DNA from: Escherichia coli
GTDB taxonomy: Bacteria > Pseudomonadota > Gammaproteobacteria > Enterobacterales > Enterobacteriaceae
Strand: one strand, 5' to 3'
DNA: 64,000 nt
Assembly: GCF_003334355.1 (NCBI RefSeq)
Contig: NZ_QOWP01000006.1
In this document: positions 1 through 64,000 of the stretch, piece by piece
How the letters are laid out: each line of letters starts with the position of its first letter
Position numbering within the stretch: the first letter of the stretch is position 1
Position numbers and translations under genes: made by a program
Notes under the pieces: model-generated
What the model was told of the DNA's origin: nothing
The model's database searches: none
Seen by the model: only the letters and a program-made list of their open reading frames with translations

Positions 1-8675: not shown

Positions 8676-10244
8676 GTGGACTGGCTTCTTGATGTTTTTG
8701 CTACCTGGCTCTACGGCTTAAAAGTAATCGCGATAACGTTAGCGGTCATCATGTTCATCAGCGGGCTGGACGATTTTTTTATTGATGTCGTCTACTGGGT
8801 ACGCCGCATTAAACGCAAGTTGAGTGTTTATCGCCGCTACCCGCGAATGAGTTACCGCGAACTGTATAAACCAGATGAAAAACCGTTAGCGATTATGGTT
8901 CCGGCATGGAATGAAACGGGCGTCATCGGCAATATGGCCGAGCTGGCGGCGACCACGCTCGACTACGAAAACTATCATATCTTTGTTGGCACCTACCCCA
9001 ACGACCCCGATACTCAGCGTGATGTTGACGAAGTGTGCGCTCGCTTCCCGAATGTGCATAAGGTAGTCTGCGCGCGTCCTGGCCCCACCAGCAAAGCCGA
9101 CTGTCTGAACAACGTGCTGGACGCCATCACCCAATTTGAGCGTAGCGCCAATTTCGCTTTTGCTGGTTTTATTCTGCATGACGCCGAAGATGTGATTTCA
9201 CCGATGGAATTGCGTCTGTTCAACTATCTGGTCGAGCGTAAAGATCTGATTCAGATCCCGGTGTATCCGTTCGAACGCGAATGGACGCACTTCACCAGCA
9301 TGACTTACATTGATGAGTTTTCAGAGCTGCATGGCAAAGATGTTCCGGTGCGTGAAGCCCTCGCCGGACAAGTGCCCAGCGCAGGCGTCGGCACCTGTTT
9401 CAGCCGCCGCGCCGTGACCGCTCTGTTAGCTGACGGTGACGGTATTGCTTTCGACGTGCAGAGTCTGACTGAAGATTACGACATTGGTTTCCGCCTGAAA
9501 GAGAAAGGTATGACGGAAATTTTTGTCCGTTTTCCGGTGGTGGACGAAGCCAAAGAACGCGAGCAGCGTAAATTTTTACAGCACGCACGGACGTCAAACA
9601 TGATCTGCGTGCGCGAATATTTCCCCGATACCTTTTCGACTGCAGTTCGACAAAAATCTCGCTGGATCATCGGCATTGTTTTCCAGGGCTTTAAAACCCA
9701 CAAATGGACCTCCAGCCTGACGCTGAACTACTTTCTCTGGCGCGACCGCAAAGGGGCAATCAGTAACTTTGTCAGCTTCCTCGCGATGCTGGTGATGCTC
9801 CAGCTTTTGCTGTTGCTGGCGTATGAAAGTTTGTGGCCCGATGCCTGGCATTTCCTTTCTATTTTTAGCGGCAGCGCATGGTTAATGACCCTGCTGTGGC
9901 TAAACTTTGGCTTGATGGTTAACCGCATCGTGCAGCGGGTGATTTTCGTCACTGGCTACTACGGTCTGACGCAGGGGCTGCTATCTGTCCTGCGTCTTTT
10001 CTGGGGCAACCTGATTAACTTTATGGCCAACTGGCGCGCGCTAAAACAGGTACTTCAACACGGCGATCCACGTCGCGTCGCGTGGGATAAAACAACGCAT
10101 GACTTCCCCAGCGTCACTGGCGATACCCGCTCGTTGCGCCCGTTAGGTCAAATTCTGCTGGAAAATCAGGTCATCACTGAAGAACAACTCGATACAGCAC
10201 TGCGTAATCGCGTCGAAGGTCTACGCCTGGGCGGTTCAATGTGA
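8676..10244 (+). CDS. nfrB: NfrB phage N4 adsorption protein B, glycosyltransferase/membrane portion (GTG start), truncated by frameshift
   Basis: 522-aa ORF matching NfrB N-terminal region from memory; stops at 10242-10244 while the remainder continues in the +2 frame. Confidence 0.85.
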   Translation: MDWLLDVFATWLYGLKVIAITLAVIMFISGLDDFFIDVVYWVRRIKRKLSVYRRYPRMSYRELYKPDEKPLAIMVPAWNETGVIGNMAELAATTLDYENYHIFVGTYPNDPDTQRDVDEVCARFPNVHKVVCARPGPTSKADCLNNVLDAITQFERSANFAFAGFILHDAEDVISPMELRLFNYLVERKDLIQIPVYPFEREWTHFTSMTYIDEFSELHGKDVPVREALAGQVPSAGVGTCFSRRAVTALLADGDGIAFDVQSLTEDYDIGFRLKEKGMTEIFVRFPVVDEAKEREQRKFLQHARTSNMICVREYFPDTFSTAVRQKSRWIIGIVFQGFKTHKWTSSLTLNYFLWRDRKGAISNFVSFLAMLVMLQLLLLLAYESLWPDAWHFLSIFSGSAWLMTLLWLNFGLMVNRIVQRVIFVTGYYGLTQGLLSVLRLFWGNLINFMANWRALKQVLQHGDPRRVAWDKTTHDFPSVTGDTRSLRPLGQILLENQVITEEQLDTALRNRVEGLRLGGSM

Positions 10245-10912
10245 TGCAGGGGCTGATTAGCGCCGAGCAGCTGGCACAGGCGCTGGCAGAGCAAAACGGC
10301 GTGGCGTGGGAATCCATCGATGCCTGGCAGATCCCTTCCTCGCTGATTGCCGAAATGCCGGCCTCCGTGGCGCTGCATTATGCAGTACTGCCGCTGCGTC
10401 TGGAAAATGATGAGTTAATTGTCGGCAGTGAAGATGGTATTGACCCTGTTTCGCTGGCGGCCCTGACGCGTAAAGTCGGACGCAAAGTGCGTTACGTCAT
10501 TGTTCTGCGGGGACAAATTGTCACGGGGTTACGTCACTGGTATGCACGCCGACGCGGTCACGATCCGCGGGCAATGTTGTACAATGCGGTTCAGCATCAG
10601 TGGCTCACGGAACAGCAGACCGGTGAAATCTGGCGGCAATATGTGCCGCATCAGTTCCTGTTCGCCGAAATACTGACCACGCTCGGTCATATTAATCGTT
10701 CAGCAATTAACGTGTTGTTATTGCGCCATGAACGCAGTTCTCTGCCGCTCGGCAAGTTTTTGGTCACCGAAGGCGTTATCAGCCAGGAAACGTTGGATCG
10801 CGTCCTGACAATTCAACGCGAATTACAAGTTTCGATGCAATCACTATTACTCAAAGCAGGTTTAAACACAGAACAGGTTGCGCAACTGGAGTCCGAAAAT
10901 GAAGGAGAATAA
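10241..10912 (+). CDS. nfrB: NfrB C-terminal MshEN-like domain, separated from the N-terminal part by frameshift
   Basis: 223-aa ORF overlapping the upstream ORF stop by 4 nt (ATGTGATG); 522+1+222 equals the recalled 745-aa NfrB. Confidence 0.8.
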   Translation: MMQGLISAEQLAQALAEQNGVAWESIDAWQIPSSLIAEMPASVALHYAVLPLRLENDELIVGSEDGIDPVSLAALTRKVGRKVRYVIVLRGQIVTGLRHWYARRRGHDPRAMLYNAVQHQWLTEQQTGEIWRQYVPHQFLFAEILTTLGHINRSAINVLLLRHERSSLPLGKFLVTEGVISQETLDRVLTIQRELQVSMQSLLLKAGLNTEQVAQLESENEGE

Positions 10913-13871
10913 CCTTAATCGCGTCATCGGATGGTCTGGTTTACTGCTGACGTCTTTATTGAGTACCAGCGCACTCGCAGACAATATCGGCACCAGCGCA
11001 GAAGAGCTGGGGCTGAGCGATTATCGCCATTTTGTTATTTATCCCCGTCTCGATAAGGCGCTGAAGGCACAGAAAAATAACGACGAAGCAACCGCCATCC
11101 GCGAATTTGAATATATACACCAGCAGGTGCCGGATAATATTCCGCTGACTTTATACCTTGCGGAAGCCTATCGCCATTTTGGTCATGATGACCGGGCGCG
11201 GCTGTTGCTGGAGGATCAACTGAAACGTCACCCAGGAGATGCCCGACTTGAGCGCAGTCTGGCGGCTATTCCAGTTGAAGTGAAAAGCGTTACGACTGTT
11301 GAAGAACTGCTTGCCCAGCAAAAAGCGTGCGATGCTGCGCCGACCCTGCGTTGTCGCAGTGAAGTCGGGCAGAATGCCCTGCGGCTGGCACAGTTACCTG
11401 TCGCCAGAGCGCAACTGAACGATGCGACGTTTGCTGCATCGCCGGAAGGAAAAACGCTGCGAACCGATCTGCTGCAACGGGCAATCTACCTGAAACAATG
11501 GTCCCAGGCAGATACGCTATACAATGAAGCACGCCAGCAGAACACATTAAGCGCGGCAGAACGCCGTCAGTGGTTTGACGTGCTTCTTGCCGGGCAGCTG
11601 GACGATCGGATCCTGGCACTGCAATCACAGGGGATCTTCACCGATCCTCAGTCATATATTACTTACGCGACCGCGCTGGCTTATCGTGGCGAAAAAGCAC
11701 GCCTCCAGCATTATCTCATTGAAAATAAGCCGCTGTTTACCACGGACGCACAAGAGAAAAGTTGGCTCTATCTGTTATCTAAATACAGCGCCAACCCCGT
11801 TCAGGCATTGGCGAATTATACGGTGCAGTTTGCCGATAACCGCCAGTATGTTGTTGGCGCGACGCTACCGGTGCTGTTAAAAGAAGGTCAGTACGACGCA
11901 GCGCAAAAACTGCTCGCCACCCTCCCCGCCAATGAAATGCTTGAGGAGCGTTATGCTGTCAGCGTGGCGACCCGTAACAAGGCTGAATCTCTGCGTCTGG
12001 CACGATTGCTGTATCAGCAAGAACCGGCAAATCTTACCCGCCTGGATCAACTGACCTGGCAACTGATGCAGAACGAGCAGTCACGCGAAGCTGCCGATTT
12101 ATTGCTGCAACGCTATCCTTTCCAGGGCGATGCGCGTGTCAGCCAGACTTTAATGGCGCGACTGGCGTCTCTGCTGGAAAGTCATCCTTACCTGGCAACT
12201 CCAGCGAAGGTGGCGATTTTATCAAAACCCTTGCCGCTGGCGGCGCAACGTCAGTGGCAAAGCCAGTTGCCGGGTATTGCAGATAATTGCCCGGCAATAG
12301 TTCGCTTGCTGGGCGATATGTCGCCTTCCTACGATGCCGCCGCCTGGAACCGTCTGGCAAAGTGTTATCGGGACACGCTACCCGGTGTGGCCTTGTATGC
12401 ATGGCTTCAGGCCGAACAACGACAACCGAACGCCTGGCAACATCGTGCGGTATCCTATCAGGCGTATCAGGTTGAGGACTACGCCACCGCACTGGCGGCC
12501 TGGCAGAAAATCAGTCTTCACGACATGAGCAATGAGGATCTGCTTGCTGCTGCCAATACCGCCCAGGCGGCAGGAAATGGTGCAGCTCGCGATCGCTGGC
12601 TACAACAGGCAGAACAACGTGGACTGGGAAACAATGCCCTCTACTGGTGGCTGCATGCGCAACGTTACATTCCTGGTCAGCCGGAACTCGCACTGAGCGA
12701 TCTCACGCGCTCAATCAATATTGCGCCTTCTGCCAACGCTTACGTTGCGCGGGCGACAATTTATCGCCAACGTCATAATGTCCCGGCGGCGGTGAGTGAT
12801 TTGCGCGCCGCGCTGGAACTGGAACCGAATAATAGCAACATCCAGGCAGCGCTTGGTTACGCCTTGTGGGATAGCGGTGATATCGCACAGTCGCGGGAAA
12901 TGCTCGAACAGGCGCATAAAGGGCTACCGGACGATCCGGCACTGATCCGACAACTGGCCTATGTGAACCAGCGTCTGGATGACATGCCTGCGACGCAGCA
13001 CTACGCCCGCCTGGTGATTGATGACATTGATAATCAGGCGCTGATAAACCCACTCACCCCAGAGCAAAATCAGCAACGCTTCAATTTCCGCCGTCTGCAT
13101 GAGGAGGTCGGTCGCCGCTGGACGTTCAGTTTCGATTCTTCTATCGGCTTGCGTTCCGGGGCAATGAGCACCGCTAACAATAATGTCGGCGGCGCAGCGC
13201 CAGGGAAAAGCTATCGTAGCTACGGGCAACTGGAAGCCGAGTACCGCATCGGACGCAATATGCTGCTGGAAGGCGACCTGCTCTCAGTTTATAGCCGCGT
13301 CTTTGCCGATACCGGAGAAAACGGGGTGATGATGCCGGTGAAAAATCCGATGTCCGGCACCGGTCTACGCTGGAAGCCGCTGCGCGATCAGATCTTTTTC
13401 CTCGCCGTCGAACAGCAGTTGCCGCTGAACGGGCAAAATGGCGCATCCGATACCATGCTGCGCGCCAGCGCCTCATTCTTTAATGGCGGCAAATACAGCG
13501 ACGAATGGCACCCGAACGGTTCAGGCTGGTTTGCCCAAAACCTGTACCTCGATGCGGCGCAATATATCCGCCAGGATATTCAGGCGTGGACGGCAGATTA
13601 TCGCGTCAGCTGGCATCAGAAGGTAGCTAACGGACAGACTATTGAGCCTTACGCTCACGTTCAGGACAACGGCTATCGTGATAAAGGCACTCAGGGCGCG
13701 CAGCTTGGCGGTGTCGGGGTCCGCTGGAATATCTGGACCGGCGAGACGCACTACGACGCCTGGCCGCACAAAGTCAGTCTCGGCGTCGAGTATCAACATA
13801 CCTTTAAGGCGATTAATCAACGTAACGGAGAGCGCAACAACGCGTTTCTCACCATTGGAGTGCACTGGTAA
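10899..13871 (+). CDS. nfrA: NfrA outer-membrane phage N4 receptor (TPR-containing)
   Basis: Long ORF, MKENNLNRVIGWSGLL start, signal peptide, overlaps nfrB end as in K-12. Confidence 0.9.
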   Translation: MKENNLNRVIGWSGLLLTSLLSTSALADNIGTSAEELGLSDYRHFVIYPRLDKALKAQKNNDEATAIREFEYIHQQVPDNIPLTLYLAEAYRHFGHDDRARLLLEDQLKRHPGDARLERSLAAIPVEVKSVTTVEELLAQQKACDAAPTLRCRSEVGQNALRLAQLPVARAQLNDATFAASPEGKTLRTDLLQRAIYLKQWSQADTLYNEARQQNTLSAAERRQWFDVLLAGQLDDRILALQSQGIFTDPQSYITYATALAYRGEKARLQHYLIENKPLFTTDAQEKSWLYLLSKYSANPVQALANYTVQFADNRQYVVGATLPVLLKEGQYDAAQKLLATLPANEMLEERYAVSVATRNKAESLRLARLLYQQEPANLTRLDQLTWQLMQNEQSREAADLLLQRYPFQGDARVSQTLMARLASLLESHPYLATPAKVAILSKPLPLAAQRQWQSQLPGIADNCPAIVRLLGDMSPSYDAAAWNRLAKCYRDTLPGVALYAWLQAEQRQPNAWQHRAVSYQAYQVEDYATALAAWQKISLHDMSNEDLLAAANTAQAAGNGAARDRWLQQAEQRGLGNNALYWWLHAQRYIPGQPELALSDLTRSINIAPSANAYVARATIYRQRHNVPAAVSDLRAALELEPNNSNIQAALGYALWDSGDIAQSREMLEQAHKGLPDDPALIRQLAYVNQRLDDMPATQHYARLVIDDIDNQALINPLTPEQNQQRFNFRRLHEEVGRRWTFSFDSSIGLRSGAMSTANNNVGGAAPGKSYRSYGQLEAEYRIGRNMLLEGDLLSVYSRVFADTGENGVMMPVKNPMSGTGLRWKPLRDQIFFLAVEQQLPLNGQNGASDTMLRASASFFNGGKYSDEWHPNGSGWFAQNLYLDAAQYIRQDIQAWTADYRVSWHQKVANGQTIEPYAHVQDNGYRDKGTQGAQLGGVGVRWNIWTGETHYDAWPHKVSLGVEYQHTFKAINQRNGERNNAFLTIGVHW

Positions 13872-14762
13872 ATGCGTAAGTTCATTTTCGTATTGCTGAC
13901 ACTGCTTTTGGTCAGCCCTTTTTCCTTTGCGATGAAAGGTATTATCTGGCAACCACAAAACCGTGATAGTCAGGTTACCGATACCCAGTGGCAGGGGCTG
14001 ATGAGTCAGTTACGTTTGCAAGGCTTCGATACCCTGGTTTTGCAATGGACCCGTTACGGCGATGCATTCACCCAGCCAGAACAGCGCGCGTTATTGTTTA
14101 AGCGGGCCGCAGCTGCGCAACAGGCTGGCCTGAAGCTGATTGTCGGGCTGAACGCCGATCCGGAATTTTTTATGCACCAGAAACAGTCGTCCGCAGCGCT
14201 GGAAAGCTATCTTAATCGCCTGCTGGCTGCCGATCTCCAGCAAGCCAGATTATGGAGCGCCGCGCCTGGCGTAACGCCGGATGGCTGGTACATCAGCGCG
14301 GAAATTGACGACCTGAACTGGCGCAGCGAAGCCGCCCGTCAGCCTTTGCTAACATGGTTAAACAACGAGCAGCGGCTGATTAGCGATGTTTCAGCAAAAC
14401 CGGTTTATATCAGTAGTTTTTTCGCCGGAAACATGTCGCCCGATGGCTATCGCCAACTGCTGGAACACGTTAAAGCAACCGGCGTTAATGTCTGGGTACA
14501 GGATGGCAGCGGCGTGGATAAACTTACCGCTGAACAGCGTGAACGTTATCTACAGGCCAGCGCCGATTGCCAAAGCTCCGCCCCAGCAAGCGGCATTGTT
14601 TATGAACTGTTTGTCGCCGGCAAAGGCAAAACCTTTACAGCGAAACCGAAACCGGACGCAGAAATTGCCTCGCTGTTAGCGAAACGTTCCTCTTGCGGTA
14701 AAGACACTCTCTATTTCTCTCTGCGCTATTTGCCCGTCGCGCACGGCATTCTCGAGTATTAA
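13872..14762 (+). CDS. ybcH: YbcH family exported protein
   Basis: 296-aa ORF with signal peptide immediately after nfrA; synteny. Confidence 0.75.
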   Translation: MRKFIFVLLTLLLVSPFSFAMKGIIWQPQNRDSQVTDTQWQGLMSQLRLQGFDTLVLQWTRYGDAFTQPEQRALLFKRAAAAQQAGLKLIVGLNADPEFFMHQKQSSAALESYLNRLLAADLQQARLWSAAPGVTPDGWYISAEIDDLNWRSEAARQPLLTWLNNEQRLISDVSAKPVYISSFFAGNMSPDGYRQLLEHVKATGVNVWVQDGSGVDKLTAEQRERYLQASADCQSSAPASGIVYELFVAGKGKTFTAKPKPDAEIASLLAKRSSCGKDTLYFSLRYLPVAHGILEY

Positions 14763-14944
14763 ATCTCCTCCAGGTAAGTCGGGTACGACCTGGCTTACCT
14801 CTTTCGCTCTCGTCAGAATTCCATCAAGATTAATTGCTAAAAAGCGTGCTAAAGAAAGAAGATCGTTATCGGCGAACGGGCCGATCACTCATGCAGGAAG
14901 CATAGATCCTTTGAGCGGAGTTTCTGATATCTGAGGAGTGCGAA

Positions 14945-15706
14945 ATGCAATTGAGCAGCAGTAAACCTTGCGTGGTGATCCTGACCGAAAAAGAGGTAGA
15001 GGTAAGCGTCAATAACCATGCTACGTTTACCCTTCCGAAAAACTACCTGGCCGCCTTCGCGTGCAACAATAACGTCATTGAACTCTCAACGTTAAATCAC
15101 GTATTAATCACCCACATCAACCGTAACATCATCAACGATTATCTGTTGTTTTTAAATAAGAACTTAACCTGTGTAAAGCCCTGGTCGCGGCTGGCTACCC
15201 CGGTTATCGCTTGTCATAGCCGTACACCGGAAGTGTTCCGGCTAGCCGCCAACCACAGCAAGCAGCAACCCAGCAAACCCTGCGAAGCGGAGTTGACGCG
15301 CGCATTGCTTTTTACCGTATTGTCTAACTTTCTTGAGCAATCGCGGTTTATTGCCCTACTGATGTATATCTTACGCAGCAGCGTCCGCGACAGCGTCTGC
15401 CGCATTATTCAAAGCGATATTCAGCACTACTGGAATCTGCGAATTGTCGCCAGTTCGCTATGTTTAAGCCCCAGCCTGCTCAAAAAGAAATTAAAAAACG
15501 AAAATACCAGCTATAGCCAGATTGTCACAGAGTGTCGTATGCGTTACGCCGTACAGATGTTATTGATGGATAACAAAAATATCACTCAGGTGGCGCAATT
15601 ATGTGGCTATAGCAGCACGTCGTACTTTATCTCTGTTTTTAAGGCGTTTTACGGCCTGACACCGTTGAATTATCTCGCCAAACAGCGACAAAAAGTGATG
15701 TGGTGA
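14945..15706 (+). CDS. envY: EnvY AraC-family transcriptional regulator
   Basis: 253-aa ORF with C-terminal AraC-type HTH (..YSSTSYFISVFKAFYGLTPLNYL..); synteny with ybcH. Confidence 0.75.
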   Translation: MQLSSSKPCVVILTEKEVEVSVNNHATFTLPKNYLAAFACNNNVIELSTLNHVLITHINRNIINDYLLFLNKNLTCVKPWSRLATPVIACHSRTPEVFRLAANHSKQQPSKPCEAELTRALLFTVLSNFLEQSRFIALLMYILRSSVRDSVCRIIQSDIQHYWNLRIVASSLCLSPSLLKKKLKNENTSYSQIVTECRMRYAVQMLLMDNKNITQVAQLCGYSSTSYFISVFKAFYGLTPLNYLAKQRQKVMW

Positions 15707-15751
15707 AGGGCAAAGCGGAAACGGATAAGACGGGCATAAATGAAGAAGAAA

Positions 15752-15828
15752 TGGCGCGCCCTGCAGGATTCGAACCTGCGGCCCACGACTTAGAAGGTCG
15801 TTGCTCTATCCAACTGAGCTAAGGGCGC
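15752..15828 (-). tRNA. argU: tRNA-Arg (anticodon UCU)
   Basis: Minus strand reads GCGCCCTTAGCTCAGTTGGATAGAGCAACGACCTTCTAAGTCGTGGGCCGCAGGTTCGAATCCTGCAGGGCGCGCCA, matching argU from memory. Confidence 0.9.
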
Positions 15829-16070
15829 GTTGATACCGCAATGCGGTGTAATCGCGTGAATTATACGGTCAACCCTTGCTGAGTCAATGGCTTTTGATCT
15901 GGTTGCTGAACAAGTGAACGACCGCGTCTGATTTTCTGATTTATTTCGCTATAGTGGCAAACAAACGCACACCGCTGCGCGTCTGAATCAAGAAAACCCG
16001 TATTTTCATGTATCAAAGTACAATTTACCGCCCTAACGGAAAATTGTCCGCTCCTATGAGACTGGTAACT

Positions 16071-16703
16071 ATGAAACCAACGTCGGTGATCATTATGGAT
16101 ACTCATCCTATCATCAGAATGTCTATTGAAGTTCTGTTGCAAAAAAACAGTGAATTGCAGATTGTCCTGAAAACGGATGATTACCGCATAACCATCGATT
16201 ATCTCCGAACCCGTCCTGTTGATTTAATCATTATGGATATAGACTTGCCCGGAACAGACGGTTTTACCTTCCTGAAAAGGATCAAACAAATCCAGAGCAC
16301 AGTGAAAGTGTTATTTTTATCATCGAAATCAGAATGCTTTTATGCTGGCAGAGCGATACAAGCTGGTGCTAACGGTTTTGTCAGTAAATGCAATGATCAG
16401 AATGATATTTTTCATGCCGTTCAGATGATCCTCTCCGGATACACGTTTTTTCCTAGCGAAACGCTTAACTATATAAAAAGCAATAAATGTAGTACGAATA
16501 GTTCAACGATCACTGTGCTATCTAATCGTGAAGTGACCATATTACGTTATCTGGTTAGCGGATTATCTAATAAAGAAATTGCCGATAAGTTATTACTTAG
16601 CAATAAAACAGTTAGTGCGCATAAATCTAATATTTATGGCAAGCTAGGTTTGCATTCAATTGTAGAGCTTATCGACTACGCCAAATTATACGAATTAATA
16701 TAA
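16071..16703 (+). CDS. fimZ: FimZ response-regulator-like transcription factor
   Basis: MKPTSVIIMDTHPIIRMSIEVLL.. receiver domain plus LuxR-type HTH; 210 aa from this start. Confidence 0.85.
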   Translation: MKPTSVIIMDTHPIIRMSIEVLLQKNSELQIVLKTDDYRITIDYLRTRPVDLIIMDIDLPGTDGFTFLKRIKQIQSTVKVLFLSSKSECFYAGRAIQAGANGFVSKCNDQNDIFHAVQMILSGYTFFPSETLNYIKSNKCSTNSSTITVLSNREVTILRYLVSGLSNKEIADKLLLSNKTVSAHKSNIYGKLGLHSIVELIDYAKLYELI

Positions 16704-16705
16704 TA

Positions 16706-17221
16706 TTAATTATAATTGATCATAAATATCGCATCCGCTTTCGCCACACCTGGCCGAACACCGCTGGCTAACGCTCGATAATTGGCAAAAAAGTTTAGTG
16801 TGACATTGCCATTTGCATCTACTTCCTCAGTCGGGCTCGCCTCCCCCAGTGCGAGCCGGGAGCGATCGCTATTACGTAATTCGATGGCGACGGTTTGTGC
16901 CATTGCGGGATCATCCAGAGCCAGCAGGTTGGTATCGGATGCCGGCGTTCCCGTAAATAAAATCGCAACTGAACCCGGAGGACATCCCTCCAGCCGCAGG
17001 CTAAAAGGGACGAGTGCCGTGGTATCGCCAGCGTTCAGTAATTGTGTCGTAGGCCATCTGCCTAAATCTACCGTCTTATCAATATCCGCTGTGTTTACGG
17101 TACAGGAGAAATCAACAACGTTACCGTGCAAATTGATATTAATCGTTCCTAAAGGGTCAGCTGCCCATCCACTGGAACTCCACAGTAACCCGCAGAAACA
17201 GCTAAAGAGTACTCTTCTCAT
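16706..17221 (-). CDS. sfmF: SfmF fimbrial-like adhesin subunit
   Basis: Signal peptide MRRVLFSCFCGLLWSSSGWA; start chosen inside the longer track ORF; sfm operon synteny. Confidence 0.75.
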   Translation of the reverse strand: MRRVLFSCFCGLLWSSSGWAADPLGTININLHGNVVDFSCTVNTADIDKTVDLGRWPTTQLLNAGDTTALVPFSLRLEGCPPGSVAILFTGTPASDTNLLALDDPAMAQTVAIELRNSDRSRLALGEASPTEEVDANGNVTLNFFANYRALASGVRPGVAKADAIFMINYN

Positions 17222-17231
17222 TCTCCGTACC

Positions 17232-18239
17232 TCATTGATAATCGACGCGTAAATACCCCAGCGCGCTAAACGGCCCCTCGGTCGGTTTTTGACCGGTAAT
17301 ACTGATAGGCCAGGCGCGAAGTGTGACATTGGCTGCCGCAGCTGCATCCAGACGGAAAGGAATAACGCTATTGAGATCGTTAGGCGTAATCGGCGTATCG
17401 TTCTGATCGGCGACAATAAAACCTAAATCCTGATTGTCCGACACCATCGCCTGACCAGAAACGGCACTGGCTTCCAGACGCATTGTTAAATAAGCCTGCG
17501 CAGCAACATTCGTACATTTGACCGCAATGCTCTTGGTTTGCGGCATGACACCAGCAGGTCGATTACCCGGCCCTGCCGCACTAAATAACGATGCGCCGAT
17601 ATCACCAAAATCAAATTCAACAATCTGCCCGGCATTTAATTCGCAGTTTTGCGGTACTTCAACCCGGCCACCAAAACTAATGGTATAAACAGGTGTAACC
17701 AACGGATCGTAAGGCGTTGATGTCACATACACGGTAAACATCACCTGTCTGGGGATCTCCACCATGTTAATAAAGGGACGAATAACCTTTAAACGAAATA
17801 TTAAACGAGAATCCATCACCCCGAATAGAAGGTTTTGCGAAACGTTAGGATCTGTTCCCATCCGAATATAATTTTGCGGGGGGAACTGAATATCCATAAC
17901 ACTATCAACCAGACTCATCGCACCTAATAGATAATCATGTAATTGCATATATTTATAATTATCGATAGTTTCCTGAACAATAAAGTTGGTGACATAACTA
18001 CGGTATGTATAATTCACCAGCGTGCCGGGTGGACAAATTGCTGACACACCTACCCAGCCGGATTTTTCCGGTAAAACAACAATCTGCCCTGGCTGGTTAT
18101 TGGTGCTATTAAAGACATTTGAGAGATCATAGTGTTCATCTTCTGCTACGCCAGTACTATTTGCACAAACAGTAGCCCAGGATATGTTTGTTAACCACAA
18201 ACATGCCATCGCCAATAATAATCTGCAGATTATCTTCAT
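17232..18239 (-). CDS. sfmH: SfmH fimbrial adhesin-like protein
   Basis: 335-aa ORF with signal peptide, in sfm operon position. Confidence 0.75.
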   Translation of the reverse strand: MKIICRLLLAMACLWLTNISWATVCANSTGVAEDEHYDLSNVFNSTNNQPGQIVVLPEKSGWVGVSAICPPGTLVNYTYRSYVTNFIVQETIDNYKYMQLHDYLLGAMSLVDSVMDIQFPPQNYIRMGTDPNVSQNLLFGVMDSRLIFRLKVIRPFINMVEIPRQVMFTVYVTSTPYDPLVTPVYTISFGGRVEVPQNCELNAGQIVEFDFGDIGASLFSAAGPGNRPAGVMPQTKSIAVKCTNVAAQAYLTMRLEASAVSGQAMVSDNQDLGFIVADQNDTPITPNDLNSVIPFRLDAAAAANVTLRAWPISITGQKPTEGPFSALGYLRVDYQ

Positions 18240-18251
18240 TGATAATTTCCT

Positions 18252-20861
18252 TTATGAGCCAGGATGTGTGCAAACTGCCGAAATAACTGTGACGGCTTGC
18301 TGTAAGCTTTGCTTCGGCAATACATAGTGCGCAATGCAGCGTGAGTTCGCGCCGTCTCCCCACTGAACCAGTAATTCACCAGACAATGGCGCACCACTTA
18401 AATAAACTTGCCCGTCATCACCCACCATACTGGTTATTCCGGTACTGTTTTCCCGTACCAGTGATCCAAACGGCACCGGTTTTCTGCCCTGGGTAACGGT
18501 AATGAGCGCCCGCACGCCTATGCGGGTATCAAAATTGGCACGAACCAACGCGCCTTGCGTCGGCACAACGCTGCTAATATTTTTTTCAACATCGATGGAA
18601 TTCCCCATCGTATTGGTATCAAGCGCGATACGGTTATACCGATAAACCGTGGCATACGGCATCACCGCATAGCCGCGCCAGTCGGTTAAAATGCCAGTTT
18701 GATTTTCAATGCGTACACCGCCTGCGCCAGGCGCTTTAATCAAAACATTGGTATCCCCTAAAGGCTGGCTCAGCGTTATGCCATTTTCATGCCCGACCAC
18801 ACCGCCAGACAGCTGCCAGTTAACGTCATGTTGATCGCGGTCGTAGTTATACCCGACCCCCAGCGTACCGTAAGCGGCCTGCCAGTTTGCCGTGGCGCTG
18901 CCCGTATACCCATTATTCGAGGTATCACCCTGGCTTACGTGATAACTCAGGTTGTGGCCTTCCAGTAAGGTCCCACCTACACCTGCCAGCCAGCTATTTT
19001 GCCCGTTGCTGTTACGGTTGGCGTTAAAGGAGGCATAAGCGCGGTCGAGCGCATTTTCCCGGGTGTAGCGACGTTTGGTCAGAACATTGAAAGGCACTGA
19101 AACATTAAGTCCGACAATACGTTCGTTATCGGGGATCCCTACAGATTCATTCCACGAAAATGAGAGTGAATAACTGATGCCAACCCAGCTGCTGGTATAC
19201 CCCACCTGATACCAGGTATCTGAATCCGAAGTATTCCAGTATTTTTGATGGGTACCAGAGATATAAAGCGAGCCAAAGTCATTAAGTGATTGTGAAATAT
19301 TTAACTGCAAACGGTCTTTACGGCTAAAGCGTAAATTGTGGTAATTCACGATTATCGGTTCATCGCGATGCTCACCGTCGTAATCGTAATCATATTCGTA
19401 CCCCTCCATTCGACGATACGCAACATCATCAAGGGTATAAAAACCTTGTGTCGAATAGCGGTAACCCATTAACTGAAAATTGGTGCCGAAGGTGTTCATC
19501 GATTTCGCATAGAGGAAGCGAATGGAATCCCCCTCATGACGACTGTCGTCGGCTAACTGACTGCGCGCATGGGTCACATCCAGCGACACTGTGCCCCAGT
19601 TCCCGAGGTTGCGCCCCAGCCCTAATAAAAAGGCGGTGTAATTGGCAGATAATTGCGTCCCGCCGTAGGCAGTAAATTCCTGTGGTAAACCGCCGAGTGC
19701 CGTACCCTGAAAAAAGAAAGGCGATGATTGCTGACTATTACCGCTACGAAAATCGCCCGCCGTCAGGTCAAATTTGAAACGCCCTTCGCGTTGTAAAATT
19801 GGCACTGTTGAATACGGAATTGTGTAATTCTGCTGATTACCATCGCGCTCGTCGATGGTGACGTCCAGATCGCCATTTGAAGATGTCGGGTGCAAATCTG
19901 TAATTTCAAAAGCGCCGGGGGAAACATAGCTTTGATAGATAATAAAACCATTTTGCCGAATCGTTAGCTGGGCCGCCGTACGGGCAATCCCACGTACTGT
20001 TGGGGCAAACCCTTGCTGGCTATCAGGATACATATTATCGGAAGAGTAAAGCCGTATACCACGAAATCCAACACCATCGAAAATATCACTTCCTGTATTG
20101 CCGTCTCCCATTACCAGTTCACTTTTCAGCGGAATAATGGCGCGCTGTACCCAGGTGCCAATATTATTCCACTGTTCTGAATGATATCCATTTCCGCGAA
20201 AATAGTTCCAGGAATCATTGTTGCGTAAACGCCACGGGCCAATATTAATCCCGCTGAGCTCACTAAAAAAATAGCTATCGTTACCATTACCTCTGTTACC
20301 GGTGAAATTATAATTCAGGAGTAAAGCAGGAATACCTTCATCCCACTCTTCAGGCGGAATGTAACCGTGAGCGCTACTCAACAACGCTATCTGAGGAATA
20401 GTGATGTTCAGGCGCATCGCTGCAAAATCAAAGTTAATTGTGGCATCAGGTACAGCTTTCAGTAAATTGATGCATTTATTGTTTTGCTGCTGGGCTAACT
20501 CGGGAAATGCACTGCTATTAAGGCTAATTCGTTCAAGGAGTACCTGGTTAAAACAGGGCATTAACCCACCTGATTTATCACCTGTATTTTCTGTTGTCGA
20601 TTCAAATACGATATCCTGTGAACCAATGAACTCATCATTACGCCAGAGATCTACCCGATACACGCCCGCAGGTTGATGATTACCTCTCTCAAAGCGCGAT
20701 AAATCAGCAACGGATGTGCCATTCTCTAATAAAAATGCCGGGTTGAAATAACTTTCCGCATAGCTTAAAAAGGAGGGTAAAATGGCAAGAGATGAATAAC
20801 AAATTCCGGCCAGACACCAGGTATACCTCTGCGGAATATCCGTAGTAGTGGGTATTTTCAT
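18252..20861 (-). CDS. sfmD: SfmD fimbrial outer-membrane usher
   Basis: 869-aa ORF, usher-sized, between chaperone and adhesin genes. Confidence 0.85.
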
Positions 20862-20891
20862 AATTAGCTCTGATATTGTCAGATGATTCGG

Positions 20892-21584
20892 TTAGTTTAA
20901 GTTCACTTCTCTGACCGGGGTTACTGAACCATAATCATTAACGGTCTGAAATTTCAGCTTTCCCTGCACTCCTGAGGGTAAGGGAATTTGTGAATTAACT
21001 CTGGGTGCAGCCATAGCATTCCCCAACTTTTGGTTGCCCACTTGTAAGTTAACCAGAGTGACATAAAAAGGTGAGGGATTATGAACATTGATATAGTTAC
21101 CGGATCGCGAAAACTTGAGTGTGTCCGGTGCTTCTGCGGGTAATTCTTGTAATTGAATTAGACGGAGAAATAATTTCATGCGCGATAAAATCGCCAGTTG
21201 CAAAACATTCCTGCCGTTCAATGCATTTTTATCTACCGAAGGGATCGTCTTAACATTCATCCAGAACAGAGACTCACGATCTGCTGCCAGCGGTGGACCG
21301 GTGTAAATAATACGCAAGGTATTTTCGCTTTTGGGTTCACTAACAAACAGTGGCGGTGTAATGATGAATGACTTTTCTTTTACACCGCTGCTGTTTTCAA
21401 TCCACGAATTGACCAGAAAGCGCTCATTGGTATGGCTATTTCTAATCCATACCGCAGTCTGTTTAGCATCAGCGGGATAAATAATACGCGTGGCACCTAA
21501 TGCGATCCCTCCGGCAGCATGGGCGCTGGCCGAAATGATTAAATAAAATATAATGAGCATCAATAACTTTATTTTAGTCATCAT
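20892..21584 (-). CDS. sfmC: SfmC periplasmic fimbrial chaperone
   Basis: 230-aa ORF with signal peptide and PapD-like features. Confidence 0.85.
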
Positions 21585-21803
21585 AGTTAATACGCCTTGT
21601 GTATTCCTGACGGCAAAAATAAGAAATATAAAGAAATGATTGCTTTGGTTTCTTACAACACATCATTCCCTTTTCATTTAATAAAGCGGCATGATACAAA
21701 GTGAACATGATTTCGATTTACATTGCCACCATACCGCTTCAGACAACCGGTACATTACTTTGTTATAAGACGTGATATATAATTCAAAACAACGTGGTTT
21801 TGA

Positions 21804-22346
21804 TTATTCGTATCTCATAATAAAAGTCGCGTCAGCATTTGCTTGCCCTGCTGATGCACTTGTACCGGTGCCTTTATAACGTGCAGAAAAATGAAGAACG
21901 TTGGTCCCGGGGATCAAGTTCTGGTTGGTTGAGAAGCTATTCCCATCAGGTTTGAGAATTGCGGATGTATTATCAAGTATTTCAATACCGACACCCGTTG
22001 CTGTTGTTGTATTGGTACTGGATGCAATGGCCAATAAATTATCATTGATTGCATCAGCCTGACCAGAAAATGCAACGGCAGCATTAGCGGCAACAACAGG
22101 ATCGCAGTCGTTCAACTGAATGGTGAATGGAATTAATGCAGAGGTATTACCAACAGCATTGAAAATATCGGTACGATATTGACCGAGTGTGACAACCTGG
22201 TCTGCCGAGTCAGTATTCACTGAACAGGCAGCATTCACCAGTTCGCCTTCAAAGTGAATTGTACCGCCATCTACAACGGCAGCATAACTACCCGTAGCGG
22301 CGAATAGTGCGGCAGCCAGCGCAGACGAAATAAATCTTAATTTCAT
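21804..22346 (-). CDS. sfmA: SfmA major fimbrial subunit
   Basis: [22 protein letters not shown] signal peptide, 180 aa; start chosen inside longer ORF. Confidence 0.8.
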
Positions 22347-22826
22347 ATATATTCCTTCAATCTCATTTATCGACTCCACATCCGTATATAACCGATTACT
22401 TTATTTAAGACACTGATAGTAGTAAAATTCCTTTTTATCCTCTAAGAATGTCTTAATTGAAAATATGCACTCTATTCTAAAAAATAGAGAGCCCCGTTAG
22501 ATGAATACTTTCGCGCAAAATATATTCAACACAAATATAGACCTGAAGCGGTAAATTACCAGGCTGAAAATTCTTTTTATATTGTCAGGTATTTCTTAAA
22601 TTATCTTAATCCTTAAACAAGGAAATAAATCAGTTCCAGATTTACAACGCCATCATGGACGAAAAATGAAGCTTTCAATCTCAGCGACCTCAGCGACGGT
22701 GCGCCTCACCTTCGCAAGAGGTCGCTTCACGCGATAAATCTGAAACGAAACCTGACAGCGCGCCCCGCTTCTGACAAAATAGGCGCATCCCCTTCGACCT
22801 ACGTAACAGATGGAATCCTCTCTCTG

Positions 22827-23693
22827 ATGGCAGCAAAGATTATTGACGGTAAAACGATTGCGCAGCAGGTGCGCTCTGAAGTTGCTCAAAAAGTTCAGGC
22901 GCGTATTGCAGCCGGACTGCGGGCACCAGGACTGGCCGTTGTGCTGGTGGGTAGTAACCCTGCATCGCAAATTTATGTCGCAAGCAAACGCAAGGCTTGT
23001 GAAGAAGTCGGGTTCGTCTCCCGCTCTTATGACCTCCCGGAAACCACCAGCGAAGCGGAGCTGTTGGAGCTTATCGATGCGCTGAATGCCGACAACACCA
23101 TCGATGGCATTCTGGTTCAACTGCCGTTACCGGCGGGTATTGATAACGTCAAAGTGCTGGAACGTATTCATCCGGACAAAGACGTGGACGGTTTCCATCC
23201 TTATAACGTCGGTCGTCTGTGCCAGCGCGCGCCGCGTCTGCGTCCCTGCACCCCGCGCGGTATCGTCACGCTGCTTGAGCGTTACAACATTGATACCTTC
23301 GGCCTCAACGCCGTGGTGATTGGCGCATCGAATATCGTCGGTCGTCCAATGAGCATGGAACTGTTGCTCGCAGGTTGCACCACTACCGTGACTCACCGTT
23401 TCACTAAAAATCTGCGTCACCACGTAGAAAATGCCGATCTGTTGATCGTTGCCGTCGGCAAGCCGGGCTTTATTCCTGGTGACTGGATCAAAGAAGGCGC
23501 AATTGTGATTGATGTCGGCATCAACCGTCTGGAAAATGGCAAAGTTGTGGGCGACGTCGTGTTTGAAGACGCGGCTAAACGCGCCTCATACATTACGCCT
23601 GTTCCGGGCGGCGTTGGCCCGATGACGGTTGCCACGCTGATTGAAAACACGCTTCAGGCGTGCGTTGAATATCATGATCCACAGGGTGAGTAA
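22827..23693 (+). CDS. folD: bifunctional methylenetetrahydrofolate dehydrogenase/cyclohydrolase
   Basis: 288-aa [18 protein letters not shown]..; conserved FolD. Confidence 0.9.
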
Positions 23694-23694
23694 C

Positions 23695-23907
23695 ATGGCG
23701 ACATTTTCTTTAGGTAAACATCCGCACGTTGAGCTGTGCGATTTGCTGAAACTGGAAGGCTGGAGCGAAAGCGGCGCGCAGGCGAAAATCGCGATTTCCG
23801 AAGGCCAGGTGAAAGTCGACGGTGCGGTTGAAACGCGCAAACGCTGCAAAATCGTCGCCGGTCAGACAGTGAGTTTTGCAGGTCACAGCGTACAGGTTGT
23901 TGCCTGA
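23695..23907 (+). CDS. ybcJ: S4-like RNA-binding protein YbcJ
   Basis: 70 aa from MATFSLGKHP..; immediately after folD. Confidence 0.8.
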   Translation: MATFSLGKHPHVELCDLLKLEGWSESGAQAKIAISEGQVKVDGAVETRKRCKIVAGQTVSFAGHSVQVVA

Positions 23908-24014
23908 TCCCTTTCCCGGCCTGTATCAACAGGCCGGTTCTCTTTTCAGACTTTTGCCCTCTACGCCCCGTTCATCCATGCTGATAGCATCGACATTTTG
24001 CCGAAGCGACCATC

Positions 24015-24536
24015 ATGCCAACCGTTATTACGCACGCCGCCGTTCCCCTATGCATTGGTTTAGGGTTGGGTTCGAAAGTCATCCCTCCGCGTCTGTTATT
24101 TGCCGGAATCATCCTGGCGATGCTGCCCGACGCCGACGTATTGTCGTTTAAATTTGGCGTTGCTTACGGCAATGTTTTTGGTCATCGCGGGTTTACCCAT
24201 TCGCTGGTGTTTGCGTTTGTTGTCCCGCTGTTATGTGTGTTTATTGGACGCCGATGGTTCAGGGCTGGGCTGATTCGCTGCTGGCTGTTTTTAACCGTCT
24301 CGTTGCTATCGCACAGCTTGCTGGATTCGGTAACCACTGGCGGTAAAGGCGTTGGCTGGCTGTGGCCGTGGTCAGATGAACGCTTTTTCGCTCCCTGGCA
24401 GGTGATAAAAGTCGCGCCGTTTGCATTGTCTCGTTACACCACGCCGTACGGGCATCAGGTGATTATTTCTGAATTGATGTGGGTGTGGTTGCCGGGGATG
24501 CTACTGATGGGAATGTTGTGGTGGCGCAGACGATAA
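24015..24536 (+). CDS. ybcI: inner-membrane metal-dependent hydrolase family protein YbcI
   Basis: 173-aa hydrophobic ORF, synteny. Confidence 0.75.
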   Translation: MPTVITHAAVPLCIGLGLGSKVIPPRLLFAGIILAMLPDADVLSFKFGVAYGNVFGHRGFTHSLVFAFVVPLLCVFIGRRWFRAGLIRCWLFLTVSLLSHSLLDSVTTGGKGVGWLWPWSDERFFAPWQVIKVAPFALSRYTTPYGHQVIISELMWVWLPGMLLMGMLWWRRR

Positions 24537-24571
24537 CCGGATGCGAAAACTCGCATCCGGCAATAGCGCAA

Positions 24572-25957
24572 TTACTTACGACGCCAGGTGGTCCCTTGCG
24601 GGCCATCTTCCAGCACGATCCCCATCTCGTTAAGACGATCACGCGCCGCATCCGCCGCCGCCCAGTCTTTCGCTTTACGGGCATCCAGACGCTGTTGAAT
24701 TAACGCTTCAATCTCAGCCACTTCGCTGTCGTCTGCCTGCGCGCCGCTTTGCAGGAACGCTTCCGGTTCTTGCTCCAGCAGGCCCAATACAGCGGAAAGT
24801 TTACGCAGGTGAGATGCCATTGCATTCGCCGCTGCCATATCTTCTGCTTTCAGACGGTTTACTTCACGCGCCATATCAAACAGTACGGAATAGGCTTCCG
24901 GGGTGTTGAAATCGTCGTCCATCGCTTCAATAAAGCGCGCTTCAAACGCTTCGCCACCGGCAGGCGCAACGGTTTTATCTGTGCCGCGCAGCGCAGTGTA
25001 GAGACGCTCCAGCGCCGCACGCGCCTGCTTCAGGTTCTCTTCGCTGTAGTTCAACTGGCTGCGATAGTGGCCCGACATCAGGAAGTAACGCACGGTTTCC
25101 GCGTCGTAGTATTTCAGCACATCGCGCACGGTAAAGAAGTTACCCAGCGATTTGGACATCTTCTCGCGGTCAACCATCACCATTCCGGAGTGCATCCAGT
25201 AGTTCACATACTGACCATCATGGGCACAGGTGGACTGCGCGATTTCGTTCTCGTGGTGCGGGAACATCAGGTCTGAACCGCCGCCGTGGATATCAAAGTG
25301 GTTACCCAGCTGCTTGCAGTTCATGGCCGAACATTCAATGTGCCAGCCAGGACGACCCGCGCCCCACGGAGACGGCCAGCTCGGTTCGCCCTCTTTCGAC
25401 ATCTTCCACAGAACGAAGTCCATCGGGTTGCGTTTGTCATCAACCACGTCAACGCGCGCGCCAGCCTGCAGCTGGTCGAGATCCTGACGCGACAGCACGC
25501 CATAAGTTGGATCGGTCGGGACGTCAAACATCACGTCGCCGTTGTCCGCCACATAAGCGTGACCTTTGGCGATCAGTTGTTCAGTGAGTTCAATAATTTC
25601 TGCGATATGGTGCGTCGCGCGCGGCTCCATATCCGGGCGCAGAATGTTCAAAGCATCAAAATCTTTGTGCATTTCGGCGATCATGCGATCCACCAGCGCC
25701 ACAAAGCTTTCGCCATTTTCATTGGCGCGTTTGATGATTTTGTCGTCGATATCGGTAATGTTGCGCACATACTTCAGTTTATAGCCGAGGAAACGCAGAT
25801 AGCGCGCAACCACGTCAAAAGCAACAAAGGTACGCCCGTGACCGATATGACAGAGATCGTAAACGGTGATTCCACACACGTACATGCCGACTTCCCCGGC
25901 GTGAATAGGCTTAAATTCCTCTTTTTGGCGTGTCAGAGTATTGAAGATTTTTAGCAT
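24572..25957 (-). CDS. cysS: cysteine--tRNA ligase
   Basis: 461 aa, HIGH (CHIGHGR) and KMSKS motifs present. Confidence 0.95.
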
Positions 25958-26130
25958 CGAAGATTCCGTTTAGACATGTGTGGGTAATTGAGTTGCGTAT
26001 AATACCCATATTTCCCGCGCGAATCAGCATACATTGCGTGATGATCCGATCGTGCGGTTATGCTATAACACCACCCTATATATGACCCGAACTGGGTTGA
26101 AGCACCAATCAAACGGAACAGGATGCAAAA

Positions 26131-26625
26131 ATGGTTACTTTCCACACCAATCACGGCGATATTGTCATCAAAACTTTTGACGATAAAGCACCTGAAACAG
26201 TTAAAAACTTCCTGGACTACTGCCGCGAAGGTTTTTACAACAACACCATTTTCCACCGTGTTATCAACGGCTTTATGATTCAGGGCGGCGGTTTTGAACC
26301 GGGCATGAAACAAAAAGCCACCAAAGAACCGATCAAAAACGAAGCCAACAACGGCCTGAAAAATACCCGTGGTACGCTGGCAATGGCACGTACTCAGGCT
26401 CCGCACTCTGCAACTGCACAGTTCTTCATCAACGTGGTTGATAACGACTTCCTGAACTTCTCTGGCGAAAGCCTGCAAGGTTGGGGCTACTGCGTGTTTG
26501 CTGAAGTGGTTGACGGCATGGACGTGGTAGACAAAATCAAAGGTGTTGCAACCGGTCGTAGCGGTATGCACCAGGACGTGCCAAAAGAAGACGTTATCAT
26601 TGAAAGCGTGACCGTTAGCGAGTAA
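26131..26625 (+). CDS. ppiB: peptidyl-prolyl cis-trans isomerase B
   Basis: 164-aa cyclophilin, [16 protein letters not shown].. Confidence 0.9.
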
Positions 26626-26627
26626 TC

Positions 26628-27350
26628 GTGGCGACACTCTTTATTGCAGATCTTCATCTCTGCGTGGAAGAACCGGCGATCACCGCCGGTTTTCTGCGTT
26701 TTTTAGCGGGGGAAGCCCGCAAGGCCGACGCGCTGTATATTCTTGGCGATCTGTTTGAAGCATGGATTGGCGACGACGATCCCAACCCACTCCATCGCAA
26801 GATGGCGGCGGCGATCAAAGCGGTGTCCGATTCCGGCGTTCCCTGTTATTTCATTCATGGCAACCGTGATTTTCTGCTCGGCAAACGCTTTGCCCGTGAA
26901 AGTGGCATGACGTTATTGCCGGAAGAAAAGGTGCTCGAACTTTATGGTCGCCGGGTGTTGATTATGCATGGCGACACGCTGTGCACCGATGACGCGGGTT
27001 ATCAGGCTTTTCGCGCCAAGGTCCACAAACCCTGGCTGCAGACGCTATTCCTCGCCCTGCCGTTGTTTGTGCGCAAACGCATTGCCGCGCGAATGCGCGC
27101 GAACAGCAAAGAAGCCAACAGCAGTAAATCGCTGGCGATCATGGACGTTAACCAAAACGCGGTGGTCAGTGCGATGGAAAAACATCAGGTGCAATGGCTG
27201 ATCCACGGGCATACCCATCGCCCGGCGGTGCATGAACTTATCGCCAATCAGCAACCTGCTTTTCGCGTGGTACTGGGTGCCTGGCATACGGAAGGTTCAA
27301 TGGTGAAAGTCACGGCGGATGACGTTGAGCTGATTCATTTTCCGTTTTAA
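26628..27350 (+). CDS. lpxH: UDP-2,3-diacylglucosamine hydrolase
   Basis: 240 aa, calcineurin-like motifs (GDLFE, GNRD), GTG start. Confidence 0.9.
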
Positions 27351-27380
27351 AAAACCCGCAACTTTGCTGATTTCACAGCC

Positions 27381-27396
27381 ACGCAACCGTTTTCCT
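27381..27396 (+). promoter_or_regulatory. PurR operator (PUR box) in purEK promoter
   Basis: ACGCAACCGTTTTCCT matches PUR box consensus ACGCAAACGTTTTCNT about 70 bp upstream of purE. Confidence 0.6.
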
Positions 27397-27467
27397 TGCT
27401 CTCTTTCCGTGCTATTCTCTGTGCCCTCTAAAGCCGAGAGTTGTGCACCACAGGAGTTTTAAGACGC

Positions 27468-27977
27468 ATGTCTTCCCGCAATAATCCGGCGCGTGTCGCC
27501 ATCGTGATGGGGTCCAAAAGCGACTGGGCTACCATGCAGTTCGCCGCCGAAATCTTCGAAATCCTGAATGTCCCGCACCACGTTGAAGTGGTTTCTGCTC
27601 ACCGCACCCCCGATAAACTGTTCAGCTTCGCCGAAAGCGCCGAAGAGAACGGTTATCAGGTGATTATTGCGGGCGCAGGCGGCGCAGCGCATCTGCCAGG
27701 CATGATTGCCGCCAAAACGCTGGTGCCGGTGCTGGGCGTGCCAGTACAGAGCGCCGCACTGAGCGGTGTCGATAGCCTCTACTCCATCGTACAAATGCCG
27801 CGCGGCATTCCGGTGGGTACGCTGGCGATTGGTAAAGCTGGCGCGGCAAACGCGGCGTTACTGGCAGCACAAATTCTTGCGACTCATGATAAAGAACTGC
27901 ACCAGCGTCTGAATGACTGGCGCAAAGCCCAGACCGACGAAGTGCTGGAAAACCCGGACCCGCGAGGTGCGGCATGA
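27468..27977 (+). CDS. purE: N5-carboxyaminoimidazole ribonucleotide mutase
   Basis: 169 aa from [20 protein letters not shown]. Confidence 0.9.
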
Positions 27978-29041
27978 AACAGGTTTGCGTCCTCGGTAAC
28001 GGGCAGTTAGGCCGTATGCTGCGTCAGGCAGGCGAACCGTTAGGCATTGCTGTCTGGCCAGTCGGGCTGGACGCTGAACCGGCGGCGGTGCCTTTTCAAC
28101 AAAGCGTGATTACCGCTGAGATCGAACGCTGGCCGGAAACCGCATTAACCCGCGAGCTGGCGCGCCATCCGGCCTTTGTGAACCGCGATGTGTTCCCGAT
28201 TATTGCTGACCGTCTGACTCAGAAGCAGCTTTTCGATAAGCTCCACCTGCCGACTGCACCGTGGCAGTTACTTGCCGAACGCAGCGAGTGGCCTGCGGTG
28301 TTTGATCGTTTAGGTGAGCTGGCGATTGTTAAGCGTCGCACTGGTGGCTATGACGGTCGCGGTCAATGGCGTTTACGCGCCGATGAAACCGAGCAGTTAC
28401 CGGCTGAATGCTACGGCGAATGTATTGTCGAGCAGGGCATAAACTTCTCTGGTGAAGTGTCGCTGGTTGGCGCGCGCGGCTTTGATGGCAGTACCGTGTT
28501 TTATCCGCTGACGCATAACCTGCATCAGGACGGTATTTTGCGCACCAGCGTCGCTTTCCCGCAGGCCAATGCGCAGCAGCAAGCGCAAGCCGAAGAGATG
28601 CTTTCGGCGATTATGCAGGAGCTGGGCTATGTGGGCGTGATGGCGATGGAGTGTTTTGTCACCCCGCAAGGTCTGTTGATCAACGAACTGGCACCGCGTG
28701 TGCATAACAGCGGTCACTGGACACAAAACGGTGCCAGCATCAGCCAGTTTGAGCTGCATCTGCGGGCGATTACCGATCTGCCGTTACCGCAACCAGTGGT
28801 GAATAATCCGTCGGTGATGATCAATCTGATTGGTAGCGATGCGAATTATGACTGGCTGAAATTGCCGCTGGTGCATCTGCACTGGTACGACAAAGAAGTC
28901 CGTCCGGGGCGTAAAGTGGGGCATCTGAATTTGACCGACAGCGACACATCGCGTCTGACTGCGACGCTGGAAGCCTTAATCCCGCTGCTGCCGCCGGAAT
29001 ATGCCAGCGGCGTGATTTGGGCGCAGAGTAAGTTCGGTTAA
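27974..29041 (+). CDS. purK: N5-carboxyaminoimidazole ribonucleotide synthase
   Basis: 355 aa ATP-grasp, overlaps purE stop. Confidence 0.9.
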
Positions 29042-29057
29042 CTGGTGCTCTATTCTT

Positions 29058-29147
<90 letters not shown>

Positions 29148-29177
29148 TGGTGCACCGATTGCTGGATGCTCTCATCA

Positions 29178-30071
29178 CTACAGCGAAATACAGGTCCCCG
29201 CTTCGCCCGCCAGCGTCTCTTCAATTCGCGATAACGCCCCAATCCACGCGGGTTTACCACAGCTTCTGACATAACCACTCACCGCCGTTACCTTCGGCCC
29301 CATCGAACCATCGGCTTTGGCAAATGGCGCTAACTCATCCGGTGTGGCATGGCGAATGGCGCGTTGCTGCGGCGTTCCCCAGTTTTCATATACCGCATCA
29401 GCATCAGTGAGGATCACCAGCCCATCGGCGTTAATCTGCTCAGCGAGCAACGCAGCAGCGAGATCTTTATCAATCACCGCTTCACTCCCTGCCCCATCTT
29501 CCGTCACAGGCACACCGCCGCCGCCACTGCAAATCACCACATGCCCCTCTTTGAGCAACAACTCGATGGCTTCGCTGTCGAGAATTTTACGCGGTTGCGG
29601 AGACGCCACCACCCGGCGCAAATATTTACCATCACGTTTCATCTGCCAGCCGTAAGCCGCTTCCAGTGCCTCTTGTTCTTCTGGCTGATAAACCGGACCA
29701 ATAAATTTCTCTGGCTGCAAAAACGCCGGATCATCAGGCGAAACCTCAATGCGCGTCAGCACCGTCGTCACGGGCGGCATCTGCGGCTGTGCGCTCAAAC
29801 TCTGCGCCAGCATATAGCCAATCATCCCCTGACTTTCTGCCACCAGCACATCCAGCGGATACGGTTCTACCTCTTTCCACGCCAGATTCTGCAATGCCAG
29901 CAGCCCCACCTGCGGCCCGTTGCCGTGAACAATCGCCAGCCGATAAGAACGGGCCAGGCGCGCCAGCGCGGGTACAGCACTGGCGATATTGCGATATTGA
30001 TTTTCTGCCGTCAGCGCCTCACCGCGCTGAAGCAAGGCATTGCCCCCAAGAGCTACAACCAGTGTTTTCAT
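29178..30071 (-). CDS. ybcF: carbamate kinase-like protein
   Basis: 297 aa, carbamate kinase family features; synteny. Confidence 0.8.
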
Positions 30072-30883
30072 GGTTTTCCTTGTAATAATTGTTGACCAAG
30101 CCAGAACCCCAGCAGGGTATCTGCCCCTGACGTATGCCCCAGCGCCAGCAGCGAATCAATCGCAACAGCGGTACGTTTCGGGCAACTCAGAGCATGAACA
30201 AAGTGCAGGAGTGGCGAGGCGAAATATCCTTGCGCGGCATAACGTAAATAACTGACGCTCACCGCTGTGGTAACGAGTTGCAGATTGTCGGAACAGGCAA
30301 AAAACTGGCGACCGGAGCGCGCATCTAAAGCGCCATAATACCAGGCCGCCAGCAGCATTCCGCTCAGCGTGTCATCATGACTCGGCGTTAATCCGGGGCC
30401 TTTACCCAGCCAGTGCCGCCAGTCGGTCTTAACGCCATTGAGCGCGGCCTGAAAACAGTGACGAAACTGGCGTAACTCAGCAGGCAGCGGATCGCTTGCC
30501 GCCAACGCCAGTGGCCCGAAAAGCCCGGTTTCCTCCGCGCGTTGCATCCATGCAGCTGCAAGTGGTTGAGGATGCGCAGGCGGCGTAATACGCAGCAAAC
30601 AATAACGCTGTGGCTGTTTAACCGTGAAACGCCCGAGGCGAATCCCTTGAGTCACAACCTGTGGTCGTTCATTGCCGCATAATCCACCGCATAACGCATC
30701 GAATTGCGCACGGCGAAGCATCCATCCTCCGGGGCCGAAACCACTACCCTGACGATGCAGCGTTAACAGTTCGCCGCTTTCCGTCATCAGGTTAATCGCC
30801 CGCCGCCACACTCCCGCTAACCGCCAGGACTGGCGATAATTCGGTGCGCTACTACTGGCAAGCAGAGGATGGATGATCGTCAT
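30068..30883 (-). CDS. ylbF: YlbF (DUF2877) protein
   Basis: 271 aa from [12 protein letters not shown]; start chosen inside longer track ORF. Confidence 0.7.
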
Positions 30884-30893
30884 TGCGCGTTCC

Positions 30894-32153
30894 TCAACCA
30901 ATCCCCATGCTTTCAGCCAGTGCTTCCAGCGCCTGTTCAAAACACGCCAGCGGTGCCCGCACAGTGCCTGCGCCAATCTGCCCGATCCCCGCCTCTTTAT
31001 GGGCGATACCGGTATTGATGAGTGGCGTAATGCCGGTTTCTACCACGCGACGAATGTCCAGTCCCAGGCACGCGCCCTGAAAATCCCAGCCTGGGATCTG
31101 CAACTGCATATTGCGCTCAAGGTAAATTTCCGCCATCTCTTCAGATACCGCTCTGGCCGCTTCCATGCCACCCGCACCGACAAAGCGCGTTACGCCAGGC
31201 GCTGCGATCATTGCCGCACCTCCGATACCAAAGGTTTCGGTAATCGCGCTATCGCCCATATCCGGGTTCGCCTGCTCCTGCGAGAAGCCGGTGAAAAACA
31301 GACCTTGCGGAGTGTTTACAGGCGCAGTAAACCAGCGTTCGCCCAGCCCGCTTACCCGAATCCCGAACATATTGCCGTTGCGGGTCATTGCCGTGACGAT
31401 GCTGCCTGCGCGGATCATCGCGCCAGCATCCATCGCCGCCTTGCAGTAAGCCATCGCGAGGTTGAGGAAGAACTGATCGGTCACGCTGAGGAAATCCATC
31501 ACTTCGGCGATGTGCTGTTTATCATGATCGAGGCGAGCAATTTGTGGGGCCAGCGCACGCATTAACAGTGCAGAGGAAGCAATATTGCGTTGATGGAACT
31601 CATCGCCCATCGTAATGCCCTGCGCCATCATCGCCGTGAGATCGATACCGCGCTCCATGCGCCCCAGCGCCGCGCTTAATACTGGCATTAACACATCGCG
31701 CATCCAGCGATGGCGAGTCAGGACATCTTCGCCGTAAGCGCCAAAACGCATCACTTTGCCGATACCTTCGTTGAGGTTGCAGTACGCCCGGTTGCCGTCG
31801 GTCACGTTCTCGACCACCAGCATCGGCATACTGGCAGAAGTAATACCGCCCATTGGACCGACGGCATTCACATGGTGACAAGGAATGAAGTTCACTTCCC
31901 CCTGCTCCAGTATTGCCAGCGCCTGCGCTTCATCTTTCACCCAGCCTTCGAACAGACATGCGCCCACGCACGCCCCTTTCATGGGTCCGGTCATCTCCTG
32001 CCAGCGCATTGGCGGCCCGGCGTGAAGCAGTGTTTTGCCCTCGTTTAGTTCGCTGATAAGTGAAGAAGCCGGTTGCACATCCAGCCAGTGTGGACGAGCG
32101 CGACGAATTTGTTCGATAACCGCAGCATTGGCTTGCGCTACTGATGTAAACAT
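30894..32153 (-). CDS. ylbE: YlbE (DUF1116) protein, intact
   Basis: Uninterrupted 419-aa ORF. Confidence 0.75.
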
Positions 32154-32162
32154 GGGAACCCC

Positions 32163-33830
32163 TTATTGCAAACGTTCTAATAAACGAGCCAGTTTTTTAT
32201 TGCCGCCGGCGACTGGCGACCATTGGTAATGCACAACCGGTTTGCTGGCGCTTTGTAGCTCCAGCGCAAAGCTGCGTAATCCGATGTTAATCACGGCGAC
32301 GTTTTCCAGTAATGACGGTGTGTGTTGCTGAGTGGCAGGCGAAAGCGGACGAATCAGTGCCGCCGCCAGCAAGGTGGCTTCCGGCAGCGAACTCACTACC
32401 GCGATCCCTGCATCTTCCAGCGTGGCGATTTGCTGCGAGCGGCATTGCGGGTCACGTTCAGTGCCTGTCACCGTGGCAATGGCATACAGTGGTTGATTGT
32501 CTGAAAGCGCGGCACATGCTTTTTGCCAGGCGCTTACCAGCGAGGCGGCAGGATCGGCGGTCGCACCGAAGCCAATCACGACATCAAGCAGCAATACGCG
32601 CACTTGCGGTTTAGCGCCGAGATCGGCAATTAACTGGTTGCGTAAGGCTGGGTCGATCATCGGATGGGGACGCCCGACGGTGTAGAAATCATCGCCGAGG
32701 TCAATAATCTGGTGACCATCAGCGTCGAGCATCATGCCGTGATGATGGGTATCGTCGGCTTCCACGCCAAGGTGTCCAGCAAGTAATCCCGCCGCTTCGG
32801 CAGCCAGCGTACCGCCGGTATACAAACCGCAAATAAATCCGCTGCTGACAGGCGCTATTGCGTTACGTCGCGCCGTGACACGTGAAAGCAGGCAAGCCAG
32901 GCGTGCGGCCTCATCCAGCGAGGAGGCAAACCAGACATTCTCGTCGCGGGCCACCGCCGGGGTATAACCTAAAAACAGCGCCACCGTCGGTTTGCCGGTT
33001 GCTTTCATGGCATTAACAATTTTCAGACGCACAGCTTCGGCAGGCGGTTTTGAAACAAATGCCAGCACTTCGCTTTTCTCGTCTGCACTGAGCATTTCCA
33101 GCGCCGTCAGCGCACTGATGCCGCCTACTTCACGGCTGAGGTCGCGCCCGCCAAGGCCAATCGCGTGAGTAATTCCCTCCCCTGCCAGCGCAATCTGCGA
33201 GCACAGCTCCTGAATCCCGGTACCGGAAGCGCCAATGACGCCAATGTTGCCTTCCGGCATCACGTTAGCAAAAGCCAGCGGCGTGCCGGCAATCATCGAC
33301 GTACCGCAGTCCGGCCCCATCACCAGCAAGCCTTTTTCTCGCGCGCGGGTTTTAAGTTGGATTTCATCTTCCAGCGTGACGTTATCGGAGAACATCATCA
33401 CGTTGAGGTTGCGATCCAGCGCCTGATTCGCCAGCTCCGCCGCATACTCGCCAGCCACTGAAATCAGCGCCAGACTGGCATCGGGTAATTTCTGACAGGC
33501 GCTGTCCCAGCGACGCACCTGCGTCAACGCCTGGCTGCTGCCTGACCCCTGCGCCAGTTGTTTTAGCGCCTCTTCAAGCTGCTGCATAATCGCCTGCGCG
33601 ATCCCCGCATCCGCCGCTTCGCTACGAATTGCCACGCAAATATCGTTCGGCGTGGCGTTATTAAAATCGTCATGCCAGAAACCTGTGGTATCTAATAACG
33701 CTTTATTGGCGGGCGTACCCATCATTACGGAAACATCATCAACATTTTCTGATTCGCTGAGTTTTCGTGAAATAATCATTAAACTGACCGAATCCTGAAA
33801 ACACCCTTTTTTAATAAAGGCGTGGATCAT
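32163..33830 (-). CDS. fdrA: FdrA succinyl-CoA synthetase-like protein
   Basis: 555-aa ORF with CoA-ligase-like glycine-rich motifs. Confidence 0.8.
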   Translation of the reverse strand: MIHAFIKKGCFQDSVSLMIISRKLSESENVDDVSVMMGTPANKALLDTTGFWHDDFNNATPNDICVAIRSEAADAGIAQAIMQQLEEALKQLAQGSGSSQALTQVRRWDSACQKLPDASLALISVAGEYAAELANQALDRNLNVMMFSDNVTLEDEIQLKTRAREKGLLVMGPDCGTSMIAGTPLAFANVMPEGNIGVIGASGTGIQELCSQIALAGEGITHAIGLGGRDLSREVGGISALTALEMLSADEKSEVLAFVSKPPAEAVRLKIVNAMKATGKPTVALFLGYTPAVARDENVWFASSLDEAARLACLLSRVTARRNAIAPVSSGFICGLYTGGTLAAEAAGLLAGHLGVEADDTHHHGMMLDADGHQIIDLGDDFYTVGRPHPMIDPALRNQLIADLGAKPQVRVLLLDVVIGFGATADPAASLVSAWQKACAALSDNQPLYAIATVTGTERDPQCRSQQIATLEDAGIAVVSSLPEATLLAAALIRPLSPATQQHTPSLLENVAVINIGLRSFALELQSASKPVVHYQWSPVAGGNKKLARLLERLQ

Positions 33831-34146
33831 AACAACTCCTTAAAAATTGCACCCATGGCAATTGCACGAGCAGTGTTAATGTGGCGATTACGGTATCGAT
33901 GACAACGGGTAAATAAGGTGATGAATATCACACAGGGATTATTAACAAAAGAATTCAAATAACCGCCATGCTATTACGTGTTATTTTTTAATAAGCGTGG
34001 TTGTTTTAAAAACCAGGTTAAAAGCGAGCGGATTATCAAATAAATTCTAACTATATTTTTTTGCCTGTCTGGATCACATAATCCAGATATTTTCCCTGTA
34101 TGTTAATTGCAGTCATGCTTCACACCGTCGTTAAAAAGGAAGACAG

Positions 34147-35196
34147 ATGAAAATCAGTCGGGAAACACTCCACCAGCTAATTGAGAATAAACTCTGCCAG
34201 GCTGGGTTAAAACGTGAGCACGCTGCAACCGTGGCTGAAGTATTGGTTTACGCCGATGCCAGAGGGATCCACTCTCATGGCGCGGTGCGCGTGGAATACT
34301 ACGCGGAACGCATTTCAAAAGGCGGCACCAACCGCGAACCGGAGTTTCGTCTTGAGGAAACCGGGCCGTGCTCGGCAATTTTACATGCCGACAATGCCGC
34401 CGGACAGGTCGCGGCGAAAATGGGTATGGAACATGCCATCAAAACCGCCCAGCAAAATGGCGTTGCGGTGGTCGGTATCAGCCGGATGGGTCACAGCGGC
34501 GCAATCTCTTATTTTGTGCAGCAGGCAGCCCGCGCCGGATTCATTGGCATTTCGATGTGCCAGTCCGATCCAATGGTGGTGCCGTTTGGCGGCGCGGAAA
34601 TTTACTACGGTACTAACCCCCTGGCCTTTGCCGCGCCGGGAGAAGGCGACGAGATCCTTACCTTTGATATGGCGACTACCGTACAGGCATGGGGAAAAGT
34701 GCTCGACGCCCGCTCGCGTAATATGTCTATCCCGGATACCTGGGCGGTCGATAAAAACGGTGTACCAACAACCGATCCGTTCGCGGTACATGCTCTGCTC
34801 CCCGCCGCCGGGCCAAAAGGGTATGGCCTGATGATGATGATTGACGTCCTCTCAGGCGTCTTACTCGGCTTACCGTTCGGGCGACAGGTTAGTTCGATGT
34901 ATGACGATTTACACGCAGGGCGTAATTTGGGGCAATTACATATAGTTATTAATCCGAACTTTTTCTCCTCCAGCGAATTATTCCGTCAACATCTTAGCCA
35001 GACCATGCGCGAATTAAATGCCATTACCCCCGCGCCCGGTTTTAACCAAGTTTATTATCCCGGACAGGATCAGGATATTAAACAACGCAAAGCCGCCGTC
35101 GAAGGCATCGAAATTGTTGATGATATTTACCAGTATTTAATTTCCGACGCGCTTTATAACACGTCATACGAAACGAAAAATCCCTTTGCGCAATAA
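34147..35196 (+). CDS. allD: ureidoglycolate dehydrogenase
   Basis: 349 aa, Ldh_2-family. Confidence 0.85.
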   Translation: MKISRETLHQLIENKLCQAGLKREHAATVAEVLVYADARGIHSHGAVRVEYYAERISKGGTNREPEFRLEETGPCSAILHADNAAGQVAAKMGMEHAIKTAQQNGVAVVGISRMGHSGAISYFVQQAARAGFIGISMCQSDPMVVPFGGAEIYYGTNPLAFAAPGEGDEILTFDMATTVQAWGKVLDARSRNMSIPDTWAVDKNGVPTTDPFAVHALLPAAGPKGYGLMMMIDVLSGVLLGLPFGRQVSSMYDDLHAGRNLGQLHIVINPNFFSSSELFRQHLSQTMRELNAITPAPGFNQVYYPGQDQDIKQRKAAVEGIEIVDDIYQYLISDALYNTSYETKNPFAQ

Positions 35197-35295
35197 TTAT
35201 TGAGACAGGACTTTCTTATGATTACACATTTTCGTCAAGCCATAGAAGAAGCGCTGCCCTAGCTTTCCTCATTTGGCGCTGACCCAACGGGTGGG

Positions 35296-36453
35296 ATGAC
35301 CCGTTTACTTTATTCGCCGGAATGGCTGGAAACCCAGCAGCAATTTAAAAAAAGAATGGCAGCAAGCGGGCTGGAAACACGTTTCGATGAAGTGGGGAAT
35401 TTATACGGTCGCCTGAGTGGCACCGAATATCCACAGGAAGTGGTTCTGAGCGGTTCGCATATCGATACCGTGGTTAACGGCGGTAACCTCGACGGGCAAT
35501 TCGGCGCGCTGGCGGCGTGGCTGGCAATTGACTGGTTGAAAACGCAATACGGCGCGCCGCTACGTACGGTCGAAGTGGTGGCGATGGCAGAAGAAGAAGG
35601 CAGCCGCTTCCCGTATGTCTTCTGGGGCAGTAAAAATATCTTTGGGCTGGCGAATCCTGACGACGTGCGGAATATCTGTGATGCCAAAGGAAATAGTTTT
35701 GTCGATGCGATGAAGGCTTGCGGATTTACTCTGCCGGACGCCCCGCTAACTCCGCGTCAGGATATTAAAGCCTTTGTCGAACTGCATATCGAACAGGGCT
35801 GTGTGCTGGAAAGTAATGGGCAATCAATTGGCGTGGTGAATGCAATTGTCGGGCAACGTCGCTATACGGTGACGCTGAACGGCGAATCAAACCATGCAGG
35901 CACCACGCCGATGGGTTATCGTCGTGATACGGTTTACGCTTTCAGTCGCATTTGCCATCAGTCGATCGAAAAAGCGAAAAAGATGGGCGACCCGCTGGTT
36001 CTGACCTTTGGGAAAGTAGAGCCGCGCCCGAATACGGTGAATGTGGTGCCGGGTAAAACCACGTTCACCATTGATTGTCGTCATACCGACGCCGCCGTGC
36101 TGCGTGATTTCACCCAACAGTTAGAAAACGACATGCGGGCGATTTGCGATGAAATGGACATTGGTATTGATATCGATTTATGGATGGACGAAGAACCCGT
36201 GCCGATGAATAAGGACCTGGTCGCCACCCTGACAGAATTGTGTGAAAGTGAAAAACTGAATTACCGGGTGATGCACAGTGGTGCCGGGCACGACGCGCAA
36301 ATTTTCGCGCCTCGCGTGCCGACCTGCATGATTTTCATTCCCAGCATCAACGGGATCAGCCATAACCCGGCGGAACGCACCAATATTACCGACCTTGCCG
36401 AAGGGGTCAAAACGTTGGCACTCATGCTTTATCAACTTGCCTGGCAGAAATAA
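35296..36453 (+). CDS. allC: allantoate amidohydrolase, longest uninterrupted frame (upstream native-looking start at 35218 is cut off by an in-frame TAG)
   Basis: 385-aa ORF from an internal Met; ATG at 35218 with 14 sense codons then TAG at 35260-35262, same frame. Confidence 0.8.
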   Translation: MTRLLYSPEWLETQQQFKKRMAASGLETRFDEVGNLYGRLSGTEYPQEVVLSGSHIDTVVNGGNLDGQFGALAAWLAIDWLKTQYGAPLRTVEVVAMAEEEGSRFPYVFWGSKNIFGLANPDDVRNICDAKGNSFVDAMKACGFTLPDAPLTPRQDIKAFVELHIEQGCVLESNGQSIGVVNAIVGQRRYTVTLNGESNHAGTTPMGYRRDTVYAFSRICHQSIEKAKKMGDPLVLTFGKVEPRPNTVNVVPGKTTFTIDCRHTDAAVLRDFTQQLENDMRAICDEMDIGIDIDLWMDEEPVPMNKDLVATLTELCESEKLNYRVMHSGAGHDAQIFAPRVPTCMIFIPSINGISHNPAERTNITDLAEGVKTLALMLYQLAWQK

Positions 36454-36463
36454 GGAGTCATAA

Positions 36464-37249
36464 ATGGGATATTTAAATAACGTCACCGGTTACCGCGATG
36501 ATTTACTGGCTAACCGTGCGATTGTGAAACACGGTAATTTCGCACTGTTAACCCCGGACGGTCTGGTAAAAAATATTATTCCGGGCTTTGAAAATTGTGA
36601 CGCGACAATCCTCTCCACGCCAAAGCTGGGTGCCTCTTTTGTTGATTATCTGGTCACACTGCATCAAAACGGCGGCAACCAACAGGGCTTCGGTGGCGAA
36701 GGCATTGAAACGTTCCTGTATGTGATCACTGGAAATATCACTGCCAAAGCCGAAGGCAAAACATTTGCCTTAAGCGAAGGTGGCTATCTTTATTGCCCGC
36801 CAGGCTCCTTAATGACGTTTGTTAACGCCCAGGCCGAAGACAGCCAAATCTTTTTATATAAGCGCCGCTATGTTCCGGTAGAAGGCCATGCACCGTGGCT
36901 GGTTTCTGGCAATGCCAGCGAACTGGAACGCATTCACTATGAAGGTATGGATGATGTGATCCTGCTGGATTTTCTGCCCAAAGAGTTAGGTTTTGATATG
37001 AACATGCATATCCTCTCTTTTGCACCAGGTGCCAGCCATGGTTATATCGAAACACATGTTCAGGAACACGGTGCCTATATTCTTTCCGGTCAGGGGGTTT
37101 ATAACCTCGACAATAACTGGATCCCGGTGAAAAAAGGCGATTACATCTTTATGGGCGCTTATTCTTTACAGGCTGGTTATGGTGTAGGGCGTGGTGAAGC
37201 GTTCAGCTATATTTACTCGAAAGATTGCAACCGCGACGTAGAGATTTAA
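36464..37249 (+). CDS. allE: ureidoglycine aminohydrolase (cupin)
   Basis: 261 aa, synteny after allC. Confidence 0.8.
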   Translation: MGYLNNVTGYRDDLLANRAIVKHGNFALLTPDGLVKNIIPGFENCDATILSTPKLGASFVDYLVTLHQNGGNQQGFGGEGIETFLYVITGNITAKAEGKTFALSEGGYLYCPPGSLMTFVNAQAEDSQIFLYKRRYVPVEGHAPWLVSGNASELERIHYEGMDDVILLDFLPKELGFDMNMHILSFAPGASHGYIETHVQEHGAYILSGQGVYNLDNNWIPVKKGDYIFMGAYSLQAGYGVGRGEAFSYIYSKDCNRDVEI

Positions 37250-37291
37250 GTCATACCACTCGCCTGATTATTTTTAGCTATGTTGGATTTT

Positions 37292-37318
37292 GCCACGGTT
37301 TATACCGTGGCTTTTTTT
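37292..37318 (+). terminator. Rho-independent terminator after allE
   Basis: GCCACGGTTTATACCGTGGC hairpin followed by TTTTTTT. Confidence 0.7.
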
Positions 37319-37476
37319 GTAACATTGCCTGATGCGCTTCGCTTATCAGGCCTACATGATCTCTGCAATATATAGAATTTGCGCGATTTTCAGGAAGGAT
37401 ATAGTACTCATGCCGCATCCGGCATGAGTACTGCGCTCTTATACGAAATAAATAGCATCCGCTTTAAAGGCAAGAG

Positions 37477-38622
37477 TCAGTTTTTAATTCCCTGACCTAT
37501 TTTAATGGCGCAGGCAATATTTCGCGCGCTGTTGAAGAGATTGATTTCACCGCTGGCGAGTACTTCGGCTAAAGGTGCCAGACGTGGCAAAATGCTGAAT
37601 ACCGCATCAATGCCATACTGGTGCACCACTTCCACGCCATCACCCAATACGCCAGCAATCCCAATCACCGGTACATTAAACTGCTTCGCCACCGACGCCA
37701 CACCCAGCGGCGCTTTACCGCCTGCCGTTTGCGAGTCGATGCGCCCTTCCCCGGTAATCACCAGTGCTGCGCCCTGCACTGCCTGCGCAAGATTGACCGC
37801 ATTCAACACAATCTCAATACCTGGTTTAATATCCGCATTGAGAAATACCGCCGCCGCAATACCCATACCGCCCGCAGCGCCGCCGCCCGCCATCTGGCAG
37901 ACGTTGATTTCAGTTTGCTGTTGTAAAACACGGGCGTAATTTTGCAGCCCCTGTTCCAGCTCTTCGACCATTTCCGGCGTTGCCCCTTTTTGCGGGCCAA
38001 ACACCGCCGCCGCGCCGCGTGCCCCTACCAGCGGGTTATCAACGTCACATGCTACTTCAATATGGCAATTCGCCAGACGCGGATCGCATTCATCCATCTC
38101 AATGCTTGCCACGCGCGCTAAATTACCGCCGTTAGCCACCAGCACCTGACCGTCGGCATCAAGGAAACGCACACCGAGCGCCTGCGCCATGCCCATACCG
38201 CCGTCGACCGTCGCACTGCCGCCAATGCCGAGAATAATATGGCGAATGCCGTTATCCAGCGCATGACGAATTAACTCCCCCGTACCAAAACTGGAGGCCA
38301 GCAACGGATTACGCTTTTCAGGCGCGACCAGCATCAGGCCACTTGCTGCCGCCATCTCAATCACCGCCGTTTTCCCGTCGCCGGTAAGGCCATAAAAAGC
38401 ATTCACTGTTTCGCCCATCGGCCCGCAGACTTCAAGCGTCACGATGTTGCCGCCCGTCGCGGCGACCATCGCATCCACCGTTCCTTCGCCGCCATCCGCT
38501 ATCGGCAAACAGATATAGTGCGCATCGGGAAAGAGGGTCGAAAACCCGGCTTTAATTGCCTGGCAACATTTTTCTGCACTTAAGCTCTCTTTAAAAGAGT
38601 CTGGCGCAATGACAATCTTCAT
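37477..38622 (-). CDS. glxK: glycerate 3-kinase
   Basis: 381 aa from [16 protein letters not shown]. Confidence 0.85.
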
Positions 38623-38643
38623 TATCAATCCTTTTTCAACAAA

Positions 38644-39945
38644 TTATTCGATGCGTTCCCACGGAATAAGATTATCCATAAGAACAGCCAGTAAAATCCC
38701 GACCAATAAGCCGTTACTGAGCAGAGGACGCAGCGTTAATGGAAGGTCTTGCAGATACACAGGCGGTAATGCCATTAAAAATATGCCGACAAATAACGGC
38801 AATGCGAGTCGATAAATATTGCGAGCGGTAAAGGTTATTTGCTGGCTAAACACCAGCGCGGAAAAGAGTAAAGGCAGATAAGAAACCAGCATGACCGCGC
38901 TACTCACGGGTAAAGGGATACTGCAAAACAGTCGTGTGAGTGCCGGAACCAGCGCCACCAGCAGGCAAATAACGCTGCCATAAATAAACGAACGCCGCGT
39001 GTAATCGCCAGTCTGGGTTAATAAACCAATGGATGAAACAAACGGTGAAAATGGAATTACCGCCAGCGGTACGGTTATCAGCGTCATAAATCCGGTCGCC
39101 ACAAAGCTACGACGATAACGCGTATTCCCCGCGCCCTGCTGCGGATAAAAAACATCCGTGCCCCGAATCGCACCGTAGGTATTGCTGATATTCACCAGAC
39201 CTGTAATCACCGCCGTCAGAATAATTCCCGGCGACAAAGCACCGCCACTGCCGAGCGGGAACCACTGCCAGTGCAACTCACCGGAGAGCGAATGCGAAGA
39301 AGGAAAGCAAAAGTACCACAACAACCAGCCGGTTATCGTACCGACCAGCAGGCCATAACGGGCAAAACGTTGCGGCAGAAAGATAATCATCGCCAGTACC
39401 AGGCACATCACCGCCACCGAGAGCGCGAACGGTGGTAACTGAATTTTAAAATTTGGGTCGGCTATGCCAAACGGCAGCCCGAGCATACCTTTGAAAAAGA
39501 TAGTGGTCAGCTGCGCGCCCAGCATCAACATAAACAAGACCATCACCGACGGCGTAAATAACCGTGCCAGGCGATGGCCTAATCCGCTAAAACCAATCAA
39601 CATCGTCAGCACGCCGGAGAGTGCAATCCCCACCGCCAGACTGGTAGCGATATCGTTGATCGGTGTCCCGCGCGATGCTTCGCCAAGGGTGATAGTAAGG
39701 ATGGTTCCCCACCACAGGCCACCCGGCCCTTCCATAATAGCGCGACGATGACCGCAGAACGCCTGAGCGAAGCAGGCCAGTGCGGTAGCAAGAAAAGCAT
39801 ATTGCGTGAGCGTAAGCAGGCTACTTTGCGGCAACTGAAAAGCAGAAAGTAGCGTAGGAGGAACCACAACCGTGTTGCAAAAAATAAAGAAAAACCACTG
39901 AAATCCTGATAACAGGCTTTCGCGGCTGACTGCAAAATTGAACAT
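38644..39945 (-). CDS. ybbY: putative purine/uracil permease family protein YbbY
   Basis: ~433-aa polytopic membrane ORF, synteny. Confidence 0.75.
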   Translation of the reverse strand: MFNFAVSRESLLSGFQWFFFIFCNTVVVPPTLLSAFQLPQSSLLTLTQYAFLATALACFAQAFCGHRRAIMEGPGGLWWGTILTITLGEASRGTPINDIATSLAVGIALSGVLTMLIGFSGLGHRLARLFTPSVMVLFMLMLGAQLTTIFFKGMLGLPFGIADPNFKIQLPPFALSVAVMCLVLAMIIFLPQRFARYGLLVGTITGWLLWYFCFPSSHSLSGELHWQWFPLGSGGALSPGIILTAVITGLVNISNTYGAIRGTDVFYPQQGAGNTRYRRSFVATGFMTLITVPLAVIPFSPFVSSIGLLTQTGDYTRRSFIYGSVICLLVALVPALTRLFCSIPLPVSSAVMLVSYLPLLFSALVFSQQITFTARNIYRLALPLFVGIFLMALPPVYLQDLPLTLRPLLSNGLLVGILLAVLMDNLIPWERIE

Positions 39946-40001
39946 AAACACACCTTAACCGGAGAATGCCCGCCGCAAGGACGGGCATTGCAGGGGCCAG
40001 A

Positions 40002-41363
40002 TTACTGCTGATGTTTAAGGATAAATTGACCTTTCGGCGCAACAGGGAAGCCCTGTTCAATGTCGTAAATCACATCACCACGTAAGATGGTTTTCGTGAT
40101 ACGCGCGCCAATGGTACGGCCAACATACGGGCTGACTTTGTGGCGATATTCCAGATCGTCATTGGTAAGAACATAGCTGCTATTCGGCTGAATGAAGACG
40201 AAGTCGGCATCTTTTCCTGGGGCGATACGGCCTTTTTGCTGCAGACCGAAAATATCTGCTGCGTTAGTCGCCATTAATTTGCCGAACATTGGCAGAGACA
40301 TTCCGCGTTTCTGTACCGCTTCATCGAACATCACGTCCATACAGTTTTGCAGACCGGCAATACCGCCCCATGCTTCCATGATGTTGCCGGCTTTCATTTC
40401 CGGAGGGCATGGTGAGTGGTCGGAAACCAGGCAGTCGATTTCACCGTTAAACAGTTTTTCCCACATGCCTTTCTGGTTTTCCAGATCGCGGATCGGCGGT
40501 GAACACTTCGCCAGAGTACCGATTTCTTCGAACTGATCGGTATCCAGTACAAAGTAATGCGGGCAGAATTCACAAGTAACATCCTGACCTTCCTGACGTG
40601 CACGAATCACTTCTTCAACACCTTCTGGGCTGCTGATATGGCAAATGTGCAGACGGCAACCGGCAACTTTCGCCAGGTACAGTACGCGGCGAATCGCTTC
40701 CATTTCGGTAAATACCGGACGCGAAGCCACATAGTCATGGGCAGTTACACGACCTTCACTTTTCGCTTCTTCGCCCAGTGCATCACAGATCAGCGCGTTT
40801 TCGCAGTGCACCAGCACCGGCTGCCCCAGTTCGCCCAGCTTCTGCGCACCTTTGAAGAACTGCCAGTCGTTTACATCACGGAAGTCGTTGTCGATACCGC
40901 GATCGCCACAGGTCGCAACGAAGCATTTGAAGCCGACAACGCCCACTTCATCCAACTCATGCAGACGATCAATGTTGTAAGACACCAGGCCACCGAGTTG
41001 TGCCGCATCGATAGTCAGCTTGCCTTTAGCGGCATCGAACTTCAGTTCAATTGAAGCACGGTCAACCGTTGCAGGCAGCTGGTTGAGCGGCATTTCGATC
41101 ATGGTGGTGATACCACCTTTTGCCGCTGCGCGAGTACCGGTTTCATAACCTTCCCAGTGGCTACGACCCGGTTCAGAAATATGGGTGTGCGCATCAACCA
41201 TGCCCGGCGAAACCACCAGACCAGACGCATCCATAACTTCTTTTGCATCGCCCAGATCCTGACCGATAGCAGCAATTTTTCCGCCTTTAACGGCGATATC
41301 TACAACGCGAGCTTCGTTTTCTAAAATAACGGTGCCGTTTTTAATGATTAAATCAAAAGACAT
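40002..41363 (-). CDS. allB: allantoinase
   Basis: 453 aa amidohydrolase (DAHTH metal-binding motif). Confidence 0.9.
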
Positions 41364-41422
41364 AACAAACTCCTTGTAAAATACAGATTGGTTTTTAACT
41401 CAATGTTCAATATCGGGATTAA

Positions 41423-42877
41423 TTAACCTATGGTTTTTTGCTCTCCTGTTTTTTCTGCTGTTGTACGTTTCTTTAATAAGGCGTAGGCCGCAAAGGCGAC
41501 GATGACGCCGACAAACCATGAAACACGCGATAACGGTTCCATAAAGTGAATAAACTTACCGCCAAGAGATAAAATAACGGCCACCAGAGTTACTGAAAAC
41601 GCAGTGAGGTTAAAACCGTTATCGTAATATTTATAATCGCCAGGTGCGGTATACAGTTCATCAAGATTAATTTGTCCGCGCATCACCACAAAATAATGCG
41701 CCATCATGACACCAATTACCGGACCAAGCATTCCGCCGATAATATCGAGGAAAAGATAAATGCTGTCCTGATTTTCCATTAATTTCCACGGGCAGATCAG
41801 CAAGCTGATAATACTGGCAATCAGTACGCCGTTTTTATAGGTCAGTTTTGTCGGTGCAATGGCGGCAATCTGATAACCGGCTGGAATAATATTACCGGTC
41901 GCGTTAGTGGAGATAGTTGTCATCAGAATAACCAGTACCGCAAAGAACGAGGCGAACAGGCTGTCCCAACGCTGAACAATATCCAGCACGTTCCAGGTAT
42001 CAGCGCCGTAGTGAATACTGACTCCGGCAATAATACATACCCCGGCGACCGCAAACAGAATATAGGCCACAACTAAACCCAGCGTTTGCCCCAGCGCCTG
42101 CTCACGAAACGAGTGGGCGTTTTGCGTAAAGTCGGATGCGCTCACCGCCGGTGCCGCCCAGACCGCAACTACCGCGTTAATCACCACCAGGAACAGGAAG
42201 CCACCGTTTTCTGCTTTCTGAATACCGCTCGGAATGTAGTCAAAGATTGGACCGATCCCGACCAGTGAAATCGCCCAAATCGCCATACCGCCGAAAACGA
42301 TATAGATGCACGGGTTAAGAATGGCAGTGAATTTATTTAAAACTTTGCCACCGCCAAAACCTATACCAACGTTGACCAGCCAGAAGATTAAGAAAGTAAT
42401 TAAGCCCGGTAGAGAAAGGCCTAACAGAGTGAAATCACCACCGAGAGTTAAAAATCCCGGCCAGATTTTGCCAATCAGAATCAAGCAGGCCAGTGACCCC
42501 GCGTAACATTGCAAACCAAACCACATGATGGCGGCAATTCCGCCCCTTAATAATCCGGGAAACAGTGCACCACGTACACCGTAAGAAGCACGCAGGATCA
42601 TGGCAAAAGGCACACCGTATTTACTGCCCGCAGCACCGTTTAATACCATTACCGCGGCAATGAAAAAGGCGCTGAGGATAATTGCCAGCATAATACTAAA
42701 GGTAGACAAGCCGAGAATAAAAAAGCCGCCGACCATCACATAATTGGGAACGTTATGAACCGAACCCATCCATAAGGTAAAATAGTTAAATGTTTTCCAG
42801 GTCCGCTGGCTTTGCGTTTTCGGCAATAGATCTTCGCTATAGCCGCGTTGCTGGAATAGTTTTCTCTGATGTTCCAT
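41423..42877 (-). CDS. ybbW: allantoin permease (NCS1 family)
   Basis: 484-aa membrane transporter, synteny. Confidence 0.85.
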   Translation of the reverse strand: MEHQRKLFQQRGYSEDLLPKTQSQRTWKTFNYFTLWMGSVHNVPNYVMVGGFFILGLSTFSIMLAIILSAFFIAAVMVLNGAAGSKYGVPFAMILRASYGVRGALFPGLLRGGIAAIMWFGLQCYAGSLACLILIGKIWPGFLTLGGDFTLLGLSLPGLITFLIFWLVNVGIGFGGGKVLNKFTAILNPCIYIVFGGMAIWAISLVGIGPIFDYIPSGIQKAENGGFLFLVVINAVVAVWAAPAVSASDFTQNAHSFREQALGQTLGLVVAYILFAVAGVCIIAGVSIHYGADTWNVLDIVQRWDSLFASFFAVLVILMTTISTNATGNIIPAGYQIAAIAPTKLTYKNGVLIASIISLLICPWKLMENQDSIYLFLDIIGGMLGPVIGVMMAHYFVVMRGQINLDELYTAPGDYKYYDNGFNLTAFSVTLVAVILSLGGKFIHFMEPLSRVSWFVGVIVAFAAYALLKKRTTAEKTGEQKTIG

Positions 42878-43045
42878 AAATCCCTCTTAATTTCACGTAT
42901 CGAATAACGTTGTTTTAATCTAGCTATGAGGAACAAATAAAATAAAAATATTATTTTTAATACTGAAGCAACATCTTTGGCTGCTTTCTTTTTTAATATT
43001 GCTGGCCGATTCATTTTCTGATATCGGCCATTTTTATTGCGGGTA

Positions 43046-43924
43046 TCAGGCCAGTTTATGGTTAGCCATTAATTCCAGCGCCTGCACTAACGCAGAGTGA
43101 TCCAACTGGCTGCCACCGTTTGCCGCACAGGTATTAAATAACTCCTGGCAGGTCGCAGTGTTTGGCAGGTTCAGCGCAAGTGCTTTCGCACTTTGCAGTG
43201 CCAGGTTGAGATCTTTCTGGTGCAGAGCGATTTTGAAGCCCGGATTAAAGGTGCGTTTAATCATACGCTCGCCATGAACTTCCAGAATACGTGAGGAAGC
43301 AAAGCCGCCCATCAGCGCCTGGCGCACACGTACCGGGTCCGCACCGGCTTTTGAAGCAAATAGCAGGGCTTCAGAAACCGCTTCAATATTGAGCGCCACG
43401 ATAATCTGATTTGCCACTTTGCAGGTTTGACCATCGCCGTTACCGCCCACGAGGGTGATATTTTTACCGAGCAGTTCAAACAGCGGTTTAACACGTTCAA
43501 ATACCGCTTCATCACCGCCAACCATAATCGACAACGTCCCTTCACGCGCACCGATTTCACCGCCGGAGACTGGCGCATCGAGATAATCGCCGCCCAGTTC
43601 ATTCACCTGACGAGCGAAACGCTTAGTTTCAATCGGGGAAATGGAGCTCATATCAACAATGGTTTTGCCCTTCAGCGAGGCTTTGGTACAACCATTTTCA
43701 CCGAACAGAACTTCTTCAACCTGAGGTGTGTCCGGCACCATAATAAAAATGATGTCCGATGCTTCCGTTACCTGGCGAGCAGTTTCAACACTGACGGCAC
43801 CCAGTGACAGTAATTCATCAGCAACCGGTCCAATGGTCGTGACATGTAATTGATGACCGGCACGCGCCAGATTAATGGCCATCGGTGTACCCATAATGCC
43901 TAAGCCAATAAATCCCAGTTTCAT
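43046..43924 (-). CDS. glxR: tartronate semialdehyde reductase
   Basis: 292 aa, N-terminal GLGIMG Rossmann motif. Confidence 0.9.
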   Translation of the reverse strand: MKLGFIGLGIMGTPMAINLARAGHQLHVTTIGPVADELLSLGAVSVETARQVTEASDIIFIMVPDTPQVEEVLFGENGCTKASLKGKTIVDMSSISPIETKRFARQVNELGGDYLDAPVSGGEIGAREGTLSIMVGGDEAVFERVKPLFELLGKNITLVGGNGDGQTCKVANQIIVALNIEAVSEALLFASKAGADPVRVRQALMGGFASSRILEVHGERMIKRTFNPGFKIALHQKDLNLALQSAKALALNLPNTATCQELFNTCAANGGSQLDHSALVQALELMANHKLA

Positions 43925-44023
43925 AATTAACCTCTTTTAAATTTCGCTTTTCCTGAATTCAGACAACACGATCCCCTGCCAACTTAGCGGCCTAAAAAAG
44001 CATTGTCTGAATAGCGTTACGTT

Positions 44024-44800
44024 TTAACGGTACGGATCCATCCAGCGTAAACCGGCTTCCGTGGTGGTTTGGGGTTTATATTCACACCCAACCCAACCGT
44101 TGTAGTCAGAATTTTCGATTACCTTAAAGAGATAATCATAATTAATTTCTCCGGTTCCCGGTTCGCCGCGATGCGGATTATCGGCAATTTGCAGGTGACC
44201 AATTTTATCAGCCCACTGAGTCATGGTGTTGGTTAATTCACCTTCCATCCGCTGCATGTGATAAATGTCATACTGAATTTTCAAATTGCAGCAACCAACA
44301 TCATCAATCAATTTCAGCGCCTGCCGAGTTCCGGTGAGATGGAAACCAGGAATATCAAAATGGTTAATAGGTTCAATCAGTAATAAAATATCTTCTTTCA
44401 TCAGCATATTCGCGGCATAACGCAGGTTTTCTACAAGCGTTGCGTGAATCTGTTCACTGCTGAAACCAGCCGGCGTTTTACCGACCAGACAGTTAATTTT
44501 TTTATTACCCAGCGCACGGGCATAACGAATCGCTGCTGCTACGCCATCCCGAAACTCTTCTTCACGGCCAGGAATACAGGCAATACCGCGCTCCCCCGCC
44601 GCCCAGTCACCCGCCGGTAAATTGTGCAGCGTATGTTCGAGTTTATTACTCGCCAGCACATGTTTTAATTCTTCAATGTCGTAGTCATAAGGAAACATAA
44701 ATTCAACGCCGCGAAAACCACACTGCGCAGCTTTCTCAAAACGGGCGAGAAAATCATATTCTCCAAATAACATCGATAAATTAGCAGAGAAACGTAACAT
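44024..44800 (-). CDS. hyi: hydroxypyruvate isomerase
   Basis: 258 aa, synteny. Confidence 0.85.
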   Translation of the reverse strand: MLRFSANLSMLFGEYDFLARFEKAAQCGFRGVEFMFPYDYDIEELKHVLASNKLEHTLHNLPAGDWAAGERGIACIPGREEEFRDGVAAAIRYARALGNKKINCLVGKTPAGFSSEQIHATLVENLRYAANMLMKEDILLLIEPINHFDIPGFHLTGTRQALKLIDDVGCCNLKIQYDIYHMQRMEGELTNTMTQWADKIGHLQIADNPHRGEPGTGEINYDYLFKVIENSDYNGWVGCEYKPQTTTEAGLRWMDPYR

Positions 44801-44812
44801 TATTTATCTCCC

Positions 44813-46594
44813 TTATTCATAGTGCATGAAGCAGGTTTCAGTCGGTGCGTCCGCTGCGTTATCGGCGATATCTTCAAATTCCATGACGTTATCCAGTTCG
44901 CTGCCCATCGAAATATTGGTCACACGCTCGAGAATAACTTCCACGACTACCGGTACCCGATATTGCGCCATTAAGGCTTTCGCCTGTTCAAAGGCTGGCG
45001 CAATATCTTCCGGTTTGAAGACCCGAATAGCTTTACAACCTAAACCTTCCGCTACTTTTACGTGGTCAACACCGTAGCCATTCACTTCACTGGAGTTGAT
45101 ATTCTCGAAAGCGAGTTGCACGCAGTAGTCCATGTCAAAAGCGCGTTGTGACTGACGAATCAGGCCGAGATAGGCGTTATTCACCAGCACATGGATGTAC
45201 GGAATGTTGAACTGCGCGCCAACGGCTAACTCTTCAATCAGGAACTGGAAGTCAAAGTCGCCAGAAATCGCCACCACATTGCGTTTCGGATCAGCGGCAC
45301 AAACCCCCAGCGCCGCCGGAATCGTCCAGCCTAACGGACCAGCCTGACCACAGTTGATCCAGTGGCGGTCTTTAAAGACATGCAGCATTTGTGCCGCAGC
45401 GATTTGTGACAAACCAATGGTGGTGACATAGCAAACATCGCGACCAAAGGCTTTGTTCATCTCTTCATACACGCGCTGCGGTTTCACCGGCACGTTGTCG
45501 AAATGGGTTTTGCGCAGCAAAGTGCGTTTGCGCTGCTGGCAGTCGGCGACCCATTCTTTACGACACGGCAGACGACCCGCTTTTTGCATCTCCTGCGCCA
45601 CTTCAACCAGCAGTGTCAGCGCCGCTTTAGCATCAGAGACAATGCCGAGATCCGGACACAGCACGCGACCAATTTGCGTCGGCTCAATATCGATATGAAC
45701 GATTTTGCGCCCTTCGGTGTATTTCTCTACCGAACCGGTATGACGGTTAGCAAAACGGTTACCGATACCAAACACCATGTCGGACGCCAGCAACGTTGCG
45801 TTACCGTAACGATGCGCGGTTTGCAGACCCACCATCCCGGCCATCAGTTCATGATCGTCCGGGATACAGCCCCAGCCCATCAGCGTTGGGATCACCGGAA
45901 CGCTGGTCAGTTCAGCAAACTGTTGTAACAGTGCAGCTGCGTCAGCATTAATTACCCCGCCCCCGGCAACAATCACCGGACGTTCGGCCTGGATTAACAT
46001 TTCTACAGCTTTTTCGATCTGCATACGGCTGGCAGCAGGTTTGTAGACCGGCAGCGGTTCGTACATGTCAGGATCAAACTCGATTTCCGCAACCTGAACG
46101 TCGAACGGTAAATCCACCAGTACCGGACCCGGACGACCAGAACGCATCAGGTGAAATGCCTGTTGCAGCACGCGAGGCACCAGCGCCGCTTCACGAACTG
46201 TAACCGCCATTTTGCTGACCGGTTTAGCAATTGCTTCAATATCTACGGCCTGAAAATCTTCTTTATGCAGACGGGCGCGCGGTGCCTGGCCGGTAATGCA
46301 CAGAATAGGAATGGAATCAGCAGAAGCGGAATAGAGCGCGGTGATCATGTCCGTGCCCGCAGGACCGGAAGTCCCCAGACATACGCCGATATTTCCTGCC
46401 GTTGCGCGGGTATAACCTTCCGCCATGTGCGAAGCACCTTCCACATGACGCGCCAGAATGTGACGAATACCGCCGTGCTTACGCATCGCTGAGTAGAACG
46501 GATTGATTGCAGCTCCCGGAACACCGAAGGCGGTGGTGATACCTTCTTTCTCCAGCACATACATTGCCGCGTCAACGACTCTCATTTTTGCCAT
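44813..46594 (-). CDS. gcl: glyoxylate carboligase
   Basis: 593 aa from [18 protein letters not shown]; ThDP-enzyme family. Confidence 0.9.
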
Positions 46595-46614
46595 TTTATT
46601 CCTACCTCTATTTA

Positions 46615-46631
46615 TTGGAAAATTTTTCCAA
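46615..46631. promoter_or_regulatory. AllR operator in gcl promoter
   Basis: Perfect palindrome TTGGAAAATTTTTCCAA just upstream of gcl. Confidence 0.6.
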
Positions 46632-46646
46632 CTTTCAAATTTTGTC

Positions 46647-46671
46647 AAAAAAACCCGCTCCGCAGAGCGGG
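46647..46671 (-). terminator. Rho-independent terminator after allR
   Basis: Minus strand: CCCGCTC..GAGCGGG hairpin followed by TTTTTTT. Confidence 0.65.
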
Positions 46672-46683
46672 ATGCGACAGACA

Positions 46684-47499
46684 TTATGGATGTGCTTTCA
46701 GTCCCAACGCCGTGCTGATATCGCGGGCGGTGTCTCTGACCAGCTCACCCTGACTGACAAAACGATCTTCTGTCAGTCTTGATGAAGGCCCGGAGATGGA
46801 GATAGCGGCAACAACACTACCGACATCATCGTAAATTGCTGAAGCTATGCAATTCAGACCTACAACATGCTCTTCTTTATCTACGGTATAGCCCAGTTCA
46901 CGCGCTTGTTCCAGGTCCTTCAGCAAGGTGGGCATATCCACAAGCGTAGTTGGCGTAAACTGCTGCAAACCGGTTTGCAGAATGATGCTCATCAACTCCT
47001 CTTCCGCCAGCGGATAAAGCAGCGCTTTGCCCGCACCGGAAGCATGCAGTGGCAGACGACTGCCCAGTGGCGCACACATCCTGACCATCGATTTACACTC
47101 TAACTGACCAATTAATACCGCTTCATTGCCGTTACGGATCGCGACATTGACCGTTTCGCCGGAAAGTAACATCAGGCGGCGCATAAACGGCCCGGCGACG
47201 GAGAGGACATCGCGGTTATGGATGTACGCCGCACCGACGTTAAAGACACCTAATCCTATATGCCACCAGCCTAATTGACTGTCCTGATAGACAAAATCCG
47301 CTGCCTGTAAAACCTTCAGCAAGCGAAAGGTCGTGGAGAGCGGCAAATCCAGATTGAGAGAAATATCGCTAACCGACGAACTTCCCCCACTTTTTTCCAA
47401 ATATTGCAGAATCGCAATTCCCCGCTCTAACGCCTGTGCGCCCTTCTGTGCCACAGGCTCCGCCTGTCCTGGCCTGCCGCGCCGTCTAACTTCCGTCAT
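46684..47499 (-). CDS. allR: IclR-family allantoin regulon repressor
   Basis: 271 aa, IclR architecture. Confidence 0.9.
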
Positions 47500-47576
47500 A
47501 CCTACGTTAACTCCGACCTACAAGTGAGCATAAACAATGAACAATTAGTTTATCTTATGCAAGTCGGTTGCAGGCG

Positions 47577-48059
47577 TCACGCAAAACAGAGTTCCTGTTC
47601 AGGAATACTTTCAACATCACAGTTGTCACTGCCGCCGCGATCGATGGTCAGAAAATCGGTGACGCGCTGCCAGGCGAAAAGTGGGTGATGCCAGACGTTA
47701 CGATGGTAATTCACTCCCTGTTCGCCGTTGGTGATAAACGCCCGCAGCGTTGACAGGTCTGGTTTGTCGTCACCTAACGCCACGACCACCACAAACACCT
47801 CACCTTTCATCGGGATAAAGGCCTGAGTACCCAGCGGATGACGTTCGAGTTCGTGAATGGTCAGCGGCAGATTCGCCGGTTGCGCGCGGTTAATGCTGAT
47901 AAGCGTACGGTCTTGCTCAAGAATCTCAACCAGCGCCAAATCGTGGTAACGCTCCACCAGGCCATTGTTAATATGGAAAAAATCCCGTTGCTGCGTTTCG
48001 ATTACGTCGCCATAAGCACTAAAGGCTTCCTGACTTAACGGTAATACCTGAAGTTTCAT
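47577..48059 (-). CDS. allA: ureidoglycolate lyase
   Basis: 160 aa, synteny. Confidence 0.9.
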
Positions 48060-48164
48060 CTTTTTGTCCTTGTAACATAATTCCGTTCAACCACCGCCGA
48101 CCGGTCAGCTTGGTTTCAATAACAGGCAATCTAAAACCTTAAGAGAACAACATCAATACAAAAG

Positions 48165-48181
48165 TTGGAATATTTTTCCAA
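48165..48181. promoter_or_regulatory. AllR operator in allS-allA divergent promoter region
   Basis: Palindrome TTGGAATATTTTTCCAA, near-identical to the gcl site. Confidence 0.6.
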
Positions 48182-48288
48182 AACTAGATTTAGTCCACAA
48201 ATTGAACAGGGTTATCATGTAAAAATACTGATAAATCAGAGGATAAGAAAATCACGCAACTTGCGGATTTAAAAGGGGATACCTGAAG

Positions 48289-49215
48289 ATGTTCGATCCA
48301 GAAACCTTGCGGACTTTCATTGCGGTTGCTGAAACAGGAAGTTTTTCAAAAGCGGCAGAACGATTATGTAAAACCACGGCGACGATCAGTTATCGCATTA
48401 AACTTCTGGAAGAGAATACCGGAGTAGCGCTGTTTTTCCGTACGACTCGCAGCGTGACGTTGACAGCGGCTGGCGAGCATCTACTTTCCCAGGCCAGAGA
48501 CTGGCTGAGCTGGCTGGAAAGTATGCCAAGCGAGCTGCAACAGGTGAATGATGGCGTGGAACGCCAGGTGAATATTGTCATCAACAACCTGCTCTACAAC
48601 CCCCAGGCCGTCGCCCAGTTGCTGGCGTGGCTGAATGAGCGTTACCCCTTTACCCAGTTTCACATCTCCCGACAAATCTATATGGGCGTCTGGGACTCGA
48701 TATTGTACGAAGGTTTTTCGCTGGCTATCGGCGTCACGGGAACTGAGGCGCTGGCAAATACCTTTAGTCTTGATCCCTTAGGATCGGTGCAATGGCGCTT
48801 TGTCATGGCGGCGGATCATCCGCTGGCGAACGTTGAAGAGCCGCTAACAGAAGCGCAGTTGCGGCGCTTTCCGGCGGTCAATATTGAAGACAGCGCCCGC
48901 ACCTTAACCAAACGCGTCGCCTGGCGATTGCCAGGGCAAAAAGAGATTATTGTTCCCGATATGGAAACGAAAATCGCCGCCCATCTGGCGGGCGTTGGCA
49001 TTGGTTTTTTGCCAAAATCGCTTTGCCAGTCAATGATCGATAATCAACAACTGGTCAGCCGGGTAATCCCAACGATGCGCCCTCCTTCGCCATTGAGTCT
49101 GGCATGGCGCAAATTTGGCAGCGGCAAAGCGGTAGAAGATATTGTGACCTTGTTTACCCAGCGCAGGCCGGAAATCAGCGGATTTTTAGAAATTTTCGGC
49201 AACCCACGCAGTTAA
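48289..49215 (+). CDS. allS: LysR-family activator of allD operon
   Basis: 308 aa LysR-type HTH N-terminus. Confidence 0.85.
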
Positions 49216-49268
49216 AAATCAAGTTTCCTTGCGCGTTGGCGCGTAAAATAGCGCGCAAGCTGATTTGA

Positions 49269-50378
<1,110 letters not shown>

Positions 50379-50441
50379 TGGGCGGTATTCTGAAACGGCG
50401 ATTGTCGTGAGAACAGAATGGTTGCACCAGAATACAGATAT

Positions 50442-50471
50442 AAAAAAACCGACATGACAGTCGGTTTTTTT
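50442..50471. terminator. bidirectional Rho-independent terminator (mnmH on plus; candidate antisense RNA on minus)
   Basis: AAAAAAACCGACATGACAGTCGGTTTTTTT: 5-bp GC stem flanked by A7 and T7. Confidence 0.8.
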
Positions 50472-50529
50472 ATTTTTTCCGCCCAAGACTTGGTGGTTCC
50501 GGGCAGAAATGAAACAGTCCTCATCTAGC
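50445..50529 (-). ncRNA. candidate antitoxin sRNA of a type I TA pair
   Basis: Minus-strand promoter TTGAAT-17 bp-TATAAT (plus coords 50564-50536); predicted 5' end GCUAGAUGAGGACUG is complementary to plus-strand 50701-50716; ends at terminator 50442-50471. Confidence 0.55.
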
Positions 50530-50535
50530 AAGTGA

Positions 50536-50564
50536 ATTATAAGTCAGGATGCCTACATATTCAA
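50536..50564 (-). promoter_or_regulatory. sigma70-type promoter for the candidate antisense sRNA
   Basis: Minus strand: -35 TTGAAT, 17-bp spacer, consensus -10 TATAAT. Confidence 0.55.
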
Positions 50565-50680
50565 ACAGCTATGTTGGCGATACAATCCCGACGCTAGTAG
50601 TGATACTGCCTCAAGGGATTACCGCAGTGCGGAAAAGTACTTTTAAGTCCTGGTCAGGATACAGGTGGTGCTGATTCTGG

Positions 50681-50689
50681 TGCTCTAAT
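50681..50689 (+). promoter_or_regulatory. extended -10 element (TGcTCTAAT), candidate toxin mRNA promoter
   Basis: TG dinucleotide one base upstream of TCTAAT; no good -35; places the mRNA 5' end just before the repeat at 50701. Confidence 0.35.
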
Positions 50690-50789
50690 TTGGAGAGAGG
50701 CAGTCCTCATCTAGCACATGAAGAAAATCATAGTTACAGGCAACGTAAGGGTAAGCTGTGATTGTCTTTCTCCCTTAAGGGAGCAACGG

Positions 50790-50873
50790 ATGAAAACTTT
50801 TCTCGATAAAGTTCTCATCGTTCTTAAGGCGCTAATCGCGCTGCTGGAACTGATCCGTCAGTTTATTGAATAA
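50790..50873 (+). CDS. 27-aa hydrophobic single-helix peptide, candidate type I toxin (TisB/DinQ-like)
   Basis: MKTFLDKVLIVLKALIALLELIRQFIE; SD GGGAG 6 nt upstream; in-frame upstream ATG at 50718 would give 51 aa; core LIALLELIR recalled as shared with DinQ. Confidence 0.6.
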   Translation: MKTFLDKVLIVLKALIALLELIRQFIE

Positions 50874-50891
50874 CTGAGGAAACGTAGCTAA

Positions 50892-50919
50892 GGCCGAAGG
50901 TTTACCACCTTCGGTCTTT
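50892..50919 (+). terminator. hairpin downstream of the small toxin ORF
   Basis: GGCCGAAGGT-TTACC-ACCTTCGGTC stem-loop followed by short TCTTT. Confidence 0.45.
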
Positions 50920-50945
50920 AAAAAAACCGACATGACAGTTGGTTT
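50920..50945. repeat. second, slightly degenerate copy of the 50442-50471 terminator sequence
   Basis: AAAAAAACCGACATGACAGTTGGTTT, 25/26 identical to AAAAAAACCGACATGACAGTCGGTTT at 50442-50467. Confidence 0.8.
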
Positions 50946-50976
50946 CATATTTATTGCCAAAATGCACACTGTTCAT

Positions 50977-51075
<99 letters not shown>

Positions 51076-51090
51076 ATCTAACACCTGTCA

Positions 51091-53505
51091 TCACCCCGCA
51101 AACTGCCTGAACAGCGCCTTACCCTTAACCAGTCTCGCGCCCAGCCAGCCGCCGAAAAGCGACAGCAGCAGCGCACCGCTGCACGGCAGAACAATCCACA
51201 ATCGCCAGTCTGGCTCCCACGGGAAATCAAACACTTTCGCCTGCAACACTGCCAGTGCCGTTTCCGCACCAATTGCGGCCACCAGGCCGGAAACAAACCC
51301 AAGCATGGCGAACTCACACCACAATGTCGTGCGCAGCAGTTTTTTCCCCGCACCGAGTGTGCGCCATACCACCAGCTCCTGATGACGCTGGCGCATTCCC
51401 ACCTGCACCTGTGCCAGCAACAGCAACATACCGCAGGCGGTGACCAGCACCACCATCACCTCCAGCGCCCGACTTACCTGCTCCAGCACCTGACCGACCT
51501 GTTTTAAAATCGCGCCAATATCTAACAGGCTAATGGTCGGGAACTGGCGGTTGAGTTGCGTCAACATGCCGTTGCCATTCTCCCAGCGGAAACTGGTAAG
51601 CCAGCTCTGCGGTTGCCCGTCTAATGCCCCTTCCGGGAAAATAAAATAGAAATTAGGCCGCAGACTTTCCCAGTCCACTTTGCGCAGGCTGGTCACTTTA
51701 GCGCGGAACTCCTGGGTATCGCCCATAAAAGTCACGGTATCACCGAGGGCAACGTTTAAGCGTTTCGCCAGCCCCTCTTCCATCGACACTTCATCGGCTT
51801 TTGGCGGCCAGTTACCGGCGACAATCGGATTATGATCGGGCCGCGTATTTTGCCAGGTAAGATTGAGTTCGCGATTAAGCGCCTCATCTTCATTACCTTC
51901 TGTCGGCTTATCGTTAATCGCCGTCAGCCGCGCCCGCACTACCGGATAAAATGATTCCGGGACTATATGATGTTCCGCGAGGAACGCTTTTAGCGGTGCT
52001 ACCTGTTCTGTGGCGATGTTAATTAAAAAGTAGTTCGGGCTTTCTGGCGGTAGCTGCTGCTGCCAGCGGTCGAGCAGATCGCCACGCAATACCAGCAACA
52101 GCGCCAGCAGCATAAAGGAGAGCGAAAATGCCGAAAGCTGACTTAACGTTGACCACGGCTGACGTAACAGGCGGCTAACCGCCAGGCGCAGAGGCAGCGA
52201 TTTCAGCGTCATGCGGCGAAGTACATTCAGCAGCATCCAGCCCAGCACACCGCACAGCAAAGCCAGTACTACCGCGCCCGCCAGCACCGCCCAAAGCAGC
52301 ATGCTGCCACCCATTAATCCGGCGAGCAGCAGCACAACCACCACACTGACAATCGGCAGATAAAACTTCAGCGGCCAGACGTTCGCTACCACATCATTAC
52401 GTAATACGCGTAAAGGCTGCGTTGCCAGCAACAAGCGATATGGTCGTAGCCCCACCAGCAGCGAGATGACCGTCATGGTGCCAAGCGCCCACAGCCACGG
52501 CCAGAGGCTGGCTGGCGGTAGTGCAGCAGGCAGAACGGGCTTGAGCAGCACCATCAACACGTTTTCGAACAACAGACCTATGGCCCCACCGGTAACGGCT
52601 GAAAGCGTCAGCACCATCAACCACTGACCGACGATTAGCTTACGCAGTTGCGCTCGCCCTGCCCCCAGCGTTTTGAGGATCGCCACCAGATCGTAGCGAC
52701 TGCGACAGTAATGATTCATCGCTACCGCCACCGCTGCCACTGCCAGCAGCAAGGTCAGAAGCGCCGAAAGCAGCAGGAACTGTTGCGAGCGTTCCATCGA
52801 TCGCCCCAGCGCGCCTTCGTCCTGTTCCAGACCGTACCAGCGTTGTTCGGGTTTAAGCTGAGGTAACAACCATTTCTCATAGCCGTCGAGCTGGTTCTCG
52901 TTGCCGCCGAATTTATAACGCCAGGTGACCCGACTCCCCGGCTGCACGGCTCCGGTTTTATCGACATCCGCCAGATTCATCATCAGACGCGGAGCCATCT
53001 GGAAGGGGTTAAAACCGGAATCCGGTTCCTGAATCACTTCTCCGGCAATCCGCAAGGTGGCATCGCCCACGTCAATGGTGTCGCCCGTTTTCAGGTTAAG
53101 CAGTGCCATCAGGCGTGGGGCCAGCAATACGCTGCCCGCCTGCGGTTTCAGGCCAGGGGGATTAGTTTGCAGATCGCCATACATCGGGTAGATATCATCC
53201 ACCGCTTTGACGTTCGCCAGCTGCGGTGTGTCGCCTGCAAAGGTCATTGTGGCGAAAGTCAGCTGCTTGCCGACTTTCAGGCCGCGCTTTTGCGCTTCCT
53301 CCAGCCACGCTTGCGGCACTTCGCGTGAACTGCGCAACGCCCGATCGCCCGCCATAAACTCACGGCTTTGCTGGCTTAAGCCCTTCTCCATGCGATCGCT
53401 GATATTGCCCAGCGCCAGCACGCAGGCCACCGCCAGGCTTAGCGCCAGCCAGACAATTAATAGCGACGGCGAACGCCATTCGCGCCAGAACCAACGTGCA
53501 ATCAT
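51091..53505 (-). CDS. ybbP: ABC-type transporter permease (FtsX-like, two domains) YbbP
   Basis: 804-aa membrane ORF overlapping ybbA. Confidence 0.85.
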   Translation of the reverse strand: MIARWFWREWRSPSLLIVWLALSLAVACVLALGNISDRMEKGLSQQSREFMAGDRALRSSREVPQAWLEEAQKRGLKVGKQLTFATMTFAGDTPQLANVKAVDDIYPMYGDLQTNPPGLKPQAGSVLLAPRLMALLNLKTGDTIDVGDATLRIAGEVIQEPDSGFNPFQMAPRLMMNLADVDKTGAVQPGSRVTWRYKFGGNENQLDGYEKWLLPQLKPEQRWYGLEQDEGALGRSMERSQQFLLLSALLTLLLAVAAVAVAMNHYCRSRYDLVAILKTLGAGRAQLRKLIVGQWLMVLTLSAVTGGAIGLLFENVLMVLLKPVLPAALPPASLWPWLWALGTMTVISLLVGLRPYRLLLATQPLRVLRNDVVANVWPLKFYLPIVSVVVVLLLAGLMGGSMLLWAVLAGAVVLALLCGVLGWMLLNVLRRMTLKSLPLRLAVSRLLRQPWSTLSQLSAFSLSFMLLALLLVLRGDLLDRWQQQLPPESPNYFLINIATEQVAPLKAFLAEHHIVPESFYPVVRARLTAINDKPTEGNEDEALNRELNLTWQNTRPDHNPIVAGNWPPKADEVSMEEGLAKRLNVALGDTVTFMGDTQEFRAKVTSLRKVDWESLRPNFYFIFPEGALDGQPQSWLTSFRWENGNGMLTQLNRQFPTISLLDIGAILKQVGQVLEQVSRALEVMVVLVTACGMLLLLAQVQVGMRQRHQELVVWRTLGAGKKLLRTTLWCEFAMLGFVSGLVAAIGAETALAVLQAKVFDFPWEPDWRLWIVLPCSGALLLSLFGGWLGARLVKGKALFRQFAG

Positions 53506-54188
53506 GCTTCCTCCTGCAACTGCCCGTTCACCAGCCGTAAGCAGCGGTCGCAGCGTGCCGCCAGTTGCAGGTCGTGGGTCACCATAATCAACGTGGTGCC
53601 ATGTTCACGGTTGAGGGAAAACAGCAGGTCGGCAATTTTATCGCCCGTCTGGCGGTCAAGGTTGCCGGTGGGTTCGTCGGCAAACAGCACATCAGGTCGA
53701 CCATTAAAGGCTCGTGCCAGCGCCACTCGTTGCTGTTCACCGCCGGAAAGCTGTGCCGGAAGATGATCCAGACGTTTACCCAGCCCTAACTGTTCGAGCA
53801 ACGCTTTCGCCCCGTTACGACTTTCCGCGCTACTCTCACCGCGCAGCAGAGCCGGAAGCTCGACGTTTTCCAGCGCGTTAAGGGTAGGAATTAACATAAA
53901 TGACTGAAAAACAAAGCCGACGTGCTTCGCGCGCAACTTTGCCCGCGCTTCTTCGTCCATATTATGTAGCGGTTGTCCCACCAGACTCACTTCGCCACTG
54001 CTGCCGTCATCAAGCCCGGCGAGGATCGCCAGCAAGGTTGACTTACCCGATCCCGACTCGCCCACCAGTGCGATGGTCTCGCCACGTTTGACAACCAGCT
54101 CAACTCCGGTGAGGATGGAGAGTTCATGCTCCCCCTGACCGACGGACTTCTTAAGATGATGAACTTCAACAATGTTTTCCGCTGGCAT
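53502..54188 (-). CDS. ybbA: ABC transporter ATP-binding protein YbbA
   Basis: 228 aa, Walker A GESGSGKST, signature LSGGEQQRVALA. Confidence 0.9.
   Translation of the reverse strand: MPAENIVEVHHLKKSVGQGEHELSILTGVELVVKRGETIALVGESGSGKSTLLAILAGLDDGSSGEVSLVGQPLHNMDEEARAKLRAKHVGFVFQSFMLIPTLNALENVELPALLRGESSAESRNGAKALLEQLGLGKRLDHLPAQLSGGEQQRVALARAFNGRPDVLFADEPTGNLDRQTGDKIADLLFSLNREHGTTLIMVTHDLQLAARCDRCLRLVNGQLQEEA

Positions 54189-64000: not shown

Follow-up and report, generated by a model that had tools for sequence, protein, structure and literature searches.

In the window, that is, the whole stretch of 64,000 nucleotides of Escherichia coli DNA analysed here, the gene nfrB, for the c-di-GMP-activated ManNAc-polymer synthase NfrB, has very probably (at a probability of about 0.85) been turned into a pseudogene by a genuine, vertically inherited deletion of a single base, which marks one small E. 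coli lineage. The lesion is a rare, lineage-specific pseudogene of a well-known kind, and the identical allele is already flagged in RefSeq annotation.

The missing base

The lesion lies at positions 10236-10247 of the window (TCAATGTGATGC), where two open reading frames of the forward strand meet. ORF1 (8676-10244, +) encodes 522 amino acids with the C-terminus ..LRLGGSM and closes with a TGA stop at 10242-10244. ORF2 (+), offset from it by +2, which is equivalent to -1, encodes 223 amino acids from a GTG at 10241 or 222 from an ATG at 10244, and ends at 10912. The NfrB equivalog model NF008411 is matched by ORF1 over profile positions 1-516 (E = 0) and by ORF2 over positions 517-722 (E = 2.9e-81), so that the two frames, which cover consecutive parts of the model, are to be regarded as the two halves of nfrB and not as a chance pair of ORFs. 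When positions 8600-10950 are compared with E. coli ATCC 8739 (2,351 bases aligned), the sole difference is one C, absent between 10241 and 10242 (+): the wild type reads ATGCTGATG where the window has ATGTGATG, which at the lesion itself amounts to ..TCAATGCTGATGCAG.. against ..TCAATGTGATGCAG.. The lost base, in a non-homopolymer context, is C1567 of nfrB, the first letter of a CTG (Leu) codon, and on translation from the normal start the TGA stop follows the deletion directly, right after Met522. ORF1, the missing leucine and ORF2 from M524 give, residue for residue, the wild-type 745-aa protein WP_000383946.1.

These comparisons bear out the original prediction of an nfrB gene split by a single-base frameshift, the identity of the gene being settled by the model matches of both ORFs together with the repaired product, the split by the one-base difference from ATCC 8739, and the expected length of 745 residues by the repaired protein. 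The proposed repair stood in that one base restores the full length, but the base is a C (CTG) and not a T; the residue is leucine either way.

The 5′ fragment (8676-10244, +; 522 residues and the TGA stop), delimited by its ORF, its NF008411 match and its repair to wild type, holds the GT2 glycosyltransferase domain, the membrane region and the first c-di-GMP motif (R488 onwards, with L490 and G491), and it extends six residues (RLGGSM) into the second. All of the processive GT2 signatures, DxD, TED and QxxRW, fall within ORF1, as D169 (HDAED), T265-E266-D267 and Q326-K-S-R-W330, and the Pfam families PF13632 and PF13641 are matched in this part; the roles of the NfrB residues are drawn from PMC8669469 and PMC8669472. 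The 3′ fragment (from ATG 10244, 222 aa, or GTG 10241, 223 aa, to 10912, +), likewise defined by ORF and NF008411 match, carries the second motif on from M524 to Q540 and continues through the Pfam MshEN core (542-628) to the end of the C-terminal region. In relation to E. coli NfrB, the cyclic di-GMP-activated glycosyltransferase described by NF008411 and WP_000383946.1, the DNA of the window is 100% identical save for the missing C, and the operon nfrB-nfrA-ybcH, the 14-nt overlap of nfrB with nfrA and the catalytic signatures are the same, whereas in the window codon 522 is the last before the frame breaks. The curated cut-off of NF008411 for the whole protein is 1170 bits; the repaired protein, as that of ATCC 8739, reaches 1332.2, ORF1 1036.3 and ORF2 273.9, and since both fragments stay below the cut-off, the locus is nfrB by descent while neither of its products qualifies as NfrB.

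A break inside the c-di-GMP-binding motif pair

MshEN domains bind c-di-GMP via a tandem pair of 24-residue motifs (PMC8669469), which in NfrB comprises residues 489-540 (window 10140-10294, +), as delimited by the motif model NF053729 and by alignment with MshEN domains. With a cut-off of 38 bits, NF053729 matches intact NfrB at residues 489-540 over its full profile (1-53 of 53, 66.2 bits), and on ORF1 just profile positions 1-32 of 53 are left, at 28.9 bits, below the cut-off. The residues around the break read R488-PLGQILLENQVITEEQLDTALRN.., then R517-LGGSM / LMQGLISAEQLAQALAEQ540, the slash marking the point at which the chain ends, after residue six of the second 24-residue motif. In the window, therefore, the glycosyltransferase no longer shares its polypeptide with a complete MshEN motif pair, the chain ending at 522.

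In the original prediction, the break separated the glycosyltransferase and membrane part from an MshEN-like domain. This placement proved wrong: the break lies after residue 522, inside the motif pair recognised by NF053729. The Pfam MshEN model spans the later part alone (residues 542-628), which is probably why the break resembled a domain boundary. Residues 487-625 of NfrB align across both motifs with the solved MshEN domains of PilF, PilB and MshE, and the likeness to the receptors MshE of V. cholerae (5HTL) and PilF of T. thermophilus (6F8L) thus includes both 24-residue motifs; unlike in these two, the second motif in the window is shared out between two polypeptides. As regards the further suggestion of a separately translated C-terminal domain, a break within the tandem motif means that ORF2 is not a complete, separately encoded MshEN domain.

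A second match to NF053729, also above the cut-off (48.5 bits), is found at window positions 10667-10816 (NfrB 665-714, LPLGKFLVTEGVISQETLDRVLTIQ..), in the C-terminal region of NfrB that Sellner et al. regard as a domain of unknown function (PMC8669472). PGAP labels C-terminal NfrB fragments as 'cyclic di-GMP-binding domain-containing protein, MshE-related'. A PADLOC scan for defence systems gave nothing meaningful for ORF2 (E = 0.0067).

Occurrence and inheritance of the deletion

Of 5,426 complete E. coli genomes, 5,047 contain the stretch covered by a 90-base query centred on the lesion. In one of them, strain PSS-12, it is identical to the window, and the other 5,046 are without the deletion; among the matches listed, all non-identical genomes align full-length over one extra base. 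A two-ORF structure is therefore not the normal state of nfrB, and the premature stop of the window stands against an intact ancestral state in its relatives.

PSS-12 (NZ_AP027697.1) comes from human faeces in Ecuador, and its locus AABK13_RS08430 is annotated by PGAP as an nrfB pseudogene, 'frameshifted'. Its deletion and its nfrB sequence are identical to those of the window and the surrounding 50 kb are colinear, but over these 50 kb the two differ by 28 SNPs, mostly transitions, with no indels and with 3 of the SNPs in nfrA, so that the window belongs to a different, sister strain within that lineage and is not simply the PSS-12 genome. An exact look-up of the 522-aa protein revealed the same deletion in the draft genome GCA_003293365.1 (L005) and in run ERR10677920 as assembled by Logan (L006). 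Among the matches listed for this protein, the true deletion alleles are L004-L006; within the 11 contigs with the exact protein, L007-L011 are wild-type contigs that end at nt 1567, one base past codon 522, so that the length of 522 aa of their partial product is a coincidence, and they carry no deletion. At least four distinct genomes thus carry the allele, with differing patterns of SNPs in nfrA. With the ancestral state of these SNPs taken from ATCC 8739, two sub-branches can be told apart, the window with GCA_003293365.1 and PSS-12 with ERR10677920, and the deletion has been passed down in a small clade whose members have diverged since. When JGI metagenome contigs were scanned for exact matches to the junction left by the deletion, 0 were found, which fits a rare allele.

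Expected consequences

The product of ORF1 keeps the full GT2 domain and the membrane segments, with an incomplete c-di-GMP site. From published work it is known that infection by phage N4 needs both the glycosyltransferase activity and the c-di-GMP binding of NfrB (PMC8669469, PMC8669472), and that purified NfrB 414-745 binds c-di-GMP (PMC8669469). Plating of N4 is lowered by L490A and L490A/L537A and almost abolished by G491L (PMC8669469), and in the other study N4 killing is abolished by G491L and partly by G519S (PMC8669472); the residue numbering of both papers agrees with the NfrB sequence derived from the window. Loss of nfrB function is predicted here on the basis of these mutational data. 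The truncated protein would not be switched on by the c-di-GMP made by DgcJ, the ManNAc-based glycan that serves as N4 receptor would then not be made, and N4-like phages would be unable to adsorb. A loss of c-di-GMP activation, an absent receptor glycan and resistance to N4-like phages are, by analogy with the mutants described, the most likely outcome. Where the stop codon of ORF1 overlaps the ATG of ORF2, reinitiation may yield a 222-aa C-terminal fragment; it would have neither motif 1 nor the beginning of motif 2 and is probably functionless.

In practical terms, the allele predicts a lineage that lacks the N4 glycan receptor and is resistant to N4-like (Schitoviridae) phages, which bears on the choice of phages against strains of this kind. 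Otherwise the lesion would have little importance beyond the annotation of the strain, as one more case of the known, recurrent natural inactivation of nfrB. With its break inside the c-di-GMP motif and all codons but one kept, it could also be a handy natural allele for testing glycosyltransferase activity free of the regulatory domain.

Alternative readings

A different reading of the locus would be that of a functional split, where ORF2 is made by termination-reinitiation and the two halves reassemble, or where ORF1 alone acts as a c-di-GMP-independent synthase. The stop of ORF1 and the start of ORF2 do overlap by one base (TGATG), and the GGGCGG upstream of them, which resembles an SD sequence, has a predicted anti-SD duplex of -6.4 kcal/mol that compares well with those of the nfrA (-5.9) and nfrB (-3.9) starts. 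A fused MshEN domain is present in 1,705 of 1,841 NfrB homologues and absent from the other 136 (PMC8669469), and short models of the NF011305 type, of about 486 aa and without an MshEN domain, match NfrB residues 17-481 alone; since such homologues exist, a glycosyltransferase without the domain is not necessarily dead. The intact state of nfrA and ybcH and the persistence of the allele while the clade diversified would also be in keeping with a retained function. However, the cut falls within a 24-residue binding motif, away from any domain boundary; single substitutions in the motif unit are already enough to destroy or lower function (PMC8669472, PMC8669469); conservation is lacking, with the arrangement found in that single complete genome of the 5,047; and other natural nfrB alleles are plainly destructive. 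A functional split is thus unlikely.

The same elements can be read more boldly, as an allele that is not null, with TGATG coupling the translation of the 222-aa protein, and with either a reassembly of the halves or a 522-aa enzyme that has become independent of DgcJ and c-di-GMP. The 222-aa protein still bears a second MshEN-like motif (NfrB residues 665-714), and such an allele would be a natural experiment in uncoupling exopolysaccharide synthesis from local second-messenger control. We consider this improbable.

A sequencing or assembly error, with the C retained in the true genome, would have in its favour that single-base indels are the commonest assembly error and that a second disrupted gene, encoding an Rhs protein, lies 7 kb upstream. 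The Rhs lesion is, however, a 67-nt deletion between 9-nt direct repeats and no indel error of this sort. The nfrB deletion is identical in four genomes that differ by SNPs and come from independent assemblies, one of them a draft and another built separately from public raw reads, and this agreement, together with the non-homopolymer context, makes an assembly artefact very unlikely.

Even less credible is a programmed -1 ribosomal frameshift, or another form of recoding, that would yield full-length NfrB. Within their overlap, a -1 shift would indeed rejoin the two frames, but the stretch over which they can be joined (37 nt, 10208-10244) holds neither an X XXY YYZ heptamer nor a homopolymer run of 4 or more, and 5,046 of 5,047 genomes have the orthologue in frame; neither a slippery site in the overlap nor a conserved arrangement, seen in 1 of the 5,047, was found. 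Naturally separate GT and MshEN genes are not supported, the orthologues being fused in complete E. coli genomes and in most of the homologues counted above, and the split lying inside a motif and not at a domain boundary.

The downstream genes of the operon

The other two genes of the operon are intact. The 990-aa product of nfrA (10899-13871, +; identified by ORF and comparison) is the outer-membrane export pore and phage adsorption protein, and the gene shares its first 14 nt with the end of nfrB; ybcH (13872-14762, +; 296 aa, DUF4434), defined in the same way, is the third gene. The context expected of NfrB, the operon nfrB-nfrA-ybcH (described in PMC8669469) with its 14-nt overlap, is thus the one found. 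Translation of the mutant nfrB stops 655 nt upstream of the nfrA start, and expression of nfrA and ybcH may drop through polarity. A scan of positions 8300-11100 for promoters and terminators gave nothing above shuffled expectation.

Across the four deletion-carrying genomes, nfrA shows 3 synonymous SNPs and 1 non-synonymous SNP, and no decay of nfrA or ybcH was seen. Relaxed selection on nfrA after the loss of nfrB was considered and leaves no signal, there being merely 4 SNPs, 3 of them synonymous. The intact state of both genes may mean either that the operon was lost just recently or that some function is retained.

Natural loss of nfrB and the question of selection

Natural lesions of nfrB are frequent and independent of one another. 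Those found besides the deletion comprise three nonsense alleles, a +A frameshift, an in-frame deletion of 276 nt, a deletion that fuses an Rhs gene to nfrB, and insertions of Mu, IS903 and IS3, and in 396 of the 5,426 complete genomes the nfrB query stretch finds no contiguous match over 80% or more of its length. Sellner et al. reported some strains in which nfrB or dgcJ carries an insertion, a deletion or a premature stop, and suggested fitness costs (PMC8669472). Genome-wide screens place nfrA and nfrB at the top of the loci for N4 resistance, and BL21 is devoid of the receptors (PMC7553319). In comparison with N4-resistant nfr mutants, E. coli B and the other natural lesions (PMC8669472), the allele of the window affects the same gene with the same expected outcome, a missing N4 glycan receptor and resistance to N4, but differs from other loss-of-function alleles in keeping all codons but one.

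The original prediction had raised the possibility of a phage-selected lesion, which is plausible. The Nfr polysaccharide can impede motility (PMC8669469), and drift or such a cost of the polysaccharide would explain the lesion equally well. More generally, the recurrent loss of nfrB is consistent with phage pressure, and equally with a cost of the glycan or with drift.

Other features of the lesion site

Several other peculiarities of nfrB lie at or near the position of the lost base. A near-identical 15-nt direct repeat occurs at 9966-9980 (CTGACGCAGGGGCTG) and at 10241-10255 (wild type, CTGATGCAGGGGCTG), and it is with the lost C that the second copy begins. In strain F163 (NZ_OY754349.1), an in-frame deletion of 276 nt (92 codons) lies between the two copies, and the product is a 653-aa 'glycosyl transferase family protein' without the first c-di-GMP motif. 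CP090305.1 carries in nfrB, at the window equivalent of 10233-10241, an IS903-type element of 1,057 bp with the ends GGCTTTGTTGAATAAATC, whose 9-bp target duplication GGTTCAATG stops one base short of the C that is lost in the window. An IS footprint was considered as the origin of the deletion and discarded, as the loss of 1 nt is no recognised excision scar and nothing ties the IS903 of CP090305.1 to the deletion.

A hot spot of contig breaks is also found at window positions 10241-10246 (nfrB nt 1567-1571; L007-L011 and L022-L025). The five independent wild-type contigs L007-L011, from three gut metagenomes, one draft genome and one Logan assembly, end exactly at nt 1567 (..TCAATGC) with no foreign bases, and at least 24 other contigs begin at nfrB nt 1571/1572 (TGCAGGGG..). 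The loss of the C, losses of 3 or 6 nt, the F163 deletion and an IS insertion with target duplication were each tried as models, and none fits both ends, which points to some further common variant, or else to a systematic effect of assembly, at this spot.

Wider window and sister strain

Upstream of the operon, the gene for an Rhs core protein (1274-5724), itself downstream of VgrG and of a DcrB-like gene, is broken into ORFs at 1274-3391 and 3352-5724. In comparison with ATCC 8739 its 67-nt deletion lies between 9-nt direct repeats (GCCGGACGG), and it is common to the window and to PSS-12, where the gene is annotated as 'frameshifted'. A transposase gene of the ISAs1 family (H-repeat, 7269-8405) is located 270 bp upstream of nfrB, at a place occupied by cusS in K-12-like genomes, and 7 of the 28 SNPs that separate the window from PSS-12 fall within 133 bp (8039-8171) of this ISAs1 copy, which looks like gene conversion between IS copies. 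A fimbrial chaperone gene (sfmC/fimC-like, 20892-21584, -) is intact in the window, and that of PSS-12 has an internal stop at codon 129, due to one of the SNPs at 21200 and 21455. Finally, four SNPs relative to PSS-12 are concentrated in 183 bp of allB (40567-40749), against a background of about 0.4 per kb, and probably represent a small recombination patch.

Follow-up and report, generated by a model that had tools for sequence, protein, structure and literature searches.

The 45-bp interval between envY and argU in the Escherichia coli strain represented by contig NZ_QOWP01000006.1 is almost certainly chromosomal DNA flanking a phage attachment site (attB) that lies unoccupied at the 3' end of argU. 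In the stretch of 64,000 nucleotides analysed here, which we call the window, the site has the features of an attB: the tRNA gene is intact, its core equals the direct repeats found in lysogens, this core is present in a single copy with collinear flanks, and temperate phages carry it. The empty argU site is a common, already described presence/absence polymorphism and involves no new mechanism.

The argU locus and its counterpart in K-12

The window contains one tRNA gene, which was assigned by ARAGORN as tRNA-Arg with anticodon TCT (argU, tRNA-Arg(UCU); 15752..15828, minus strand). The call is backed by Rfam RF00005 with 72.1 bits, and the gene is intact, being identical to K-12 argU at 77 of 77 nt. 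The tRNA gene is preceded on its 5' side by a promoter-like site (15860..15887, minus strand; TTGACT, 16 nt, TATAAT), which matched 11 of 12 consensus positions in a simple scan and is a candidate by consensus match only. On the other side lies envY, an open reading frame for an AraC-family regulator (14945..15706, plus strand) that is also annotated in the collinear strain PSS-12 and that in K-12 lies next to the attR end of DLP12. Because envY ends at 15706 and argU at 15752, the intervening gap (15707..15751) is exactly 45 bp, with the 3' end of the tRNA facing envY; the earlier note had given this distance and this position, and the coordinates from ARAGORN, Rfam and the list of open reading frames agree with it exactly. 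Two genes frame the locus further out, both on the plus strand and both annotated at the same coordinates in PSS-12: ybcH (13872..14762), a conserved flank gene of the chromosome that encodes a DUF4434 protein and was seen as an open reading frame, and, on the argU 5' side, fimZ (16071..16703), which is followed by the sfm fimbrial operon. No element could be recognised in the spacer itself. Taken as the 3' trailer of argU, it folds no more stably than its shuffles (z = +1.33), a scan found no terminator-like site within its 45 bp, and no Rfam family besides the tRNA was found in 13-19 kb of the window; the idea of a hidden element inside the spacer was rejected on these grounds.

When the K-12 locus was compared with the window by blastn, two collinear blocks were obtained and no others, at 12354-15799 and 15750-24690, which overlap only in the core. 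At the junction, MG1655 588500..586054 aligns to window 13353..15799 and MG1655 564801..562500 to window 15750..18051, with an overlap confined to 15750-15799. The flanks are 98.9-99.3% identical, with 99.3% DNA identity across 15750-18051, and the K-12 DNA from between argU and envY has no blastn match anywhere in the 64-kb window. In MG1655, an exact 47-bp direct repeat, CTTCTAAGTCGTGGGCCGCAGGTTCGAATCCTGCAGGGCGCGCCATT, is found at 564755-564801, where it takes in the final 45 nt of argU and 2 nt more, and at 586057-586103, where it adjoins envY. From one copy to the other the distance is 21,302 bp, exactly the extent of the RefSeq feature 'cryptic prophage DLP12' (564755..586056), within which lie intD, emrE, nmpC, the lysis genes, appY and ompT. 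In the window, the 47-bp core (attB core, 15750..15796, minus strand), again made up of the last 45 nt of argU and 2 nt past its 3' end, occurs once, compared with twice in the K-12 locus. In a three-way alignment, the window corresponds to the K-12 flank on the envY side (attR side), one core, and the K-12 flank on the argU side (attL side). A single core copy joined to both K-12 flanks indicates a scar-free attB. K-12, too, has the 45-bp spacer next to envY, differing by one substitution, which makes it ordinary chromosomal flank.

Searches at the protein level gave the same picture. No homologues of IntD, OmpT, EmrE, YbcK, RusA or NohD were detected in the 64 kb by tblastn, and AppY matched only its paralogue envY (44% over 96 aa). 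Where a DLP12 carrier has intD, other DLP12 genes, ompT and appY between argU and envY, the window has just 45 bp. Further partial copies of argU are absent from the window, and K-12 has only the two expected; tandem or decayed elements at argU were rejected for lack of additional partial copies in the window. The absence of a DLP12-type prophage from argU, which the earlier note had proposed, is thus supported by two abutting blast blocks, a single core copy and the lack of DLP12 proteins, and its statement that ompT and appY are missing holds across the whole 64-kb window, the locus included, by both blastn and tblastn. The alignment to K-12 that it had named as a check gave a window equal to MG1655 minus exactly the 21,302 bp of DLP12. 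Its description of the K-12 interval, about 21 kb of DLP12 plus appY and ompT, was correct as to the size and presence of the segment, but the word 'plus' was not, because the DLP12 feature of 21,302 bp already contains both genes and the total is about 21.3 kb. Within K-12 MG1655 itself the interval varies: in the variant NZ_CP010439.1, 18.6 kb lie between the argU repeats versus 21.3 kb in NC_000913.3, with nmpC, essD, rrrD, rzpD and borD absent beside IS5 and nohD carrying an additional IS1. These differences are laboratory-stock variation.

The K-12 comparison would be invalid if envY and ybcH in the window were paralogues from another locus, a reading for which one could point to the large AraC family that includes envY and to the 44% identity at which AppY matches it. 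The earlier note had likewise made its claim depend on the orthology of these two genes, and the orthology holds. EnvY is identical to its K-12 counterpart at 251 of 253 aa and YbcH at 291 of 296 aa, and the gene order nfrB-nfrA-ybcH-envY-argU-fimZ-sfmFHDCA-folD is that of K-12 except for the envY-argU interval. Collinearity is unbroken on each side, from nfrA to envY and from argU via the sfm operon to cysS. On this identity and collinearity, the paralogue reading was rejected and retains virtually no probability.

The preferred reading, an unoccupied attB, accounts for both arrangements. In the K-12 lineage, a P22/lambdoid-type tyrosine integrase (IntD) recombined the argU site with a phage attP that had the identical 47-bp core. 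Integration regenerated an intact argU at one end; at the other, adjoining envY, a partial argU copy of 47 bp remained, with the 21.3 kb of the now-defective DLP12, including emrE, nmpC, appY and ompT, between the repeats. The strain studied here has a single core copy at the site and lacks phage DNA there, so that envY lies 45 bp from the tRNA gene.

Other genomes, ompT status and neighbouring regions

The contiguous envY-argU-fimZ junction was found in 2,505 of the 5,426 complete E. coli genomes (46%), and the whole stretch from nfrB to fimZ is contiguous in 2,344 of the 5,426. As approximately 46% of complete genomes share the empty state, it is ordinary. The complete genome of PSS-12 (NZ_AP027697.1) aligns collinearly and without gaps to all 64,000 bases, with 32 mismatches, and ATCC 8739 is 99.3-99.8% identical to the window. 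DLP12 at argU has long been described (Lindsey, Mullin & Walker 1989, as cited in PMC6379469). The authors of PMC6379469 placed DLP12 at the 3' end of argU with a 47-bp attR, compared strains with and without the prophage, and found it at the argU locus in 74% of 638 strains, and they argued for horizontal spread; the empty junction stands at 46% of 5,426 in the larger 2026 collection.

These genomes also bear on the assembly of the contig. Repeats that flank an element can in principle cause misjoins, so that a real prophage might have been collapsed across the 47-bp direct repeats, and nothing more specific speaks for such an artefact. We consider it exceedingly improbable, given that a read is much longer than the 47-bp repeat, that the junction is identical in 2,505 complete genomes, that PSS-12 matches the window from end to end, and that chromosomal ompT is absent from all of the 60 nearest complete genomes (see below).

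Besides the empty site, two occupancy states were seen, namely the K-12 type with DLP12 and a reduced remnant in the B2-type strain GU2018_CL13. The order in GU2018_CL13 is ybcH, an attR-like partial copy of argU (46 bp that match the 3' end of argU at 91% identity), ompT, a methyltransferase gene, a tail-fibre fragment, an integrase fragment and argU. At this locus (8440-12002), DLP12 is reduced to approximately 3.4 kb with an intact ompT retained, envY is deleted save for its last ~39 bp, and the whole fimZ-sfm cluster is absent, so that argU abuts folD.

The ompT status of the strain was approached through its relatives. As a proxy, we used chimeric queries that combine the junction with ompT and counted how many distinct places matched in each record. 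The counts apply to each replicon separately and therefore bear on chromosomal ompT in the relatives, not on plasmid-borne copies. Plasmid places with ompT are rare, with 25-29 in the whole collection. Overall, 3,095 of the 5,426 genomes have ompT. In a spread sample of 27 records with the contiguous junction, 23 were without chromosomal ompT and four, of the O157:H7 type, had ompT elsewhere. The 60 records nearest to the window by the 6.6-kb nfrB-to-fimZ haplotype, PSS-12 and ATCC 8739 among them, each gave a single matching place and hence have no chromosomal ompT. Judged from these 60 nearest complete genomes, the strain is very probably OmpT-negative. OmpT affects protein stability and the cleavage of antimicrobial peptides.

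Several other observations were made in the window and its relatives. Window 1-8405 is an island of vgrG, DcrB-related and Rhs genes with two small open reading frames, located between cusS and nfrB, and it includes an ISAs1 transposase gene at 7269-8405; strain 2017.15.02CC and GU2018_CL13 have no Rhs island between cusS and nfrB/nfrA. The Rhs gene is broken into two open frames, 1271-3391 and 3319-5724, and its PSS-12 counterpart carries a frameshift annotation. Window 8039-8171 points to IS copies having exchanged sequence and not to point mutation. In nfrB (8676-10912), a 1-bp deletion at approximately 10242 relative to an intact B2 copy (CAATGCTGATG to CAATG-TGATG) splits the gene into frames at 8667-10244 and 10208-10912, a lesion common to PSS-12. 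The NfrB/NfrA system is probably inactive as read from these frames, which would affect exopolysaccharide secretion and the adsorption of phage N4. The window also has an intact 230-aa open reading frame for the sfm chaperone (sfmC, annotated as fimC; 20892-21584). The PSS-12 annotation gives this gene an internal stop, and positions 21200 and 21455, two of the 32 SNPs, lie inside it. In strain 2017.15.02CC, internal stops are instead found in an sfmH-like adhesin gene and in nfrA. The cryptic fimbrial/nfr region thus appears to decay independently in close relatives. Finally, a small dinQ-type toxin gene is annotated in PSS-12 at the position of window ~50790-50873, in the mnmH-ybbP intergenic region, where no Rhs gene is annotated in PSS-12; K-12 presumably carries its rhsD element at this position.

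History of the empty site

We infer that this lineage never carried an element at argU, rather than that it lost one cleanly. In the type strain of E. albertii, the order is ybcH-envY-argU-fimZ with one core copy and neither integrase nor prophage. The prophage-free locus in this sister species makes the empty state the simpler ancestral condition, and the comparison favours a prophage-free argU locus as ancestral. In this E. albertii locus (NBRC 107761), the envY-argU gap consists of ~700 bp of AT-rich DNA (5470-6176) and not of the 45-bp spacer; it contains an orphan 160-aa open reading frame (5597-6079) without an NCBIfam match, and no second copy of the argU core. Homologues of envY in Citrobacter, Kosakonia and Salmonella arizonae/diarizonae (57-63% identity) were uninformative as outgroup evidence: no tRNA-Arg was found within 6 kb of them, and since they are not beside argU, they say nothing about the site.

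It is somewhat unlikely, yet clearly within consideration, that the site is secondarily empty, an ancestor having carried a DLP12-type, ompT-bearing element at argU that was later lost cleanly through excision by integrase and excisionase, homologous recombination between the 47-bp repeats, or replacement of the region from a donor with an empty site. DLP12 or its remnants occur in lineages as distant as K-12 and the B2-type strain, bounded by the same argU repeat, and a remnant that retains ompT in the latter indicates that the element is old and widespread, so that this lineage could have lost it. The flanks of the window are 98.9-99.3% identical to those of K-12 and yet the occupancy differs, indicating that gain or loss occurs between fairly close relatives. 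The prevalence and the horizontal spread reported in PMC6379469 fit the same scenario. On the other side, a clean excision is scar-free and can leave no positive trace in the sequence, the E. albertii synteny is prophage-free, and xisD is annotated as a pseudogene in K-12, from which site-specific excision of the decayed element would be expected to be inefficient.

The site as a phage target and comparison with known systems

Free temperate phages match window 15750-15799 over 47-54 bp with 94-100% identity. They comprise the Escherichia phages PhiR29_1, PhiR68_2, PhiR26_1, ev243, 2G7b, Kati and Turner and the Salmonella phage SEN22. The position and length of these matches are consistent with their being the attP sites of the phages. 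The argU site of this strain is predicted to be still competent for integration, and argU is listed among the prophage integration sites of STEC O145:H28 (PMC7067040). Because the core covers the 3' part of the tRNA gene, integration regenerates the tRNA.

Integration also swaps the argU 3' trailer, which begins with TTTCTTCTTCATTT at the empty site and with TTACAATTCAATCAG in lysogens. As the trailer differs with occupancy, strains with an empty site could process or terminate the argU tRNA differently from DLP12 carriers. The argU tRNA is a rare tRNA that decodes AGA and AGG. We regard it as very unlikely that occupancy would act through argU processing or termination on the argU level and thereby on how well AGA/AGG-rich genes are translated, the neighbouring fimbrial regulators among them.

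For strain description, it is useful that the strain belongs to the large fraction of E. coli that is DLP12-free and very probably OmpT-negative, with an argU site free for temperate phages that integrate there. The significance is small, and the observation is not a discovery.

The site has counterparts among known systems. Temperate phages in general use tRNA genes as attachment sites (Campbell 2003, as cited in PMC6379469), and the window shares with these sites a core that is the 3' part of the tRNA and is carried by free phages, with nothing distinctive here. The remnant in GU2018_CL13 is likewise bound to argU, with its attR-like partial argU copy beside the former position of envY; the remnant genes, the envY deletion and the absence of fimZ-sfm are not seen in the window. 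The DLP12 attB of K-12 has an identical tRNA gene, the same 47-bp core and the same flanks, envY-ybcH-nfrA and fimZ-sfm. In contrast to K-12, the window is unoccupied, with one core copy, without intD, emrE, nmpC, appY or ompT, and with one substitution in the spacer. The O157:H7-type genomes with an empty site keep ompT elsewhere on the chromosome, whereas the nearest relatives of the window are without chromosomal ompT. At the locus itself, the empty argU sites of O157:H7, ATCC 8739 and PSS-12 have the same envY-argU-fimZ junction as the window.

Follow-up and report, generated by a model that had tools for sequence, protein, structure and literature searches.

The open reading frame at positions 30894..32153 on the minus strand of the window, that is, the whole stretch of 64,000 nucleotides of Escherichia coli DNA that was analysed, is almost certainly a normal functional allele of ylbE (allG), intact as it is in practically every E. 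coli, K-12 among them, with the "K-12 pseudogene" deriving from the pre-2013 reference sequence. The intactness of the gene is already known and ordinary.

Identity of the Open Reading Frame

The ORF listing and the sequence both gave one uninterrupted frame of 419 aa, with an ATG start and a TGA stop within the coordinates above, and the description of ylbE in an earlier note on this DNA as a single intact 419-aa ORF was exact in position and length, the strand being minus. In a profile search, the product matched Pfam PF06545 ("AllG, oxamate carbamoyltransferase subunit AllG", formerly named DUF1116) with an i-Evalue of 1.1e-97, and all of the model (positions 1–215 of 215) was aligned to residues 87–302 of YlbE, which places the protein in this family as its AllG subunit. 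The profile search of the window proteins returned no matching NCBIfam model for YlbE or YlbF, whereas YlbE was matched by Pfam. PDB entry 3clq, a DUF1116 protein from structural genomics, was also matched (E = 1.8e-111, residues 2–414 of 419) and is a full-length homologue of the window protein, although it comes from another organism, was given no function by its depositors and was solved without AllF or AllH. The gene was found in 5421 of the 5426 complete E. coli genomes, at 95–100% nucleotide identity and annotated ylbE throughout. Of 60 ylbE matches sampled at even intervals along the identity ranking, 59 covered exactly 1260 nt and the sixtieth was partial. RefSeq lists the exact window protein under WP_000495380.1, which strain PSS-12 also encodes.

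Comparison with Escherichia coli K-12

In the current MG1655 reference (NC_000913.3), ylbE (b4572, YP_009029994.1) is an ordinary 1260-nt CDS of 419 aa that bears no pseudogene flag, and in an independently assembled MG1655 genome (CP032667) it is likewise an intact 1260-nt CDS. The K-12 MG1655 protein (YlbE/AllG, UniProt P77129) shares with the window its start, stop, length, place between fdrA and ylbF and run of five G (G5). Pairwise comparison of the two genes gave 12 substitutions and no indels, so that they are collinear over the full length (1260 nt vs 1260 nt, 419 aa), with 1248 of 1260 nt and 417 of 419 aa identical (99.5% for the protein). Ten of the substitutions are synonymous and two change an amino acid (A72V and S355G, from K-12 to the window), which is the pattern of a gene that purifying selection maintains. 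The alignment with K-12 suggested in the earlier note as a check showed that the two are not identical by nucleotide (99.05%), yet they are identical at the G5 run (31898–31902), the only site that matters.

The earlier note had taken the intact gene as evidence against a K-12 source and as a sign that frameshifts at other places in the window represent specific events. Because K-12 ylbE is intact too, equally so in NC_000913.3 and CP032667, its intactness is no evidence against K-12, and it carries no information on frameshifts at other loci. The earlier note was nevertheless right in holding that the DNA does not come from K-12, which is borne out by the substitutions instead; identity between the window and MG1655 was 98.10% over 11.4 kb and 99.26% over 4.6 kb, which is short of the near-identity of a K-12 lineage. 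The closest complete genome in the collection was that of strain PSS-12 (NZ_AP027697.1), from human faeces in Ecuador, with 29 substitutions in 50 kb (window 7500..57499) and none in ylbE; the window was identical to no complete genome in the collection, and the possibility that it is PSS-12 itself was rejected on account of these 29 substitutions.

Several other loci of the window were observed in the course of this comparison. Seven of the 29 differences from PSS-12 cluster at 8039–8171, just upstream of nfrB and beside an ISAs1-family transposase. The gene nfrB itself (8676..10912, plus strand) is split into the overlapping ORFs 8676..10244 (522 aa) and 10241..10912 (223 aa), and is annotated as "frameshifted" in PSS-12 too; this split is probably among the "frameshifts elsewhere" to which the earlier note refers. 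The fimbrial chaperone gene sfmC/fimC (20892..21584, minus strand) is an intact ORF of 230 aa in the window, and in PSS-12 it carries Q129* (a difference at window nt 21200), flagged "internal stop", as well as a second difference, A44T. The PGAP annotation of PSS-12 also includes a 27-codon ORF for a "damage-inducible type I toxin DinQ" between mnmH and ybbP, corresponding to window 50790..50873 on the plus strand (43291–43374 of retrieved locus L003).

Origin of the K-12 Pseudogene Annotation

The statement in the earlier note that ylbE of K-12 MG1655 is a frameshifted pseudogene holds for the obsolete references (NC_000913.2/U00096.2) and the W3110 record, but not for the current NC_000913.3. 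In the W3110 RefSeq sequence (NC_007779.1), ylbE is still flagged "frameshifted", with a length of 1259 nt (547581..548839). A three-way alignment with the window revealed exactly two differences between W3110 and NC_000913.3 within ylbE, located 138 nt apart at W3110 coordinates 547694 and 547832–547835, namely A for G at CDS nt 114 and GGGG (G4) for GGGGG at CDS nt 252–256. These sites correspond to minus-strand positions 32040..32040 and 31898..31902 (CCCCC on the plus strand) of the window, where the window has G and G5 as NC_000913.3 does. With G4, the frame of the W3110 gene stops after about 86 codons and the remaining protein lies in another frame. The obsolete MG1655 and W3110 records thus represent the same locus, with the same K-12-type flanks as the window, but they carry GGGG and A at the two sites, and the window has neither feature of this frameshifted allele.

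The W3110 record and variant tables in the literature were used to deduce the state of ylbE in U00096.2/NC_000913.2. In a breseq analysis that took NC_000913.2 as reference, the "ylbE pseudogene" was listed with two changes, 547,694 A>G and 547,831 +G, which together make an ORF (PMC5460176); the two W3110 sites coincide with these published changes, the A>G being the difference at CDS nt 114. Strain NCM3722 of K-12 likewise "restores" an intact ylbE according to a published variant table. Minor errors in U00096.2 were found by two groups and confirmed by the curators, with fixes due in U00096.3, as described for EcoGene 3.0, which cites Freddolino et al. 2012 and Hayashi et al. 2006 (PMC3531124). 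Taken together, the alignments and variant tables indicate that the "K-12 ylbE pseudogene" is an artefact of the pre-2013 reference, consisting of one G too few in the G5 run and the nearby A/G difference. In at least two papers on experimental evolution with NC_000913.2 as reference (PMC5460176 and PMC4137714), ylbE is listed among the mutated genes, and these listings are most likely due to the same artefact. No paper naming ylbE beside glpR, gatC and crl came up in a literature search for these genes together.

The frequency of G4 was surveyed by querying a 61-mer with GGGG against the complete E. coli genomes, which gave 5,417 matching records. The 61-mer was exact in four of the records listed, W3110 and strains CIT, LIM and CAR (the identity band of ≥99% counts five), and the other listed records, CP032667 included, aligned to it with a one-base gap and so have G5. 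In W3110 and in the three MG1655-derived records (CIT, LIM and CAR), ylbE is flagged "frameshifted". The CIT record has a length of 4,639,673 and places ylbE at 547581..548839, the coordinates of the W3110 record. Because their coordinates and record length match the old reference, CIT, LIM and CAR would be assemblies guided by the old MG1655 sequence. A widespread natural polymorphism was considered as the source of the G4 frameshift and was ruled out, since among the 5417 records an exact match was listed for these four alone, and each of them can be traced back to the old K-12 reference. Among the retrieved loci, the erroneous ylbE lies at 2582–3840 of L002 (NC_007779.1) and at 1280–2538 of L005 (NZ_CP026028.1).

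Alternative Explanations

If K-12 truly had a frameshifted ylbE pseudogene, the intact ORF would be a lineage marker setting the window apart from K-12, as the older literature, which treats MG1655 ylbE in this way, and the "frameshifted" flags in W3110 and the three MG1655-derived records would lead one to expect. This is very unlikely, and largely refuted, in view of the intact gene in both NC_000913.3 and CP032667, the additional G recovered in NCM3722 and in resequenced MG1655, the corrections to U00096.3 announced by the curators, and the confinement of G4 to four listed records of 5417, of which the three other than W3110 share the coordinates and length of the old reference; the residual doubt is limited to W3110. 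It was also considered that G4 had arisen by genuine mutation in whichever clone or stock was sequenced during the 1990s–2000s, in which case some K-12 isolates would be ylbE-negative and the G5 run prone to slippage. Slippage is plausible at a homopolymer run, and both differences, 138 nt apart, are common to the old MG1655 and W3110 records; nonetheless, G4 was found in no independently assembled genome among the listed matches from about 5,400, and a pair of linked differences present in both "independent" records is better explained by shared or copied data than by recurrent mutation, so that a stock mutation is regarded as improbable. The conclusion for the window is the same whether G4 is an error or a stock mutation. 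The further idea that the G5 run in allG is a slippage hotspot that occasionally switches off the oxamate branch of allantoin catabolism, the old K-12 "error" being a captured instance, is hardly credible.

A different proposal is that the ylbE frame is open by chance, or belongs to a decaying gene that merely lacks stops. No point was found in its favour, and its probability is practically nil given the Pfam match (E = 1e-97), a protein 99.5% identical to K-12 YlbE, the ratio of 10 synonymous to two non-synonymous changes, the presence of the gene in 5421 of 5426 complete genomes and the intact operon that surrounds it. With its Pfam and PDB matches, near-universal presence and mostly synonymous changes relative to K-12, ylbE is therefore an ordinary E. 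coli core gene and not a chance ORF.

The allFGHK Operon and Its Proposed Function

The gene lies second in a set of four on the minus strand, all of them intact and divergent from allDCE, which constitute the allFGHK operon. Upstream is fdrA/allF (32163..33830, minus strand, 555 aa), with its stop 9 nt before the ylbE ATG (TAAGGGGTTCCCATG) and a product that matched NCBIfam NF004760 (1041 bits vs a cutoff of 433). Downstream are ylbF/allH (30068..30883, minus strand, 271 aa), with its ATG 10 nt past the ylbE stop (TGAGGAACGCGCAATG), and ybcF/allK (29178..30071, minus strand, 297 aa), which encodes the catabolic carbamate kinase, matched NCBIfam NF006926 (621 bits vs a cutoff of 416) and overlaps the ylbF stop with its start by 4 nt (ATGA). 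The junctions accordingly read TAA-GGGGTTCCC-ATG for fdrA/ylbE, TGA-GGAACGCGCA-ATG for ylbE/ylbF and an ATGA overlap for ylbF/ybcF, and such short or overlapping junctions are typical of, and would be expected for, a translationally coupled operon. An ORF of 302 aa was also listed at 30068..30976 (minus strand), with a TTG start inside the 3' end of ylbE; it is a mechanical extension, the annotated ylbF start being the ATG at 30883. The gene order is that of K-12 (b0518-b4572-b0520-b0521), and all four lengths equal the K-12 lengths. The allFGHK gene fdrA and the allDCE gene allD diverge from an intergenic region at 33831..34147, which has 317 nt in the window against 316 nt in K-12 and within which the allF promoter region should lie. 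The cluster adjoins allD-allC-allE inside the allantoin regulon (gcl-hyi-glxR-allW-allB-ybbY-glxK; allA, allR and allS).

The function of these genes was reported by Kim and co-workers, who found that fdrA, ylbE and ylbF, renamed allF, allG and allH, jointly encode oxamic transcarbamylase (OXTCase), that is, oxamate carbamoyltransferase (PMC11326118). Deletion mutants of allF and of allG no longer formed oxamate from allantoin, and an allH mutant formed far less of it, although oxamate production did not return when the allG deletion was complemented from a plasmid (PMC11326118, Table 1). The purified AllF-AllG-AllH proteins of K-12 showed OXTCase activity, converting oxamate and carbamoyl phosphate to oxalurate with Km values of 1.3 mM for carbamoyl phosphate and 36.9 mM for oxamate, and the enzyme was without similarity to the ATCase/OTCase family (PMC11326118). 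AllK (YbcF) was identified as a catabolic carbamate kinase (PMC9843812), and the allFGHK operon is reportedly under the control of AllS and ArcA (PMC12535856).

On this basis, AllF/FdrA and AllG/YlbE together with AllH/YlbF of the window would form the three subunits of oxamate carbamoyltransferase (EC 2.1.3.5), with the four allFGHK genes read as a single minus-strand operon. When allantoin serves as a nitrogen source under anaerobic conditions, AllFGH would convert oxalurate and phosphate to oxamate and carbamoyl phosphate, and AllK/YbcF, acting downstream, would convert carbamoyl phosphate and ADP to ATP, NH3 and CO2. The window allele (V72, G355) is predicted to be active from its 99.5% identity to the K-12 protein.

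Implications

An intact ylbE is unfit as a marker to separate a strain from K-12. The finding has housekeeping value only, in that the one-base error in ylbE survives in the RefSeq sequence of W3110 and in a small number of reference-guided assemblies. Since its role as the AllG subunit is now known, the gene is better annotated as allG than as encoding a DUF1116 protein.

Follow-up and report, generated by a model that had tools for sequence, protein, structure and literature searches.

In Escherichia coli, allC stands in the middle of the three-gene operon allD-allC-allE, which AllS activates and which lies within the 17-gene ALL cluster (PMC12535856). Its product, allantoate amidohydrolase (also called allantoate deiminase), converts allantoate into ureidoglycine, NH3 and CO2, and the pathway is blocked after allantoinase when this step is lost (PMC11326118). 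Deletion of allC in K-12 lengthens the lag that precedes recovery from long nitrogen starvation (PMC7417836). In host-restricted Salmonella, decay of allantoin genes has been described for ST313 lineage II, Typhi, Paratyphi A and Gallinarum (PMC4372345). Two further systems bear on the locus described here: the classic amber hotspots of lacI, where the mechanism is deamination of 5-methylcytosine at Dcm sites (PMC12606429), and termination-reinitiation between native E. coli gene pairs, which a gap of 38 nt cuts by 80-90% or abolishes (PMC10666635).

The stretch of DNA that we analysed (64 kb, hereafter the window) is Escherichia coli. It is collinear throughout with strain PSS-12 (NZ_AP027697.1, from human faeces, Ecuador); the two differ by 32 substitutions and by no indel. 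The genes of the ALL cluster stand in the same order as in annotated relatives, allC lies between allD and allE, and all ALL genes other than allC are intact ORFs. The allC frame itself is interrupted near its 5' end by an amber codon. The features concerned are as follows.

34147-35196, plus strand: allD (ureidoglycolate dehydrogenase), intact, 349 aa, opening the allD-allC-allE operon (ORF list; RefSeq annotation of collinear relatives; no internal stops).
35207-35210, plus strand: native Shine-Dalgarno core of allC, AGGA, 7 nt upstream of the ATG at 35218.
35218-36453, plus strand: allC (allantoate amidohydrolase/deiminase) frame, filed as a pseudogene, 411 codons plus stop, broken at codon 15 (translation).
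35218-35262, plus strand: residual 14-codon ORF, MITHFRQAIEEALP, with its amber stop (sequence and translation).
35258-35262, plus strand: former Dcm site, ancestral CCTGG, present CCTAG (PSS-12 ancestral sequence and motif scan).
35260-35262, plus strand: amber codon TAG (W15 to stop), derived through G>A at 35261.
35296-36453, plus strand: 385-aa ORF from Met27, the sole possible restart product, equal to AllC without residues 1-26 (ORF list).
36464-37249, plus strand: allE ((S)-ureidoglycine aminohydrolase), intact, closing the operon, with its own strong Shine-Dalgarno sequence.

An in-frame amber codon near the start of allC had been predicted from the sequence, and the geometry of this original prediction holds. 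The allD stop ends at 35196 and is followed, after a 21-bp spacer, by the ATG at 35218-35220; the TAG at 35260-35262 is codon 15, and the downstream ORF opens at Met27 (ATG 35296-35298) and ends at 36453, giving 26 + 385 = 411 residues. Only one wording needs correction: the ATG was said to be followed by 14 sense codons, which places the stop correctly if the ATG is counted among the 14, since 13 further codons follow it. No in-frame ATG, GTG or TTG occurs between the TAG and the Met27 ATG. The 20-mer upstream of the allC start, TATTGAGACAGGACTTTCTT, forms an anti-Shine-Dalgarno duplex of -4.0 kcal/mol, and the Shine-Dalgarno sequence of allE one of -8.8 kcal/mol.

That codon 15 is normally Trp (TGG) is borne out by the five outgroup relatives (5/5), by PSS-12 and by the K-12 AllC crystal sequences 1Z2L and 4PXD. 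It had been asked whether orthologues might start at the internal Met; all relatives examined start at the upstream ATG and encode 411 aa (in RefSeq: allC, allantoate deiminase). The crystallised K-12 protein (1Z2L, 2IMO, 4PXD) begins at the same Met and reads LPWLSS where the window reads LP-stop-LSS. With G restored at 35261, the translation matches exactly a protein found on 868 public contigs, so the frame pattern is no chance ORF. There is no uninterrupted frame from the conserved start, and because of the TAG at codon 15 we file the locus as an allC pseudogene, not as a functional member of the family.

Is the amber codon a genuine feature of the organism? Over the 1,236 bp of allC, the window differs from the intact allele WP_001362424.1, carried by MLI023K1, O121 201805972, PSS-12 and VL7S7, at the single position 35261, where G>A turns TGG into TAG. 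Since all five outgroups have G there, the A is derived. A single-base difference from otherwise identical alleles is the form that a sequencing or assembly error would take, the true codon then being TGG. However, the same A recurs in data that were assembled separately. The exact 385-aa product is called on Logan contigs from ERR4578542 (one contig standing for six samples, that is, ERR4578542 and five others) and SRR3823860, which match the window at 100% identity along 8.2 and 6.2 kb, respectively, with the A included; GCA_014464935.1 at NCBI is identical to the window over two 21-kb stretches, again with the A, and three similar places add to these. The independent assemblies L004, L005, L012, L017 and L022 carry the same base at 35261. 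Identity to the window in such assemblies is complete across 6-22 kb, and the amber base is always linked with the same 11 other private SNPs. The possibility, raised in the original prediction, that reads would show TGG is answered by these independent read-based assemblies, which carry A and not G at 35261. The change is present in the organism; sequencing error is effectively excluded and we give it virtually no weight. L006 (SRR35867423) was set aside as evidence for the TAG: the 385-aa product is encoded there without a difference, but the contig opens at Met27 itself and does not reach the TAG.

Public annotations appear to treat the allele as a pseudogene already. In GCA_014464935.1, the records list nothing between the allE and allD products. 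Protein numbering in four GenBank assemblies (OWD718xx, HAH28503xx, HAM46983xx and RCQ249xx) jumps by exactly one gene between allB and allH, a gap that, judged from the numbering, fits a pseudogene annotation of allC there.

The allele is also rare. Among 5,426 complete E. coli genomes, none contains the 31-mer centred on the TAG. For a 601-bp stretch, the seven best matches among complete genomes are each one base off, this base being 35261 in PSS-12 and in the two whose bases were compared one by one. Within 15 nt of 35261, genomes fall into three sequence backgrounds. For the two other than that of the window, TAG-bearing 61-mers gave no full-length 100% match among 2,353 and 2,239 genomes (about 4,600 complete genomes); these searches had a built-in positive control in the thousands of 98.4% matches, which are the TGG genomes. 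Among public contigs, two or three carry the truncated product, against 868 with the intact allele. In view of this rarity, and of the absence from complete genomes on all three backgrounds, the allele belongs to one small clone.

What would a protein starting at Met27 lack? With W15 restored, AllC, of the M20 hydantoinase/carbamoylase family, scores 830.9 bits against the NCBIfam equivalog NF006768 (cut-off 532), matching positions 1-411 of 411, and 767.6 bits against TIGR03176 (cut-off 597.75). For the 385-aa ORF by itself the scores are 788 and 736 bits, respectively, and coverage is confined to profile positions 27-411 and 23-406. Across three curated family models (two AllC equivalogs and a hydantoinase/carbamoylase subfamily, the N-terminus being included in all), this ORF begins at profile positions 27/411, 23/406 and 21/401, with 25-43 bits lost. 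We also examined 134 full-length homologues from a library clustered at 50% identity. At least 20 residues stand ahead of the Met27 column in every one of them (134/134; median 28), and columns 6-26 have hardly any gaps, L9, L13, L16, I/F19, G20, G25 and G26 being conserved. The Met27 column usually holds V, I or L; Met is found in only 9 of the 134 homologues, so this residue is not a conserved alternative start. Position 15 is variable across homologues (E, A, T, Q) and W15 is unconserved, hence the damage would lie in the truncation and not in the loss of tryptophan. In an alignment-based AlphaFold2 model (mean pLDDT 97.7), residues 2-17 form a confident helix, so that the product from Met27, which would have neither this helix nor conserved positions 6-26, is predicted to form an incomplete fold. 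The invariant residues of the family are kept (D57, S80, H81, D92, E188, H190, E192, R288, D359, E386 and others, from columns of 91 sequences), and past 35261 the nucleotide sequence of allC is that of the intact allele.

A functional truncated AllC (residues 27-411) might still be made by reinitiation, or by de novo initiation, at the Met27 AUG. Two overlapping features surround this AUG.

35286-35305, plus strand: predicted 7-bp hairpin AACGGGT/ACCCGTT, with the Met27 AUG in its loop (RNA fold).
35289-35295, plus strand: Shine-Dalgarno-like GGGTGGG, part of the predicted hairpin.

The AUG is in frame, 33 nt past the stop, with no competing start between. The GGGTGGG element pairs with the anti-Shine-Dalgarno at -7.0 kcal/mol, a value that beats 61% of the annotated starts of the window and ranks in the highest 6% for ATG triplets, so that some truncated protein could be made. 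Early nonsense mutations in lacI, encoding the lac repressor, give restart fragments. In the case of allC, all of the invariant residues, from D57 onward, lie downstream of Met27, the 385-aa ORF is untouched and stands above the AllC equivalog cut-off (788 versus 532 bits), and the allele has lasted long enough to turn up in several data sets. The local context is less favourable: anti-Shine-Dalgarno pairing ends about 1 nt before the AUG, which itself sits in the hairpin loop, and native reinitiation is nearly lost at a 38-nt gap (PMC10666635). The deleted segment contains the confident helix 2-17 and is present in 134/134 homologues, none of which starts near the Met27 column, and it belongs to all three curated models. 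Given these features, we consider it very unlikely that a useful enzyme is made from Met27. The hairpin at 35286-35305 was also picked up in a terminator-like scan.

Alternatively, the amber codon may be read through, by a suppressor tRNA or by near-cognate decoding, to give useful amounts of full-length AllC. Position 15 tolerates many residues (E, A, T, Q), so that any inserted amino acid would probably do, and rare near-cognate readthrough would yield active enzyme, W15 being unconserved. The base after the stop is C, which makes for one of the weaker contexts for termination in E. coli. Against this, basal UAG readthrough is typically well below 1%, the sequence contains nothing resembling a recoding signal, and no suppressor tRNA is found within the window, where tRNA-Arg(TCT) is the only tRNA; suppressor alleles are rare in natural isolates. 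We therefore hold readthrough on a useful scale to be extremely unlikely. Recoding by pyrrolysine or selenocysteine was dismissed, E. coli having no Pyl system and selenocysteine using UGA.

The reading that we favour is that allC in this clone is a recent pseudogene and an effective null for allantoate amidohydrolase, to which, judging from the sequence, we would give a probability of about 85%. An in-frame stop stands where relatives have a sense codon, the outgroups place the stop as the derived state, and the change is real. Translation from the native start would halt after 14 residues, and Met27 would probably serve poorly as a restart site; a product made from it would be without helix alpha-1 and the loop that precedes the conserved GG(V/M)TR motif. 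With no efficient restart and with the N-terminal segment missing, the cell would be effectively without allantoate amidohydrolase. The original prediction had left a choice between a reinitiated, truncated AllC and loss of the enzyme, and the evidence clearly favours loss.

The ALL pathway would then be blocked after allantoinase, with allantoate no longer converted into ureidoglycine. Such a strain should be unable to use allantoin as a nitrogen source under anaerobiosis, and its recovery from long nitrogen starvation should take longer. Rho-dependent polarity on allE is possible, although we offer it as speculation and would not press it, since a Rho-type scan downstream of the stop gave one modest C-rich, G-poor stretch (36319-36396; C 35%, G 18%) and since a strong Shine-Dalgarno sequence of its own precedes allE.

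The position of the mutation points to its origin. Ancestrally, 35258-35262 read CCTGG, with CCAGG on the opposite strand, and the partner of 35261 is the inner C of this minus-strand site, the base that Dcm methylates. The amber codon most likely arose through deamination of this base at the Dcm site: 5-methylcytosine in the 35261 pair would have deaminated spontaneously to thymine and escaped very-short-patch repair, converting TGG into TAG. The dcm and vsr genes are carried by most E. coli, and both lie outside the 64-kb window here. Dcm inner-C positions make up 1.15% of the G:C positions of the window, and 35261 is the only one of the 32 SNPs to fall on such a position. In allC, only W15 and the near-terminal W409 are codons able to become stops by the Dcm route. 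That the site is a Dcm methylation hotspot, and that the allele is restricted to one small clone, are observations that go beyond the original prediction.

The Dcm explanation predicts recurrence, yet no second TAG lineage was found, which counts against it: in the complete genomes searched on matching backgrounds (about 4,600), the same TAG does not recur in independent lineages. The event is thus infrequent in nature or selected against; this weakens the case for a natural hotspot and leaves the chemistry of a single event unaffected. A motif-specific deaminase signature (for example 5'-TC) was considered and rejected, the 11 G:C>A:T changes having heterogeneous contexts. Changes of this type also dominate on the PSS-12 branch (6/9), so the mutation spectrum is unremarkable.

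We polarised the 32 SNPs with the outgroups, over a polarisable span of 8.4-56.9 kb (48 kb). Twelve of the 13 derived SNPs on the window branch fall in the ALL cluster (29261-48700), with P about 2e-4 under uniformity. Eight of these change a protein (AllK R271C, AllH A78T, AllC W15 to stop, AllB V221M, T253I and S266F, Gcl A6V and AllS L138I) and four are synonymous (one each in AllH, AllF, AllB and Gcl). The four allB changes, three missense and one synonymous, are packed in 183 bp, and the search for a donor of this patch was negative: none of 5,325 matching complete genomes has even one of the four. AllB S266F adjoins the conserved CPHY motif at a position that is S or T in homologues, and positions V221 and T253 are variable. 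No intermediate haplotype that would order the 12 ALL-cluster SNPs was found; the private haplotype is always complete. AllK R271C and Gcl A6V are found elsewhere with an intact allC, on divergent backgrounds only (21-286 mismatches per locus), which indicates that they arose independently. The concentration of lineage-specific substitutions in the ALL cluster is the only mildly unusual element of the case.

Could the stop be one visible sign of broader decay across the ALL cluster, or of its adaptive loss, in a clone associated with humans? This would extend the explanation given above. It would be consistent with the placement of 12 of 13 derived SNPs in the cluster, eight of them protein-changing, with human stool as the source of the closest relatives, and with the Salmonella precedent (PMC4372345). 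Near relatives carry other lesions, an IS1 in allD (O121 201805972) and a gcl frameshift (NCTC9008), and the cluster is evidently hit often. However, 4 of the 12 changes are synonymous whereas no synonymous change lies elsewhere, so that relaxed selection alone is insufficient. Every ALL gene except allC is still an intact ORF, and two of the amino-acid variants recur on divergent backgrounds where allC is intact. A recombination patch explains the clustering equally well: the substitutions may have come in as such a patch from an unsampled close relative or, alternatively, reflect a mutation rate that is raised locally. A similar cluster of private changes is seen in nfrA-sfm of PSS-12 (6/9 SNPs), which makes ordinary mosaicism the more economical reading. 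We regard a wider decay as an unlikely, tentative extension. The stronger claim is that the whole ALL cluster of a human-gut E. coli clone is being dismantled in this lineage, with the allC stop in the lead: the 12 private substitutions in 20 kb would then reflect a locally raised mutation rate, or selection for loss of the pathway in convergence with host-restricted Salmonella, and not a chance recombination patch; this we find improbable. The private nfrA-sfm cluster of PSS-12 includes a nonsense mutation of its own, in sfmC.

Leaving the SNP cluster aside, we consider the amber allele to be a young, clade-restricted loss-of-function allele in a gene that is almost certainly knocked out, a case of ordinary recent gene loss. 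Gene, enzyme, operon and kind of lesion are all well known, as is the mutational mechanism, and the significance beyond strain annotation is little. Annotators should label allC of this clone a pseudogene, and its metabolic models should treat it as incapable of using allantoin. The allele provides a clean natural case of an amber codon arising at a Dcm site, and the clustering of private SNPs is a small lead on the loss of purine-salvage nitrogen pathways in human-associated E. coli.

How does the locus compare with its known counterparts? It shares with E. coli K-12 AllC (b0516; PDB 1Z2L, 2IMO and 4PXD) its operon context, its 411 codons and the same ATG, and the crystallised protein is nearly identical over the downstream 385 residues. 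It differs at codon 15, which is TGG in K-12, whereas the TAG in the window bars a full-length product under normal decoding. The fragments made by restart in the lac repressor, and E. coli termination-reinitiation in general, involve a comparable arrangement of an early stop followed by an in-frame AUG with an SD-like sequence, but in allC the gap is 33 nt, within the range where most native reinitiation is lost (PMC10666635), the spacing of the SD-like sequence is poor, the AUG lies in a hairpin and a conserved helix is lost.

For the mutation itself, the parallel is with the Dcm-site ambers of lacI (Coulondre et al. 1978, reviewed in PMC12606429): in what the review says of these hotspots, G:C>A:T at the second C of CC(A/T)GG likewise creates TAG. 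The lacI sites, however, are recurrent hotspots in the laboratory, whereas here we have a single natural allele, fixed in one clone, with Dcm activity that is putative. For the outcome, it is with host-restricted Salmonella (PMC4372345), where an allantoin gene is likewise knocked out by point mutation, and where the resemblance extends to the human origin of the sampled relatives of our lineage; in this clone, unlike in those lineages, one gene only is demonstrably broken.

Twelve of the 13 derived SNPs on the window's branch, counted within the polarisable interval (8.4-56.9 kb), fall in a 20-kb block of the allantoin gene cluster running from allK to allS (29261-48700; P about 2e-4), and eight of these 12 are protein-changing. 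Four lie inside 183 bp of allB (40567-40749), each of them absent from all 5,325 complete E. coli genomes compared. This excess could stem from a recombination patch or from local decay. The derived bases at 29261 (AllK R271C), 46578 (Gcl A6V) and 32721 (synonymous, in allF) were also found in E. coli whose background is clearly divergent, with 21-286 mismatches at each locus, and these three sites are therefore recurrently polymorphic in the species.

A terminator-like scan picked up one element within the allC coding sequence, with the AUG of Met27 in its loop:

35286-35305: predicted hairpin with a 7-bp stem (AACGGGT/ACCCGTT), and a T-rich stretch after it

Across the allele backgrounds examined, the stretch compared (35231-35291), which contains the 5' arm of the hairpin and not its 3' arm or T-rich tail, is unchanged in nearly all; a single relative, L018, differs, at one base.

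Two near relatives have lesions of their own in the allantoin cluster:

L002 1913-2610: allD of O121 strain 201805972, IS1A insertion
L011 37716-39496: gcl of NCTC9008, annotated frameshift

The two lesions are independent, and the gcl frameshift could be an assembly indel.

The window's cluster of changes in the allantoin genes is mirrored in the sister strain PSS-12, where nfrA-sfm (10.9-21.5 kb) takes six of the nine PSS-12-derived SNPs. PSS-12 has a private nonsense mutation, Q129* (CAA>TAA, window position 21200), in a gene that is intact in the window:

20892-21584, minus strand: sfmC, fimC-like chaperone gene

Nearer the start of the window, two genes are frameshifted in both strains, and an insertion sequence is otherwise identical between them:

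1274-5724: RHS core protein gene, frameshifted
8676-10912: nfrB, frameshifted
7269-8405: ISAs1 transposase

RefSeq labels the first two 'frameshifted' in PSS-12, and nfrB is intact in the relatives VL7S7 and NCTC9008. The ISAs1 copy differs from that of PSS-12 at seven positions, all within 133 bp (8039-8171), a clustering that suggests gene conversion from one IS copy to another.

At the other end of the window, the interval between mnmH and ybbP (50380-51090) is devoid of the rhsD-ybbC-ybbD block present there in VL7S7, and holds in its place:

50790-50873: short dinQ-like toxin ORF

The window shares this arrangement, with the ORF and no such block, with PSS-12, 1297KP and NCTC9008; K-12 has the rhsD-ybbC-ybbD block between the same two genes.

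Follow-up and report, generated by a model that had tools for sequence, protein, structure and literature searches.

The two 17-bp palindromes upstream of gcl and in the allS/allA intergenic region are almost certainly operators of the IclR-family repressor AllR, whose own gene lies between them; this assignment is based on sequence comparison, and AllR binding itself is taken from the literature. They were found in a stretch of 64,000 nucleotides of an Escherichia coli strain, called the window here, which contains the whole allantoin cluster in reverse orientation relative to K-12 MG1655. As had been proposed in the initial annotation, the sites coincided with AllR operators: their sequences are identical to those of K-12, the 37-nt site printed in PMC13300388 is centred on one of them, and both agree with the motif and the sites listed in PMC8222616. 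AllR operators at gcl and at allS/allA are already catalogued in E. coli; the finding is correct but ordinary, with little significance beyond correct annotation.

First, the sequences were analyzed. Direct readout placed both palindromes exactly where the initial annotation had put them (Table 1). Sites 1 and 2 are identical at 16 of 17 positions and differ at position 7 (A versus T). Site 1 is a perfect 8+1+8 palindrome that reads TTGGAAAAATTTTCCAA in the direction of gcl, while site 2 has one asymmetric central pair, with T at position 7 against T at position 11. The common centre had been written as AWTTT, which is off by one position; since the sites differ at position 7, WATTT is correct.

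A scan of the 64 kb for TTGGAA-N5-TTCCAA returned these two matches only, and still only two when up to two mismatches were allowed. The exact pattern was found in none of 100 dinucleotide-preserving shuffles. Chance alone would give 3.14 matches with up to two mismatches in the window, so that such matches are not rare and not significant by themselves; therefore, the evidential weight lies in exactness and placement. At three mismatches, 21 matches were obtained, which is the background level, and most of these were intragenic. Further sites of the AllR type with up to two mismatches were not found in the window. The repeat search (minimum length 10) did not report the palindrome arms, which are too short for this setting. 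It is scarcely credible that the two matches arose by chance in A/T-rich intergenic DNA, although a two-mismatch pattern alone would permit it: both lie within promoter regions under AllR control, of which only these two are known, and the same positions are conserved in 10 other genera. The chance reading was rejected on the basis of the shuffles and the cross-genus conservation.

Table 1. Coordinates of the operators, genes and predicted promoter elements in the window.
Feature	Position	Strand	Remarks
Predicted AllR operator, gcl operon promoter (site 1)	46615-46631		TTGGAAAATTTTTCCAA; K-12 533879-533895, identical
Predicted AllR operator common to the divergent allS and allA promoters (site 2)	48165-48181		TTGGAATATTTTTCCAA; K-12 532329-532345, identical
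gcl, first gene of AllR-repressed operon	44813-46594	-	intact
allR, IclR-family repressor	46684-47499	-	intact; nucleotide sequence 100% identical to K-12 b0506
allA, ureidoglycolate lyase, AllR-repressed	47577-48059	-	intact
allS, LysR-type activator of allDCE and allF, AllR-repressed	48289-49215	+	intact (role: PMC12535856)
allR intrinsic terminator, also that of AllZ	46654-46671	-	7-bp stem, 6 GC pairs, then TTTTTTT
Predicted allA promoter	48128-48156	-	-35 TTGATG 48156-48151, 17-nt spacer, -10 TAGATT 48133-48128
Predicted allS promoter	48189-48218	+	-35 TTTAGT 48189-48194, 18-nt spacer, -10 TATCAT 48213-48218
Predicted gcl core promoter overlapping the operator	46609-46648	-	two alternative layouts
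gcl layout (a), predicted		-	-35 TTGACA 46648-46643; A/T-rich -10 inside the palindrome (AAAAAT, 46627-46622)
gcl layout (b), predicted		-	-35 TTGAAA 46638-46633, -10 TAAATA 46614-46609; palindrome as spacer

Second, the placement of the sites was compared with the gene order. The 2.3-kb stretch around them matched 5,405 of 5,426 complete E. coli genomes, in which the genes are annotated as gcl, allR, allA and allS, and both control regions were 100% identical to those of K-12 MG1655. Site 1 follows the allR terminator and is located 20 nt upstream of the gcl ATG (46594, minus strand). The 229-bp intergenic region (48060-48288) between allA (minus strand) and allS (plus strand) has site 2 at its middle, with distances of 114 and 116 nt to the start codons of these genes. 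Both are thus located in control regions of known AllR targets, i.e., the gcl operon and the divergent allS/allA pair. The cognate allR is present and intact in the window, as are all AllR-controlled genes; its product carries the domains HTH_IclR and IclR_C (Pfam PF09339 and PF01614) and matches PDB 1TF1 (effector domain). In the list of open reading frames, gcl appears as a 623-aa frame (44813-46684, minus strand), which begins within the stop region of allR and extends across terminator and operator. The extension is an artefact of choosing the longest possible frame; gcl actually starts at 46594 and encodes 593 aa.

The same region encodes the small RNA AllZ (b4831; about 46647-46881, minus strand, corresponding to K-12 533629-533863), with a sequence identical to that of K-12. 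AllZ was identified from RIL-seq data (Hfq-associated RNA-RNA interaction) and is made from the 3' end of allR according to the K-12 annotation; northern blotting confirmed it (PMC8175672), and its transcription may start from an internal promoter. The terminator common to AllZ and allR abuts the gcl operator. In two human isolates, PSS-04 (NZ_AP027666.1) and PSJ-32-1 (NZ_AP027642.1), an IS1B insertion was observed within gcl-allR-allA-allS, which split the match into two pieces.

Protection or binding of the K-12 sites by AllR was reportedly described by Rintoul 2002, Walker 2006 and Hasegawa 2008. The AllR motif KTTGGAAWAWTWTTCCAAC is given in Table 1 of PMC8222616, citing Rintoul 2002. Site 2, read in the direction of allA as TTTGGAAAAATATTCCAAC, fitted this motif at 19 of 19 positions, and site 1 at 18 of 19 in either orientation. 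The supplement of the same paper lists, for K-12 b0506, 'allS -124 gTTGGAAtATTTTTCCAAA', 'allA -124 TTTGGAAAAATaTTCCAAc' and 'gcl -39 gTTGGAAAAATTTTCCAAt', and the window sequences were identical to all of these; orthologous AllR sites are also listed there for Klebsiella, Salmonella and Shigella. PMC13300388, again citing Rintoul 2002 as the original description of the regulon, prints a 37-nt 'AllR recognition site', AAATCTAGTTTTGGAAAAATATTCCAACTTTTGTATT. This is the reverse complement of window positions 48155-48191, with site 2 at its centre. A full-text search of the accessible literature for the operator strings showed that only PMC13300388 prints one, namely the allS/allA site; the gcl operator is printed in the comparative-genomics supplement of PMC8222616 only and in none of the main texts searched. 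Repression of gcl, allA and allS is assigned to AllR (PMC12535856, PMC11323563), and PMC12059191 reports ChIP-seq binding of AllR in K-12. The comparison with published AllR sites and the motif scan, by which the annotation was to be checked, showed that the sites coincide; no published AllR site mapping elsewhere was found in the accessible papers.

In addition, the operators were followed through 10 other Enterobacterales loci obtained by an AllR protein search. The AllR orthologues were 63-91% identical, ranging from 91% (Salmonella, Citrobacter) down to 63% (Pragia). The order allA-allR-gcl-hyi was kept in all 10 loci, full-length glxR was missing only in Izhakiella, and the divergent allS was kept in nine, with a GntR-type gene in its place in Pragia. 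A palindrome with zero to two mismatches was present at both positions in 10 of 10 loci, while the flanks diverged. On the gcl side, the distance from its end to the ATG was usually about 20 nt, and it was always preceded by the allR terminator, the hairpin and T-run of which were conserved in 11 of 11 loci; on the allA side it was located about 100-130 nt upstream of allA. Elsewhere in the roughly 110 kb of the 10 loci, no match with one mismatch or fewer and only three with two mismatches were found.

The column information was 1.84-1.91 bits for the arms, compared with 0.64-0.89 bits for the 30-nt flanks. As a by-product, the alignment gave a clean cross-genus footprint with the core TTGGAAAAWTTTTCCAA, in which GGAA/TTCC was invariant apart from one TTCC-to-TTTC change (Izhakiella) and the centre was 96% A/T. 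Since the arms lack covariation and most substitutions are one-sided, the conservation of the arms is, as judged from the alignment, the signature of a protein-recognition site and not of a structured RNA. Hairpins in RNA or DNA, for instance as a structure of the 5'-UTR or as a terminator, were weighed on the same evidence. Each repeat can form a stem of 6-8 bp, and the gcl transcript could begin right at the gcl site. However, the stability of these hairpins is low (-4.4 to -6.5 kcal/mol) and does not significantly exceed that of shuffled sequences (z -0.95 to -1.75), and neither repeat is followed by a T-run. Over the 11 genera, the arms are invariant without covariation, and the substitutions that do occur mostly break the pairing on one side (GTGGAA..TTCCAA, TTGGAA..TTCCAT, TTGGAA..TTTCAA). 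Moreover, the allS/allA site lies upstream of both predicted promoters, so it is probably untranscribed. The RNA-hairpin reading was rejected because of the weak stems and the lack of covariation, and it is given practically no chance of being correct.

Several loci showed additional features near the operators. In Pragia fontium (locus L012), a GntR/UTRA regulator gene (3188-4396) replaces allS, and the palindrome on the allA side is perfect (TTGGAAAATATTTCCAA at 4256). Rahnella (L008) has two palindromes in the allS-allA region, at 4277-4293 and 4310-4326, 33 bp apart. Copies with three mismatches were observed 17-18 bp upstream of the gcl site in Buttiauxella (L007, 5854) and Pragia (L012, 5896). 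The extra copies in these three genera may derive from a former tandem arrangement for binding of a tetramer, which E. coli lacks. Furthermore, a block TGTG..(7-8 nt)..ATCTnnTT (window 48185-48199) immediately flanks the operator on its allS side. This block was kept across loci L003-L012, even in Serratia, Yersinia and Pragia, and may represent the -35 region of allS, an extension of the AllR footprint or a site of another factor.

Since the operator of the paralogue IclR has almost the same consensus as that of AllR and IclR also responds to glyoxylate, it was considered whether IclR is the main or an additional protein that binds to the palindromes. Among the paralogues of AllR with a solved structure, IclR is the closest (1TD5 and 2O99, E about 1e-44), and the IclR box TGGAAATNATTTCCA (PMC8222616, Table 1) has two mismatches to the gcl site and three to the allS/allA site. 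However, these mismatches fall at the central positions that separate the IclR and AllR motifs, and a match to the IclR box with three mismatches is at chance level in the 64-kb window (3.06 expected). The sites neighbour gcl, allA and allS and not aceBAK or iclR. In every genus examined they occur together with an allR gene placed directly between them, and the literature gives repression of the gcl, allA and allS promoters to AllR. Binding by IclR is therefore very unlikely, and cross-binding is not needed to explain the sites.

In order to place the operators relative to transcription initiation, promoters were predicted from conservation and simple sigma-70 scoring across 11 species (Table 1); their exact overlap with the operators is accordingly a matter of prediction. 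The allA pair was the top-scoring one at the same offset, with similar hexamers, in 8 of 11 species and ranked lower in Pragia. The allS pair was present at the same position in five species (K-12, Salmonella, Citrobacter, Izhakiella and Buttiauxella), and this predicted promoter is weaker-supported than that of allA. The two predicted promoters are mirror images about site 2, with each -35 hexamer starting 8 nt and each -10 hexamer 31 nt from the palindrome. The centre of site 2 would thus lie near -52 of both back-to-back promoters, upstream of both -35 hexamers. A position near -52 is unusual for a repressor and is not a classical position for occlusion; repression would need a footprint longer than 17 bp. 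The 37-nt site just reaches both predicted -35 hexamers, although its source terms it a recognition site and not a protected region. A by-product of this analysis is the picture of a single operator that would be placed symmetrically between two back-to-back promoters.

At gcl, the T-run of the allR terminator ends about 15 nt upstream of the operator, and the gap from the terminator to the gcl ATG is only about 55 nt. Therefore, any gcl promoter located there must overlap the palindrome. Sigma-70 scoring itself does not separate the two possible layouts; layout (a) seems likelier than layout (b) because it leaves room for a Shine-Dalgarno sequence. The promoter scan gave TTTCCA/TAAAAT as its sole match in the two regions, and this candidate was rejected for gcl as its -10 hexamer overlaps the gcl ATG. 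A RutR site in front of the gcl operon is mentioned in one review; a match to the RutR box with up to three mismatches was not found upstream of gcl in the window.

From this arrangement, the following regulation may be proposed. In an AllR dimer, each subunit would read one TTGGAA arm with its helix-turn-helix, and in the absence of glyoxylate AllR would occupy both sites. The gcl operator would overlap the core promoter, either as spacer or at the -10 hexamer, so that RNA polymerase would be excluded in either layout and the operon gcl-hyi-glxR-allW-allB-ybbY-glxK would be shut off. At allS/allA, one repressor bound to the single operator midway between the back-to-back promoters would silence both genes. 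Glyoxylate would free AllR from its sites and thereby de-repress the glycerate branch and allS, and AllS would then activate allDCE and allF. The effector response is taken from the literature, where glyoxylate is stated to lower AllR binding and allantoin is reported as a co-repressor that strengthens it.

An extension of this scheme concerns cooperation between the two sites, which are 1,550 bp apart from centre to centre and flank allA and allR. AllR has been reported to be a tetramer in solution. Since each E. coli target nevertheless has one dimer-sized palindrome, an AllR tetramer might bridge both operators or, as a milder variant, IclR might cross-bind these boxes; taken together, these ideas are regarded as improbable. 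If bridging occurred, a repression loop would enclose allA-allR and couple the repression of gcl, allA and allS, while cross-binding by IclR would link the glyoxylate shunt to allantoin catabolism. Among the genera, the distance between the operators ranged from 1,548 to 1,663 bp, a spread that neither helps nor hurts looping at such a length.

The only broken gene of the allantoin cluster in the window is allC, in which a single G-to-A exchange at 35261 changes codon 15 (35260-35262) from TGG to the amber codon TAG. Over 35140-35400, none of 5,426 complete E. coli genomes was identical to the window, and the best matches differed by one base; in genome H13, the best match that was aligned, this was the G-to-A exchange at 35261 and nothing else. 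The amber codon is either a sequencing error or a very recent change confined to this strain. The gene belongs to the AllS-activated allDCE operon and is not directly controlled by AllR (PMC12535856); the allDCE promoter is without an AllR operator. The initial annotation had taken the operators to show that the regulatory architecture is conserved even though allC is damaged. It is true that allC is damaged and that the operators are kept, but the statement is uninformative and carries no evolutionary weight. Since the nonsense mutation is one private G-to-A change, there has been no time for regulatory decay, and since AllR still has functional targets, its operators are expected to be conserved, and their conservation is silent on whether regulation persists after gene loss. 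Conservation despite the damage to allC should thus be viewed with caution and is no evidence of selection.

The AllR sites can be compared with three known systems. The TtgV-operator complex (PDB 2XRO), which involves the same protein family, offers a structural model for an IclR-family tetramer on an extended operator. The TtgV operator spans about 40 bp and contains two imperfect palindromes in tandem, whereas the AllR targets of E. coli have one clear 17-bp palindrome each; Rahnella alone had a clear second palindrome nearby, and Buttiauxella and Pragia had weak copies. The IclR operator of aceBAK/iclR likewise has TGGAA-N-TTCCA arms and an A/T-rich centre, and it is read by an IclR-family dimer or tetramer that is dissociated by glyoxylate. 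It differs from the AllR sites in its central bases (2-3 mismatches) and its target genes, and the 17-bp AllR site has an extra outer T/A. The AllR operators of K-12 at gcl and allS-allA (PMC8222616) are identical to those of the window base for base, with the same genes, the same spacing to the start codons and the same intervening allR. Relative to K-12, the strain shows only scattered coding SNPs and the private allC amber codon, while the operators are without difference. Thus, apart from the private nonsense mutation in allC, the strain retains an AllR switch of the K-12 type for the catabolism of glyoxylate and allantoin.

What the first reader, a model, noticed from the sequence alone, without database searches (positions are those of the whole stretch)
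50441..50950. Candidate type I toxin-antitoxin module (TisB/DinQ-like 27-aa peptide plus divergent antisense sRNA) between mnmH and ybbP
Seen directly: (a) an SD-preceded ORF at 50790-50873 encoding MKTFLDKVLIVLKALIALLELIRQFIE, a single amphipathic helix; (b) a 16-nt perfect direct repeat CAGTCCTCATCTAGCA at 50515-50530 and 50701-50716 (20/22 over the extended match); (c) a minus-strand promoter (-35 TTGAAT, 17 bp, -10 TATAAT) that starts an RNA at about 50529 whose first 15-16 nt are exactly complementary to the second repeat, which sits at the 5' end of the peptide mRNA and covers an in-frame upstream ATG at 50718; (d) that RNA ends about 85 nt later at a canonical terminator. The architecture mirrors tisB/istR-1, dinQ/agrB and zorO/orzO. 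The peptide resembles DinQ as I recall it (MIDKAIIVLGALIALLELIRFLLQLLN). No LexA box is visible, so regulation may differ. K-12 carries RhsD at this position, so this module is probably unannotated in many genomes; I cannot verify novelty here.
Basis: partly seen in the sequence, partly recalled or inferred. Interest (0 to 1): 0.85.

Follow-up and report, generated by a model that had tools for sequence, protein, structure and literature searches.

The report
A second DinQ/AgrB toxin-antitoxin locus

Summary
The minus-strand RNA (50441-50529) matches Rfam AgrB above its gathering score. The 27-aa peptide passes NCBIfam's DinQ model. RefSeq already annotates this CDS as "dinQ" in the matching E. 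coli genomes I inspected. The whole module is collinear with the K-12 agrA-dinQ locus, and the inferred 329-nt toxin mRNA fits the conserved DinQ-family 5'-UTR fold. Across 11 family loci, the sRNA 5' end, its mRNA target and the mRNA's own 5' end co-vary, and this locus carries its own variant (GCUAG/CUAGC). About 1,300 of 5,426 complete E. coli genomes carry the module, always alongside canonical dinQ. It differs from dinQ proper in four ways: no LexA box, a different genomic site (K-12 has rhsD there), a distinct antisense sequence predicted not to cross-react with AgrB, and a shorter perfect match (16 nt; about 24 bp counting G-U pairs). The dinQ-like (dql) family was named in 2016, and a plasmid DqlB/AgrB pair was validated in 2025. 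Verdict: real, correctly interpreted, already known as a kind and already in databases. This paralog itself appears experimentally unstudied. The sRNA carries no annotation in the three module-bearing RefSeq records inspected. Low novelty.

The parts
50399..50963 (.). Whole inserted module (about 565 bp) relative to an empty mnmH-ybbP site
   Evidence: The empty-site genome L003 reads ...gtgatgggggattctg|tgcacgctgttcatgcc.... The window carries the extra segment between 'attctg' and 'tgcac'.
50441..50529 (-). AgrB-like antitoxin sRNA, 89 nt
   Evidence: Full-length Rfam RF02891 AgrB match (model 1-84) at 50440-50528(-), 53.6 bits against gathering score 40, E=1.7e-7. Fold z-score -5.0.
50536..50564 (-). 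sRNA promoter: -35 TTGAAT, 17-bp spacer, -10 TATAAT
   Evidence: Promoter scan, 10 of 12 matches; the only site reported in the 800-bp region.
50440..50473 (.). Bidirectional intrinsic terminator: ends the sRNA and probably also mnmH
   Evidence: 14-bp perfect inverted repeat followed by T-runs on both strands.
50506..50529 (-). Antisense region of the sRNA: nt 1-15 are perfect Watson-Crick; pairing continues through nt 24 with G-U pairs and one mismatch
   Evidence: In-register pair count: positions 1-19 paired, mismatch at 20, positions 21-24 paired. RNAduplex result.
50581..50586 (+). Inferred -10 (TACAAT) of the toxin mRNA promoter; its weak -35 overlaps the sRNA -35 on the other strand
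   Evidence: All 13 family mRNAs extracted carry a TATAAT-like hexamer upstream of a G start; it lies six nt upstream in most of them, including this one. Inferred by homology; the promoter scan did not call it.
50593..50921 (+). Toxin mRNA, about 329 nt (K-12 dinQ: 331 nt)
   Evidence: Alignment of 11 family mRNAs has many invariant columns. The window keeps 70 of 83 consensus base pairs. Fold z-score -4.9.
50593..50612 (+). mRNA 5' 'lock' (a + sequence 1): GCUAG...CUGCCUC pairs with 50697-50715 and occludes the sRNA site
   Evidence: MFE and centroid structures. The a/a' pair C2-G137 is a compensatory change relative to U-A in the other 10 loci.
50654..50680 (+). SL2 hairpin with invariant apical loop GUGGUG (50665-50670)
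50692..50716 (+). sRNA target; includes 'sequence 2' GGAGAGAGG (50692-50700) and the perfect 16-nt repeat (50701-50716)
50770..50783 (+). Shine-Dalgarno hairpin CUCCC-UUAA-GGGAG (sequences 3:4); sequence 3 can alternatively pair with sequence 2
   Evidence: 6/6 consensus pairs kept. The 2:3 duplex forms in the MFE of the 5'-truncated RNA.
50790..50873 (+). Toxin ORF, 27 aa, DinQ family
   Evidence: NF041472 toxin_DinQ 40.9 bits against cut-off 30. PGAP 'dinQ' WP_349808740.1 at the identical position in ATCC 8739.
50890..50921 (+). Toxin mRNA terminator stem-loop followed by UUUAA
   Evidence: 12-nt inverted repeat. The terminator stem co-varies across the family.
50919..50958 (.). Degenerate second copy of the sRNA terminator: probable remnant of a second, downstream agr gene, cut by the insert boundary
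   Evidence: 83% identical over 40 nt to 50441-50480. Citrobacter amalonaticus L024 has a complete AgrB copy downstream of its toxin.

Best explanation
This is a chromosomal paralog of the E. coli dinQ-agrB type I toxin-antitoxin system, that is, a dinQ-like ('dql') locus. A roughly 329-nt mRNA starting near 50593 encodes a 27-aa membrane-active helical peptide. In the primary transcript, the mRNA's own 5' end (GCUAG...CUGCCUC) pairs with 50697-50715 and the Shine-Dalgarno sequence sits in a small hairpin, so the transcript is neither translated nor open to the antisense RNA. Removal of the 5' end, by analogy with the +44 processing of dinQ, would free 'sequence 2' (GGAGAGAGG) to pair with 'sequence 3' and open the ribosome-binding site. 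The divergently transcribed 89-nt AgrB-like sRNA has the same 5' sequence as the mRNA 5' end. It binds the same site (15-16 perfect bp, about 24 bp counting G-U pairs), restores the closed state and probably triggers RNase III cleavage, keeping the toxin off. Unlike dinQ proper it has no LexA operator, so it is probably not SOS-induced. Its antisense sequence differs enough from AgrB that the two systems in one cell should be largely independent. What is shown here: homology, the sequence elements, their complementarity, family-wide co-variation and the distribution. What is inferred from relatives: transcription, processing, toxicity and repression.
For: - Profile matches: Rfam AgrB above gathering score on the predicted sRNA and NCBIfam DinQ above its cut-off.
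- Existing annotation: RefSeq names the CDS dinQ.
- Collinear alignment with K-12 agrA-dinQ, from the sRNA terminator to the toxin terminator.
- mRNA length and fold: family mRNAs are 328-371 nt and share the same -10/+1 geometry. The consensus fold recovers the published S1, SL2, SL4 and SD-hairpin elements. 25 of its 83 pairs show compensatory changes, and the window keeps 70/83, including SD hairpin 6/6, SL2 7/7 and SL4 9/9.
- sRNA-target co-variation: in 11 loci, sRNA nt 1-19 pair with the target in nearly every locus while the sequence differs. There are up to 5 standard pair types per position, and only one unpaired cell among positions 1-19. Cognate pairs have on average 30/34 positions paired against 24.2 for non-cognate pairs.
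- Duplex energies: cognate mean -64 against non-cognate -40.5 kcal/mol. For the window, cognate -52.7 against -37.9 with K-12 AgrB; the window sRNA scores -39.3 on K-12 dinQ.
- Shared 5' pentamer: the mRNA and the sRNA begin with the same five bases in 10 of 11 loci, and the one exception keeps the pair as G-U. The pentamer is GCUAG here and GUUAG, GUCUA or GUUGG elsewhere.
- Structure: both RNAs fold far better than shuffles, z about -5.
- Conservation: the module is at least 99% identical in about 1,250 genomes. It is 99.3% identical to the copy in Escherichia sp. E1V33, where the flanking mnmH is only 94.8%.
- Experimental precedent in relatives: DinQ toxicity, AgrB repression, +44 activation and RNase III cleavage (PMC3567139, PMC5066626); DqlB/agrB killing and rescue on pOXA-48 (PMC12365149).
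Against: - No expression or phenotype data for this locus were found; a sequence-string search of the paper library found nothing.
- Perfect complementarity is only 16 nt, against 25 in K-12. The sRNA covers 'sequence 2' only through G-U-rich pairing, and its cognate duplex energy is the second weakest of the 11.
- Thermodynamic modelling does not show the ribosome-binding site opening on 5' truncation: opening cost 15.1 to 14.6 to 15.3 kcal/mol for full-length, truncated, and truncated with the sRNA site blocked. The same model reproduces the experimentally established K-12 switch only weakly (12.5, 11.0, 13.2), so the test has little power.
- The toxin promoter has a poor -35 and was not called by the promoter scan.
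- A few isolates carry an IS in the toxin promoter or a 108-bp deletion of SD and start codon, so the toxin is dispensable.
- sRNA-target 'co-variation' could partly reflect repeated duplication or gene conversion rather than selection for pairing.
Confidence: 0.85

Rival explanations
1. The module is a decaying, no longer functional relic of a dinQ-like locus that is merely hitch-hiking in a variable intergenic hotspot.
For: Complementarity is shorter than in most relatives. There is a truncated second agr copy at 50919-50958. IS-disrupted and deleted alleles exist. The site is occupied by other cargo, or is empty, in about 75% of genomes.
Against: The ORF, SD hairpin, both terminators, the sRNA promoter and the pairing site are all intact. 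The a/a' pair carries a compensatory change. About 1,250 genomes are at least 99% identical. The module is less diverged than the neighbouring coding genes in a different Escherichia lineage, 99.3% against 94.8%.
Confidence: 0.08
2. The sRNA's main role is in trans on other targets, for example cross-regulating canonical dinQ or unrelated mRNAs, and the adjacent peptide gene is secondary.
For: All carrier genomes also have canonical dinQ. The sRNA shares UAGAU..A..ACU with AgrA/AgrB, and K-12 AgrA has no known target.
Against: The predicted duplex with K-12 dinQ is 13 kcal/mol weaker than with the cognate target. Cognate pairs are the strongest, or tied for strongest, in every row of the 11x11 matrix. 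The longest perfect match in the 64-kb window is the adjacent UTR.
Confidence: 0.05
3. The real product is the 51-aa protein that starts at ATG 50718, not the 27-aa peptide.
For: The frame is open from 50718. Several database entries record the 51-aa form.
Against: No Shine-Dalgarno sequence precedes 50718. In relatives the in-frame upstream extension is cut by stops at different places (1 to about 19 codons) and is conserved only where the RNA elements are. The region forms the conserved, co-varying SL4 hairpin. For dinQ itself only the 27-aa peptide V is made and is sufficient for toxicity (PMC3567139). Current PGAP calls the 27-aa form.
Confidence: 0.02

Closest known systems
dinQ-agrA/agrB of E. 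coli K-12 (arsR-gor intergenic region)
   Same: Divergent sRNA and toxin mRNA with no overlap. The sRNA matches the AgrB covariance model. The mRNA is about 330 nt with the same S1 lock, SL2, SL4, SD hairpin and terminator. The sRNA 5' end pairs inside the 5' UTR upstream of the RBS. The peptide is 27 aa and shares the core IVL-ALIALLELIR (15 identical residues).
   Different: - Site: mnmH-ybbP rather than arsR-gor.
- No LexA operator: PWM 5.1 bits against 23.3.
- ATG rather than GUG start.
- Three extra N-terminal and four fewer C-terminal residues; Lys where DinQ has Gly10.
- One complete sRNA gene plus a terminator remnant, instead of agrA + agrB.
- 16 perfect nt against 25.
- A different antisense sequence, predicted to be orthogonal.
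dql (dinQ-like) genes of Enterobacteriaceae (Kristiansen et al. 2016, PMC5066626); 26-27-aa members such as Photorhabdus khanii MGAFIDKAIMVLKALIALLELIRTLFA and plasmid copies in Citrobacter, Erwinia and Serratia
   Same: The peptide subtype matches: an N-terminal MxxF(I/L)DK, K/R in the helix, 17/27 residues identical to the Photorhabdus peptide. Each has its own AgrB-like sRNA with locus-specific complementarity, and none has a LexA box. The paper states that some strains carry dql genes together with dinQ.
   Different: I could not check whether this exact E. coli locus is among the paper's 14 dql sequences, or whether it is its 'dqlA' class; the figure and supplement are not held. The antisense sequence is unique to this locus.
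DqlB-AgrB of pOXA-48 and other conjugative plasmids (PMC12365149, 2025)
   Same: Same architecture and the same RNA family. It is experimentally shown to kill and to be rescued by its sRNA, which supports function across the wider family.
   Different: DqlB is 31 aa with an inserted AVxAxANA segment. The window peptide scores 24.5 bits on NF041473, below the cut-off of 35. DqlB is plasmid-borne and acts as an addiction module.
tisB-istR-1 and zorO-orzO
   Same: Same general design: a small hydrophobic toxin, a long structured 5' UTR that is inert until processed, and a divergent sRNA pairing upstream of the RBS (PMC5066626).
   Different: No sequence or covariance-model membership. The OrzO-P hit is 24.1 bits against a gathering score of 60, lies on the wrong strand and covers only the terminator. 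No IstR hit appears even at E<=10.

Membership tests
DinQ/AgrB type I toxin-antitoxin family (including dql) | Small hydrophobic single-helix peptide with the DinQ signature | tested here: met
   NF041472 toxin_DinQ 40.9 bits against curated cut-off 30; 15/27 residues identical to DinQ and 17/27 to the Photorhabdus Dql-type peptide.
DinQ/AgrB type I toxin-antitoxin family (including dql) | Divergently transcribed, non-overlapping sRNA with AgrB sequence and structure upstream of the toxin gene | tested here: met
   RF02891 AgrB 53.6 bits against gathering score 40, full-length match at 50440-50528(-); consensus promoter and terminator.
DinQ/AgrB type I toxin-antitoxin family (including dql) | sRNA 5' end complementary to the toxin 5' UTR upstream of the RBS | tested here: met
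   16-nt perfect repeat; 24 bp with one mismatch counting G-U pairs; co-varies across 11 loci; cognate pairs preferred energetically.
DinQ/AgrB type I toxin-antitoxin family (including dql) | About 330-nt mRNA whose 5' UTR has the conserved S1 (a/a' + 1:2), SL2, SL4 and SD-hairpin (3:4) elements, with an alternative 2:3 pairing | tested here: met
   70/83 consensus pairs kept; compensatory C-G at a/a'; SD hairpin 6/6. The 2:3 duplex appears in the fold of the truncated RNA.
DinQ/AgrB type I toxin-antitoxin family (including dql) | Activation by 5' processing and repression by sRNA-induced refolding and RNase III cleavage | tested here: inconclusive
   The opening-energy model gives changes of 1 kcal/mol or less here and only 1.5-2 kcal/mol for the K-12 positive control. 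Experiments are needed.
DinQ/AgrB type I toxin-antitoxin family (including dql) | Peptide is toxic and depolarises the membrane; the sRNA neutralises it | not testable with these tools
   Shown only for DinQ (PMC3567139) and DqlB (PMC12365149).
dinQ proper (ortholog of b4613, 'damage-inducible') | LexA operator in the promoter (SOS induction) | tested here: not met
   No CTG-N10-CAG anywhere in 50300-51100. The best PWM score in the module is 5.1 bits. The K-12 dinQ box, left out of training, scores 23.3; training sites score 13.6-27.4.
dinQ proper (ortholog of b4613, 'damage-inducible') | [quoted passage not shown] | tested here: not met
   The module lies between mnmH and ybbP. Carrier genomes have a second, canonical dinQ elsewhere.
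DqlB (NF041473) | 31-aa peptide passing the DqlB equivalog model | tested here: not met
   24.5 bits against cut-off 35; the peptide lacks the internal insertion seen in DqlB.
zorO-orzO / tisB-istR-1 | sRNA matches the OrzO-P or IstR covariance model | tested here: not met
   OrzO-P 24.1 bits against 60, on the + strand over the terminator only; no IstR hit at E<=10.

The most novel reading that the evidence does not exclude
The paralog may be a functionally distinct DinQ-type system. It would be LexA-independent and respond to a signal other than DNA damage. It would be insulated from AgrB by its own antisense sequence. It would be repressed through a short duplex (16 perfect bp, about 24 bp in all) that only weakly covers 'sequence 2', implying a variant of the published refolding mechanism. 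It may also help stabilise, or compete for, a toxin-cargo hotspot that otherwise holds Rhs or Hcp-effector islands.
Probability: 0.15. Interest if true: 0.45.

Novelty: already known. Interest (0 to 1): 0.18.

Why it matters
The practical value lies in annotation and experimental design. About a quarter of complete E. coli genomes carry two DinQ-type toxins. RefSeq calls both 'damage-inducible DinQ', although this copy has no LexA box. In the three carrier records inspected, its antitoxin sRNA carries no annotation. Studies of SOS-linked persistence, membrane depolarisation or type I toxin redundancy that use non-K-12 strains such as ATCC 8739, HS or O145 should take the extra copy into account. 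The finding does not open a new kind of biology.

Tried and rejected
- LexA control. Exact and one-mismatch core searches, plus a PWM built from LexA boxes I recalled from the literature, found nothing near threshold. The two one-mismatch cores (50532 GTG..CAG and 50553 CTA..CAG) score 3.5 and 5.1 bits.\n- Modelling the processing switch. Unpaired probabilities and opening energies for a series of 5' truncations, with and without the sRNA site blocked, gave effects too small to interpret even for K-12.\n- Checking whether this locus is one of Kristiansen's 14 dql sequences or is in T1TAdb. The supplements are not held and the main text gives no strain names.\n- Literature search for the exact repeat, sRNA and peptide strings: no paper. 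A search for 'dqlA' returned only unrelated hits.\n- Plasmid origin. The only near-identical 'plasmid' hits are megabase-sized records that are really chromosomes. True plasmid relatives are about 70% identical.\n- Within-E. coli co-variation. The copies are too similar (at least 99%) to be informative.\n- Loop-loop contact between SL2 and the sRNA body hairpin. Only ACCA/UGGU is kept across the family, so this could simply be a relic of the duplication.
Full report
**1. Observation**

- The 27-aa ORF (50790-50873, MKTFLDKVLIVLKALIALLELIRQFIE) follows GGGAG by six nt.
- The 16-mer CAGTCCTCATCTAGCA occurs exactly twice in the 64-kb window, at 50515 and 50701. Chance expectation is 0.03 even allowing two mismatches.
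- A near-consensus minus-strand promoter, TTGAAT-17-TATAAT at 50564..50536, is the only promoter-like site in 50300-51100. It points at a start near 50529.
- The RNA would end 89 nt later at a 14-bp stem followed by a U-run.
- That RNA folds far better than shuffles, z = -5.0.

**2. Identity**

The predicted sRNA is a full-length match to Rfam AgrB (RF02891): 53.6 bits against a gathering score of 40. The peptide passes NCBIfam's DinQ equivalog (NF041472): 40.9 bits against 30. It fails the DqlB model: 24.5 bits against 35.

A megablast of the intergenic region against 5,426 complete E. coli genomes finds it at 100% identity in ATCC 8739, HS and many others. In these the CDS is already annotated 'dinQ: damage-inducible type I toxin DinQ' (WP_349808740.1). 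Both the 27-aa and the 51-aa forms are in public protein collections under that name, each on at least 1000 contigs. The three carrier records I inspected list no ncRNA feature for the sRNA.

A local alignment with the K-12 arsR-gor region is collinear from the sRNA terminator through the sRNA, the divergent promoters, the 5' UTR and the ORF to the toxin terminator.

**3. Literature**
- DinQ is a 27-aa inner-membrane peptide. It is toxic and depolarising when over-produced. It is LexA-controlled, translated only from a +44 processed mRNA, and repressed by AgrB (PMC3567139).
- Kristiansen et al. 2016 (PMC5066626) worked out the switch between the 1:2/3:4 pairings (closed) and the 2:3 pairing (open), and the AgrB-induced refolding and RNase III cleavage.
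- The same paper defined a family of dinQ-like (dql) genes, dqlA and dqlB, on chromosomes and plasmids of Enterobacteriaceae. It noted that some strains carry dql together with dinQ.
- A plasmid DqlB/agrB pair was shown to kill and to be rescued in 2025 (PMC12365149).

I could not verify whether this particular locus is among their 14 sequences.

**4. Anatomy by comparison**

I collected relatives from three sources:
- E. coli plasmids;
- one scan of representative genomes with a degenerate pattern over the conserved codons;
- PLSDB.

Most of the enterobacterial loci have one to three AgrB matches next to the toxin.

All 13 toxin mRNAs extracted are 328-371 nt and have a TATAAT-like hexamer upstream of a G start, six nt upstream in most. 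In the window this is TACAAT at 50581-50586 with +1 at 50593, giving 329 nt.

An alignment of 11 of them has many invariant columns. Its consensus fold recovers the published elements. 25 of 83 pairs show compensatory changes. The window keeps 70/83 pairs, including SD hairpin 6/6, SL2 7/7 and SL4 9/9.

In the single-sequence fold, mRNA nt 1-20 pair with 50697-50715. The sRNA site is therefore buried in the primary transcript, and the SD sits in CUCCC-UUAA-GGGAG.

**5. The antisense interaction**

In every locus the sRNA gene and the UTR share a locus-specific direct repeat.

When the loci are put in register, sRNA nt 1-19 pair with the target in nearly all 11 loci (one unpaired cell), with up to five standard pair types per position. 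Cognate pairs average 30/34 paired positions against 24.2 for non-cognate combinations.

The first five bases of the mRNA equal the first five of the sRNA in 10 of 11 loci: GCUAG in the window, GUUAG, GUCUA or GUUGG elsewhere. The one exception keeps the pair as G-U. The cis 'lock' and the trans antitoxin therefore compete for one site.

Duplex energies favour cognate pairs: mean -64 against -40.5 kcal/mol. For the window:
- cognate pair: -52.7
- window target with K-12 AgrB: -37.9
- window sRNA on K-12 dinQ: -39.3

The two systems in one cell are thus predicted to be largely independent.

The window's pairing is at the short end for the family. It has 16 perfect nt against 25 in K-12, and about 24 bp with one mismatch when G-U pairs are counted.

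**6. Differences from dinQ proper**

There is no LexA box.
- No CTG-N10-CAG occurs in the region.
- A PWM built from LexA boxes I recalled from the literature (my own knowledge, with dinQ left out) scores the K-12 dinQ operator at 23.3 bits. The best site in the module scores 5.1. Training sites score 13.6-27.4.
- None of the other dql loci checked has a convincing box either.

The site also differs. K-12 has rhsD there. Other genomes have an empty 140-bp spacer or a tssD-effector pair.

The peptide belongs to the subtype with an MxxF(I/L)DK N-terminus and a Lys/Arg where DinQ has Gly10. Its closest relative found is the Photorhabdus peptide, at 17/27 identical residues.

**7. Distribution and conservation**

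About 1,300 of 5,426 complete E. coli genomes carry the module:
- 1,330 show homology continuing past the mnmH stop codon;
- 1,326 records match at 95% identity or more.

In the carrier records listed, each has exactly one further, weaker match, annotated dinQ, consistent with the canonical gene. Nearly all genomes (5,416 of 5,426) have at least one DinQ-family match.

The copy in Escherichia sp. E1V33 sits at the same site and is 99.3% identical. The flanking genes are less similar: allS 94.3%, mnmH 94.8%, ybbP 97.0%. This fits either constraint or recent transfer.

Rare alleles carry an IS between the toxin -35 and -10, or a 108-bp deletion that removes the SD and start codon.

**8. What remains inferred**

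Transcription, processing, toxicity and repression are all taken from relatives.

My attempt to model the processing switch was uninformative. The opening cost of the RBS changes by 1 kcal/mol or less here and by only 1.5-2 kcal/mol in the K-12 control.

The 51-aa reading is unlikely, for four reasons:
- no SD precedes ATG 50718;
- the upstream extension is not conserved as protein in relatives;
- it overlaps the co-varying SL4 hairpin;
- in dinQ only the 27-aa peptide is made.

**9. Verdict**

It belongs to a described family, and the gene is already named in RefSeq. The residual interest is modest:
- 'damage-inducible' is probably a misnomer for this copy;
- the sRNA carries no annotation in the records inspected;
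- no experimental study of this paralog turned up in the literature I could search.

Interest 0.18; novelty: already known.

Noticed in passing
window 50379-51090 (mnmH-ybbP spacer); L003, L004, L039: The mnmH-ybbP intergenic site is a variable hotspot. It is empty (140 bp) in some E. coli. In others it holds this toxin-antitoxin module, the rhsD cluster (K-12), or a tssD(Hcp)-effector plus a DUF2931 gene. All alternative cargoes are toxin systems. In an evenly spaced sample of 40 genomes: about 25% module, 10% empty-like, 50% K-12-like breakpoint, 10% tssD-like.
   Followed up: partly
window 50919-50958: A degenerate 40-nt copy (83%) of the sRNA terminator lies directly after the toxin terminator and is cut by the insert boundary. 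In Citrobacter amalonaticus (L024) a full AgrB gene lies downstream of the toxin as well as two upstream. This suggests the ancestral element had flanking or tandem agr copies.
   Followed up: partly
window 50665-50670 (mRNA SL2 loop) and 50490-50497 (sRNA body hairpin loop): The SL2 apical loop GUGGUG is invariant in 11 family mRNAs, and the sRNA's internal hairpin loop carries the complementary CCACCA. Only ACCA is kept in all loci. This could be a loop-loop first contact, or just a relic of the duplication that created agr from the UTR. The Kristiansen 2016 text does not mention it.
   Followed up: partly
L017 (Escherichia sp. E1V33) against window 48289-55500: The largely non-coding module is 99.3% identical between lineages whose flanking allS and mnmH genes are only about 94-95% identical. 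This fits either strong constraint or recent lateral replacement of the spacer.
   Followed up: partly
L035 (NZ_OW967178.1) and L036 (NZ_OZ547086.1), equivalent to window 50569/50570 and 50703-50810: Two natural toxin knock-outs. In L035 an IS (integrase-core transposase) is inserted between the -35 and -10 of the toxin promoter. L036 has a 108-bp microhomology deletion that removes the SD and start codon. PGAP still calls the resulting 25-aa remnant 'dinQ'.
   Followed up: yes
window 50971-51053: REP/BIME-type palindromic repeats next to ybbP give sub-threshold Rfam hits (naRNA4, ES036). They make any BLAST query that includes them match every genome dozens of times.
   Followed up: no
window 18155-18174: The best LexA-PWM hit in the whole window is TACTATTTGCACAAACAGTA (14.2 bits, at the bottom of the range of known boxes, with CTA in place of CTG). 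The neighbouring gene was not examined.
   Followed up: no
L025 (Cedecea davisae) about 6370-6745: A DinQ-family toxin (MNAVIDTVIIVLRVLIAFLELIRAFVEKR) has the conserved UTR but no AgrB match and no upstream repeat longer than 7 nt. RybB lies just downstream. This may be an orphan toxin, or one with a diverged antitoxin.
   Followed up: no

Follow-up and report, generated by a model that had tools for sequence, protein, structure and literature searches.

Between mnmH and ybbP, the Escherichia coli sequence analyzed here carries the same hairpin-forming stretch on either side of a small toxin-antitoxin module, which raises the question of how a terminator-like hairpin came to stand at both ends of a cassette. 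The initial annotation of the window (the whole 64,000-nt stretch of contig NZ_QOWP01000006.1 that was analyzed) read the arrangement as an insertion into, or recombination at, a single ancestral bidirectional terminator. The 26-bp direct duplication on which that reading was built is real: AAAAAAACCGACATGACAGTCGGTTT occupies positions 50442 to 50467 (copy 1) and recurs at 50920 to 50945 (copy 2) with 25/26 identity and a single C-to-T change (GTCGG to GTTGG), and the stem pattern matched these two sites only in the 64-kb window, against an expectation of 0.00 from 100 shuffles. The repeat can be written as a 27-nt core (TAAAAAAACCGACATGACAGTCGGTTT) at 50441 to 50467 that returns at 50919 to 50945 with one C-to-T change, and a repeat search extended the pair to 40 nt at 83% identity (50441 to 50480 versus 50919 to 50958), with a spacing of 478 bp.

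Since the repeat recurs across module alleles, an assembly artifact is ruled out. The C of copy 1 and the T of copy 2 were paired in this way in 13 of the 15 module alleles read, and in the remaining two, copy 2 bore an additional change (one A lost, or T to C); every readable copy 2 had T at the C/T site, and all 15 alleles had C in copy 1. When the flanks outside the 27-nt core were locally aligned and compared with shuffles, their similarity was not significant (left, P = 0.44 to 0.81; right, P = 0.05 to 0.16, which is marginal). A longer duplication, or the relic of a tandem array, was considered and rejected on these alignments, which were nonsignificant on the left and marginal on the right. 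Taken by itself, the repeat is an ordinary structural detail.

The two copies enclose an sRNA gene, a 22-nt repeat shared by the sRNA and the toxin 5'UTR, and a 27-codon open reading frame, all three as initially described; mnmH (49284 to 50378, plus strand) forms the left flank, and ybbP (51091 to 53505, minus strand) forms the right. The sRNA gene, including copy 1 as its terminator, runs from 50440 to 50528 on the minus strand, divergent from the toxin gene, and matches the Rfam AgrB family (RF02891) over the full model length (minus strand, 50528 to 50440; 53.6 bits against a gathering score of 40, E = 4e-8). A promoter-like site (TTGAAT, 17 nt, TATAAT; 50536 to 50564, minus strand), which is a consensus match only, is placed to start the sRNA near 50528. 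The 22-nt repeat, called D2, lies at the 5' end of the sRNA gene (D2a, 50515 to 50536) and again in the 5'UTR of the toxin mRNA (D2b, 50701 to 50722, plus strand), with 20/22 identical positions and a spacing of 186 bp. Because D2 is a direct repeat and the sRNA reads D2a on the minus strand, the 5' end of the sRNA is complementary to the 5'UTR of the toxin mRNA, and D2b is the predicted pairing target.

The open reading frame (50790 to 50873, plus strand; MKTFLDKVLIVLKALIALLELIRQFIE) encodes a small, hydrophobic, single-helix peptide of 27 amino acids that belongs to the DinQ family. It scored 40.9 bits against NCBIfam NF041472 (DinQ; cut-off, 30) and 24.5 bits against NF041473 (DqlB), which is under the cut-off of 35, and Pfam PF28061 also matched the called open reading frame. 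The peptide was identical in 14/15 module alleles, and in strain 214-4, which does not differ from the window over this region, the RefSeq annotation names the gene dinQ. Folding predicts that the gene has a terminator hairpin of its own, a 12-bp stem followed by TTT (50890 to 50918, plus strand), and copy 2 begins one base past it. Judged by these matches, the module belongs to the known DinQ/dql-AgrB family of type I toxin-antitoxin systems, and it is already present in the RefSeq annotation.

Several further features of the interval were recorded. A pattern search for a CTG-N10-CAG LexA box found none in 50393 to 50962, and this mnmH-ybbP paralogue of dinQ is probably not SOS regulated. RefSeq applies the name "damage-inducible type I toxin DinQ" to this module without a LexA box, whereas K-12 dinQ has one (CTGTATGATTATCCAG); LexA control of the toxin promoter is a mark of dinQ proper and not of the dql genes at large. 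Within the toxin terminator, at window positions 50910 to 50917, the window strain has CTTCGGTC, with a G.U pair, and most other alleles have CTTCGGCC. REP-type palindromic elements fill the interval from the module to ybbP (50971 to 51053; partial matches to Rfam naRNA4 and ES036); their number varies by strain, and one strain is ~200 bp longer here (about 2030 to 2300 of locus L136). One carrier (NZ_CP148378.1, 4618561 to 4621062) has an IS481-family transposase within the mnmH-ybbP stretch matched by the query 50000 to 51400.

As for the hairpin itself, copy 1 is a perfect palindrome with a 14-bp stem, counting the A and T runs (50440 to 50473). Its predicted folds are stable on both strands (plus, -16.4 kcal/mol, z about -5.6; minus, -17.5 kcal/mol, z about -6.0), and U runs are present on both sides. 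By the usual features of intrinsic terminators (a stable, G+C-containing stem and a U run), it is a predicted bidirectional terminator, and it was unchanged in 15/15 module alleles. Copy 1 also constitutes the 3' part of the full-length AgrB match that scored above the Rfam gathering threshold. By this match and these folds, copy 1 is the predicted Rho-independent terminator of the minus-strand AgrB-like sRNA, and on the plus strand it probably ends mnmH as well; it would be a working terminator that is strong in both directions.

Relatives of the sRNA carry the same stem. The AAAAAAACCGAC/GTCGGTTTTTT stem is common to K-12 agrA/agrB and copy 1, with the K-12 right arm one T shorter, and the full 12-bp stem (AAAAAAACCGAC/GTCGGTTTTTTT) is found in AgrB-like sRNAs that adjoin DinQ-family toxins, one on a Salmonella conjugative element and one on a chromosome of Yersiniaceae. 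Each of these sRNAs scores above the Rfam gathering threshold. The similarity to K-12 agrA/agrB extends ~14 nt past the terminator (10/14 and 8/14 positions in a fixed register), and this ~14-nt segment is kept in the alleles with a single hairpin that are described below. Given that the stem is an AgrB-family feature and that the homology continues past the terminator, the hairpin arrived with the sRNA gene rather than being resident at the site, contrary to the origin first proposed. The Yersiniaceae sRNA (1673 to 1742 of locus L155) also gave a subthreshold match to the OrzO-P antitoxin (37.5 bits against a gathering score of 60), which echoes the likeness that has been described between the zor and dinQ 5'UTRs (PMC11264685).

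The contrary account is that a bidirectional terminator resident between mnmH and ybbP was hit by a toxin-antitoxin unit of ~478 bp, that 26 nt were duplicated in the process, and that any allele with one hairpin is the surviving ancestral empty site. A stem of this type is indeed a common terminator motif in unrelated bacteria, in that the pattern AAAAACCGACN6GTYGGTTT matched at least 120 loci in the genome collection; the pattern is loose, and the matches are generic terminators of unrelated bacteria, none of which, among those listed, has the ATGACA loop. Against this account, the hairpin adjoins the sRNA body without a break, both in the Rfam model and at four other loci, so that a terminator-less sRNA would have had to land on a terminator of the same sequence. 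To our knowledge, a 26-nt target duplication also matches no known transposition mechanism.

We then compared the occupants of the mnmH-ybbP slot, using junction queries against 5,426 complete E. coli genomes. The slot is of the Rhs/ylbG type in 2,906 genomes, holds the toxin-antitoxin cassette in 1,282 to 1,315, holds an Hcp-effector island in 574, is empty in 457, and has a single hairpin in 3; about 170 genomes, a figure obtained by subtraction that includes the FDAARGOS_1301 type, were unclassified. In K-12, RhsD, ybbC, Rhs fragments, and ylbG lie between mnmH and ybbP, in agreement with the initial statement that RhsD occupies the same slot, and one STEC strain carries a degenerate Rhs there. 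In ST131 (E. coli O25:H4; 16370 to 20612 of locus L130), the cargo consists of a 2-kb tssD (Hcp)-effector fusion gene and three DUF2931 genes, and the island replaces the last mnmH codons (a gene of 1,107 bp versus 1,095 bp). With Rhs-type cargo, the Hcp-effector island, the toxin-antitoxin module, or REP elements only at one position, the slot can fairly be called a hotspot for alternative cargo. The census thereby documents a polymorphism of the mnmH-ybbP interval with four states: Rhs, the Hcp-effector island, the toxin-antitoxin module, and an empty site.

The empty alleles are of particular relevance to a resident terminator, because the empty junction, found in 457/5,426 genomes, contains no hairpin. 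In UPEC957C, KOr019, and FDAARGOS_1301, the sequence after the mnmH stop codon passes from ATTCTG directly into TGCAC and on toward the REP elements and ybbP, and the junction query taken from UPEC957C found a 100% match in Nissle 1917. Compared with these alleles, the window carries an insert of 570 bp (50393 to 50962, with a boundary that is ambiguous by 2 nt) that comprises both hairpin copies plus 49 nt on the left and 17 nt on the right. A target-site duplication implies one copy in the empty site, yet these 457 genomes have zero copies, and the one-copy alleles (3 genomes), which are found in both hybrid forms, still contain 49 + 17 nt of flank that is specific to the insert. The abundance of empty alleles that lack the hairpin and both of these flanks counts against an insertion into, or recombination at, a single ancestral terminator. 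The "empty" FDAARGOS_1301 allele is REP-less and retains half of the ybbP terminator hairpin that is found beside the ST131 island (TACCAGGTAGAAATAAACGGCTTT; 700 to 737 of locus L003 and 20570 to 20612 of locus L130), which suggests that this allele was derived by loss of an ST131-type island and is not primitively empty.

No signs of mobility were found within the cassette itself. It lay between mnmH and ybbP in 10/10 contexts shown, from 63 contigs, and occurred once per genome, the canonical dinQ locus aside. The cassette contains no mobility genes and no terminal inverted repeats, and its context was the same everywhere examined. Searches of plasmids returned no close copy, only dql paralogues of ~70% identity, and searches of phages returned no match. 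Three near-identical "plasmid" matches were discarded as mislabeled chromosomes. The lack of a transposase, an integrase, a terminal inverted repeat, and a second insertion site likewise weighs against a resident terminator hit by an incoming unit.

A site with a single terminator copy, which the initial annotation expected to find as the empty site, does exist, although it is rare and in our reading is not ancestral. The query was a synthetic sequence of 74 nt in which a lone hairpin was placed between the flank to the left of copy 1 and that to the right of copy 2, and full-length, single-piece matches were obtained in exactly three of the 5,426 genomes (AR_0077, GF131, and LR-28). AR_0077 and GF131 carry GTCGG, the C form of copy 1, whereas LR-28 carries GTTGG, the T form of copy 2. 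AR_0077 and LR-28 differ by 1 nt in the 1,095 nt of mnmH and yet differ at the C/T site; AR_0077 and GF131 have an identical proximal ybbP flank and are 35 nt apart in mnmH. All three alleles keep the insert-specific flanks that are homologous to the agr loci.

The C and T forms are the two products expected from a crossover between the copies, or from slippage between them, to the right or to the left of the C/T site. At least LR-28, with its T form, therefore derives from a module allele, and the presence of both forms on near-identical mnmH flanks, as deletion between the copies yields, speaks against reading these alleles as the ancestral site. For the same reason, the T form of LR-28 on the mnmH haplotype of the C-form AR_0077 does not fit a terminator that preceded the module. 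We read the single-hairpin alleles as deletion scars, and we infer the direction of change, from module to single hairpin. A single hairpin of the C form could in principle be old.

The flanking sequences are less informative on this point. The nearest module-bearing relative of the single-hairpin genomes is 98.5% identical over 3 kb of flank, and the flanks of these genomes are recombination mosaics. Since the flanks are mosaic and the collection holds no very close module-bearing relative, phylogeny leaves the direction of change unproven, and we set aside flanking similarity as a decisive measure of that direction. An old allele might look like this, on diverged mosaic flanks and without a near-identical module-bearing relative, and the three alleles have the exact structure that a resident terminator predicts. 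With these points weighed against the contiguity of hairpin and sRNA, the hairpin-free empty sites, and the T form of LR-28, we regard a resident terminator duplicated by insertion as rather unlikely.

It is quite unlikely, in our estimation, that the single-hairpin form is ancestral by the related route in which the toxin-antitoxin unit entered by template switching or recombination at the terminator hairpin, or by its variant in which the hairpin is a reversible excision and integration site. If true, such an entry would represent a terminator-targeted route for gaining small toxin-antitoxin cassettes. We also considered that the hairpin pair is a dedicated recombination site, at which the cassette would be excised and reintegrated in the manner of a small mobile unit. 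Hairpin-forming direct repeats do bound the cassette, and its precise loss is seen, but the cassette is confined to one locus, no recombinase lies close by, the repeat is absent from empty sites, the insert runs 49 nt and 17 nt past the repeats, and loss is very rare (3 versus about 1,315 genomes). Neither the same cassette at other hairpin-type terminators nor a circular 478-bp intermediate was seen, and we judge a dedicated site to be highly improbable.

We consider it likely instead that the pair is the module's own sRNA terminator present twice within a 570-bp DinQ/dql-AgrB cassette, and that the cassette has on occasion been lost precisely between the two copies. Direct repeats of 26 nt that lie 478 bp apart would permit such a precise loss and would leave a single-hairpin scar, as in 3/5,426 genomes.

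Other repeats of the cassette also mark the ends of deletions. A 108-bp deletion (equivalent to window positions 50702 to 50809; about 1003 to 1010 of locus L004) was found in 132/5,426 genomes, about 10% of carriers. The toxin gene thereby loses its Shine-Dalgarno sequence, its start codon, and its first codons, and GGAGAGAGGCAG is joined to TTCTCATCGTTC at an (A)GT(C/T)CTCATC microhomology. A 186-bp deletion exactly between the 22-nt D2 repeats (equivalent to window positions 50515 to 50700; locus L134), by which both promoters are gone, was found in 5 genomes; in one strain with this deletion, PE164, RefSeq still annotates dinQ. Across 5,426 genomes, then, the cassette's own repeats (terminator copies, sRNA/target repeats, and microhomologies) are the breakpoints of its deletions. 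These observations show where a type I toxin-antitoxin cassette on the chromosome has its boundaries and how it is lost; they are of modest importance and leave the understanding of the DinQ/AgrB mechanism unchanged.

The second copy of the hairpin differs markedly from the first in its predicted stability. The folding energies of copy 2 are -8.5 kcal/mol (z = -1.7) for the plus strand and -6.3 kcal/mol (z = -0.5) for the minus strand, where the stem contains an A.C mismatch; these values are not distinguishable from those of shuffles. Copy 2 also lacks the right-hand T run. A scan for intrinsic terminators recognized it weakly on the plus strand and did not recognize it on the minus strand, and 2/15 alleles carry further stem-disrupting variants in it. 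Neither an sRNA terminator repeated after the toxin nor a tandem cassette was found in K-12, at four plasmid loci, on the Salmonella conjugative element, or at two Yersiniaceae chromosomal loci. To judge from these folds and comparisons, copy 2 is a weakened copy that is particular to this cassette, and it may serve at most as a weak backup terminator.

How copy 2 arose is a matter of conjecture, because no tandem relative was found and the similarity beyond the 27-nt core is nonsignificant. Copy 2 may be what remains, in decayed form, of a cassette duplication that was partial or tandem. The terminators of DinQ-family toxins are followed by TTTAA(T)AAAAAC, which resembles the A run that opens the sRNA terminator, and the A run after the toxin terminator could have seeded the duplication by microhomology.

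A different possibility is that copy 2 has been kept by selection as a working terminator, either against read-through from ybbP that would run antisense into the toxin gene or as a backup to the toxin terminator. Every module allele read has copy 2 with its T variant, on flanks that have diverged by 2 to 4%; seven U residues follow copy 2 on the minus strand; on the plus strand, it stands in tandem with the hairpin of the toxin terminator, whose U tract is short, as a backup role would presuppose. These features have to be set against the weak folds given above on both strands, a poor plus-strand U tract, the extra stem-disrupting changes in 2/15 alleles, the paralogous modules that do without copy 2, and the REP elements that already separate copy 2 from ybbP. 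We think selection for such a role unlikely and prefer to view copy 2 as a decayed duplicate.

One of the closest known systems is dinQ-agrAB of E. coli K-12, likewise a type I toxin-antitoxin locus (Weel-Sneve et al. 2013, PMC3567139; Kristiansen et al. 2016, PMC5066626). Both loci encode a 27-amino-acid hydrophobic toxin of the DinQ family and a divergent AgrB-type sRNA with a like terminator stem, in both the sRNA owes its complementarity to the toxin 5'UTR to a direct DNA repeat, and in both the toxin terminator is followed by TTTAA. They differ in that K-12 has two sRNA genes, in the order gor-dinQ-agrA-agrB-arsR, whereas the module described here has one and lies between mnmH and ybbP rather than between gor and arsR. 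DNA identity between them is ~69% over the 5'UTR and open reading frame only, the LexA box of K-12 dinQ has no CTG-N10-CAG counterpart in the module, and the sRNA terminator recurs after the toxin gene here and not in K-12.

The module likewise resembles the dql (dinQ-like) genes, which are located on Enterobacteriaceae chromosomes, alongside dinQ, and on plasmids, including the plasmid gene dqlB (Kristiansen et al. 2016, PMC5066626). The dql loci have the same architecture and an AgrB-like sRNA above the Rfam gathering score, and the paralogous modules show the same D2-type repeat arrangement, with spacings of 180 to 241 bp. The toxin terminator occupies a homologous position in K-12 dinQ and plasmid dqlB. 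In contrast, the sRNA terminator is repeated after the toxin in 0/7 of the dql/dinQ-like loci examined and is so repeated here, and the peptide scores as DinQ and below the DqlB cut-off.

The losses resemble repeat-mediated deletion by slipped-strand or unequal-crossover events, in that 478 bp bounded by 26-nt hairpin-forming direct repeats have been lost with both hybrid products and another deletion has the 22-nt D2 repeats at its ends, a mechanism that we infer here from the alleles themselves. Finally, the RhsD element and the Hcp-effector/DUF2931 island share the intergenic position of the cassette, with the homology between alleles ending a few bases from the mnmH and ybbP stop codons, whereas they bring 4 to 7 kb of unrelated cargo that has no sequence in common with the cassette.
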